Source: a virus
Taxonomy: Duplodnaviria; Caudoviricetes
IMG/VR virus record: IMGVR_UViG_3300043432_000041
Coordinates: 1-40,597 of that record
Length of the DNA: 40,597 nucleotides
Strand: one strand, 5' to 3'
Shown here: positions 1-40,597 of the stretch, in pieces
Layout: each line of letters begins with the position of its first letter
Numbering within the stretch: position 1 is the first letter of the stretch
Notes under the pieces: generated by a model
Seen by the model: the letters and a program-made list of their open reading frames with translations, nothing else
Databases searched by the model: none
What the model was told of the DNA's origin: nothing
Made by a program: the position numbers and the translations under genes

Positions 1-127
1 CTTGGATCCGTGCCTTGATAAACGAATACCTGACCCTTGGATGAAATGAAGGCCAGATATTCATCGACCGTCTGTTTTGTGTCGATCGTCCAGGTTCCTA
101 TGGCTATGATTGAGCCGCCCATGCCCA
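1..127. repeat. 127-bp terminal direct repeat, identical to 40471-40597; circular-assembly overlap
   Basis: CTTGGATCCG...ATGCCCA occurs at 1-127 and 40471-40597, and a reading frame continues across the join. Confidence 0.97.
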
Positions 128-749
128 TCAGGGAACCCAGATCAAATGTCGTCGCAGTACCTGAAATCGCGCCGATGGCCATATAGGCCACCTTGGTGGA
201 ATTGCTCAACGTAAACCAAAGACGACCCTTCCAGACTGCCGGTTGTACGATATCGCTGGCCGTGATTCCGCTGACGCTCAATGTCGTCCAGGTCGTGCCG
301 TTGTAAATGACCGGATTGTTCGCGCCGTTGGAAACAATCAAATAACTCGTATCCGACGAGTTGGTGAAATTGACGTATTCAGCATTCGATGGCGACCAGC
401 CTGTGATGGAAGTTGCAGTTGCCGTCGCGCCTGCCGTTATGTCGTAGATTGTGCCTCCGCCAATGGCGAACAGTTTGGAATTAACCGGGTTGGGAGCATT
501 ATACCCCATAACTGTCGGCACATCAGTTGAGCTAGTACCAATGCCAGACGCGAATTGTCTTGATCCCCTGCGGACTTCCAGATAACCGGGGCGCGGGATG
601 AAATTATCCAATTGGACTGCATGGTCCGGAGGCATGTCGGCTAGGGAAGAAATTGCATCCCAGCCCTTGATCGAAGCAGGAACGGAAGCCGGAAATGCCT
701 CTCCGGATCCCTTCATCTTCCTATTTTCCATGGTCAGCGTTGCGCGCAT
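1..749 (-). CDS. N-terminal part of tail tubular B / packaged-DNA stabilisation-like virion protein (continues at 40470 to 39609; ~536 aa in total)
   Basis: Hand translation from ATG 749: MRATLTMENRKMKGSGEAFPASVPASIKGWDAISSLADMPPDHAVQLDNFIPRPG; in frame with ATG 122 (=40592); follows the adaptor gene; missed by the ORF track. Confidence 0.75.
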   Translation of the reverse strand, partial: MRATLTMENRKMKGSGEAFPASVPASIKGWDAISSLADMPPDHAVQLDNFIPRPGYLEVRRGSRQFASGIGTSSTDVPTVMGYNAPNPVNSKLFAIGGGTIYDITAGATATATSITGWSPSNAEYVNFTNSSDTSYLIVSNGANNPVIYNGTTWTTLSVSGITASDIVQPAVWKGRLWFTLSNSTKVAYMAIGAISGTATTFDLGSLMGMGGSIIAIGTWTIDTKQTVDEYLAFISSKGQVFVYQGTDP

Positions 750-751
750 TG

Positions 752-1726
752 CTAACTCATGTTAGGACCAGTTGGTCCCGGCCAAAATCCGTCCGCAACA
801 TTGGCTGGTGTAATGAACAATGGGAATACCCTTTTTTTCATGCTCAGCGTCGGAGCGCCACCGTCGCGGGCGATAAGTTGTGCGACGTAATCCAAATATT
901 CTGTCTGCATACTCGCTGCAGTTGGAAATCCCTTGGCTTGCAGGAACCGCCACTTGACGCCAAGCACGATGGCCATGCTGTCGAGATTAGGCACATCTGT
1001 ATCGGCTAACATGCTCGTTTGGCCGGTGCCGGTAGACGATTTGCACCAATAGGTGCTGATGTATTCCCATGCGATTTGAAATGGAGTACCGACTACAGCA
1101 GGTGGCGGCCACAGACGATAATTGTAAGTTGTGCCGCTTATCGTAACATCGCCGACCCATCGGAAATGCCTGCGTGGTCCTACCGTGACGATGCCCGAAC
1201 GATGCCATTCGTCCATCTGCGGACTGTCGGGACCAAGCAATTCCCAGCGGTTCGTTCTGTCCCATCCGGTTCTGTTGATGCTGAAATCATAATCGCTAGG
1301 ACCCGCATAGGTATCCTGGCCGAATGTCAATGCAGTTCCCGTCACGGTAGCGGTCGCCACCATATCCATCGTGACGGTACTGGAACCTGTCGATACTGCC
1401 GTTACCCGCGCCGCAACAGGTATCGAGGATCCGGTAACAACATAAATCCCGACTGAGGGAACGCCAGAAGAAAAGTCTACATTCGATAGAGTGCTGGATC
1501 CTAGCGTCACGTTCCCGGTCGTGACGATGGGAGCCGTGACGTTCAAATTGAATACGTTCTGCAAAGCCGTCCATTGATGGGTACGGCGCAGATTGTCACC
1601 CTCGCGGTTGACAAGATTGTAAAGCTGAAGCGTCTGAAGATCAGTCGCCCCGACTACACTGCTAGGCTGAACAAGTCCTAACTCACCCGTTACCGCCTGC
1701 AATATTTGCAGCAGAGTGAGTGCCAT
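752..1726 (-). CDS. Head-tail adaptor / tail tubular protein A-like
   Basis: N-terminus MALTLLQILQAVTGELGL, WDRTNRWELLGP and LGVKWRFLQAKG motifs, position between head genes and tail tubular B. Confidence 0.6.
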   Translation of the reverse strand: MALTLLQILQAVTGELGLVQPSSVVGATDLQTLQLYNLVNREGDNLRRTHQWTALQNVFNLNVTAPIVTTGNVTLGSSTLSNVDFSSGVPSVGIYVVTGSSIPVAARVTAVSTGSSTVTMDMVATATVTGTALTFGQDTYAGPSDYDFSINRTGWDRTNRWELLGPDSPQMDEWHRSGIVTVGPRRHFRWVGDVTISGTTYNYRLWPPPAVVGTPFQIAWEYISTYWCKSSTGTGQTSMLADTDVPNLDSMAIVLGVKWRFLQAKGFPTAASMQTEYLDYVAQLIARDGGAPTLSMKKRVFPLFITPANVADGFWPGPTGPNMS

Positions 1727-1739
1727 TTATAGGCACTCC

Positions 1740-2123
1740 TTAAGCTGTCTTGATCGAATACCACGATCCCACCGAAGTCCCGGCTGTCGTCAGGATGAAG
1801 ATTGCCGATTGCCCGGTTGTGAGCAATAGGCTGCCGTTGCTGGTGCCATTCATCGCGCCGCTGACCGGACAGAAGATCGTAGCCGTCACGGCAGAACTGA
1901 TGCTATTGACGACATAGTGAACCGCGCCGGGTTGCGCCGCCGTGCTGAAGATCACCGCAGCCGCCGTACTGGTCGCGGCAGTCACAATCGTCATTCGATT
2001 GTTGATGGTCGCCGCCGCCGCCGCCGTCGCACCTGTAGCCGCTAGGCTTGCTGGCGTGGTATCGAGCTGAAGGGCCTGGAGTGGCGAGAAGCCAGAACCC
2101 ATCAATACCGTTGTATTCGGCAT
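1740..2123 (-). CDS. Ala/Thr/Ser-rich small putative virion protein
   Basis: 127-aa ORF, about 28% Ser+Thr by hand count, in the head operon. Confidence 0.55.
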   Translation of the reverse strand: MPNTTVLMGSGFSPLQALQLDTTPASLAATGATAAAAATINNRMTIVTAATSTAAAVIFSTAAQPGAVHYVVNSISSAVTATIFCPVSGAMNGTSNGSLLLTTGQSAIFILTTAGTSVGSWYSIKTA

Positions 2124-2957
2124 TTAAATTCCCTTTCGTGATCCTCGCGGTTTGCCCTTGTCCGAGCGAGGCTTGCGTTGCCGAACGATACCCTGTTGCG
2201 GTGGCGCGATATCGTTCGAGAATGTCTGCGGTTCCGGATCTATGATTTGTTCGTTCATCGATGCTGCAATCTGCATGGATTGCACATCAATAGGCGGCGG
2301 TTGCCATTGATGTTGCGGCATCGGTTGCATTGGCTGTTGTTGCGGTTGTGCGGATGCCATGAACTTCTGCATCTGCCGCGATAGTTCCATGACCTGGCGC
2401 TCTAGCGTCTTGATTTGGCGGTCCTTTTCCTCAATCGTCTTTTCAAACTTGTGGAAATTGACGCCCTTTTCCGCCTGCGTCAGATAGGTTTTTGCCCGAT
2501 TAACCCATTCCTGACAGCCCATGCCAACAGTCTGAATCGCACTACCCGAAAGATTAGCAAGCTGTTCCACCGTGTGAATGTTGTAACCTAATAGCATATC
2601 AGTAATCGACGGATGTGCTGGGAACAGAAGCGTTACCGGAATTCCATCAGGGATTTGCTGTCGGCCCTGCTGATATTGTGCCCATTGGCGCGGCCAACGT
2701 TGCTTGTCGCTGTCCTGTACGGGTCGATCAACCTTGGTCAACGTCTCGCCGGGATGCTGGATCAATACGAAATCGCGGTCCTCGCAAACCCGCTTGCCCT
2801 GTTCCTTGGATTTCGCGGTATTGAGAATGGACTTCCGATAGAAACCAACGATCAATCGATCATCCGAAGGACCACTGGCGGCAACGCCATAGCCCTGTTG
2901 TGCAATCTGTTGTGGATCATAGCGAAGCGCCGCGAATTCGGTGTAAGTGTCACTCAT
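2124..2957 (-). CDS. Hypothetical head-module phage protein with coiled coil and Q/P-rich tail
   Basis: 277-aa ORF overlapping the upstream gene by ATGA; IHTVEQLANL motif. Confidence 0.6.
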   Translation of the reverse strand: MSDTYTEFAALRYDPQQIAQQGYGVAASGPSDDRLIVGFYRKSILNTAKSKEQGKRVCEDRDFVLIQHPGETLTKVDRPVQDSDKQRWPRQWAQYQQGRQQIPDGIPVTLLFPAHPSITDMLLGYNIHTVEQLANLSGSAIQTVGMGCQEWVNRAKTYLTQAEKGVNFHKFEKTIEEKDRQIKTLERQVMELSRQMQKFMASAQPQQQPMQPMPQHQWQPPPIDVQSMQIAASMNEQIIDPEPQTFSNDIAPPQQGIVRQRKPRSDKGKPRGSRKGI

Positions 2958-3817
2958 GCCGCCGCTCCCTGTTCTTTCAATTGCTGTTCCTTGAGTTGTT
3001 TATTACGAAATCTCTGCATTTCAGCCATCATGGAATTACCGTAGACGGTCGTCTTAAACAAATGCCCCCAATGATTTTGCATCTGCTCAAATTGCTGTGC
3101 CTGTCCCAGCCAGGTCGCCGTGGTATTGAATTCCTTGCCGGTATTTGGATCGCCAACCCTTGCCGTCATCATGGCCGACGTTTCTGGCTGTGGGTAAGCG
3201 TGATGGTTTTCCTTGTCCTCGAATGAGGAATCGAAACCGAAGAAATGAAAATGTTTATATCCCATCGCTAGGGCTATCGGGACTGCCGATAACACAACAG
3301 TAGCGCCGCAGATAAAAGCAGGCTCGCCGTTATAGTAAGGTTTGCCAATGTCTGTTTCCCACATATGCCAAAGACGGATTGGACAATCTGATAAATGCTG
3401 GAACATGGAACGATGGCAACGCGAGGAAAGCAGATAAATAATATCTTTGGATTTGCGCTTGTAATTGACGATCTGCGATTTGGTAGGATCGCATTCGACA
3501 TGAAGCATCGGCTTGATGCCAAGGCTCAGGATATGATCGTGCGCTGAGCCGCAAGACATAATGTGCTTGAACTTTGCAATCTTGCGATATGTCTTGTTGA
3601 GCGTAGGACCACCCGCCACGATGGCCAGATCATCCAAGCCACCGAAAGTCGGTACATGGCTTAGTCGAGGAAGATTGAGCTTCTTCGACATGGCATATTT
3701 CATGTTCTTAATGCGTTCCTTGTTACTCGAAAAAGAAACGCATTGAACTGGATTGATGGCTTGGTAGAGGGGCGTTAACCCCTCTACCTGATTTGCCGGG
3801 TTGGTTTTATCCAACAT
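2954..3817 (-). CDS. DUF115 / Maf_flag10 (motility-associated factor, MptE-like) family protein; candidate nonulosonic-acid transferase
   Basis: Family motifs LAIVAGGPTL, LGIKPMLHVECDP, GATV and ALAMGYKHFHFFGFDSSF...HAY. Confidence 0.75.
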   Translation of the reverse strand: MLDKTNPANQVEGLTPLYQAINPVQCVSFSSNKERIKNMKYAMSKKLNLPRLSHVPTFGGLDDLAIVAGGPTLNKTYRKIAKFKHIMSCGSAHDHILSLGIKPMLHVECDPTKSQIVNYKRKSKDIIYLLSSRCHRSMFQHLSDCPIRLWHMWETDIGKPYYNGEPAFICGATVVLSAVPIALAMGYKHFHFFGFDSSFEDKENHHAYPQPETSAMMTARVGDPNTGKEFNTTATWLGQAQQFEQMQNHWGHLFKTTVYGNSMMAEMQRFRNKQLKEQQLKEQGAAA

Positions 3818-4365
3818 TAGTTAGCTGCACCCAATGCCAGGTTGGTGATGACGCCAGCATAAGCACCTGCGGTGCCCGCACTAGTCGTCGTCGTAGTGAT
3901 ACCGGCAACCGAGTAGGAGGAACCCGTTGCGATGGCGCCAAGAACGCCAGCCGTCGCGGTGGTGTAAAGTGCTACGTTCGCCGCGATAGAAGCAGTTACG
4001 GAGATGTTCGCAGATACACCTTCGGTCTGGAACCAGCCGTATTGACCCGTAGTAAGCGTGGTCATTGCCACACCCAACTGAAGGCCATAACTGGTCGCCG
4101 CAATCGTGCTGGTAAGCGGTGTCGCAGCAAATACCTTGCTGAGAACACAGGTATTACCAAGCGTAATCGCAGTGGCCGCAGAACCATAGAGCGCCCGCAA
4201 ACCGTTCGTTCCGATGATTTCCTGGCCAACCGTGAACGGCTGTTGAGGATATTCCGGAATGGACGGATTGCTCGACGTTGCGGTGTAGGGTTGATCATAA
4301 CCCGAAGTAGACAGGTCTACGCCGAGCGTGTTCAGGGTCGAGAAAATTGGAGTGGTATAGGTCAT
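3817..4365 (-). CDS. Putative capsid decoration / minor capsid protein, Thr/Ser-rich
   Basis: Directly after the major capsid gene; GQYGWFQ motif; about 28% Ser+Thr by hand count. Confidence 0.6.
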   Translation of the reverse strand: MTYTTPIFSTLNTLGVDLSTSGYDQPYTATSSNPSIPEYPQQPFTVGQEIIGTNGLRALYGSAATAITLGNTCVLSKVFAATPLTSTIAATSYGLQLGVAMTTLTTGQYGWFQTEGVSANISVTASIAANVALYTTATAGVLGAIATGSSYSVAGITTTTTSAGTAGAYAGVITNLALGAAN

Positions 4366-4377
4366 GTTTCTCTCCCC

Positions 4378-5409
4378 TTATGCGTACAGGACGCCCTGGA
4401 GGAAGGCGTTAGATAGGGTCATATTACCGGCCCAACCTATCAACTTCACCATGGCATCTTGGTTGACACTGAAACGATCAGGATCGAGCGGCACCATGTT
4501 GCGACGAGCATGGGGACGCCAATGAATGTATTTCGTATTGAGGAAATACATCGTGTTAGACGGTGCGCCGCCGACTGCCGAAGTACCGGCTGAAGTCTCG
4601 AAGGGCAGCGGATCAGTCGATGCGCCTTGGAAACCACCGTCCAGCACTACGTCTGCGGTGTTATACTTGAGCGTCTGATAGCCGAGCGTACCGAATTCAC
4701 CTACACCATTCTCTACCGCGATACGCTGGATTGCTTGCAGCGATTGCCAGTAGAGCTTGAAGTAGTTGTTGTCGGCTACGATCAGATCCGGACTGTCACG
4801 GCCACGAACAAGCTGGACCCAGAGCGAGTCCATATAGTTCTGGATATTGGCCGATGAAGTCGTGGCACCGCCATTCGTTGAACCCGAATAGGCGATGTTC
4901 TGCCAGAACGACCATGTGGAACGGTCGATGCCGCCGATGACGCCCGATGAAGGCGAAGTGGCAACGAGCAATTGCAACCCGCCCACCGAACCAGTCACCG
5001 TGCCGTCGCCGTAAATGCCGTTCGACATACCGTTCATGAATGTGTCTTCGGCATTTTCGATCCGGCTTTCAAGCAGGTCGATAATCGCTTCTTCGCCTGA
5101 GTTTTGCAGTTCTTCGAGGCCGGAAATCGATACCGCGCAAGCCGATTGCCTGATCGGGTATTCCGCCGCAGTAAACGTCTGCGATGGTGCGATGTTTAGG
5201 ACTTGATAGCCGCTGTACCATTGGAACGTCTGGTTGTTGGCGTAATTCAGTTCCTGGACAATGGTACGGCCGCCTGAGAAGGTTTTGACCCTTCCCCTGC
5301 GGTTTAGACGCGCAAGCAGCGCGTTGTTTCGGCTCATATTGTCGGCCAACTCACCCGTGCGATTTCTAAGGGTGGTGGTCACAATTTCCGAAAGATTTGG
5401 AAAGGACAT
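4378..5409 (-). CDS. Major capsid protein
   Basis: MSFPNLSEIVTTTLRNRTGELADNMSRNNALL N-terminus, GGIDRSTWSFWQN, WAGNMTLSN; follows the scaffold-like gene. Confidence 0.85.
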   Translation of the reverse strand: MSFPNLSEIVTTTLRNRTGELADNMSRNNALLARLNRRGRVKTFSGGRTIVQELNYANNQTFQWYSGYQVLNIAPSQTFTAAEYPIRQSACAVSISGLEELQNSGEEAIIDLLESRIENAEDTFMNGMSNGIYGDGTVTGSVGGLQLLVATSPSSGVIGGIDRSTWSFWQNIAYSGSTNGGATTSSANIQNYMDSLWVQLVRGRDSPDLIVADNNYFKLYWQSLQAIQRIAVENGVGEFGTLGYQTLKYNTADVVLDGGFQGASTDPLPFETSAGTSAVGGAPSNTMYFLNTKYIHWRPHARRNMVPLDPDRFSVNQDAMVKLIGWAGNMTLSNAFLQGVLYA

Positions 5410-5429
5410 TGTGCCTGACCTCTATGGGG

Positions 5430-6575
5430 TTAGGCCCTCGACCCTTCGCGGATTTCCTCAACTGCCGCCAAGATGCTGCTGCGAACACCCTTTGGCTTTT
5501 CTTTCGCTGTCAAGTTGGGCGCTGCTGGCGCCCTGGTTGACGGTGAAACTGCCGCCTTGCGGGCATTCTGTGCGCGTTGCTGGGCTTCCTGCTGGGAAGC
5601 GTTCAACTTGCTATCCAATTCGGTCTTCAGGATTTCGGCGCGAATGTCAGGATCCATGCCAATCGCCTTTTGATAGGCGCTATCGAGATCAGTCGCTAGA
5701 CCAGCTTGCATGAGTTGCCCCATGCTGGTCTTGACCCGCTCGAAATATGGCTTGTCCTTGGAGAATTGCGCGATTTCCGAAGCCGCTTTTTCCGATTGTA
5801 TGCGGGCCAGTTCGTTTTGGAGCGAATTGACCTGTTGGGCAATCGGCTGGATATACTGCGCTGCAACATCCTGGCCGTTTGATTGACCGGAAGGATTTTG
5901 GGCTAGGGATGCCAGATCTACGCCGGTACTACGGGCAAGCTGGGCAATCGCCATGGCCGGATTTTGGCGCACGGCTGCTTCCCATTGCATAAGGTGCCTG
6001 ATGGCCTCTGCATCGCTGCGGAACCCGTTCTGTTGATAGACGGGCCGCGCTTGGGCTAGAACTTGCTCGATTTCCTGGTATTTCTTGGCATCGTCGGAAT
6101 ATTTCTTGAAGCCATCCGAAACTTCCCTTTCCCGTTTTTCCACATCCTTTCTGAGAGGATGATCGGCGGGTAAGGAATTAACAAACGCCTTCGTTTCTGG
6201 CGACCAGCCGGGTGGTAGCCCGAGAGGCTTTGAAGCTTCGGGTTGTACTTCCTTGGGTGCCAATTCTACCGGCGCGGCCTTTTCAGGCGCTGCTGCGGCT
6301 TCTTTCGGGAGAAACTTTCCGGTTTCGTCTCTTGGACGTTCATCGGATTTAATCGGTTTGGCCTTGATTTCCTTCGGTTCTGGCTCTTTCGCGGCCTTGA
6401 ATTGCTCTTGCAATTGCTCGCGAAGACTTAGTTTCTTCGATTCCGTGCCCCCATCAGCGGAGCGAGAGGAACGCTGGACGCCAGCCTCTTCCACCGATGG
6501 GGGATTATCCGGCTGCGCTGTTGCGGAGGGGACTGAGGCTTCGCCGGAATTCGGAATTAATTCGTTCTCTGCCAT
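5430..6575 (-). CDS. Capsid scaffolding protein
   Basis: Charged, helical 381-aa ORF with PRDETGKF and DLDSAYQKAI motifs, directly upstream of the major capsid gene. Confidence 0.7.
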   Translation of the reverse strand: MAENELIPNSGEASVPSATAQPDNPPSVEEAGVQRSSRSADGGTESKKLSLREQLQEQFKAAKEPEPKEIKAKPIKSDERPRDETGKFLPKEAAAAPEKAAPVELAPKEVQPEASKPLGLPPGWSPETKAFVNSLPADHPLRKDVEKREREVSDGFKKYSDDAKKYQEIEQVLAQARPVYQQNGFRSDAEAIRHLMQWEAAVRQNPAMAIAQLARSTGVDLASLAQNPSGQSNGQDVAAQYIQPIAQQVNSLQNELARIQSEKAASEIAQFSKDKPYFERVKTSMGQLMQAGLATDLDSAYQKAIGMDPDIRAEILKTELDSKLNASQQEAQQRAQNARKAAVSPSTRAPAAPNLTAKEKPKGVRSSILAAVEEIREGSRA

Positions 6576-6577
6576 GA

Positions 6578-6901
6578 TTAATAATTACCTGATTTAATTC
6601 CTTGGCGCAACTCATAGAGAGCTTTGCGTATATCCTCGCGTCTTTGCCGCTTATTCAGCTTTATCGGCTGTCTTGGCTTGATCGGTTCGTTGCCAAGTTC
6701 AATTCCGCCTATGGCCCTTGTTTCCGCCCTGAATTTGGATTTACTGTCTATAATGCGACCTGTGCCATGATGCTTCAATGGTTCCATATTGTCGGAGATA
6801 ATAGCAGTTGACCAAGGTTTCGGTTCATATCCCGCCATATCGGTAGGGATCATGCCATTTTCGTTGGCTGCTGGATGATTAGGTCTATAGACAAAGCGCA
6901 T
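6578..6901 (-). CDS. Hypothetical phage protein preceding the scaffold gene
   Basis: IIDSKSKFRAETRAIGGIELGNE motif; ATG 6901 lies in a 27-bp site arm (the track starts it at GTG 6913). Confidence 0.65.
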   Translation of the reverse strand: MRFVYRPNHPAANENGMIPTDMAGYEPKPWSTAIISDNMEPLKHHGTGRIIDSKSKFRAETRAIGGIELGNEPIKPRQPIKLNKRQRREDIRKALYELRQGIKSGNY

Positions 6902-6926
6902 TCGGTTTATCACCCATTAATGCAAT
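6900..6926. repeat. 27-bp 11-5-11 palindromic site, isolated copy
   Basis: ATTCGGTTTAT-CACCC-ATTAATGCAAT at the junction of two genes; left arm identical to those at 20694 and 30654. Confidence 0.7.
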
Positions 6927-9064
6927 GCAGTGCGCTGCAAATTTGGGTGCGGAGGATGGACAAATTCTCCGAATCTGGCTCGGAAATAAATATTAGCAGC
7001 ATTGGCCGTTAATAGATCGTTCCATGTATCCTGACTCTGTAACCGGCAGGCCGATAAAAATCCGGCCGTTGTGGATGGAAACCCGCCCGGGTTTCCAATA
7101 TAAGAATAATAGGACCCGAGTGATGCGGCGGTTGGAGATGGAAATGGCTCCGGGGGAATTACCGCGTTATTTGTACCAGCCGCATCGATAACATTTGTGC
7201 CGATTGTATTAATACCAAGCGATGCCACGCGAATTGAAAATCCAGAACCGCTACCGCCTAGATGAGTATTGCTTGCACTTAAAATATCTCCTACCACATA
7301 ACCGGAACCAGCCACCTCTGCCGATGGAGATGCTGGGCCGCCATATAAATTAACCACCGTTACAGCGCCACCCGAAACTGTAAATGTCGCCGTTGCTCCG
7401 GTGCCGCTGCCACCAGTTAGGGGAACATTATAATAATATGCGGCATTGACATACCCGGAGCCGCCAATAAGAGTATCAAGAGTTACAATGCTTCCGGTGT
7501 AACTAGAAAATCCAGCGCTTGGCCATTTGAATGCGATATTATTGTTTACGCTTATTCCATTGGTTCCCTGAACCAGAACAACGGTTGCCCCATTCGCAGA
7601 ATCCGAATTGGCCCAAATATTATTTGTAATCGCAATCGTGCCGAGATTTTGCCTATCTCCTCCGGCCTGTGTGCCAAATCCGCCTAGCATCCAACCGTAT
7701 GATGCGCCCGAGATCGGCGTATCGATGCCCTCAAGGTACACGTTGCTGTCTAGAGTATTTGCGTAATCATGCGGACTAGAAATGTTATGATGGTACGGAT
7801 TTAACGCAAAGAGATTATTATTGACATTTCCGCCCGATCTAAATTGTGAACCGGAACCATCGTTCGTGATGATGTTACCCTGTAAAGATATTGGACCATT
7901 TAGGGTGCTTGGATCGCCGGAAACTGTATAACTCGCTATATAGAGATTGTGAGTATAATCTGTCGGGGATGGATCGACCCATGTTGCATTTTGTGGCGAA
8001 GTAACGCCGCCAGACGTATCCACATAAGTTGGAGTTGTTCTTGTGGTTGATATTTTAAAGGTTGTTCCATTGTTGGTGAACACAAAGAATTGTGTTCCAG
8101 CCGCATTTCCTCCTACGCTTCCGGAAAATGTTACAATGGAATTTACATCTGACTGCGGCAGTTTATTTCCGGTCCATGTAATGACAGCCTGCGCTGCCGC
8201 GCTGATAGTTACGGATGCGGGGGTTGTAAGAGTCGCGTTCCATCCGTTATTATCTACAATATTTTCTTCAAAAACAGGGTTTACCGTACATTCCGAGATA
8301 TAGACACCCTGAGCTAACGAGCCCGGGGGTATACACAACGTAGAAGCATAGGCATCAACAATAATATTTCTTCTAATATATAAATTTGATCCAGGGGCCG
8401 TAAATGAAATCATGTTAATCCAGTAGAAACTGAATTTACAATCTTCTATAAGCCAGAATGTATAAGTCCAATATGTAACTCGGATGCACTCTCCGTTATT
8501 TGACAGGTCAGCAACATAACCGCCGCCTATTGATGAATTGTTAGGGTCGCGCTGATAGTTGTAAAATTCAATTCCTACAAAGGCTATATTATTTCCGTAA
8601 GAATGAGCGCCCTGATCGTTCCCCTGCGAATATACATAAAATCTGGGAGTGCTTGCTATAATTGGCCTTGCCCCGGTTCCGGTTCCGCGCGGAGTAGTCG
8701 AGGTAATACCGGGAGCCAAATAACTTGTAACAACTATCGGCTCCTGATCGCTGCGGCCATTAACGCCATCCATTGAACCTAAAACCTGATTTAGAAAAGT
8801 GTCTCCCTTTTTAAGAAGAAGCCAATCCGGAAACGTATCGCGTAACAAAGCAAGTCCGGCATTTATTGTTTTCTTTGGACCAGCGGCTCCAACGCCGCCA
8901 ATATTGGTTGGATTTGCTGTGGGGTCCAAGCCATTATTAGAATCATTCCCATCCGTATCGGAAACGTAAACAAATCTGCTATCGGTAGTTGATGGAGTGA
9001 TTTGCGTCCATCCTGCGGAACCGGAGCCGTAACGAGTTCCTATGGTAACAGTACCGGCAGTCAC
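6917..9064 (-). CDS. Large parallel beta-helix (pectate-lyase-like) putative virion appendage or depolymerase
   Basis: YVSDTDGNDSNNG...PKKTI...LLKKGDTF N-terminus, Asn-rich coils, GGSGY/GSGTGATA repeats; AT-richer than the capsid genes. Confidence 0.6.
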   Translation of the reverse strand: MTAGTVTIGTRYGSGSAGWTQITPSTTDSRFVYVSDTDGNDSNNGLDPTANPTNIGGVGAAGPKKTINAGLALLRDTFPDWLLLKKGDTFLNQVLGSMDGVNGRSDQEPIVVTSYLAPGITSTTPRGTGTGARPIIASTPRFYVYSQGNDQGAHSYGNNIAFVGIEFYNYQRDPNNSSIGGGYVADLSNNGECIRVTYWTYTFWLIEDCKFSFYWINMISFTAPGSNLYIRRNIIVDAYASTLCIPPGSLAQGVYISECTVNPVFEENIVDNNGWNATLTTPASVTISAAAQAVITWTGNKLPQSDVNSIVTFSGSVGGNAAGTQFFVFTNNGTTFKISTTRTTPTYVDTSGGVTSPQNATWVDPSPTDYTHNLYIASYTVSGDPSTLNGPISLQGNIITNDGSGSQFRSGGNVNNNLFALNPYHHNISSPHDYANTLDSNVYLEGIDTPISGASYGWMLGGFGTQAGGDRQNLGTIAITNNIWANSDSANGATVVLVQGTNGISVNNNIAFKWPSAGFSSYTGSIVTLDTLIGGSGYVNAAYYYNVPLTGGSGTGATATFTVSGGAVTVVNLYGGPASPSAEVAGSGYVVGDILSASNTHLGGSGSGFSIRVASLGINTIGTNVIDAAGTNNAVIPPEPFPSPTAASLGSYYSYIGNPGGFPSTTAGFLSACRLQSQDTWNDLLTANAANIYFRARFGEFVHPPHPNLQRTALH

Positions 9065-9067
9065 AAT

Positions 9068-9925
9068 TTAATATCCATAGAATGTTTTTGCGTTTGAGCT
9101 TAACGACGCCGCATTGGCTGAAATATCGCTAGACCAAATACCGACTTCCGTAACATCACCATTCAAGAAATTTGCTCCTCCGGTAGAACTTCCAATAAAG
9201 TAAATGGTGTTTACGTTCCCCGCTGCCCCGGCGTTTCCTGATGCGATGCTGCTTCCATCGGAATACAAATTTGAACTCGCGCCATTCATAAGTGCTAGAA
9301 TGCTATGATATGCCGCATCGGCACAGGTCCCGCTTACTACGCTTCCTTGATAAAGGAACGCCGTATTAGCCCCAGCGTTCGCATATCCAATTTGGTAGCC
9401 GGCATTATCTCCGCCGAAAAGGCACTCTTGTGACGCAGAACTTACTCGTTTACATACTCCGACAACCGTACTCGGATTGGCTGGATTTCCAGCAAGCGTT
9501 ACCTGCAATAGCTGATTACCACTGAATCTCGCAATCGAATTTGATCCAATACCGCTTGCTATGTATGCTGGACGATTGGCGTCGGTCGTCTGCACCATAT
9601 CATGGCCACCACCAGTCTGATCGTATAGCTTGCTTATTTTTCCGGTCGTTGCGTTCAAAAACGTAGCTATGCTTGCAGTATCAAGTAATCCGCTTGCTAG
9701 CGTTGTAAACGTGTTTGTCGTGCTATCGGACGCCCGTATTATATCGCAGCAATTCGTTCCGGCTTTCGCTGCGCTATAGGCGCGTAATCCCCACCACGCG
9801 GTAGCACTCGCCGCAATGTCACCGGGACCAATATAGGCCACGGACGCCATCCCCCACCCCTCGTTATTCCACCCTGTCGTGGACGACCAGCCACTCATGT
9901 CAGAAAAATACCTTATTGGCACCAA
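9068..9925 (-). CDS. Concanavalin A/LamG-like (arabinofuranosidase-B-like) beta-sandwich putative virion protein
   Basis: AWWGLRAYS, KLYDQTG, ANRP and FLNGDVTEVGIW motifs; true start may be ATG 9850. Confidence 0.55.
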   Translation of the reverse strand: MVPIRYFSDMSGWSSTTGWNNEGWGMASVAYIGPGDIAASATAWWGLRAYSAAKAGTNCCDIIRASDSTTNTFTTLASGLLDTASIATFLNATTGKISKLYDQTGGGHDMVQTTDANRPAYIASGIGSNSIARFSGNQLLQVTLAGNPANPSTVVGVCKRVSSASQECLFGGDNAGYQIGYANAGANTAFLYQGSVVSGTCADAAYHSILALMNGASSNLYSDGSSIASGNAGAAGNVNTIYFIGSSTGGANFLNGDVTEVGIWSSDISANAASLSSNAKTFYGY

Positions 9926-10540
9926 TCATATCCAATCTATCGATCCGACAACTACACCCGCCGTTACAGTTGTAGCATCGTTATCTGCAATCAATCCTGT
10001 TATTGAATATGCAATTCCAGATGAAAATGATAATCCATAAGGAAATGTTTTTGAATAACCGACATTGGCTGGAATTGGGATTGTCCAAATAGGAGTGCTT
10101 GCCGTTGTTGGTACACCTACGTTATTATATAGTTTGAAAAACGCTCCAGTAGCAGACGTATTAAAAATATCTATCCTATAAATATTACCTGCTGCACTTG
10201 CTTTGATATTTGTAAAACCTCCTGCTGTGGTATTCGTAACTCGACTTGTAGTTGCTCCATTTGCTGATGCCGTTAATCCGACTTGCGATGTATCAATAAT
10301 TACACGCTGAGTAGCACTGCCTCCCGTACCAGATCCTTTATCCCAAAAGGCCGTAGTTAACGTTGTCCCTGTTACTGCCATAGCAACAGGAATAAATAAC
10401 GATGTTGCGGTTACCGCTGCAGCCGTTGCAATAACGACAGGACCGGCATCGCGATTATATATTCCGTCGAGTGTCGCTGCTGTTCCGGTTCCGGTAGTGC
10501 CTACGCCAGCGGTAATACCAACTTCCGTTACTTTTGCCAT
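9926..10540 (-). CDS. Thr-rich putative virion protein
   Basis: 204-aa ORF with a beta-sandwich-like C-terminus (FFKLYN...GLSFSSGIAY). Confidence 0.55.
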   Translation of the reverse strand: MAKVTEVGITAGVGTTGTGTAATLDGIYNRDAGPVVIATAAAVTATSLFIPVAMAVTGTTLTTAFWDKGSGTGGSATQRVIIDTSQVGLTASANGATTSRVTNTTAGGFTNIKASAAGNIYRIDIFNTSATGAFFKLYNNVGVPTTASTPIWTIPIPANVGYSKTFPYGLSFSSGIAYSITGLIADNDATTVTAGVVVGSIDWI

Positions 10541-10541
10541 G

Positions 10542-10673
10542 TTAGAATCCTAGCCAGAAAAATGTTGAATTACCGCCAACTGGCGGAGGTGTCGGCAGAC
10601 TACCAGCCGAAGCATTCTTTTGATCCGGAAGCCATTGTGCCATGGCCAACATGGCAATGATAAACTTAATCAT
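10542..10673 (-). CDS. Small hypothetical protein (43 aa)
   Basis: Hand translation MIKFIIAMLAMAQWLPDQKNASAGSLPTPPPVGGNSTFFWLGF; fills the gap, ATGA overlap upstream. Confidence 0.4.
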   Translation of the reverse strand: MIKFIIAMLAMAQWLPDQKNASAGSLPTPPPVGGNSTFFWLGF

Positions 10674-10981
10674 ACGCCATCCCCCAATGTGAAATAGACT
10701 TGCGCCGTAGTAGATGCGACTACCGCGACATAAGTCTGCGTGTCTGGATTTCGCGTAATACCAAGCCGTTCGCCTGGTCCTACGATCATCCCATTATCTG
10801 CTGTCGTTGTTACCGCCGCCGTTCCGAACGCTATCCAGACATTGGCAGTCGCAGAAGCATTCTTGATGCTGACCGCCATTCCGGCACCTGTTGACAACGC
10901 TACTGCTGTTGAAGTTGCCGATGCCACCACATTGACGGTCCCGGTAGGCTTCGGGGTAAAAAGTTGAACATTACCCGCCAT
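10670..10981 (-). CDS. Small beta-rich putative virion protein
   Basis: 103-aa ORF ending VYFTLGDGV, immediately after the portal C-terminal ORF. Confidence 0.55.
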   Translation of the reverse strand: MAGNVQLFTPKPTGTVNVVASATSTAVALSTGAGMAVSIKNASATANVWIAFGTAAVTTTADNGMIVGPGERLGITRNPDTQTYVAVVASTTAQVYFTLGDGV

Positions 10982-11813
10982 GTTGCGGCTCCTTGGCTTG
11001 TTTCATTTTACTAGCGTGCTGCGCTTCGAGCAATTCCAGTTCTCGGTTATGCTTGTGGCCTTCCATGACATGCTCACGCATTTGAGATTGCGCCTCTAAG
11101 GCATGTTCCTGGCCGGTTGCGATCATTTGGCCATGCACCTTGGCCATTTCGGCTTCTGCCCGCATTTCAGCAATCTGGATTTCCATGCGCTTCATGGCGA
11201 CATCCATTTGCTTGATTTGCGCTTCCATCTGCTTGTTCTGGGCCTCTGACGCAGCTTCAATCTGTTGGGAATTGATTTCCCCTTGGGCCTTGATCATCAC
11301 TGCTTGTGCTTTAATCGCCTCTGGATCTTGTTTTTGCTGTGGATTAGCGGCTGCGGCTTTGGCATCCATTTCCGCCTTTTCGCAGAAATCCTCAATAGCG
11401 GATTCAAGATCGCGGCCAACCCTGAAACCACGCACAGCAAACTGTAGCATTTTAGCTGCCAAGGGCGCGAATTCCGGTGCCATCGCAACAGTCTGCGCCG
11501 ATATCTCAATGAATTTCGTAACACCTTCAACGAATTGTATTCTTTGCTCTTTTTCCTGCTGTGCATCACCTTGGATGGTCGAATCAGTCTCGATATCGAT
11601 CCGGAAACCACGCAATTTATCCTGTCTTAGCAATGCAATAGCATCGGCAATCAGCGCCATTTTGCGCTGCATTTTCTGATCTGCCGGTTCCGGTGGTTGT
11701 AAAACACTGGGCGGTGGCGGATGGCTTTGCTGTCCTCCTACTCCTTGATTGAATGGAGTTGACGTTGGCTGTAAACCGCCCTGCGGAGGCATTCCTGGTA
11801 CGGGCAAAGGCAT
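10971..11813 (-). CDS. Portal protein, C-terminal part (split gene)
   Basis: LLRQDKLRGFRIDIETDSTI and FRVGRDLESAIE motifs plus Q/A-rich coiled coil, which I recognise as the distal third of portals of this type. Confidence 0.7.
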   Translation of the reverse strand: MPLPVPGMPPQGGLQPTSTPFNQGVGGQQSHPPPPSVLQPPEPADQKMQRKMALIADAIALLRQDKLRGFRIDIETDSTIQGDAQQEKEQRIQFVEGVTKFIEISAQTVAMAPEFAPLAAKMLQFAVRGFRVGRDLESAIEDFCEKAEMDAKAAAANPQQKQDPEAIKAQAVMIKAQGEINSQQIEAASEAQNKQMEAQIKQMDVAMKRMEIQIAEMRAEAEMAKVHGQMIATGQEHALEAQSQMREHVMEGHKHNRELELLEAQHASKMKQAKEPQHGG

Positions 11814-12187
11814 TAAAAGGCACCCAACAGAAGCTGTATCGCTTCTTCCTCGTCGTCTACCTTATGAGACATGATGGCCTTCACCAAGTCGGTGTAATCT
11901 GGCTTGGGTTTAGGTAATTCAATCTTGCTGGCCGGATGCGCAATAACTTCAGGTAATTCTGGAGGCGGCCCATACACCGCGTATTCAAGATCCTTCCTTA
12001 GTTTCTGCTTTTTACGGCTTTCGTCCTCGAAATTCCGTTCCGGCTCCCGCCTCTTTTTCTTGCGCGGAATTGCGATATCGATTGGACTGGTAACATCGAC
12101 TTGGAACGCATCGTAAGTCTGCGGAAGATACAGATTACTCCTGAACTGGAATGCATTAGCCTGGAATGTTCCAAAGACTGACTGCAT
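11813..12187 (-). CDS. Hypothetical protein within the portal insertion
   Basis: 124-aa ORF with FQANAFQ start and DDEEEAIQLLL end; single-base stop/start overlaps on both sides. Confidence 0.6.
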   Translation of the reverse strand: MQSVFGTFQANAFQFRSNLYLPQTYDAFQVDVTSPIDIAIPRKKKRREPERNFEDESRKKQKLRKDLEYAVYGPPPELPEVIAHPASKIELPKPKPDYTDLVKAIMSHKVDDEEEAIQLLLGAF

Positions 12188-12426
12188 CAGGATATCCTTA
12201 GAAACAACCCTATGGATTGTTGGTCATCCCAATAACCGCCCGGTAAATCAGGCCCTATGTTTTTCCAAAGACCGGGAACTCCCTGTGTGAAAAATCCCCA
12301 TGTCGGAGCACTGGCATCGATCAAATAAGCCGGGCGGAACGTGCTCGTGGTATCGTTGGTTTTAATGGGTCCTCGATCCCCGGCCCCCATGCAAACTATT
12401 CCTATGTCATAAGCATTTTTTGGCAT
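12187..12426 (-). CDS. Hypothetical protein, paralog of the C-terminal domain of 12426-12890
   Basis: Ends WKNIGP...GYW...IGLFLRIS, like the upstream gene. Confidence 0.6.
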   Translation of the reverse strand: MPKNAYDIGIVCMGAGDRGPIKTNDTTSTFRPAYLIDASAPTWGFFTQGVPGLWKNIGPDLPGGYWDDQQSIGLFLRIS

Positions 12427-12890
12427 TATGAAATCCTCAAGAATAACCCGATATTAGGACTTGCTTCCCAATATCCATTTGTCAAAGTCGGCCCCATATT
12501 TCTCCAGGTTCCGGTAGCGACAATCGAACTGAGATTCCAGACGCCAGTCGCTATATCATCCACATGGGCCGGGAGAAATGCAGTTGTTGTTCCACCACTT
12601 ACTAGGGGCGATGCCGTTGTATTGTTGTCATAACCTCCCATGGCATAAGCGCCTATTGCATAGGTATTAACTATGCCGACGCCGCCCGCTGCCGAAATTG
12701 TATTTCCCGTGATCGTTATATTCGTGCCTGCGGCTATTTCAGTCCCGTTGCCGCTGTTGTCCGTTCCAATCAGAACATTCGCAGTGCCCGTTATGGCATG
12801 GGTATCGTTCCAATTAGACGGCTTGACCAATCCAGCATCCGGACCGTCCGGAATAGTCGAAGTAAACTTGTGTTTAACAGCTAGCGTCAT
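12426..12890 (-). CDS. Putative head-fibre-like protein
   Basis: VKHKFTSTIPDGPDAGLVKPSNWNDTH N-terminus, AGTNITITGNTISA linker, GTWRNMG...LFLRIS fibre-tip-like C-terminus. Confidence 0.5.
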   Translation of the reverse strand: MTLAVKHKFTSTIPDGPDAGLVKPSNWNDTHAITGTANVLIGTDNSGNGTEIAAGTNITITGNTISAAGGVGIVNTYAIGAYAMGGYDNNTTASPLVSGGTTTAFLPAHVDDIATGVWNLSSIVATGTWRNMGPTLTNGYWEASPNIGLFLRIS

Positions 12891-14482
12891 CTAACCGTCT
12901 CGACCCCTACGATACGTTGCGTCAACGGATCGCGTACTACCCGCTTGGGAGCGTGAATGGCCTCGATCAGCTTGCTTAGAACATCAGGCCCGACATCGCT
13001 GATTTGTTGTTGCTGCTGCTGTTGGGGCAATGTGTCAGGAGGATCGAAGCCTTCATCGAATAAGGCACCGGAAACCTGAATGAGCGTCTTCGGATTGAAG
13101 TGCTCCGAGATAATCTCACCCATGATTTCGATGATATTCCTGCAGAATACCGCTACATCGTCCTGCCGCTGCTGAAGCCGTCCGGTGCCGTTGTTCTGTT
13201 TTAAACGCTGGCCACCTAATGTTTCCCTGGCATCCGACGTCCCGCGCATGATGTCCCAGATGCCGTTAACACGATCCAAGTCCTCGATGATCTTGGCTCG
13301 CACTTCGATAATGGCCTGTAGCGTGTCGGCTATTTCCTTGAGCGGCACGAAATCAAGAGCGCCCTTCAACCCGCCCTTTTCCGCGAACATCGCCCAGCTA
13401 TCGACAGGAATTAAATCCGGTTCCTTGCCTTCCTCGAATATCCGCTTGATTCCCTGCGCCGAGGCGTCATAGACGCCAACAACCTTGAGGGCGCTGGTCA
13501 GGATATCGATGCGCTTGGAGAGGTTATCTATCTGGGCATATTGGTCCTGACTTTCGACGTAATCAGGCACCGGGATCATCGTATCGTTAGTAGTGGTTGC
13601 CTGTAAGCAAGCCGGACATGGAAAGAAGCCTTCAAGATTGAGCGGGTCGTCAACCTCCTCCAGCAAATCCTCGTATTGTTTGGCTATGAAATACACCCGC
13701 TTGGTCGGCTTCCACCAGATTTCATAAACGGTGGCCTGCATCCCATCGGTGCCGGATACCAGGGATTTTGATCCTTCATCCGGTGTACTCGTAGGAACAT
13801 AATCCAATGGGACTTTCTTGCCCACTTTCTTTCCGAACCGCTCTATCAGGTCCTCGCGGCTCATATAGAGCCGTCTGCCCTTGCCCTGGATTTCTTCTTC
13901 TGTCCTGACCTTTGCCGGGAATTGATAGTAGTCCTGCCAATGGACGTATGAGACATCCAAGCTATCGCGTAACACCTCGCGTTCTAGCTTGTCCTCGCGT
14001 TCTTCCCGGTCGCTTTCTAATGCCTCCTCTGATCCCGCTACCCTCATTTCATCGTTTGCTGTGGATAATGGGGAAATAGCGTCACCGAATTCAGGATTAT
14101 ATCTGACCCAGACCTGGCCGCGTCCAACTATGAGATAATCGTTTACCGATCTGGCCATGGCTTGGTGATAGCCAGACATGGCGACTTCATAGCGCAAGGC
14201 CCGCTCTAGGATAGTCGAGGCAATCCGTCCGGTCGTATCCTTATCAAGAAACCGCCGCTCGCAAATCGGGACAGGCGTTTTTGAATAAATGGCAGGTCGC
14301 AAGGTTTGGACGTTCGACCAGAATAGGTTTAAATTCTTACGCTCGTCGTCTATGGTCTTGCGTTCGTCCCGATAGCGAGCGGATATCTTCTTGCAGCGCT
14401 CGTAATAACGCTGATATTCCTTCTCGCATTGTTCGATCTGGGTTTTCCAGTGAGCCGTTAATTCCAGGCTCTTTTTGGTCAT
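12887..14482 (-). CDS. Portal protein, N-terminal/main part
   Basis: NLFWSNVQTLRPAIYS, GRGQVWVRY, DPLNLEGFFPCP and DIMRGTSDARETLGGQRLK motifs; downstream of TerL. Confidence 0.85.
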   Translation of the reverse strand: MTKKSLELTAHWKTQIEQCEKEYQRYYERCKKISARYRDERKTIDDERKNLNLFWSNVQTLRPAIYSKTPVPICERRFLDKDTTGRIASTILERALRYEVAMSGYHQAMARSVNDYLIVGRGQVWVRYNPEFGDAISPLSTANDEMRVAGSEEALESDREEREDKLEREVLRDSLDVSYVHWQDYYQFPAKVRTEEEIQGKGRRLYMSREDLIERFGKKVGKKVPLDYVPTSTPDEGSKSLVSGTDGMQATVYEIWWKPTKRVYFIAKQYEDLLEEVDDPLNLEGFFPCPACLQATTTNDTMIPVPDYVESQDQYAQIDNLSKRIDILTSALKVVGVYDASAQGIKRIFEEGKEPDLIPVDSWAMFAEKGGLKGALDFVPLKEIADTLQAIIEVRAKIIEDLDRVNGIWDIMRGTSDARETLGGQRLKQNNGTGRLQQRQDDVAVFCRNIIEIMGEIISEHFNPKTLIQVSGALFDEGFDPPDTLPQQQQQQQISDVGPDVLSKLIEAIHAPKRVVRDPLTQRIVGVETVR

Positions 14483-14703
14483 TAGCCCTTGGCTTCCACT
14501 TTGGCGGCCAGATTATCCGTCGCCGCCTTCACCGTATCTCCCAAGCCTGAAACCGCGCTGTTGAGCTTGGCTATGTCAGCAGCTGGGATCGTGACGGCCC
14601 TCGAAGCCGCACTTGCAGCTTCATGAACATGACCTCGAGCTAGCCAGCCACAGGCTACGCCGACCAACAGACCGACGATGAAAGCTATCAATGCCAATTC
14701 CAT
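14482..14703 (-). CDS. Small membrane protein
   Basis: MELALIAFIVGLLVGVACGWL hydrophobic N-terminus; AAGGG RBS before ATG 14703. Confidence 0.55.
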   Translation of the reverse strand: MELALIAFIVGLLVGVACGWLARGHVHEAASAASRAVTIPAADIAKLNSAVSGLGDTVKAATDNLAAKVEAKG

Positions 14704-14716
14704 GAATATCCCTTTC

Positions 14717-14920
14717 CTATTTCCAGCGTGATGCTTCTTCGGACACATCACAAATCAATTCAGCGATAGCTAACTTTTCTTGCGGCCTGCCCCAAACCGT
14801 TCCAATCTTTCGACCGTTAGCATCAAGTAAATATACAAAACCTTTTCCGTCATGAGTGCCTATTGGTGCGTTTGTCGAATAGCTCCAAGGCAACGGTGGC
14901 AGATCAGTTTTTGTAATCAT
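14717..14920 (-). CDS. Hypothetical protein (67 aa)
   Basis: ATG 14920 follows the TerL stop; the track's upstream extension overlaps TerL. Confidence 0.55.
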   Translation of the reverse strand: MITKTDLPPLPWSYSTNAPIGTHDGKGFVYLLDANGRKIGTVWGRPQEKLAIAELICDVSEEASRWK

Positions 14921-14931
14921 AATTTTCGTTC

Positions 14932-16443
14932 CTAAATTCTTTCCGCCCCCTTGCGCGGCTGCGCGTCCCATAAATCCTGCAATGTCACCTGATTGTGCGG
15001 TCCTACCCCAATGAGCGGGATTGGCTTCTTCAATCTCAGATCCTTGACGTAAGGCCTTGACATACAAGCATATCTTACGCAATCCGCTGCGTGGTCTTCT
15101 GATTCCGTATCCACATCTTCAGGTCTAGCAGGATCATGCTGCAATGCGGGAAGCGTTCTTATGGTATCCCGGCAGGTATTAAAGAAATAAATCATTGGCC
15201 GGTCTTCTTCCCCGATGAGCCTCGATCTGAGCTGGTCCCATCCACCCATGGCGCCACGACGGGATACGCGGGCATTGTCGGCCCGCCGAAAAAATACTCG
15301 CCAGGGGGGTCGAGCCATACGTTCAGCAATGCTCGGGCCACCGTCCTGTGCAAAGGCCGCAGGGTCGAGGACGCCGTAGGAAATGGGCGTTTTTCCTTCG
15401 ATGTCCTTCGGCTCTTTTGTTTCACGTGCAACAATTCCCTCAGCCACCTGTTCTGCCGTGAGTTTTAGACCCACATCGGGCTGTCCTGTTGAGCCATACC
15501 ATTCTCGATATCGGATAATCGCGCCACGCGGTATCTGCCGCCGTTCCGGTAGATAAAAATTATCTCCGACGACGGCCCACCATCCGACACTGAAAGGCTT
15601 TGCGCTTCCCCAGTCAGCCGATCGGAACCTGAGCCAAGATGCAGGAATTTCAAAAGGCGCGATAACATGGCGGGCTTCCGAGAATTCAGGGAAAAACGCT
15701 CCCTCTATGACTGACCAATCGCCTTCAAGCCATGCGCGAACAAGTTGCGAATTTCCGACCATTTGGAGGTTCGCAACGTATTCTTTACCTAAAAATCGAT
15801 TGTCCTGCAACTTTGATGGGATAAAAACGCGTTCGTGCGTCAGAATTTCACCGGAAAATGGATTTTTGTAATCGGTTTTTATCCGTTTCCAACCTTGAGG
15901 AGCAGGGTCAATATAACGAGCACGAACCCACTGATGGCCAGGACCGCCAGGATTGCCGGTAGCTCTAAATCCGACCGGGACGCCATGAGCGCTTCGTAGC
16001 GTTGCCATGAGCCGGAAGATTGGGGTTGGGGATGGAAAGTTGCCAATTTCCTCGACATAGAGGCGCGTATAAGAATGCCCTTGGTAATTTTCCGCATCTG
16101 AATCCCGCTCCAGAAAAGCAAACCGCAATCGACTGCCATTAGGAAAACGCCAGAACTTGTCCTGCTCATGGAACTTGGCTCCCAATGGTGTGTAGATTTG
16201 CTTGGATCGCTCTATTGTCTCGATTAGTTCCGTCCTGCTGCGGCGCACCATAAGGCCGATGGCATGTTCGCCGTATGGATCCTGATGGCTTACCCACTCA
16301 CCGAGCATTCCGTCAGTTTTGCCGCCACCTCGAGCACCGCCAAAGAATACCTCGAAGATTGGACAGGCTAGTAATGCCGTCTGAGGACCAGCCTGAGGAC
16401 CCCATATGACTTCATATTGATTTCGTTGATGCTTTTTTATCAC
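14932..16443 (-). CDS. terL: Terminase large subunit
   Basis: Walker A GGARGGGKT, Walker B LYVEE, ATGNPGG, nuclease motifs DWGSAKP and EDHAADCVRY. Confidence 0.95.
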   Translation of the reverse strand: MIKKHQRNQYEVIWGPQAGPQTALLACPIFEVFFGGARGGGKTDGMLGEWVSHQDPYGEHAIGLMVRRSRTELIETIERSKQIYTPLGAKFHEQDKFWRFPNGSRLRFAFLERDSDAENYQGHSYTRLYVEEIGNFPSPTPIFRLMATLRSAHGVPVGFRATGNPGGPGHQWVRARYIDPAPQGWKRIKTDYKNPFSGEILTHERVFIPSKLQDNRFLGKEYVANLQMVGNSQLVRAWLEGDWSVIEGAFFPEFSEARHVIAPFEIPASWLRFRSADWGSAKPFSVGWWAVVGDNFYLPERRQIPRGAIIRYREWYGSTGQPDVGLKLTAEQVAEGIVARETKEPKDIEGKTPISYGVLDPAAFAQDGGPSIAERMARPPWRVFFRRADNARVSRRGAMGGWDQLRSRLIGEEDRPMIYFFNTCRDTIRTLPALQHDPARPEDVDTESEDHAADCVRYACMSRPYVKDLRLKKPIPLIGVGPHNQVTLQDLWDAQPRKGAERI

Positions 16444-16860
16444 TGTATGCCATGCAATGCATATCAGGGTTTATAACGCCGGTTACTCTGGCACAAGCAT
16501 GATAGCTGTAGTGTCGGCATAGCTTGCAGCAGGCATCGGTTGTACCGTGCTCGTAATCCATTCTTAATTTGGATTGCTTTATAAATGTAGTTCATAGCTC
16601 GGTCTTGAGCGACAATACTGTCGGCCCGTGCCCGCACTGTGGGCAATTCCATACGTGGAGCAAGGCCGAGGCTTGGCTTCAAGAGGGCCAGAAAGCCTAG
16701 CCGGGTCTAATCTGTAAGTCGCACCGTAATATTCATTGCTATCGGCATAGAGCCGACAAGCAAATGGATAAGGCGCAGCCGTATCCAGCGCATGGGCATC
16801 TCCTGGTTGTAGATGATATCTATGCGTTGATGCGCAACGCGCAGCAACGCACTGAGCTAC

Positions 16861-17073
16861 TCACTTGCTGCCGCTCTTGGCTTTACCAAAAGCAGCATTT
16901 GGGTCTTTTTGCCCGATCAACTTCGCCAACTCATCCGGCGCCTTCGGATCATCTGGCTTGATGGCAGCAACCTTACGGAGCGCAGCATCAAATTTGTCCT
17001 CGCGCTCGTCGGCTCCTAGTTCGCGAGCCTTATCGCGGAATTTTTGGATTTGAGAGTTTTTGCCTAATGTCAT
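16861..17073 (-). CDS. Small IS1595-associated passenger protein
   Basis: SQIQKFRDKARELGADEREDKFDAALRKVA, a type of ORF I associate with IS1595 transposases. Confidence 0.55.
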   Translation of the reverse strand: MTLGKNSQIQKFRDKARELGADEREDKFDAALRKVAAIKPDDPKAPDELAKLIGQKDPNAAFGKAKSGSK

Positions 17074-17173
17074 CGAATACCCCAGACCATTTTCCGAAAC
17101 GCGGCCCACGGCGCTAGGATTTTACAATCCGCTGTCGGGTAAAGACCCAACGTTTCGCACCGTGGGCAAACGA

Positions 17174-17202
17174 AATATAGCCGAATCATCTTGGAATCTC
17201 AA
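17174..17202 (-). promoter_or_regulatory. Sigma70-type promoter inside the IS, pointing toward the passenger gene and terL
   Basis: (C)TTGAGA-17 bp-TATATT on the minus strand. Confidence 0.5.
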
Positions 17203-17234
17203 GCGGTTACTAACGCCTTGATTTTGAATCCTTT

Positions 17235-18200
17235 TTACCGGGCACGCGCCGAATGAGATGTTTGATACGTAAGACGTTTGCCAACGATACCTTGCATCGC
17301 GATGTTTGCGCGAGCGGTATCGTTGATACCAAGCGCGATGCGATTGCTGTATCGAAAATCAAACTCGGCAAGATAGCGCTGCAGGTGTTTTTCCTTACAA
17401 TGCTGGTACACACCCTTCATTCCACGCTTGAAAATCGAATAATAGTTCTCGACAGTGTTGGAATGGATGTATTCGTCTCGAACGTATTCTTTCTTCGAAT
17501 GTGTGACCGCATTATGGGTTGCAAACTGCCGACCGATGGCTTTGTACCAAGAAGCCTCATCAGTCATCAGATCGCTTTCGCGGTGAATGTTCTTGGCAAT
17601 GATCGGCCAAATTAAATCTTGGCCGGTAGTATCCACCTTGAACGAACGTGCGGAACCACCACGCTCGACAAGCGTAAGCACGATATTGCGGCCCCAACTA
17701 TGACGTTTAGCGCGTCCCTTAGGAGCCAACGCGGTTTTGCCAATAATGGTTTCATCGACTTCGACAATCGAGGTCGGGCCGCCCATAGGAGCCAGTTTGC
17801 CGGTCCTCATAGCCTCACGGATGCGATGGCAAAGAAACCAGGCACTCTTGTAAGTGATCTCTAGCGTCCGATGCATCTGATGGGCGCTAATGCCCTTCTT
17901 GCTAGCAGTCATTAGATAAACGGCTTGCAACATCTTGTGCAGCGGGATGTGTGCAGACTCGAAAACCGTACCCACTCGCGCCGTAAACTGCTTCCGGCAT
18001 TCCTTGGCGTAACACTTCCATAGGCCGGGGCGGATGCGGCCCTTCTTGTCCTTCACGCCCTCAAGCTTGCCAGCCGCGCCTATCGAACCACAGTGCGGGC
18101 AAACCACGCCATCGGCCCAAAGAATGCCCTCTAAGTGCTGAAAGGCAGCCTTTTCGTTCTGGAAGTACTTCTTGCTCAACATCGACATAGGAAAATCCAT
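17235..18200 (-). CDS. IS1595-family DDE transposase
   Basis: Zn ribbon CPHC...C-x4-C-RKQFT, SKKGISAHQ, TYKSAWF, VEVDET, MTDE, HSNTVENYYSIFKRG, YLAEFDFRY. Confidence 0.95.
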   Translation of the reverse strand: MDFPMSMLSKKYFQNEKAAFQHLEGILWADGVVCPHCGSIGAAGKLEGVKDKKGRIRPGLWKCYAKECRKQFTARVGTVFESAHIPLHKMLQAVYLMTASKKGISAHQMHRTLEITYKSAWFLCHRIREAMRTGKLAPMGGPTSIVEVDETIIGKTALAPKGRAKRHSWGRNIVLTLVERGGSARSFKVDTTGQDLIWPIIAKNIHRESDLMTDEASWYKAIGRQFATHNAVTHSKKEYVRDEYIHSNTVENYYSIFKRGMKGVYQHCKEKHLQRYLAEFDFRYSNRIALGINDTARANIAMQGIVGKRLTYQTSHSARAR

Positions 18201-18218
18201 ATTTCGTCGGACTTTCCA

Positions 18219-18248
18219 GAATCATACCTCCGATTCGGGGTTTGTCAA
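18219..18248 (-). promoter_or_regulatory. Transposase promoter in the IS end
   Basis: TTGACA-16 bp-TATGAT on the minus strand upstream of ATG 18200. Confidence 0.5.
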
Positions 18249-18418
18249 GTATATAATCCCGATGTTCTAGCCCGTCTTGCTTCCGACATGGCAATGGCTA
18301 TTGCCTGTTGACGGCTATGGACTACCGGGCCATGCGGACTGCCGCTGTGAAGCTGGCCGCCCTTGAATTCGTGTAGGACTGTTCTGATCTTGCCTGCGCC
18401 GCGTTGTTTCTTCGCCAT
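18245..18418 (-). CDS. DUF6496-like small basic protein whose last codons come from the IS end
   Basis: Hand translation MAKKQRGAGKIRTVLHEFKGGQLHSGSPHGPVVHSRQQAIAIAMSEARRARTSGLYT; TAATG overlap with terS. Confidence 0.65.
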   Translation of the reverse strand: MAKKQRGAGKIRTVLHEFKGGQLHSGSPHGPVVHSRQQAIAIAMSEARRARTSGLYT

Positions 18419-18729
18419 TAGTGTTCCGTCCTATGTTCTTCGGGAACGTGCTGATTTGCCCATGTATCTGTGTCTGATTCAATAGATGGAGCGCGAATTA
18501 CCTTAGTTGTTGATATTTCACCAGAAACCTCCACTGAGGTCAGATCCGGTAAGGCTTTCCGCAACAGAATTTCACAAGCCTTCAATTGAGTGGCTGAAAG
18601 TTCTTTTTTACCCTTAATATGCGACTGAAGATAGGTAATGATATTACCCACCTTAATCTTGGCTCGTGTATTTTCGTCATGCCTGATTTTGTTAATTCTT
18701 GGAGGCATTAAACCATACTCTGTGGCCAT
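18418..18729 (-). CDS. Putative terminase small subunit
   Basis: HDENTRAKI...SATQLKACEILLRKALPDLTSVE motif; upstream of TerL. Confidence 0.65.
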   Translation of the reverse strand: MATEYGLMPPRINKIRHDENTRAKIKVGNIITYLQSHIKGKKELSATQLKACEILLRKALPDLTSVEVSGEISTTKVIRAPSIESDTDTWANQHVPEEHRTEH

Positions 18730-18935
18730 GGGACTTGCTCGACTGCAAATCCTTCATGGGTTTGTGGAATTATAACCTGTTTTTTGAAGTTTGGATGGAT
18801 TGATACACAGAGTTTTCTGACGAATTCGCCTTGGTCGTTGACTGAGGTCTGGACGTATACCGAATGGGCTTGTGGAGGCGCGTTTAGTCGCTGGATGAGT
18901 GACTGTGCTGATTGAATGTAGCGGTTGTCGTCCAT
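18708..18935 (-). CDS. Hypothetical protein
   Basis: 75-aa ORF in a same-strand run. Confidence 0.5.
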   Translation of the reverse strand: MDDNRYIQSAQSLIQRLNAPPQAHSVYVQTSVNDQGEFVRKLCVSIHPNFKKQVIIPQTHEGFAVEQVPWPQSMV

Positions 18936-19111
18936 CAGTATTTTCCGGAATTTTCTATTTTAATCGCGTCCATATGTGCCATAAACTTATAGTTATTCCA
19001 TATTTTATCGAATCCATATTCCACAACAATACTCCAAGGGATAGATCTTCCCAATTTAAATCTCGCTATCCATCTGCGTTTTGAATCTTTTTTCCATCGT
19101 CTATTTTTCAT
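18935..19111 (-). CDS. Small basic hypothetical protein (58 aa)
   Basis: Hand translation MKNRRWKKDSKRRWIARF...IENSGKY; TGATG overlap with the next gene. Confidence 0.4.
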   Translation of the reverse strand: MKNRRWKKDSKRRWIARFKLGRSIPWSIVVEYGFDKIWNNYKFMAHMDAIKIENSGKY

Positions 19112-19198
19112 TGAATCAGTATTTTCCGAAGAAAAAGAAGCTACTTGCCTTATAGATTATAGCCAATGTTAGCAGAACTATGGTTATATCCCAAATGG

Positions 19199-19363
19199 TC
19201 ATTTGGAAGCCTGTCTACCTTGTTTTGCCTTCTTTTCCTCGTCTTGTTTGATCCAAAGCTGAATTAAAGCGTTGTTTTTTATCGCTTCATCAAAGTCGAT
19301 TTCTCGTTCGTATTCCTTAACTTCCCATTTCAGGAAATCATAAACCTTATATCTGAATTTCAT
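19199..19363 (-). CDS. Small hypothetical protein (54 aa)
   Basis: Hand translation MKFRYKVYDFLKWEVKEYEREIDFDEAIKNNALIQLW...; abuts the upstream stop. Confidence 0.45.
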   Translation of the reverse strand: MKFRYKVYDFLKWEVKEYEREIDFDEAIKNNALIQLWIKQDEEKKAKQGRQASK

Positions 19364-19951
19364 TTAGACACCTGATATTCTGAATATCGCTCCATCTCTT
19401 TTATGACGACCGATTACTGACCACTGGCACCCGGTTTCATCAACGAATTCCTGGAATGCCTTTCCTTCGTGTTCCTTGCACCAATCGTCGCGCGTTATTT
19501 CGTCAAATACCAAATAGGCCGGATTGCAATAGTTTCCGACCAAGGCCATCAAACAGAACTTGGTGGAAGAATACAGGTCCGCATCGAAATGAGCAAATGC
19601 CAAGGGACCATAGGCTTGAATGAATGGGATTAAAGTCTCTTGGAAATAGCCGATGATGAGTTGCACGTTATCAGGCAAATCAGTCGGTGGATCGCAGGCT
19701 AGACCACCTTTAGGCACCCTGACATGACCTGCGGCGGTGCGCCATTCTTCGGGTAATCCCTTGAAACTGTCGAAGCCGTAATAGGTTTTGGGAGCGATCA
19801 GCTTGGCGAATTCCCGTGTATAGCGGCCATACTGGACGCCAAATTCGCAGAATACACCATTCTGTGCGGAAGCCTGTTTTATGGCATTCCCGACTTCGAC
19901 ATAGTTATCGAGATTGACGGCAACGGCTTGCATGGCTTCCTCGACTGTCAT
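19364..19951 (-). CDS. TylF/MycF-like class I SAM-dependent (sugar O-)methyltransferase
   Basis: EFGVQYG, YGFDSFKGLPE, GYFQETL, HFDADLYSST and LVFDE motifs. Confidence 0.8.
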   Translation of the reverse strand: MTVEEAMQAVAVNLDNYVEVGNAIKQASAQNGVFCEFGVQYGRYTREFAKLIAPKTYYGFDSFKGLPEEWRTAAGHVRVPKGGLACDPPTDLPDNVQLIIGYFQETLIPFIQAYGPLAFAHFDADLYSSTKFCLMALVGNYCNPAYLVFDEITRDDWCKEHEGKAFQEFVDETGCQWSVIGRHKRDGAIFRISGV

Positions 19952-19979
19952 CTGGCACCTTTATAGGGTGTTAATCGAA

Positions 19980-20177
19980 TTAGGAGGCGATAAACCGATT
20001 TTCATCTGCGCCAACAGATACGACGCAATCCGGCTCATCCTCATAAACAACCAAGCCGGGAGCGATTAGATAGCAGGGGAATTGCTCGGCAAAGCTGGCG
20101 TCTCGGTAGCGTATTCCATCGCATTGATAGCCATTGTCCAAGGCGGTCTCTATTGCGAATTTAAGGGCTTTGTGCAT
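19980..20177 (-). CDS. Small cassette-like hypothetical protein
   Basis: 65 aa, AGGAG RBS, bounded by 27-bp sites. Confidence 0.55.
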   Translation of the reverse strand: MHKALKFAIETALDNGYQCDGIRYRDASFAEQFPCYLIAPGLVVYEDEPDCVVSVGADENRFIAS

Positions 20178-20229
20178 CTTACTCTCCTATGTTCGGTTTA
20201 TTAGGGATCAATGGGGTATTCAACTTTCG

Positions 20230-20490
20230 ATGATTGGCTATAAGCTATTTCGCGTGAGGCGTGACGGTTCTATAGGCCCGCTATTCATCAATCGTCGGCA
20301 GCGCATTGAAATTGGAGTTACGCTAATAGCGGAAGCACACAGAACAAAAGGTTTTGCATATCGTCCGGGCTGGCATGTTTGCTCAAAGCCAATAGCGCCA
20401 CACTTATCGAAAAGAGGAAGACGTTGGTACTTAGTTGAATGTGACGGCATAACTTTATTTCCTCGCCCAGAATCTCAGGGAGGATTGTGA
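20230..20490 (+). CDS. Hypothetical phage protein, inverted relative to its neighbours
   Basis: MIGYKLFRVRRDGSIGPLFINRRQR...GFAYRPGWH; probable start ATG 20230. Confidence 0.6.
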   Translation: MIGYKLFRVRRDGSIGPLFINRRQRIEIGVTLIAEAHRTKGFAYRPGWHVCSKPIAPHLSKRGRRWYLVECDGITLFPRPESQGGL

Positions 20491-20497
20491 TATACGG

Positions 20498-20695
20498 CTA
20501 AGACAATCCGAGTTCTGCGGCCTTTACGGGATCATATTTTTCAATCCCGAGCACAACCCTCCTAACGTATTCAGCCCTCGCGTCTGCCCTCTGTTGCTCC
20601 TTAGACGGATTCTTTTGTGTCCACCATTTCGGCTTCCGTCCTTGTTTTCGTTTTTTGTATTTTCCGCCGTATGCGTATGACATTTCATTCTCCAT
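20498..20695 (-). CDS. Small basic cassette-like protein
   Basis: 65 aa; first ATG supplied by the site arm ATAAACCGAATG. Confidence 0.5.
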   Translation of the reverse strand: MENEMSYAYGGKYKKRKQGRKPKWWTQKNPSKEQQRADARAEYVRRVVLGIEKYDPVKAAELGLS

Positions 20696-20728
20696 TCGGT
20701 TTATTGGGGATCAATCGAATGTGAGATA

Positions 20729-20757
20729 ACCATATAAACCTCAGGTTTAAATGTAAA
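20729..20757 (-). promoter_or_regulatory. Sigma70-type promoter with a palindromic operator in its spacer
   Basis: TTTACA-17 bp-TATGGT on the minus strand; spacer contains TAAACC-TCA-GGTTTA (20735-20749). Confidence 0.6.
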
Positions 20758-20775
20758 GTCACGAATTGTTACAAG

Positions 20776-21300
20776 CTAAGCCCTTGAAATCCTGTAAAAA
20801 GGATGATTTTTGAGATACGGCAAGGATCTTAATCCTACGTTTTTAGCATAGATTTCCCCAAAATCGGTCAGTGCCTTCCAGTAAACATGATAGCGGCCCT
20901 CCGGTAGCATTTCCCCTTCCAGCCGGTATTCAGATTTGGTCCAGGCCCTCCTACCGTCGTAATTCCAAGTAGATCCCCTGAATACCGCTCCATTGCCCCG
21001 CTCGGCTTCGCAGAATGTCACCAATAGGTGTTTATTCCTGTATTTTAATTGCTTACAGCAATATTTGATTAACTGGCTCATTTGCATATTTATTCCAGGC
21101 TTTTTGCCATGAGCTATGAATTCTAGAATATCGAAATGCTGGGGATTAATTAATTTATTAAATACACATACCGCTATTAAATCCTTTTCCAGTACTGCTC
21201 CGAAACAATAATCCGCCGATGATGGTCCTGGCGCGTAATGCCAGCGGTCTATTAAAGGCTTGGCTTCCGCTATGTCGATTTCCAGAAACTTGAAACTCAT
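20776..21300 (-). CDS. Mom-like (GNAT-fold) putative DNA modification protein, divergent
   Basis: AKPLIDRWHY, LIAVCVF and LLVTFCEAERGNGAVFRGSTWNYDG parallel the Mom-family HY...ADxxxGHxGxIYQAxNWxYxG pattern. Confidence 0.55.
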   Translation of the reverse strand: MSFKFLEIDIAEAKPLIDRWHYAPGPSSADYCFGAVLEKDLIAVCVFNKLINPQHFDILEFIAHGKKPGINMQMSQLIKYCCKQLKYRNKHLLVTFCEAERGNGAVFRGSTWNYDGRRAWTKSEYRLEGEMLPEGRYHVYWKALTDFGEIYAKNVGLRSLPYLKNHPFYRISRA

Positions 21301-21596
21301 TTGAGGAATTCGACCAACTGCTCGAGCCGCAGGACGACCAATGGATCCGACCTGTCCTGTTTTATCGCTAGAAAATCGTTTTCCCCTAGTGATTCATAGA
21401 TGAAACCTAGTCTAGCCCTGGATTTGGCTTCCAATATGAACGTTCGTTCTAACCGTTTTATGTGAACATCACCCTTGAAACCCCTAGCCGCGCCAGAGAG
21501 AGGCACCCTGCGTGCGTCCAAACCATGCTGACGTAGCAAAGTGACTATGGACCTTTCAAAACGCTTCCCCTTGGCTCCTGGAGCTTTTCCACTCAT
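21297..21596 (-). CDS. Hjc-type Holliday junction resolvase (PD-(D/E)xK)
   Basis: KGKRFER, RVPLSGA, GDV, ILEAK; probable start ATG 21596. Confidence 0.8.
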   Translation of the reverse strand: MSGKAPGAKGKRFERSIVTLLRQHGLDARRVPLSGAARGFKGDVHIKRLERTFILEAKSRARLGFIYESLGENDFLAIKQDRSDPLVVLRLEQLVEFLK

Positions 21597-21752
21597 AGGT
21601 GTAATCCCATGAATAGACATACTAGAATGATAGCCACTGCCATACAGCTTGCGATCAGGCCCCCGAGAACTATCGAAAACACTTCCACTATGGTTGCGAG
21701 CGTCGGCATGGGCCTGCCCTCCGTTGGTTTTAAATATTAGAGCATTTAAATC

Positions 21753-22424
21753 CTAATTATTTATTAATTCCAGTTGGCGCAGTTTTGGCTTTTGAATGAA
21801 GAAATCATCTTGTTTGGTAGCCTGAGATATTCTCTTACATGAAATATCGAAATATTTCTGTTCTATTTCAATACCTACAAATTTACGACCTAATTCAATA
21901 GCGGCAACACCAGTTGTACCTGAACCCATAAAAGGATCACAAATCAATTCTCCTAATAATGTTGATCTAGCTAATATTTTCCTCATTTGTCCGATAGGTT
22001 TTGGACAAGGATGATCTATTTTTTCAGCACCATCAGTTGCGCTAAAACTGTCCGGTTTTGACCCAGAACCACCATACGGATCTTTACCGTAATAAAGAAT
22101 AGGCTGCCAACACGTAAAACCCCAACTATTTAGGCCACTGCCACAAGGATAATAAATCGACCCGATATGTGTAGGTTTGGGATAATGGAAAAGATGTTTA
22201 ATTCCAGATGTTAAAATTACTCGTTTAGCAAGCAAACGGCATGTTTCAATAACAGGAATAACCGTTGAAATGACAAAATCCTCTGTATCTTCAATTAATC
22301 CATATTCAATGCCAACGCCATAAGGCGGATCTGTTACAACAGCGTCAATATTATCTAACGTAGGCAATATCTCGCGGCAATCGCCCAAATAAAGCGTAAT
22401 ACCTTCTGCAATATCTTCCTTCAC
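21753..22424 (-). CDS. DNA N6-adenine/N4-cytosine methyltransferase (beta class)
   Basis: GDC, VTDPPY, HPCPKP, DPFMGSGTTG, GIEIE. Confidence 0.93.
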   Translation of the reverse strand: MKEDIAEGITLYLGDCREILPTLDNIDAVVTDPPYGVGIEYGLIEDTEDFVISTVIPVIETCRLLAKRVILTSGIKHLFHYPKPTHIGSIYYPCGSGLNSWGFTCWQPILYYGKDPYGGSGSKPDSFSATDGAEKIDHPCPKPIGQMRKILARSTLLGELICDPFMGSGTTGVAAIELGRKFVGIEIEQKYFDISCKRISQATKQDDFFIQKPKLRQLELINN

Positions 22425-22627
22425 AGTTTGCCTTCCTGCCGCATTTGACTTTCGATCAAGACATAGTTCTCACCAAAGAATTCTCTTTGCTTGCGCGCTC
22501 GCTTGCTACGCTGTTGACCTCCGCTTCGCTCGCTTGCTGCTTTGCTCCGTCGCGTCCCTTACATTTTCTCGGTTTCCGCTTTTCGCAGGAGCCGCGCGCG
22601 TAGCAGAGATTGTGCCAACAGGTCGTG

Positions 22628-22942
22628 TCAAGGGCCACTTGTATGGCCACCGTCTTGTTTACCCCTACCGCTTGTGGTTTTGGAAAACTTTCGCGTGGTT
22701 CTTAACACTTTCCACTTCAAATGGCGGCGGCCTTTTCGATCCATGTCCTGAATATTTTCCAGCTGAGTACCGAGCCATAAATGATGGATATTCAAGCAAG
22801 ATGGGTTGTCGCATTTGTGTAAAACGCACATCCCCTTTGGGATTGAGCCATAATGCCATTGCCAGACGAGGCGATGTGCCTTTTTGCCTCCTATAGTTGC
22901 ATACCTGCCGGTATTTCTACCTTTGTTGAATATACAATCCAT
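22628..22942 (-). CDS. HNH endonuclease (homing-type)
   Basis: AHRLVW...[27 protein letters not shown]. Confidence 0.88.
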
Positions 22943-22987
22943 TGATTTGTCCTTTTAGAAAATCAAGATATGGGAATATCAACCCAA

Positions 22988-23503
22988 TTACGATGTTTCC
23001 CCAGAATCCCCAGAGATGGACGCAGCAATATCTTTAATCTTGCGACCATACCATTCGCATCGTTTCTTTAATTCAGGATCGGCCGCAACCATTTTCTTAA
23101 CCTTTTCATAGGCATACATGACGGTCGTATGATCCTTGCTGCCGAAGGCATTACCGATCTGTGGATAACTCTTTGCTGTGTAAACTCTGGCTAAATACAT
23201 GCCCAATTGACGGGCATATGAAATCTGTCTGGTGCGTCTTCCGGACACAACATCTAGTTTCGACACCTCCTCGTTTTCTACTAATAGATGGATGATTTCG
23301 TGAAGGATGCCGGTAGGAGCGACTTTCTTGGCGGCTTCTTGGTGTAAAAAGGCTCTAAGTTGTATTTCGAGGTTTGAAATTCTTAATTCTAGCTTTTCTA
23401 TGTATTTAATGTTATCCTTTTCAGTTGTCTTTGGTATTACCCCGTATTTTAATCTTTCGTGTACCTCGTTATAACTTGTTATTAAACTACCCTCGAAAGA
23501 CAT
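22988..23503 (-). CDS. DnaA C-terminal (domain IV) HTH-containing protein
   Basis: RRTRQISYARQLGMYLAR...SYPQIGNAFGSKDHTTVMYA. Confidence 0.85.
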   Translation of the reverse strand: MSFEGSLITSYNEVHERLKYGVIPKTTEKDNIKYIEKLELRISNLEIQLRAFLHQEAAKKVAPTGILHEIIHLLVENEEVSKLDVVSGRRTRQISYARQLGMYLARVYTAKSYPQIGNAFGSKDHTTVMYAYEKVKKMVAADPELKKRCEWYGRKIKDIAASISGDSGETS

Positions 23504-23510
23504 ATTGCCC

Positions 23511-23837
23511 TCATCTGTTGCGTGTTGCTGTTACAGGTTCACCATTGAACTTCCTCCACCTTGTTATCTTGCGCGGTTTCTTGATGCCCGCATGGACCCT
23601 CCGGACCCGCTTTGATTTGGCGATCCGGGGAATGTCGGTCTGGTAGGTTCTTTCGCTGTCGCAATTGATGCAGAGAACCTCGCAGTTCTCTAGGCTTGGC
23701 TCTCCTCCCAGAGCGTCAGGGATGCGATGATTGTACCGAAACTTGCCTGGATATAGCCGAGCCGAGCAAAACTCACAGGAACCGCCCGCACGGTCAAAGG
23801 CGGCCATTTTAACCTTGGCTGGGAACTCGCGGCGCAT
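23511..23837 (-). CDS. HNH-like endonuclease
   Basis: CEFC...NHRIPDALGGEPSLENCEVLCINC; the last His appears replaced. Confidence 0.75.
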   Translation of the reverse strand: MRREFPAKVKMAAFDRAGGSCEFCSARLYPGKFRYNHRIPDALGGEPSLENCEVLCINCDSERTYQTDIPRIAKSKRVRRVHAGIKKPRKITRWRKFNGEPVTATRNR

Positions 23838-24016
23838 TAATCGTCACCAATTTCAAGCACAGAAAATGAAACTATTTTTTTCTTATGAAACTTGTCTGGT
23901 GGCTTTCCATAACAATTTTGACATAAATAGGTTTCTATTCCTTGATAATAGACAAGTGAAAGCTTGCGGATTTTTCCGCAACAATCACATTCACCAAATA
24001 TTGTCTTGATAGCCAT
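23837..24016 (-). CDS. Small zinc-finger-like protein (59 aa)
   Basis: Hand translation MAIKTIFGECDCCGKIRK...YLCQNCYGK...; fills the gap with a TAATG overlap. Confidence 0.5.
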   Translation of the reverse strand: MAIKTIFGECDCCGKIRKLSLVYYQGIETYLCQNCYGKPPDKFHKKKIVSFSVLEIGDD

Positions 24017-24020
24017 ATAG

Positions 24021-24344
24021 CTAAAGCTTCATTGCGCGGAAATTAGAGGAACTTGTCCGCCAAGCCTCGATCTTCATGGCGGCAGCCTCGCGCATGGCGC
24101 GCAATTCTTCATAGTATCCCGCCGCCTTGGCCATCCGGTCAATTGCAAGAACATATTCCTCTGATGAGAGAGCTTCCCGTTCCTGAGCGCCCACACTCGT
24201 TTCGCAGCTCATTTTCATGGCCAAGGCTTTGTGATGGGAAAGCATCTTTTCGGTCCTGACGGCATCTTCCTTGGCCGCGCCGATTTCCTTGGCGTTGTCG
24301 CGTAGCCAATCCAGGGCCTTTTCCACATCTTCTTCACTTATCAT
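24021..24344 (-). CDS. Helical hypothetical phage protein
   Basis: 107 aa ending KIEAWRTSSSNFR. Confidence 0.6.
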   Translation of the reverse strand: MISEEDVEKALDWLRDNAKEIGAAKEDAVRTEKMLSHHKALAMKMSCETSVGAQEREALSSEEYVLAIDRMAKAAGYYEELRAMREAAAMKIEAWRTSSSNFRAMKL

Positions 24345-24540
24345 CGAATAGCTCCGGAATGAGTTTCTCTATGGCTATGCCGGTCAGCTTGGATATTTGC
24401 GCTGCCCGGTCATAAGGAATGCTGTCCCATTTCTGGATGGCTTGGGCAGTAATTCCTAATCCCAAAGCCAACCTGTGTTTGTTGCCGACGGCCTTGATAG
24501 CTCGTCGCAATCCAATAGATATTTTTTTTTCTGTGGACAT
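24334..24540 (-). CDS. Cro/YdaS-like HTH regulator
   Basis: AIKAVGNKHRLALGLGITAQAIQKWDSIP...IPELF; first gene of the leftward operon. Confidence 0.85.
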   Translation of the reverse strand: MSTEKKISIGLRRAIKAVGNKHRLALGLGITAQAIQKWDSIPYDRAAQISKLTGIAIEKLIPELFDDK

Positions 24541-24550
24541 CTAAAATCCG

Positions 24551-24589
24551 CTTGACATTTGAACTATAGGCTTATAAACCACAAGTTAA
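24551..24589 (+). promoter_or_regulatory. Rightward promoter with two tandem 15-bp operator-like sites in the divergent control region
   Basis: CTTGACA at 24551-24557; TGAACTATAGGCTTA (24560-24574) and TAAACCACAAGTTAA (24575-24589) resemble 20735-20749. Confidence 0.55.
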
Positions 24590-24617
24590 TAAGGAAAGCA
24601 AGCAAAAAGGTAATGAC

Positions 24618-24812
24618 ATGACACCGAGCGAAAAGATCCTGCACAGTTGGCTTAGTCAGGCTTGCGCCCTTTTAGGAGTCGAAGCCCGCGACCATGATGA
24701 AAACCGTTATTGGGATAGTCCAAAACAGCGAAAAGAAATTGCAAAAACAATTCGCAGTTTCATTGTCGCAGCAAATAAGGTTTTGGATAATCTCAAAGAG
24801 GACGCCGCCTAA
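24618..24812 (+). CDS. Hypothetical protein
   Basis: First ORF of the rightward arm; AAGG RBS. Confidence 0.55.
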   Translation: MTPSEKILHSWLSQACALLGVEARDHDENRYWDSPKQRKEIAKTIRSFIVAANKVLDNLKEDAA

Positions 24813-24813
24813 A

Positions 24814-24981
24814 ATGTCCGACATACAAATCTATATCAGCAAGCAATCCCGCGAGCAACTGGAAAAGACCGATCCGGAACTGCTTAACTATCTCGACATC
24901 CTCAATGTGGTAAACCAGCGTGATACAGACTGGCAATGGAGCAACGAACAAGGACCCCCACAATGGCATACCAAACGCTGA
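24814..24981 (+). CDS. Hypothetical protein
   Basis: MSDIQIY...; GAGGA RBS; internal start of track ORF 24694-24981. Confidence 0.45.
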   Translation: MSDIQIYISKQSREQLEKTDPELLNYLDILNVVNQRDTDWQWSNEQGPPQWHTKR

Positions 24982-25127
24982 AGCAGCGCCTAGATGCCCG
25001 CATAAAAGAATACGACAAGGCCAAGAAACAACATCGAAAGCGCAATCATCTGTTCAAGGAAATGAGTTATCTTCTGGTCAAGCTGCTGAAACGTGAAATC
25101 GCACAGGACAAAAGGAAGCCAATATGA
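24963..25127 (+). CDS. Small basic hypothetical protein
   Basis: MAYQTLKQRL...; AAGGA RBS; ATGA overlap downstream. Confidence 0.45.
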   Translation: MAYQTLKQRLDARIKEYDKAKKQHRKRNHLFKEMSYLLVKLLKREIAQDKRKPI

Positions 25128-25516
25128 ACATCGACGATGTATTCCCTTCCAAATATCTCAAAGCCTCCGATCTGAAAGGCCGCTCGGTTGCCGTAGTCAT
25201 TGACTCAATATCGATGGAAGAAATCGGCAATGGCGAAAACAAAATGATTTGCTACTTCGCCGGTAAGGACAAAGGCATGATTCTGAATAAAACCAATGCC
25301 AATAATATTGCGGTCTTATATGGACCGGAAACAGACAATTGGATTGGCAAGGAAGTGATATTGTTTGAAGCAATGGTCGATTTTCAAGGCCGCACTATTC
25401 CCGCGTTGCGAGTAAGGGGACCGCAGCCAAAAGACCAGCCGCGACAAGAACAAGTTACTGCACCTGTAAAGCCGCGCAAAAGTTCTGCGGAAATGAATGA
25501 CGATATCCCATTTTGA
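25124..25516 (+). CDS. Putative single-stranded DNA-binding protein
   Basis: FPSKYLKASDL, LNKTN, WIGK motifs and the SSB-like acidic tail DDIPF. Confidence 0.65.
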   Translation: MNIDDVFPSKYLKASDLKGRSVAVVIDSISMEEIGNGENKMICYFAGKDKGMILNKTNANNIAVLYGPETDNWIGKEVILFEAMVDFQGRTIPALRVRGPQPKDQPRQEQVTAPVKPRKSSAEMNDDIPF

Positions 25517-25748
25517 GGTGATGTCATGCAACTCGGAACCGCCATAGTATTCATCGGCATCTGCTACCTTTGTGTAGTTAGTCCTGGTTTTAGATGGCTG
25601 ACGGCTGCTGTGGTGGTTCTGATTTTTCTAGCGGCGTTAGGATACAAAATATGATGCCTGACAATGAAATTATATATTTGGTTATCCTATTTGGAATAGC
25701 CGGATTATGTGGGATGGCTCTGGAAATGATTGTTAATGGGGACAGGGA

Positions 25749-26582
25749 ATGACTTTTATCATTGCTGAAATCGGTATCAATCATAATGGCTCATTGCAGT
25801 CAGCTAAAGACTTGATCGATGCTTCCAAATGGGCTGGCGCGGATTGCGTCAAGTTCCAGAAACGAACGGTGGATATAGTCTATGCCGGTCATCTTGACGA
25901 CCCGCGTAATAGTCCTTGGGGAAAGACATTAGGCGAGCAAAAACGCGGCCTTGAATTGAGCCGTGCCGATTACGATGCAATCGACAAGCACTGTCGGGAA
26001 ATCAATATGCCCTGGTTCGCCTCGGCCTGGGACGTTCCAAGCTTGGAATTCCTCAAGAAATACGACTGCCCTTACAATAAAGTTGCCTCTGCCATGGCTA
26101 CTAATATTGAATTCATGTGGGCGGTAGCCAAGGAAAACAAACAGACATTCATTTCCACCGCGATGTGTTTATATGAGGATATTGATCGTATCGTTGGCGT
26201 ATTCAGGAAGAACGGCAATTGGGACAAGATAATACTGATGCATTGTGTCGGTACATATCCGGCAGCGGAGCACGATCTTAATCTAAAGATGATACCCGAG
26301 TTGATGAAGCAATATGATCTGCCGGTCGGCTATTCAGGACATGAGGCAAGCGTCAGCCCTTCGGTGATTGCTGTTGCCTTGGGAGCGGTAGCCATCGAGC
26401 GTCATATAACATTGGATCGCGCCATGTATGGCAGCGACCAAGCCGCCAGCTTGGAACCGCATGGCTTCAAAACTCTTGTGGATCAGATCAGGAAAATCCC
26501 ATCAATCATGGGAGACGGTGTTAAACGTATTCTAGATGCCGAAAAAACAGTTGCGAAGAAACTGAGATATTGGGAATCCTGA
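25749..26582 (+). CDS. neuB: N-acetylneuraminate/nonulosonate synthase family protein without a C-terminal SAF domain
   Basis: IIAEIGINHNG, VKFQKRT, MHCVGTYP, GYSGHE, IERHITLDRAMYGSDQAASLEP. Confidence 0.93.
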   Translation: MTFIIAEIGINHNGSLQSAKDLIDASKWAGADCVKFQKRTVDIVYAGHLDDPRNSPWGKTLGEQKRGLELSRADYDAIDKHCREINMPWFASAWDVPSLEFLKKYDCPYNKVASAMATNIEFMWAVAKENKQTFISTAMCLYEDIDRIVGVFRKNGNWDKIILMHCVGTYPAAEHDLNLKMIPELMKQYDLPVGYSGHEASVSPSVIAVALGAVAIERHITLDRAMYGSDQAASLEPHGFKTLVDQIRKIPSIMGDGVKRILDAEKTVAKKLRYWES

Positions 26583-26583
26583 T

Positions 26584-27156
26584 ATGGAAACCGCAACCGG
26601 AGCCGAATATATCTCGCAAGCCCATGTCAGGCACATCATGCGTTATGTCGATGCACGTGAAATGCTTGGAACTAAACACATGGTCATTGCCGATGCGGCA
26701 TGTGGAACAGGATATGGTTCTCATATTCTCGCCACTTATCATTCAGTATTTGGATTTGATAATTGCGATGAAGCTATTATTGAAGCTCGCAAACATCATA
26801 ATAAAGAATGCTTTTTTGAATACAGAAATATTTTACAGGCATCATTGCCGGGTCATTATGATGCAATAGTTAGCATTGAAACTGTTGAACACTTTGATAA
26901 ACCTATGGGAGAAAGACTAATACGAAATTTCTGGAATTCGCTAAGGATTAGCGGAACTCTTATTATATCTACTCCATACTGTGAAACGTCCGGACCTTCG
27001 CCTGTCACTAAACAGCATTTATGGGAATATTCCCTGACTGATTTCGAGCAAATGCTTACCTATGCCGGTTTTTCCGTAGAGAACATTAAGATACAACGTA
27101 ATGAAGGCAAGGCAGGAAGGCTTGGCTATTGCATGGCCAAGGCAGTGAAGCGATGA
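26584..27156 (+). CDS. Class I SAM-dependent methyltransferase
   Basis: DAACGTGYG, YDAIVSIETVEH, GTLIISTP. Confidence 0.88.
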   Translation: METATGAEYISQAHVRHIMRYVDAREMLGTKHMVIADAACGTGYGSHILATYHSVFGFDNCDEAIIEARKHHNKECFFEYRNILQASLPGHYDAIVSIETVEHFDKPMGERLIRNFWNSLRISGTLIISTPYCETSGPSPVTKQHLWEYSLTDFEQMLTYAGFSVENIKIQRNEGKAGRLGYCMAKAVKR

Positions 27157-27794
27157 TCCCTGTTTTCATTCTCGCCAGGGCTACTTCAACGCGGTTACCG
27201 CGCAAGCATTTCCTAGACTTCGGAGGCAGGACGGTCATCGAGCATATGGTGCTGCGCTGTCAGCATTTCGGCTTCAAACCGCATTTATGCGTTCCATTCG
27301 GGGAAGCAGAGGAATTCAACAAGCATCTTAATTATGTGGTGGATATATTCGGCGGTGATCGTGACAATGTAGAGAACAGGCTTTTGCAAGCTGCGAAATA
27401 TTTTAAGATAGATCAGTTTCACGCCCTGGATGGCGATGATTTGTTTTTCGATGAAGATGAGATTTATTATAGCGGCCCATATTACAAATCATTAGCTCCA
27501 CGTATTTCAGAATCTGGCAATGGAATATGTGGGACATCATATTCCTTAGATATCGGAAATAAAGATGAACGTCGTTTTCAGCCAAATAGACAATATCCCT
27601 GGCCGCAACGCCTGACACTGGACTATCCTGAAGATTATCATCTGCTATTGGCAGTCACCAGAATGGTCGGAGGCTTCATGGCTCCGCGTTCTGCTGTCGA
27701 TGAATTGTTCGTGCGAAATCCTGATCTGCATAAGATTAATTGGTTTAGAACTGAAGAATGGAAGATGCGGCAATTGAAAGAACGCCGTTTATGA
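27153..27794 (+). CDS. Cytidylyltransferase (SpsF/NeuA/KdsB-like CMP-ulosonate synthetase)
   Basis: ILARATSTRLPRK, DGDD, RLTLDYPEDY; ATGA overlap with the methyltransferase. Confidence 0.8.
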   Translation: MIPVFILARATSTRLPRKHFLDFGGRTVIEHMVLRCQHFGFKPHLCVPFGEAEEFNKHLNYVVDIFGGDRDNVENRLLQAAKYFKIDQFHALDGDDLFFDEDEIYYSGPYYKSLAPRISESGNGICGTSYSLDIGNKDERRFQPNRQYPWPQRLTLDYPEDYHLLLAVTRMVGGFMAPRSAVDELFVRNPDLHKINWFRTEEWKMRQLKERRL

Positions 27795-27807
27795 CAGATA
27801 AACCGAA

Positions 27808-28017
27808 ATGAGAACAACGGCACAGGTTTCACCAGAGGCAATGAGACACCTAGATTTATGGGTTCCAAAACACTTGCGCATATCTGCGTGGAACGCAGCA
27901 TTTTCTACCTACGTCAATCGATCAACCACGACAGATGGAACGGAAAGAAAATGGGCGGAAGAACGAGCAAATAGGTTTTGGCCTATTTACATTCCGGTTC
28001 CTGCTAACGCCCGATAA
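27808..28017 (+). CDS. Cassette-like hypothetical protein
   Basis: 69 aa between two sites. Confidence 0.45.
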   Translation: MRTTAQVSPEAMRHLDLWVPKHLRISAWNAAFSTYVNRSTTTDGTERKWAEERANRFWPIYIPVPANAR

Positions 28018-28028
28018 AGGGGATACGC

Positions 28029-28253
28029 ATGACAACAGCAACCTACGCTTACAAATCAGATGCCAGCGGCAAGCTTTTTGAAACGCAAGAGTTAGCAGAA
28101 AAAGATGAGATAGAACACGCGGCCGGTGTTCTCGGTGGTGTTGAACCAAATCATTTAATAAATGTCGCTACCGGAATGTCTACCTGTAAAGCAACAAGAG
28201 ATGCCATAGCCCGCCTTAACACCGCGATCCAGAAAATACCCGCTTCCGGCTAA
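28029..28253 (+). CDS. Cassette-like hypothetical protein
   Basis: 74 aa; AAGGGG RBS lies in the site arm. Confidence 0.6.
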   Translation: MTTATYAYKSDASGKLFETQELAEKDEIEHAAGVLGGVEPNHLINVATGMSTCKATRDAIARLNTAIQKIPASG

Positions 28254-28268
28254 GGACTAGTAAGGGCG

Positions 28269-28469
28269 ATGAACAAAATTCTAATTAGAACTCTGCGCCG
28301 CGTTTATAGAGAATACGGCCCGCGACAGGCGGGACCCAAATCTATCGCGGTCGTTCCCATTGAAGAATTTGCGAAGATGACAAAAAAAGAGGTTGATCGT
28401 TGGGACTTTAGGACTCGACATCTAATGCACGAAGTTGCGCGTGTAGTGTATCGCGCTTACCACATTTAA
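28269..28469 (+). CDS. Cassette-like hypothetical protein
   Basis: 66 aa between two sites. Confidence 0.5.
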   Translation: MNKILIRTLRRVYREYGPRQAGPKSIAVVPIEEFAKMTKKEVDRWDFRTRHLMHEVARVVYRAYHI

Positions 28470-28480
28470 ATGGAATACAA

Positions 28481-29572
28481 ATGAGCAATCCCGTAGTTGA
28501 ATTTGAGAAAGCATTCGCCGTCAAGATCGGCAGTCCTTATGCCATTGCCGTTAATTCCGGAACATCCGCCTTACATGCCGCATTGGTAGCCTGTCAGGTC
28601 AAGGGCGGCGAAGTCATCATGCCAGCTTTATGTCCAGCCATGGACGCCTTTGCAATCATTCATGCGGGAGCTACGCCGGTCTTTGCCGATGTGGATCCGA
28701 AGACCGGATTGATAACGGCAGAAACCATTAAGGCCGTCTATAACGAAACCAAGACTAGAGCCATAATAACCGTTCATTTGCATGGTTTGCCATGTGATAT
28801 GGACCCTATCATGCAATTTGCAGACAGGAAGAATGCGGCGCTATGGGTTATTGAAGATTGCGCTCAATCCCTGCTTGCCAAATACAAGGGAAAGAACGCT
28901 GGAACCATAGGCCATTTCGGTTGCTTTTCCTTCGAGAAGAAAAAGCACATGACCACCGGCAGCGAAGGTGGAATGATCATTTCTAATGATGCCACCTTGG
29001 CTATGAGAGCCAGGAAATTCGCTGGTATCGGTTACAAGCACATGACTGCGGAAGCCGGTCGAACATCGTTGAGTGCAGCAACGTATCAGCGGCCGGATTA
29101 CGAGCGTTTCGATACCATCGGATTGAACTACCGGATGTGCGAGGCGCAGGCTGAAATAGGCTTATGGAAGCTCGCATTCATCAATGATGTCATAGAACGT
29201 AGACAGACCATCGGCCTCATGTGGCAACATGCGTTAGGCGTCCAATGTCAGCCACATGATTACGATGCCACAAATGTATTCTATTCGGCAGCATATGATT
29301 ACAAAGGTGACGATTGGGTTGGTTTTTATGAGCAATTTTGCAAACAGAACGGGGATGGTTTCTATGCCATGCCGAAAGTTCCCTATCAGGAATCGGCATT
29401 AATCAACTATCGTAAATGGTGGAACCTGCAAGGCAAGGAATATGGCCATGAATGCCCTATTGCCGAAGGACTGCAAAAACGACTAATGCTCTTTAAGACC
29501 CATTACAAAACAATCGCCCATGCCACTCGTCAGGTTTCCATTTTGCATGATCTTATCCATGTCGGTGCTTGA
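28481..29572 (+). CDS. DegT/DnrJ/EryC1/StrS PLP-dependent sugar aminotransferase
   Basis: NSGTSALH, GATPVFADVDP, VHLHG, IEDCAQS, FSFEKKKHMTTGSEGG, GLNYRM. Confidence 0.93.
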   Translation: MSNPVVEFEKAFAVKIGSPYAIAVNSGTSALHAALVACQVKGGEVIMPALCPAMDAFAIIHAGATPVFADVDPKTGLITAETIKAVYNETKTRAIITVHLHGLPCDMDPIMQFADRKNAALWVIEDCAQSLLAKYKGKNAGTIGHFGCFSFEKKKHMTTGSEGGMIISNDATLAMRARKFAGIGYKHMTAEAGRTSLSAATYQRPDYERFDTIGLNYRMCEAQAEIGLWKLAFINDVIERRQTIGLMWQHALGVQCQPHDYDATNVFYSAAYDYKGDDWVGFYEQFCKQNGDGFYAMPKVPYQESALINYRKWWNLQGKEYGHECPIAEGLQKRLMLFKTHYKTIAHATRQVSILHDLIHVGA

Positions 29573-30236
29573 TAAATTCTCCCTCAAGGGCAAAACCGCC
29601 ATCGTAACAGGTGGCGAAGGACTTATGGGAACGATGATATGTGAAACGATTAAGGAACTTGGTGGAAAGGTATATTCATTCGATAAAAAGACGGGGATAG
29701 ATCTTACATCTTACCAAGATATTCTGGTTATGAGAAAGACAACAATCAGAGATACTATAAATATTATTGTGAACAATGCCGTAGGCAATCAAAAACCTGT
29801 AGATGCATTGGCGCGGTATTGGAATGAAGATATTGAAATTGGACTAACATCAGCATTGAAGATAATACAGACATTCTCAGAAGATTTATTAAACAATAAT
29901 GGAGTAGTTCTCAACATTGGTTCTGACCTGTCTCTGATTGCTCCGGATCAATCTCTATATCCTGAAGGAATGGTAAAACCGTTGAGCTATTCCGTAGTCA
30001 AGCATGGCATCATAGGACTGACGCGATACTATGCCTCATTGTGGGGCAGCAAGGCCCGCTGTAATTGTCTTTGTCCTGGTGGGATAGATGTAGGACAGAA
30101 ATTTCCCAAGATCCCCATGGGACGATTGGCAAGATTGGATGAAATGCAGGGACCGATAGCATTCCTGTTGTCGGATGCTTCTAGTTATATGACAGGTGCC
30201 GTGCTGACGGTGGATGGCGGAAGAACGATTATTTAG
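29559..30236 (+). CDS. Short-chain dehydrogenase/reductase (PtmA-like)
   Basis: TGGEGLMG, NNA, YSVVK (YxxxK), CPGG, YMTGAVLTVDGG; probable start ATG 29559. Confidence 0.88.
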   Translation: MSVLDKFSLKGKTAIVTGGEGLMGTMICETIKELGGKVYSFDKKTGIDLTSYQDILVMRKTTIRDTINIIVNNAVGNQKPVDALARYWNEDIEIGLTSALKIIQTFSEDLLNNNGVVLNIGSDLSLIAPDQSLYPEGMVKPLSYSVVKHGIIGLTRYYASLWGSKARCNCLCPGGIDVGQKFPKIPMGRLARLDEMQGPIAFLLSDASSYMTGAVLTVDGGRTII

Positions 30237-30262
30237 TATTCTATTTATGGGCCGTTAATCGA

Positions 30263-30430
30263 ATGAAAAAATCTCCAAAAGACCAGAAATACTTTTGGGC
30301 GCTCACTCGGAATGGCGCGATCTATTCAATGTGGATGACAAAGCGCGTAGCAACCGAGGTTAGGCAGTTTTACCAGCCGGGTAGCAAATTCAAATGGGGC
30401 GTGATTAAAGTCCGCGTCTCTCGCGCATAG
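30263..30430 (+). CDS. Cassette-like hypothetical protein (55 aa)
   Basis: Hand translation MKKSPKDQKYFWALTRNG...VRVSRA; ATG and TAG both lie in sites. Confidence 0.5.
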   Translation: MKKSPKDQKYFWALTRNGAIYSMWMTKRVATEVRQFYQPGSKFKWGVIKVRVSRA

Positions 30431-30450
30431 GAGAGGTAAAGGAGATACGC

Positions 30451-30654
30451 ATGGCAACAGTTTATGCCCTAGATGTTGTAACGGTTACTTTGGAAATCCC
30501 CATTCCGCTTACGGTGGCTTCCGACGATGTTCGTGAGTGGTTGAGATTCAATCTTGGTCATACGGGGGGTATTGATTGCGGGAATCCTCTGTTGGAATTT
30601 GAACCAAAGCCATCATCTTTCGACATTTCGTATCCAACGCGAAATGCAATCTAA
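30451..30654 (+). CDS. Cassette-like hypothetical protein
   Basis: 67 aa; AAGGAG RBS lies in the site arm. Confidence 0.6.
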   Translation: MATVYALDVVTVTLEIPIPLTVASDDVREWLRFNLGHTGGIDCGNPLLEFEPKPSSFDISYPTRNAI

Positions 30655-30684
30655 TTCGGTTTATGCGCCATCAAGGGGATACGC

Positions 30685-30918
30685 ATGATAAATGAACCCA
30701 TGCTTACAACTGATTTGGAAGATGATCCGGATACAAGTCCGAGGGGATACGCCAAAGTTCTGAGAACATTGGCAGGCCAACTCGGCCTAATGAATGATTA
30801 TTATTTACCGCTGATGGATGCGGCTAAGATTTTGGAAGTCACCGAACGAAAGAACTTGGTTGTTGGGGAACTTCCGCAGGATGTGGTTGATGAGATCAGG
30901 GATAGCGAACCGCGTTAA
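30685..30918 (+). CDS. Cassette-like hypothetical protein
   Basis: 77 aa; AAGGGG RBS in one site, TAA in the next. Confidence 0.6.
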   Translation: MINEPMLTTDLEDDPDTSPRGYAKVLRTLAGQLGLMNDYYLPLMDAAKILEVTERKNLVVGELPQDVVDEIRDSEPR

Positions 30919-31057
30919 CATCACATAAACCGAATGGACGACACCATGAGCGTGAACGGTCGAGTGAATGGTGGTAACAAGCGGCAAGCGGCGGAATGTG
31001 GGGATGCAAAACCGTTCTGAGACCCACCGCCCATTCGATTGATAAGCGATAAACCGA

Positions 31058-31258
31058 ATGAACATTGGTGCATTGCGATCAAGGAGAATGCCATCTAATA
31101 CAGATATGCCGGATGCTCTTTGTTTAGAAGCAGCAGACGAGATCGAGCGGCTGCAAGCAGAAAATAAAAGAATGCTGGAGGCGATAGAGTACGCCCATCT
31201 ATGCGGATTTGAATGGCCGTCCGATCCGTTTGCGCTTGATAGGCGAAAAACAGAATGA
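31058..31258 (+). CDS. Cassette-like hypothetical protein (EAADEIERL motif)
   Basis: 66 aa; motif common in small phage accessory proteins. Confidence 0.6.
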   Translation: MNIGALRSRRMPSNTDMPDALCLEAADEIERLQAENKRMLEAIEYAHLCGFEWPSDPFALDRRKTE

Positions 31259-31371
31259 AGAAAATTCGTTTTTATATTGGCAAGTTCTTGATGTCGGTTG
31301 GTCTTTTTATCATGCCGATGGAGGCACGTGCTGAGATAAAATACAATGTGCGTTTCCTTGATAGGAGATAA
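31255..31371 (+). CDS. Cassette-like peptide (38 aa)
   Basis: Hand translation MKKIRFYIGKFLMSVGLFIMPMEARAEIKYNVRFLDRR; start and stop lie in sites. Confidence 0.4.
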   Translation: MKKIRFYIGKFLMSVGLFIMPMEARAEIKYNVRFLDRR

Positions 31372-31468
31372 ATGGGGTACTGGCTAGGAGTACAAACCGA
31401 AGCCGTCTGCGCGCGGATGTCCATGAGCACATGGCGGTATAGCGCGCTTTATAATAGATAAATCGAAT

Positions 31469-31858
31469 CTAGTTAAGAGCCATGCGGCTTGGCCATCGAT
31501 AGGCAATTACTCCTCGAAGCGATCTTTCCCTCTCCCTGACGGCATGGCCGTCGTTTCCTGATTTGATGATCCATCCGGTTTGCGTTCTGCCGGTGATAAT
31601 CCCGACATGGTGATACCAAACAACCACAACTCCCACGGCAGCAGAACTAGCGCGACTGCCAAATCTTGTCCAATTGCGAGCCAGATTATAGGAACGGTCT
31701 GCAACTCCTAATTCATGTCTCAGCCACCATCCGCACCATGCATGAGGGCGCGGGTCACTAGGTGAACTGACTGTTGAATATCTGTGATGTCTTGCATGAG
31801 CAGGACTAACGGAAACCAGAACTAAAGCGGCTATGGCCGCAAAGACGCGAGTGGTCAT
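31469..31858 (-). CDS. Secreted CHAP/NlpC-like (Cys-His) protein
   Basis: Signal peptide ending AHA; AWCG...HHVG...SGN. Confidence 0.6.
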   Translation of the reverse strand: MTTRVFAAIAALVLVSVSPAHARHHRYSTVSSPSDPRPHAWCGWWLRHELGVADRSYNLARNWTRFGSRASSAAVGVVVVWYHHVGIITGRTQTGWIIKSGNDGHAVRERERSLRGVIAYRWPSRMALN

Positions 31859-31891
31859 TATAAATCCCCGTGCTTTGGTTGGTCATGGTCG

Positions 31892-32197
31892 TTATTGTCT
31901 CGGAAATGTCTTGCTGTTTCCAACAAGGTTTAGAATTTCCTGCATCGTTTTTGTTTGTATATCCAATCTGGTGATAACGTTTTTCTGGTTCGCTTCTATG
32001 ACGGCGACTTTAGCATAAATGTCTTCCAGTCGCGTCAATCTTTGATCTTGTAAGGGTTGACTTAGTTCTAATCTTTCAACCCTAGCATCCAATCGAACCG
32101 CCCATACGATCAATCCTAATGTCTGGAATAGCAGAAAGACAATAATGCTGACCGGCACTGATTTGCTAAGGTGCCATTGTTCTACAGATTGATCCAT
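31892..32197 (-). CDS. Membrane-anchored coiled-coil protein (lysis module)
   Basis: One TM segment followed by a coiled coil. Confidence 0.6.
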   Translation of the reverse strand: MDQSVEQWHLSKSVPVSIIVFLLFQTLGLIVWAVRLDARVERLELSQPLQDQRLTRLEDIYAKVAVIEANQKNVITRLDIQTKTMQEILNLVGNSKTFPRQ

Positions 32198-32203
32198 GAC
32201 ATT

Positions 32204-32491
32204 TTACTTTGATAATTCAATTTTGCGATCTTCCGCCCGTTTGATCTGATCCCGCGTATGAGACAGTTCTTCCTTCCATGCCTCATGCGCCGCAGTCCCT
32301 TCGGGCGGTGACACCGCCAATAGGCTTCTTAATTTTGTCTGATAAACTTCCGTAGCAACGTCGGCTTGTGAACGATCAAGTCGCTTAATATCCGCACTTG
32401 TGGCTGGCATTGGACCGCCAATAGTGGCCCACAGAGCGCCAATGGCCGTAATGGCTCCCGCTATACCTCCTATGCGTAAAATCCATTTCAT
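32204..32491 (-). CDS. Membrane-anchored protein (lysis module)
   Basis: N-terminal hydrophobic segment. Confidence 0.55.
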   Translation of the reverse strand: MKWILRIGGIAGAITAIGALWATIGGPMPATSADIKRLDRSQADVATEVYQTKLRSLLAVSPPEGTAAHEAWKEELSHTRDQIKRAEDRKIELSK

Positions 32492-32500
32492 CTATCGCGA

Positions 32501-32923
32501 TCACCTTTTAAATAGGTTAAGTAAATTCTTCAAATCCGCGACAAAATAAAATGATAACACAAGCAAAACGATTCCCCATAGATTATCGTCCAACTTATCT
32601 GTTGTGAAAATGCTGCATTTTCCCTGAAAGCAGGCATATCCAAGCAAAGAACCGATCACCTTGTCGAATACAAATACTTTGAACAGATAAAGAATGGGAC
32701 CAATAGCCGCTAATGCCCGCATGATTGCGTTGATGCGAGATCCAGCCTCAGCTACAATCACGGCGCGTTTATCGTGAAGCTCCTGTTCCCTAAGATTTAA
32801 CTGGTCTTTTTCCTGTTGGGTTTGGGCATTGACTTTAGCAATTTGAACATTGGAAATATCAGCGGATATGCTTTTGAATACGCCGCCAAGGCCAGTAAGC
32901 GCGGTTATTATTGTAAATAGCAT
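32501..32923 (-). CDS. Putative holin-like membrane protein
   Basis: About three hydrophobic segments; downstream of the endolysin. Confidence 0.5.
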   Translation of the reverse strand: MLFTIITALTGLGGVFKSISADISNVQIAKVNAQTQQEKDQLNLREQELHDKRAVIVAEAGSRINAIMRALAAIGPILYLFKVFVFDKVIGSLLGYACFQGKCSIFTTDKLDDNLWGIVLLVLSFYFVADLKNLLNLFKR

Positions 32924-32926
32924 TGG

Positions 32927-33145
32927 CTATTCTCTCAAGGCAGGATCATTCCAGTGACGAATGACCTCGGTCAGAACACCCATGCCAATCAGATAAAAGG
33001 GAAGATATTTGGAAGGAATGACAGGCGACATATCGGTTGCACTGGCTGTTGCTATCAATGCACCGACTGCAACCTGGATTCTGGCGAGAATGATGGTTCC
33101 GGACTTTTGCCATGAACCAAGCCAACCCTTGAATTTCTCCCACAT
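32927..33145 (-). CDS. Small 2-TM protein (holin candidate)
   Basis: Translationally coupled to the endolysin (TAATG). Confidence 0.5.
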   Translation of the reverse strand: MWEKFKGWLGSWQKSGTIILARIQVAVGALIATASATDMSPVIPSKYLPFYLIGMGVLTEVIRHWNDPALRE

Positions 33146-33810
33146 TATTGCCTCCTTCTGAAAATCGGCAGCATGAAATCAATAATAACTCGCCACCATG
33201 GAACGGATGGGACAGGCACAGGAACCGGTGTAGGGGTCGGCACCGGACGGACGCCTTGCAGTTCTTTCATCCGCTTAAGCAAGGCGGCACAACCAATCTG
33301 ATGATCCACTGCTTCTGGATCATATACGCCGTCCGCTACATATTTTCCCTTCGTATATTGATTAGTGGATGCCCATATATACGGTGAAGGAGCATGACGG
33401 TTGGCATAACCCAATCCGTTATAGGTTTCCAGAAGGGTTAACGTTCCACCAGGGGACCAATCTTTCCATCTGGATGCATAGGGAGCACAGTTTTCCAACG
33501 CATCTACCGCCGCATCCTCCCATGACTTGAATGGTCCCCGTCCTCGAGGAACGTGAGTGGAAACCTGATTCCAAGGATCGCCTTGTGCCAGACTACATTT
33601 CCAGTTCTGGCTGGATTCTCGCTCGTGAATAACGGCTATGACATTTGCCGGGACGCCGGTTGTTTTCTCGACATCCTCATAGCGGGCTTGGGCTATCGGC
33701 GTTACCAATCTGTGTGCTACGGCATCAACTTGCGGTAGCAAGGACGGGATAATAACCATTCCATTCCATCGCTGCTCATTCTGTTTGATGAGAGCGGGAA
33801 TGTCAGTCAT
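33145..33810 (-). CDS. Endolysin, lysozyme-family (COG5526-like)
   Basis: IHERES, LAQGDP, VPRGRGPF, ETYNGLGY, SPYIW, GKYVADG, QIGCAALL. Confidence 0.85.
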   Translation of the reverse strand: MTDIPALIKQNEQRWNGMVIIPSLLPQVDAVAHRLVTPIAQARYEDVEKTTGVPANVIAVIHERESSQNWKCSLAQGDPWNQVSTHVPRGRGPFKSWEDAAVDALENCAPYASRWKDWSPGGTLTLLETYNGLGYANRHAPSPYIWASTNQYTKGKYVADGVYDPEAVDHQIGCAALLKRMKELQGVRPVPTPTPVPVPVPSVPWWRVIIDFMLPIFRRRQ

Positions 33811-33811
33811 T

Positions 33812-35467
33812 TTATCCGCGCCACTGCGCGAATAATGTCTGGTAACTTTCCGTTCCCTTGAATATCACGGTCGTTCCTGTAACTACCGCCTCCAATGGAT
33901 AAATTGTATTTATTCCGAGTAAAGGAGGCGATATGTATTTGGCATACAAAGTAGCAAATATATTTGCATTGTTAAGAACATTGCCGCCGCCCTGTACGCC
34001 CGTCGCAGTCGCCTGTGAATTGATGCCGATGCCGGTAAGTCCTACCGGATTAGTGCCACCAGCACCGGCAATCATCTGGTCGAAGGAAAAGGTGTAAGGT
34101 TCCTCCGCAAGTCCTGAAAGAACGGTTAGATTGTTTGCGGTCGTGGCATTGGATACTCTAAACGTACCGCCTGTCGCATAATTCCATGATGCCGTGCTCT
34201 CGCCAGCCTTCAGATAGAGCGGTACTTTATTGAAGGCATTCCAGATACCCCATTGGCGATTTTGGCCGAAGGTACGATGAAGATTGACCGTTCCCGCAGT
34301 TGCCGGATTGATGTAAATAGTGCCGAGATACAGCCCGCTCCCGGTCGCAACCGTGGAACTGCTGGCACCATTAAGGAATGTCTGCTGCGTATTGTTTATG
34401 AACAGACCATTGGCCCTGACCAGTGCGGTCGTAGTGCCACGCGCACAAGATCCAGGAGTTACAGAACCGCCGCCATTGGCCCATGAGACGCTTAAACCGA
34501 AGTTTAATGCGCCTCCGCTAGTAAATGCATAGACGTCATATAAATTGCTGACTGCTTGACTTGCACTCAGGGTAATCGCCGTTTCGCTGAAGGTCGTAAG
34601 GGAAAACACCCCTGCTACCGGAATGGGGATCTGGTTTCCGTTGAACGGCGTGTAATAGATCGTCCCGGCACTTGTGACATCGCCGGTAACAACAGGGGTA
34701 ATGCTGGTAGGAGTCAAATATCCTTGTGGTACGAGTTGCGGAGCGGCTGAATTGACCCATACGCTGCCGTTATAATATTCGATGACGCCGGAACCCGTAT
34801 TCAAGCCCATATCGCCAGCAGCCGGGGAAGGTGTTCGAGCCGCCGTAGCTCGTGATGGTACAAGCAGATTATCCTTGCTCAATCCGCCATAGAGCATGGT
34901 AATAGTAGCTCCGGTGGCATGTGTTGCCCCGGTTGTTCCCATTATTCCACGTGCGTTGATCGTCAGTCCCGCGGCACTCGCCACCGTGTAGGACATGATT
35001 TCATTGTTGGCTAAAAGATATCCGTTCGTAGCCCAATTGGTCGTAGAGCCTACCGCGATGGCACCCGTGCTTGCGGTAGCAAGCGATACGAGATTGCTGG
35101 ATGTAGTAGCGTCCGCAGTATCAAGAATTACGAATGTCTTGGCATAAGCCGACTGAGAAAATGCCGCGACCTGATCCGCATTCAATGTCAATGCATTCAA
35201 GCCATTGGAGGATAAACCAAGGCCATTGGCGCTGACGTAATAAAGACCTGTCGTAGCGTCAGCCGTGAATGAAATGGATGGCGCACCGGCTGATCCGGTG
35301 ATGGCTTTCAAGGCAGCTGTCATGCCTGCCTGTCCGTCGCGTGTCAGGCAATCGGACAGGCCGGTGGCGATGTCGCTAAAGTTTTGGTTTACGGCTGCGG
35401 ACAGTATCGTAGTATTGGGTACGAAAGAATTAATGATACTGAATGAGCCACTTCCGTTGAAAGGCAG
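33812..35467 (-). CDS. Tail fibre / spike protein with probable CTG start at 35467
   Basis: In-frame upstream extension PFNGSGSF...NFSDIATGLSDCLTRDGQ and AGGAGG RBS before CTG; PQGYLT, YYTPFNG, YLGTI, IWNAFN. Confidence 0.7.
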   Translation of the reverse strand: MPFNGSGSFSIINSFVPNTTILSAAVNQNFSDIATGLSDCLTRDGQAGMTAALKAITGSAGAPSISFTADATTGLYYVSANGLGLSSNGLNALTLNADQVAAFSQSAYAKTFVILDTADATTSSNLVSLATASTGAIAVGSTTNWATNGYLLANNEIMSYTVASAAGLTINARGIMGTTGATHATGATITMLYGGLSKDNLLVPSRATAARTPSPAAGDMGLNTGSGVIEYYNGSVWVNSAAPQLVPQGYLTPTSITPVVTGDVTSAGTIYYTPFNGNQIPIPVAGVFSLTTFSETAITLSASQAVSNLYDVYAFTSGGALNFGLSVSWANGGGSVTPGSCARGTTTALVRANGLFINNTQQTFLNGASSSTVATGSGLYLGTIYINPATAGTVNLHRTFGQNRQWGIWNAFNKVPLYLKAGESTASWNYATGGTFRVSNATTANNLTVLSGLAEEPYTFSFDQMIAGAGGTNPVGLTGIGINSQATATGVQGGGNVLNNANIFATLYAKYISPPLLGINTIYPLEAVVTGTTVIFKGTESYQTLFAQWRG

Positions 35468-35476
35468 TTTCGCCTC

Positions 35477-36715
35477 CTATTGCTGCTGTCCTGCACCAGC
35501 CAGCAATGCTCTTATCAATGCAGCTTTTGCATCTGCATTGGCTGGCGCGAATGTTCCGCGTGTTGATGTCTGTCCTAACGGTGTATTGGCTCGCAAGGCA
35601 TTGCTTAATGCTTCAAGATGACTAATCGCGGCTTCATTGGCACCATGCTTGAGAACCGCACCGGCAATCGGAAGTGTTCCTGCCGCTATTCCGGCAATGG
35701 TAGGATTGCCACCAGAAGCAAGATAGCCAAGAGCGCCGCTGCCACCCATTGTAAGAGCTTGGCCAAGACCGCCTCCACCTCCTAGGACATTCCCCCAATG
35801 GCGCATAAAGTTTTCCGGACGAGTGCCATAAACTAAAGCTTCCGCTTGTTGCCTGATTTCAGGTGTGAGTGTTCTGGCTTCCGGAGAAAGTAGTAATGAA
35901 GTAATATTCGACTTGATCGTGTTCCCTATATTGCGTCCTGAATTTGCGGAAGCCGCTCGCAATTCCGACCGATAAAGTCTTTTGTCCAATCCCTCCGATG
36001 CTTTTCCTCCAGCATAATTTGCATTACCAGTAATAAATAGATCACCCTCCGGTGTACCCCTTACAATATCATCAAGACCATGTTTTGCTGTTGTTGAACT
36101 GCTCAGATCGGTTGCTGCTGTCAATGCGGTACTTTTTGCCGAGTTCTTTTGAACAGCTAATAATTCATCACGGCTTTGTGCAATGTCTTTCAATGTAATT
36201 GGCATACCAGAATTAGTTTTTTCTTCTAATGCATCCAAAGCATCATGCGTTGCCTGAGATACTCTCCTAGTAGGCAATTGCTGTCTGATAGCATTAATGC
36301 CTTCCTGTACTTGCGCAGGTTGAAACATAAGACCACTATTAATGGCTTCATCAATTTGATTCCCGCCCCGCTGAATCAATTGTTTTACAGTAGGAGCAGA
36401 TGCCGTAATACTGGGCAAAACACTTGTAGGAGCAACCCCGCCAAGCGTCGTAACGCGCTTCATGAATTCTGGATTATTCACATCTACTTGCGTGTTTCCC
36501 TGATAAACATCACCGGGAAGTTTGACGGCTGAATATATGTCCTGCGCCATTCGCGCAGGCCAAGTCTGCGCCAGTTTGTTTAGAATTGTCGGCGGCTGTT
36601 GCGGAGCATTCAATTGCTCAAGCAAAGCCGGATCGGTAACAGGACGCGGCACATTGGAGCCAGCGTTAAGCTGCTGCAAGATATCCGGATCTGTTACTGG
36701 TTGATAATCCGGCAT
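35477..36715 (-). CDS. Putative internal virion / DNA ejection protein
   Basis: Ala/Gly-rich 412 aa, with a duplicated PVTDPxxLxQLN at the N-terminus; position. Confidence 0.55.
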   Translation of the reverse strand: MPDYQPVTDPDILQQLNAGSNVPRPVTDPALLEQLNAPQQPPTILNKLAQTWPARMAQDIYSAVKLPGDVYQGNTQVDVNNPEFMKRVTTLGGVAPTSVLPSITASAPTVKQLIQRGGNQIDEAINSGLMFQPAQVQEGINAIRQQLPTRRVSQATHDALDALEEKTNSGMPITLKDIAQSRDELLAVQKNSAKSTALTAATDLSSSTTAKHGLDDIVRGTPEGDLFITGNANYAGGKASEGLDKRLYRSELRAASANSGRNIGNTIKSNITSLLLSPEARTLTPEIRQQAEALVYGTRPENFMRHWGNVLGGGGGLGQALTMGGSGALGYLASGGNPTIAGIAAGTLPIAGAVLKHGANEAAISHLEALSNALRANTPLGQTSTRGTFAPANADAKAALIRALLAGAGQQQ

Positions 36716-38448
36716 TACATGCCCTCATGCCATGTGCCGTTTATCTTGAAATAAGTCTTGCCATTGAGTGTTCTTGTCTCACTAGGAACATTGCCTTTGC
36801 CGCTCAAATCCATGCGGATTGGATTATTCGTTAGCGGATTGATGATCGGATGATCCTCAAAGAACCTGTTCTTTTCCGCCATATAATCGAAGCCGGGTTG
36901 TCCAATATTAGCCTGAGCCATTGTTGTAAATTGGCCGTTAAGCTTGGTGATCTGTGTCAACATATCGATAAGAGCCAAAGCACCGGCTTTAGAATTGTGC
37001 GAACCAGGAACTGATTTCATTCCTTGGAACAGAGAAGCATCGGTCGAGCCGACTTGACGGCCAACCAATGTCTGCAACTGTGCGGAAAGCTTTTCAAAGC
37101 TATCGGCGGAGGCAATACCCTCAAGATCGTTCTGGCTCATCATGCCGGGAGCATGTTGAGCAATGCTGCGTTTTAGATTTGTAACCCAATCAGCGGTTGG
37201 ACCCCAGACCATTTTATCGCCATGAGATTGAATATCGTCCTTCATGGCGGATAGTGTCTGCTGGATGGGAATATTATTGAAGGCTGTTATCTGATCCTGA
37301 TTGATCTGTTCCCGTGTTGCCTTATCCCGCGCTCCCTGCGCGGCTATGTTCCGTCCTGCATTATATAGTTGCTGGAAACCGCCCTGTATTCCTTGTGCTT
37401 GGCCTTGTGGCGCACCGCCTTCTCCCGGTGCAGGCTGGGGAATGGTAGTTGATACAGAACCTTCCGCACCTACTGTTGCCGGTGCGCGGAAACCTCTGGT
37501 AACTCCCGGTTGAGTTGGTGTTTGTTGAATGCCGCCTATTGCCGTTTCCGTAGTTGGACGGCCATAGACATCCCGTTCCGTGCTGATCTTCGGCTCGATC
37601 AAGCTGCGGTAATATTGCTTAGTGGCTTCCGGAACATTTGGATTGTTTAGAATGGCTGCGTAATTGTTAGCATCGACCGGACTGGCTTGCGCCATTCTTT
37701 GTGGTTGCTGACCTATCATTCCAGTAATCGGACGGCCATTTTCAACAAGTCCCATGCCAGCCGCCAATTGAGAACGAACGCCTGGATCATCCATATTCAA
37801 CGGCGTATTAGGGGAAATCCCCATTTGTTTGGAGACTGTCGAAGCATAGGCCATCGGATTGTTGCTTGCTTCCGACGCCGGCGCCCAACGGCTTGCGATG
37901 GCTAACGGTGTATTCAAACCTTTCTTTCCGTAGGAAGCCAACAGGCTATCCATTGCTTGCAATCCGGCCTGCGGTGAATTGAAAATTGCAAAGCGTCCAT
38001 CACTGCCGACATATCCAGGCATTGACTTGGCGAATGGGCCATCCTCGATATTACCTGGATTGTTGTTTCGTATTCCGCGAGGCTGGTTTGTGCCGGGTTG
38101 ATTTGGTGCAAGCGCCGACTGCCCCGGCACCGGAGTCGGCGCGGCCTGTCCTTGGCCGCCAAGCAACTGATTAATGACGGGAGCTTGTTGTTGGGTTGCT
38201 TGACCAACACCGGCTTGCTGCAAGCCAGTAGCTCGATTGGCCTGTTGTCGTCCTAGTAATTGTTGGACGATATTAGCGGCTCCCATGAATGGACTGAAAT
38301 AGGCCGTTCCTGCCGCTTGTAGCGGCTGAAGTCTGTTCTGCGGATTAAGAAGTTGTTCCGCGTACAAACGCATCTGCGCTTGCTGTTCCGGTGTCGAAAC
38401 CGGAACATCGGGAGCATTAGGGAATGGTCTAAGAATATCTGTCGGCAT
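36715..38448 (-). CDS. Putative DNA ejection protein with a lysozyme-like domain
   Basis: RGIRNNNPGNI...GRFAIF...RWAP...NN...Y...VENG; Q/G-rich. Confidence 0.6.
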   Translation of the reverse strand: MPTDILRPFPNAPDVPVSTPEQQAQMRLYAEQLLNPQNRLQPLQAAGTAYFSPFMGAANIVQQLLGRQQANRATGLQQAGVGQATQQQAPVINQLLGGQGQAAPTPVPGQSALAPNQPGTNQPRGIRNNNPGNIEDGPFAKSMPGYVGSDGRFAIFNSPQAGLQAMDSLLASYGKKGLNTPLAIASRWAPASEASNNPMAYASTVSKQMGISPNTPLNMDDPGVRSQLAAGMGLVENGRPITGMIGQQPQRMAQASPVDANNYAAILNNPNVPEATKQYYRSLIEPKISTERDVYGRPTTETAIGGIQQTPTQPGVTRGFRAPATVGAEGSVSTTIPQPAPGEGGAPQGQAQGIQGGFQQLYNAGRNIAAQGARDKATREQINQDQITAFNNIPIQQTLSAMKDDIQSHGDKMVWGPTADWVTNLKRSIAQHAPGMMSQNDLEGIASADSFEKLSAQLQTLVGRQVGSTDASLFQGMKSVPGSHNSKAGALALIDMLTQITKLNGQFTTMAQANIGQPGFDYMAEKNRFFEDHPIINPLTNNPIRMDLSGKGNVPSETRTLNGKTYFKINGTWHEGM

Positions 38449-38455
38449 TTTTCAC

Positions 38456-39196
38456 CTATAGGAACATGCTCAGCAAGTTTCCGCCAAGACCCCATATTCC
38501 TTGATTCATTGCCGCGTTCTGCGCGGTATTCCCGAGATACTGGTTCTGCACGGCTTGCTGATAGTTTGGTGTCTGTACTTGTGCCTGTGGTGTTTGCACG
38601 GTCGAAGTATTCGGAAGGGTTGGAGGAGCAGACAATTCCGCTGCCGTCTGCATTGGTAATTTATATTCCTGAATTGCCTGATTGAAGGCTGTTGGTTCTG
38701 CCTGCATCAACAAGTTGGTGTAAGCATTATTGACATTACGCGATTGCAGATTTTGTGCGTTATTCCAAGCCTCATCCCCCGGTGCTATTCCTTGGTTTCT
38801 CAGGTTAGCGTCCAGATTTGATTGCTGCATGTTGAAGATGGGTTGCATATATTGCTGGCCCCATCCCATGACTTTATTAGTCAATGTCGATGGATCGATG
38901 TTCGGAGGTTGTCCGTATAACCCACCAAAACTACTTGTTAATTGTGCTGCCGCACTTCCTGTTCCGGCTCTTACTCTCTGCTGTGCATCAAGAATTGCCT
39001 GTTGTGCGGGTGACAAGTTGATATTAGCGGTATAGCCACCGGGAGAGTTAGGATCAGGCTGATAAGCCAAGCTACCAAATGGGGTAACTTGGTTAATCAT
39101 ATTGGCTTGTTGCTGTGCCTGCGCGGCTTCCTTACTGAAACCTAACTGTGTATTTGCAGTCGCATAAGGATCCGGTGCAGATGGTCCAAAACTCAT
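38456..39196 (-). CDS. Putative DNA transfer / pilot protein
   Basis: PSAPDP, NQVTPFGSL, LRNQGIAPGDEAW; Q/N-rich. Confidence 0.55.
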   Translation of the reverse strand: MSFGPSAPDPYATANTQLGFSKEAAQAQQQANMINQVTPFGSLAYQPDPNSPGGYTANINLSPAQQAILDAQQRVRAGTGSAAAQLTSSFGGLYGQPPNIDPSTLTNKVMGWGQQYMQPIFNMQQSNLDANLRNQGIAPGDEAWNNAQNLQSRNVNNAYTNLLMQAEPTAFNQAIQEYKLPMQTAAELSAPPTLPNTSTVQTPQAQVQTPNYQQAVQNQYLGNTAQNAAMNQGIWGLGGNLLSMFL

Positions 39197-39609
39197 TGGA
39201 TTGTCTTTCCAACTAGACGGGCAAGGTTCTTTCCGTAAAGCCCGTACATGATTGCATCGTGATCGCCATAGCCGAAATGGCGAACTCCTTCGTACTCGAA
39301 ACCGAGTTTCTTGATCTTCTTCGTTACCGACTTGTTGCTGCGCGATGTCCGCGCTGTGATGCGCGAAACACCTAATTGATTGACCGCCAACTTGGCCAGT
39401 GACTTCACGATGCCGAGCGTGATTGTCTTAGGCCCGTAATAGGATATCTCGATATCGTTGCCGTTGTAGGCATGATACAGACATGCCCCGACGATGTTGT
39501 TGTATTCGATGATACCTACTGCCCAATCATAGGGGACCGGCGTGTAATGGAACCTGTTGAAGGCCCATTCCGCCACTTGCTTGTCGCATCCGATAAGGAG
39601 GGTTTTCAT
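39193..39609 (-). CDS. GNAT-fold protein of the podovirus tail module
   Basis: QLGVSRITART...KLGFEYEGVR...MYGL; lies between tail tubular B and the ejection genes. Confidence 0.7.
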   Translation of the reverse strand: MKTLLIGCDKQVAEWAFNRFHYTPVPYDWAVGIIEYNNIVGACLYHAYNGNDIEISYYGPKTITLGIVKSLAKLAVNQLGVSRITARTSRSNKSVTKKIKKLGFEYEGVRHFGYGDHDAIMYGLYGKNLARLVGKTIQ

Positions 39610-40597
39610 CAGTAGAAACCTACTCCTTTCTCCATCGTCAGATCCCAGCCGTTCAATTGCAGGGTAACGCCGTTCTGCGATCCATTATCCGCAGTAACTA
39701 CTTGCGTGATGATCGAGGCGCACATTCCTATGCCGTCCACTGTCGTCCAATTGGCAATCAACCCACTCTCGATCGGCCAGACCGCAACGTCCCATTGCGC
39801 CACATCCCATTGAGCACCGATTGCCGTAATCGTACTAGGCACTGAAATCGGAGCGCCGACCTGGAAATCTATGTTAAGTCCCACGCCTGGAGTTACCGAG
39901 TTATCGCTATTGAATATCGGTCTGATGGCCGTAAAACGTTTCTTGTAGCCTCGTGTATTGAAGTAGTTGAATGCCGTTCGCACGGTCGCAGTGACGGGAT
40001 AATTCTCATCCCCGACTTCATCGCCGGATCCATAATCCCATTCATAAACCCGACCGTCATCCGCTCCATAATAGGGTTTGTTATTGAATACTTCCCATGA
40101 AATAGCCGACATCCCGGTGAAACGGCACCATGCGCCAGTAATTGTATTCATCACGTATTGAATAGTCGCGCCATGATCCGAGATAGGCACATTCAGGATC
40201 ATCAAGGTTCCTTTCGGATAGGCTATCATCTGCCATCCGAAATTGGTTCCGTATTGCTGAATGCTTTGATTGATCGCATTCATGATGTTCTTGCTGACCG
40301 ACACCACAGGCGCGGCCACGACATCTATGGATTGAGAAAGTAATTCAGTAAGCGGGATTATCCCTTGTTGTGTCAGTATCCAAAGATTTCCTGAAATTCG
40401 CAGAAAGCATCGTTGTCCAATAGGATCTCCAACGTTATAGACACCGACAAGGGCAAATGTATTTGCAGTGCTTGGATCCGTGCCTTGATAAACGAATACC
40501 TGACCCTTGGATGAAATGAAGGCCAGATATTCATCGACCGTCTGTTTTGTGTCGATCGTCCAGGTTCCTATGGCTATGATTGAGCCGCCCATGCCCA
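39609..40597 (-). CDS. C-terminal part of tail tubular B / DNA stabilisation-like protein (begins at 749 across the join)
   Basis: YQGTDP, QYVMNTITGAWCRFTG, AFNYF, WDVAQWD; frame open through the window end. Confidence 0.75.
   Translation of the reverse strand, partial: GMGGSIIAIGTWTIDTKQTVDEYLAFISSKGQVFVYQGTDPSTANTFALVGVYNVGDPIGQRCFLRISGNLWILTQQGIIPLTELLSQSIDVVAAPVVSVSKNIMNAINQSIQQYGTNFGWQMIAYPKGTLMILNVPISDHGATIQYVMNTITGAWCRFTGMSAISWEVFNNKPYYGADDGRVYEWDYGSGDEVGDENYPVTATVRTAFNYFNTRGYKKRFTAIRPIFNSDNSVTPGVGLNIDFQVGAPISVPSTITAIGAQWDVAQWDVAVWPIESGLIANWTTVDGIGMCASIITQVVTADNGSQNGVTLQLNGWDLTMEKGVGFY
40471..40597. repeat. 127-bp terminal direct repeat, copy 2
   Basis: Identical to 1-127. Confidence 0.97.

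Follow-up and report, generated by a model that had tools for sequence, protein, structure and literature searches.

A start-codon-linked palindromic box at gene junctions of an uncultured freshwater phage

Short motifs dispersed over the gene junctions of phage genomes, such as SAS/ESAS, stoperators and PeSL, have been described in a handful of cultured groups, and SAS/ESAS still lack an assigned function. Gene arrays with a site at every junction are also known from integrons (attC) and pdif modules (XerC/D), where imperfect inverted repeats with variable centres separate single-gene units and a further site follows the last unit. A folded attC spans roughly 57-141 bp, the centre of a tyrosine-recombinase core site is usually 6-8 bp, and classical tyrosine recombinases require matching overlaps. 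Stoperators are 13 bp long, and the immunity repressor that binds them is known. SAS and ESAS were described in Cluster K mycobacteriophages, with SAS given as GGGATAGGAGCCC, a 13-bp sequence that contains a Shine-Dalgarno (SD) core (AGGAG) and is placed 3-7 bp ahead of the start codon (Pope et al. 2011, PMC3203893). The PeSL (promoter-early stem-loop) cassettes of T4-type phages, in which a promoter of the sigma-70 type is paired with a terminator formed by a G/C stem-loop, are likened to integrons by their authors (Arbiol et al. 2010, PMC2839356; see also Comeau et al. 2014, PMC4122927). The 2010 report holds that such short conserved linkers let ORFs come and go without a dedicated recombinase.

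Here we describe a 27-base imperfect palindrome, the box, which is present at about ten gene junctions of an uncultured freshwater phage in a window of 40,597 nt, the whole stretch of DNA analysed. By analogy, it is best read as a start-associated junction box resembling SAS/ESAS. As in the published description of that family (PMC3203893), a short, asymmetric, conserved box stands just before the starts of some non-structural genes, in a single orientation and with a strong preference for ATG; the genes downstream belong to unrelated families, and the upstream stop codon sometimes falls within the box. The likeness extends to an upstream imperfect inverted repeat whose departures from symmetry argue against an RNA hairpin and, as far as that description goes, to a motif that is not present in other phages or hosts. 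The phage box is nevertheless an analogue rather than a member of the SAS family, since it has no sequence likeness to the SAS given there. Its main form lacks an SD and ends in the ATG itself, with an SD only in a second motif, and its start box is the right arm of an inverted repeat whose spacer is always 5 nt long. Host and phage group are different as well.

In gene sense the box consensus is [ATTCG]RTTKAT-N5-ATAAACCGA-ATG, which comprises a weak left arm (inner TTKAT), a G+C-rich 5-nt loop and ATAAACCGA-ATG, often with the stop codon of the upstream gene inside the left arm. The layout is drawn here as 11-5-11, and 10-7-10 is possible. The pattern ATTCGRTTKAT-N5-ATMAAYCGAAT, allowing up to three mismatches, had 5 matches against 0.01 expected, and at least 5 were seen in 0/100 shuffles. 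The right arm ATAAAYCGAAT, allowing one mismatch, had 12 matches against 2.69 expected; the exact inner core TTKAT-N5-ATAAA had 9, at 7 places, against 0.29; and among the 10-mers of the genome TTCGGTTTAT is repeated most often (n=7). The two arms differ in conservation. In the site alignment the right arm matches the consensus at 10-11 of 11 positions in 7/12 rows, whereas the left arm ranges from 4 to 11 of 11, is weak (4-7/11) in 5/12 rows and is notably degenerate at 30909, 31230 and 31442. Four right arms are identical at 11/11 although they precede unrelated genes. Arm-to-arm pairing covers 5-9 of 11 positions, and among the 5-base centres of 11 sites no two are alike. A second start motif, AARGGRGATACGC-ATG, occurs in 3 copies against 0.09 expected. 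We call the junction box without an SD A-type and this SD-containing start motif B-type; the count is about 11 for A-type sites and 3 for B-type starts, in place of the 16 copies claimed in an earlier, sequence-only reading of this DNA. The inner core is also found joined to ordinary SD starts.

The densest group of sites surrounds seven short plus-strand ORFs at 30263..31461, with right arms on the upstream side of the ORFs and inverted left arms on the downstream side. The first A-type box (30238..30264, +) has a variant right arm, GTTAATCGAAT, which ends in ATG 30263 of a 55-aa ORF (30263-30430). It is followed by a poor palindrome (4/11 and 6/11; 30420..30453, +) holding the B-type start AAAGGAGATACGC-ATG at 30438-30453, for a 67-aa ORF (30451-30654), and by an A/B hybrid (30654..30687, +) in which a perfect left arm, ATTCGGTTTAT, and a 5-nt loop precede ATCAA fused to a B-type start, GGGGATACGC-ATG, with its ATG at 30685 (77 aa, 30685-30918). 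The A-type box at 30909..30935 (+) combines a perfect right arm with a 5/11 left arm in which gene 30685-30918 has its TAA stop; the box ends in ATG 30934 (28 aa, 30934-31020), and a strain joint starts at 30936. The best A-type box (31033..31059, +) ends in ATG 31058 (66 aa, 31058-31258), and the strain joint ends at 31037, inside its left arm. A degenerate A-type box (left 7/11, right 9/11; 31230..31256, +) lies within the 3' end of gene 31058-31258 and ends in ATG 31255 (38 aa, 31255-31371), forming an ATGA stop/start overlap. At 31352..31378 (+) there is an inner core only, TTGAT-AGGAG-ATAAA, with an SD as its loop and a TAA stop abutting ATG 31372 (29 aa, 31372-31461). The terminal box (31442..31468, +) closes the plus-strand block and is followed by no gene of that block; the convergent gene 31469-31858 ends directly beyond. 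The sequence-only reading had listed eight palindromic sites here. All eight strings are present, and those at 30238, 30654, 30909, 31033 and 31442 are good sites; the one at 31230 is degenerate, that at 31352 keeps the inner core only, and that at 30420 is a different, SD-containing B-type start.

Further A-type or left-arm copies lie outside the 30238-31468 span of that reading. The minus-strand A-type box at 6900..6926 has a left arm, ATTGCATTAAT, that contains the TAA stop of a 715-aa gene, and a right arm, ATAAACCGAAT, that ends in ATG 6901 of a conserved 107-aa gene; this start is confirmed by homologues in five relatives, which begin MxWIYRPNHP. The same box stands at a synteny break, and the upstream genes at 6917-10981 have no match in the relatives. 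Two tandem left-arm-type boxes, 9 nt apart and without a right arm, occupy 19971..20000 (-) upstream of a methyltransferase gene (19364-19951), and one strain joint ends at 19975. At 20191..20217 (-), a 10/11 right arm is followed by an AGGAG RBS and ATG 20177, so that an ordinary SD comes after the right arm, 14 nt ahead of the ATG. The A-type box at 20694..20720 (-) ends in ATG 20695, folds into a better hairpin than any other site (-9.8 kcal/mol, z -3.5) and has a strain joint ending at 20691; its arms are identical to those of the 31033 site, and the reverse-complement relation reported for the two places is correct and simply mirrors the minus-strand genes at 20694. On the plus strand, the A-type box at 27782..27808 has the TGA stop of gene 27129-27794 at the edge of left arm and loop, and its right arm ATAAACCGAAA is followed by ATG 27808 in a register off by one base. 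A B-type start motif, AAAGGGGATACGC-ATG, lies at 28016..28031 (+), contains an SD and has a strain joint ending at 28028.

The right arm is tied closely to gene boundaries. In a strand-specific search for ATAAACCGAAT with at most one mismatch, 9/9 copies lay within 30 nt of a gene boundary, whereas such 30-nt windows make up 14.7% of the genome (binomial P 3e-8); the gene list includes two starts, 6901 and 30934, that were picked with the motif in view, the first of which is supported by homologues. The motif is real, and the observations of the sequence-only reading are borne out in part. Seven of the nine copies lie in gene sense and the remaining two are left arms; the arm ends precisely in ATG in 4/9 copies and is shifted by one base in one more, and the starts associated with boxes are all ATG. 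A-type genes lack a Shine-Dalgarno sequence, whereas adjacent genes have AGGAG or GGGG. An upstream stop codon lies within or immediately before the box at 6926, 27782, 30238, 30654 and 30909. Orientation with the genes and the ATG register point to expression, and on these sequence features the box is likely a gene-expression signal and not a recombinase site. Gene duplication as the source of the repeats was ruled out because the small proteins are unrelated: all-against-all BLASTP among them gave no pair with E < 0.01.

These features could also act at the level of mRNA. The right arm, AUAAACCGA-AUG, would then be a translation-initiation element for SD-less cistrons, with the DNA dyad secondary; variants include the translational operator of a RegA-like repressor, re-initiation or coupling after the left-arm stop, and a leaderless or processed mRNA end. 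The ATG register, the missing SDs, the orientation of the box with the genes, the conservation of the right arm far above that of the left and the five upstream stops are all consistent with such a signal, and the report on SAS likewise leans towards a role in translation (PMC3203893). The fit is poorer elsewhere: the box at 31442 has no following ATG, those at 19971-20000 are left arms only, and at 20217 an ordinary SD follows the right arm. Moreover, a stable hairpin able to join stop and start is found at only 3/10 sites, and no consistent -35/-10 lies upstream of the boxes for leaderless transcripts. We regard the mRNA-level signal as possible but rather unlikely.

In hairpin folding, 3/10 sites beat shuffles (-3.3 to -9.8 kcal/mol) and 7/10 were no better. 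No T-run follows the boxes, and Rfam gave 0 matches over the window. These results, together with the lack of arm compensation, led us to reject an RNA hairpin, terminator or processing site as a general role. A promoter scan returned 21 sites against 25.1 expected, none of them at boxes in register. The sequence upstream of the left arms has no common -35, and no consistent -35/-10 precedes the boxes; a sigma-70 promoter for leaderless mRNAs was rejected on the lack of a common -35/-10 in register with the ATG.

We prefer, though tentatively and at not quite an even chance, to see the box as a gene-junction signal peculiar to this lineage, in which the conserved right arm runs into the ATG of SD-less accessory genes; it would be a cis-regulatory site read by a phage factor. 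A dimeric DNA-binding protein would recognise the dyad, and binding would tune transcription through the junctions or translation starts at them, as is thought for stoperators and SAS/ESAS. A Cro-like or DnaA-domain-IV protein is the candidate, because ATAAACC also builds two palindromes embedded in promoter-like sequence. This half-site occurs 15 times against 5.5 expected. Palindrome O1 (20731..20753, -) has its ATAAACC half-sites head-to-head, opposite to their arrangement in the box, and is located between the promoter-like hexamers TTTACA and TATGGT. Palindrome O2 (24571..24593, +), which also carries the half-site, overlaps TATAAA 15 nt after TTGACA, a promoter read from sequence, in a divergent region beside the Cro-like gene. 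This gene (24334..24540, -) encodes a 68-aa helix-turn-helix protein (Pfam P22_Cro, E 7.8e-11), a candidate binder of the half-site. The second candidate sequence-specific binder is a 171-aa DnaA domain IV protein (22988..23503, -; Pfam Bac_DnaA_C, E 2.5e-22), which NCBIfam also assigns to the C-terminal part of DnaA; five relatives have a homologue of it yet not the motif. The box at 31442, at an operon end without a following gene, favours an operator. Against one, the exact ATG register has no obvious reason and is better explained at the mRNA level, and the half-site that the box appears to have in common with O1 and O2 is short, A+T-rich and oppositely arranged there.

Two known binding sites were considered and set aside. 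The 9-base DnaA box had 16 matches against 9.55 expected, unclustered and away from the sites; the junction box was rejected as a DnaA box since the letters after the arm vary. Alphaproteobacterial hints in the genome, including a GTA-type holin, prompted a comparison with CtrA-type boxes. The inner core has the right spacing for these, with consistent mismatches, and they would leave the outer CCGAAT unaccounted for; this candidate was set aside. Among described operators, the stoperators of Cluster A mycobacteriophages, on which PMC3203893 touches, offer a parallel. They too are many dispersed asymmetric sites in short intergenic gaps, oriented with transcription and related to the operator of an early promoter. 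The present box differs in being a 27-bp dyad locked to start codons and in having only candidate binding proteins; moreover, with no integrase encoded by this phage, lysogeny is not apparent.

Evidence for exchange at the boxes comes from strain joints. These were taken from assembled contigs of co-occurring strains, and at every one of them the stretch passed over could be a replacement and not a deletion. Strain contigs skip 30937-31036 and 19976-20690, and 4/4 of these breakpoints fall in, or within 3 nt of, boxes. Joint 30936>31037 was seen in run X1 (depth 10.6 versus 54) and joint 19975>20691 in run X2 (depth 5.2 versus about 32). Both end at fixed points, namely directly behind ATG+G and, within the left arm, behind ATTC, and both retain the two flanking boxes with no single hybrid site. 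Six joints were found: these two with both ends at boxes; 28028>28454, with one end at a B-type start; and three without the motif. Joints 22617>23037 and 32490>32933 are credible and have no motif, and the sixth, 20811>31149 (depth 2.1, side 21), is probably spurious. That all four ends of two of the six joints fall at motif copies suggests gain and loss of ORFs at boxes, and the view that accessory ORFs come and go there is partly supported. The cassette shuffling envisaged in the sequence-only reading holds to the same extent, for the two joints and the one end at a B-type start. In run X3 there is little or no contig cover across 29741-31141.

By analogy with PeSL, the box probably doubles as a short homology for gene shuffling. 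With one short sequence on either side of unrelated ORFs, ordinary homologous recombination during co-infection by different strains would place its crossovers at boxes, and single ORFs would be gained, lost or replaced as cassettes without a dedicated recombinase. As the PeSL report portrays its system (PMC2839356), conserved short motifs stand on both sides of single small ORFans in variable parts of the genome, and where close relatives differ by an insertion, a deletion or a replacement, the change ends in a motif (2/6 joints here have both ends at boxes); neither that description nor our searches reveal a dedicated recombinase. The box differs in its lack of a consistent -35/-10 and of a T-run, in forming a hairpin at only 3/10 sites, and in belonging to a 40-kb phage that is not a T4-type myovirus. 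Mini-circles are a PeSL feature in that report, whereas the phage box is known from contigs only.

The joints could also be seen as traces of the process that laid the boxes down. The box might be a non-regulatory recombination scar or linker, spread with cassette insertions that leave an ORF within a split palindrome, the strain joints then being 'empty' sites. Each array ORF does stand between an upstream right arm and an inverted downstream left arm; the joints, if nothing lies between their sides, bring a right arm directly up against the inner part of the left arm that follows; and the 6926 box is exactly at the synteny break with the five relatives. A scar should decay, yet the four right arms before unrelated genes are identical, and the fusion of the inner core to ordinary SD starts suggests selection on expression. 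At both joints the part between the two sides may have been replaced. We know of no enzyme for such a process, and a scar seems improbable. There is a similarly small chance of an integron-like array without an integron integrase, in which each accessory ORF would be centred in a split palindrome and an unknown motif-specific mechanism would move the cassettes. Here ATAAACCGA-ATG would precede the ORF, the inverted left arm would follow, and the box would give a captured ORF its start codon and expression signal. Cassettes would move between sites in co-infecting strains, and an empty site, in which a right arm runs straight into a left arm, would read as a two-codon ORF.

The sequence-only reading had gone further and proposed symmetric core sites of a tyrosine-type recombinase supplied in trans, with the array as an integron- or pdif-like gene capture system. 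Two inverted 11-bp arms around a short centre, a site at each junction of single-ORF units, a last unit that closes with a site as in integron cassettes, and joints ending at fixed box points at two separate places all resemble such a system. The resemblance does not extend to the details. The centres, of 5 bp as drawn, all differ; the left arms of the boxes at 30909, 31230 and 31442 are too degenerate to accommodate a second monomer; the right arm is far better conserved, and the box is locked to ATG and oriented with transcription, which favours expression. Both joints, as contigs whose skipped parts are possibly replaced, retain both flanking boxes. Compared with attC and pdif, the site is 27 bp long, lacks a single hybrid form in the joints, is locked to ATG and gene orientation, and is accompanied by no integrase or Xer gene.

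Consistent with this, searches of all six frames with PF00589 (Phage_integrase) and PF00239 (Resolvase) at E up to 1 gave 0 matches, with positive controls in 14/14 and 13/14 genomes, and Pfam, PHROGs and NCBIfam scans of the ORFs found no recombinase. The earlier statement that no recombinase is visible thus stands for the tyrosine and serine types; an IS1595-family DDE transposase gene does lie at 17235-18200. Similarity of this gene to plasmid copies is limited to the transposase gene, with IS ends that are not definable, and the box as an end of the element was rejected as there is no convincing arm likeness around 17100-18250. Matches to the exact pattern were no more frequent than chance in 185,579 species genomes (2 loci), in metagenomes (1 locus) and in viral contigs; host-like genomes and other collections had none beyond chance, and no host with such sites emerged. 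With these results a recombinase system becomes very improbable, and its core-site claim is not upheld.

The form in which right arm and left arm are fused was matched once in a scan, by chance, within a gene of an unrelated phage. Among relatives, 79 loci around the capsid gene contained 0 sites. Five whole relatives have only structural genes in common with the phage; their repeats are clustered palindromes, and none has a start motif dispersed over its genome. As queries, the SDR, the methyltransferase and the 77-aa ORF returned no useful relatives, and a homologue search with the 67-aa ORF (30451-30654) found none.

What sets this phage apart is thus a box, in an uncultured freshwater lineage, that replaces the RBS and ends in the start codon, together with population data from the same samples in which ORFs come and go at boxes (2/6 joints). 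If the box is both expression signal and exchange point, it would provide a compact model for plugging ORFan genes into operons, and a natural 27-bp part for doing so; if it is only an operator, it would be one more lineage-specific regulon. The 66-aa ORF (31058-31258) that follows the best box has one partial homologue and distant relatives in 6 viral loci, and the motif is absent from these loci, so the box belongs to the phage and not to the genes.

The motif is real. All eight strings reported by the sequence-only reading are present at their positions, and the full 27-bp pattern of the box (A-type site), an imperfect palindrome of left arm, 5-nt loop and right arm ending in ATG, has five matches at ≤3 mismatches against 0.01 expected. 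The right arm is matched 12 times at ≤1 mismatch (2.69 expected), the exact inner core TTKAT-N5-ATAAA occurs at seven places (nine matches; 0.29 expected), and TTCGGTTTAT is the commonest repeated 10-mer of the genome. The eight sites differ in quality: five are good, 31230 is degenerate, 31352 has the inner core only, with AGGAG as its loop, and 30420 belongs instead to another conserved motif found at starts, AARGGRGATACGC-ATG. This B-type motif, which contains a Shine-Dalgarno (SD) sequence, lies on the plus strand at 28016-28031, 30438-30453 and 30672-30687 (three copies against 0.09 expected). The two types have their upstream part in common, since the site at 30654 joins a perfect left arm to the B-type motif. 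Beyond the span originally described, additional copies lie at 6900-6926, 20191-20217, 20694-20720 and 27782-27808, along with two left-arm boxes at 19971-20000.

Aligned in gene sense, 11 sites read [ATTCG]RTTKAT, a G+C-rich 5-nt loop and ATAAACCGAAT, then G; agreement with the consensus is 10-11 of 11 positions in the right arm for 7 of 12 rows, and 4-11 of 11 in the left arm. Against a gene list drawn partly with the motif in view, every one of the nine strand-specific right-arm copies (≤1 mismatch) has a gene boundary no more than 30 nt away (P = 3e-8); in four the last two bases are the AT of an ATG, and a fifth misses this register by a single base. Seven of the nine run in gene sense and the remaining two are left arms. 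The ATG at 6901 is independently confirmed by homologues in five relatives that begin at the same residues, where the equivalent start is reached via a TAATG or TGATG stop-start overlap. Genes after A-type boxes have no SD sequence; neighboring genes have AGGAG or GGGG. A purely mRNA-level translation signal, a reading that would address this register, seems unlikely. RNA hairpins were rejected as the arms pair at just 5-9 of 11 positions with uncompensated mismatches; folding is better than in shuffles at three of ten sites and not better at seven. Terminator and promoter readings were likewise rejected: no T-run was found after the sites, and promoter-like sequences number 21 where 25.1 are expected, which is no enrichment. 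No common -35 was found upstream of the boxes, and an Rfam search gave no match.

The small proteins of the array show no mutual relationship. No homolog of the 67-aa ORF was found among 5.8 billion clusters, and the 66-aa ORF (31058-31258) has a sole close homolog, the partial P0002, which is 85% identical over the first 34 residues and unrelated past residue 34; judged by this alignment, the transition is a mosaic joint within a small gene. Distant relatives of the 66-aa ORF, with a common core LEAADEIERL, were found in six viral loci that all lack the motif; the box thus belongs to the phage rather than to the genes.

The proposal that the sites delimit shuffled cassettes is partly supported by strain breakpoints at boxes. 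Metagenome contigs of three runs, aligned over 19000-33000, revealed six joints at which a strain contig skips part of the window. The joint 30936>31037 (run X1; depth 10.6 beside 54) begins one base past the 30909 box, ends in the 31033 box, within its left arm, and omits a 28-aa mini-ORF. In run X2, the joint 19975>20691 (depth 5.2; contig 87% identical over the methyltransferase gene) leads from within a left-arm box to 3 nt off the 20694 box and omits three small ORFs; the 24 letters aligned to the latter box include its own loop, which identifies that very site rather than any copy. Both of these motif joints retain both flanking boxes. The contigs do not give the sequence between the joint sides, such that deletion and replacement both fit; if nothing lies between, a right arm and its ATG are joined straight to the inner half of the left arm that follows. 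A further joint, 28028>28454, begins at a B-type start motif, and the 6926 box falls exactly at a synteny break relative to relatives. Joints 22617>23037 and 32490>32933 have no junction motif and are gene-sized presence/absence or replacement polymorphisms, omitting almost exactly an HNH endonuclease gene (22628-22942) and a holin-like gene (32501-32923), respectively. The joint 20811>31149 (depth 2.1, side 21) is likely an artifact. A scar or linker left by cassette insertion, devoid of any regulatory role, would be in keeping with the motif joints; we consider it improbable.

The recombinase half of the proposal is not supported. The box is asymmetric, aligned with transcription and fixed to an ATG, and its centers are all different, which is not the form of a classical recombinase core site. 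That no recombinase is visible was borne out, for tyrosine and serine types, by six-frame Phage_integrase and Resolvase searches that gave no match up to E = 1 and included positive controls. A site-specific recombinase supplied in trans, which would accommodate this absence, is highly improbable. The exact pattern occurs elsewhere at chance level (30 single viral matches, one metagenome locus and two species-genome loci), and no motif was found across 79 loci of capsid relatives; the five whole relatives have only structural genes in common with this phage.

In the parts of the published accounts considered here, the closest system in working appears to be the SAS/ESAS of Cluster K mycobacteriophages, which likewise lie at start codons in one orientation, prefer ATG, precede unrelated genes and have an upstream imperfect inverted repeat without RNA compensation (PMC3203893). 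The box is not a member of that family, as its sequence is unrelated, the A-type lacks an SD and the box itself ends in ATG; the B-type motif is nearer in form to the published SAS (PMC3203893). PeSL cassettes, as far as their description was considered, behave alike in populations but have a promoter and terminator that the box lacks (PMC2839356). Drawing on the observed anatomy, enrichment, orientation, ATG register, missing SD, unrelated genes and strain breakpoints, we tentatively favor, at somewhat less than an even chance, a lineage-specific start-associated junction box. A phage factor would bind it in an operator- or stoperator-like manner, the box would affect expression of accessory ORFs, and ordinary homologous recombination would cross over within boxes, as in PeSL.

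The half-site ATAAACC occurs 15 times against 5.5 expected and also forms two better palindromes with the halves arranged oppositely, one at 20731-20753 between promoter-like hexamers, the other at 24571-24593 next to the gene of a Cro-like HTH protein (24334-24540; PHROGs/Pfam), where it overlaps a TATAAA box that follows TTGACA at 15 nt. The presence of ATAAACC in the boxes and in both palindromes suggests that one phage DNA-binding protein may read both early-promoter operators and junction boxes. Relatives feature clustered, phage-specific palindromes, none dispersed at gene starts: GTAACGCGTTAC three times in genome G003 (7827-7992), a similar palindrome in G001 (7074-7144) and TTCCGGTGGAAT five times in G004 (34375-34750). 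These are probably operators or iterons. A 171-aa protein consisting mainly of DnaA domain IV (22988-23503, minus strand) has homologs in four of the five relatives (31-44% identity); the DnaA box does not occur at the sites.

Recorded as a complete virus, the 40,597-bp window has direct terminal repeats, whose length of ~127 bp is implied by a repeated 12-mer at offset 40,470; it occurs in three runs of freshwater metagenomes belonging to two studies. Annotation with PHROGs and Pfam identified terminase, portal, major head protein, tail proteins and amidase, besides RusA, two HNH endonucleases, DNA methyltransferases and a Mom-like protein. On the plus strand, the block at 24.6-31.5 kb comprises a nonulosonic-acid sugar cluster and then the mini-ORF run; the pathway (sialic, pseudaminic or legionaminic type; 25749-30236) includes NeuB synthase, SAM methyltransferase, cytidylyltransferase, DegT aminotransferase and SDR. 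The structural module includes an MptE-like protein, and a GNAT lies near the tail genes (listed regions 2954-3817 and 39193-39609, both minus strand), and together with the sugar pathway they hint that surface structures of the virion or the host are glycosylated. Between a conserved 103-aa gene and terminase, this phage has ~2 kb (16464-18418) that is missing in relatives and contains an IS1595-family DDE transposase with a zinc ribbon (17235-18200, minus strand); at the DNA level the transposase is closest, at 66-71% identity, to sequences on alphaproteobacterial plasmids, a weak hint as to the host. Portal homology is split (10971-14482, minus strand), with profile residues 16-484 in 12887-14482 and 509-680 in 10971-11813. 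The two parts are adjacent in relatives, whereas here three ORFs (11813-12890) intervene, two of which have similar upstream sequences.
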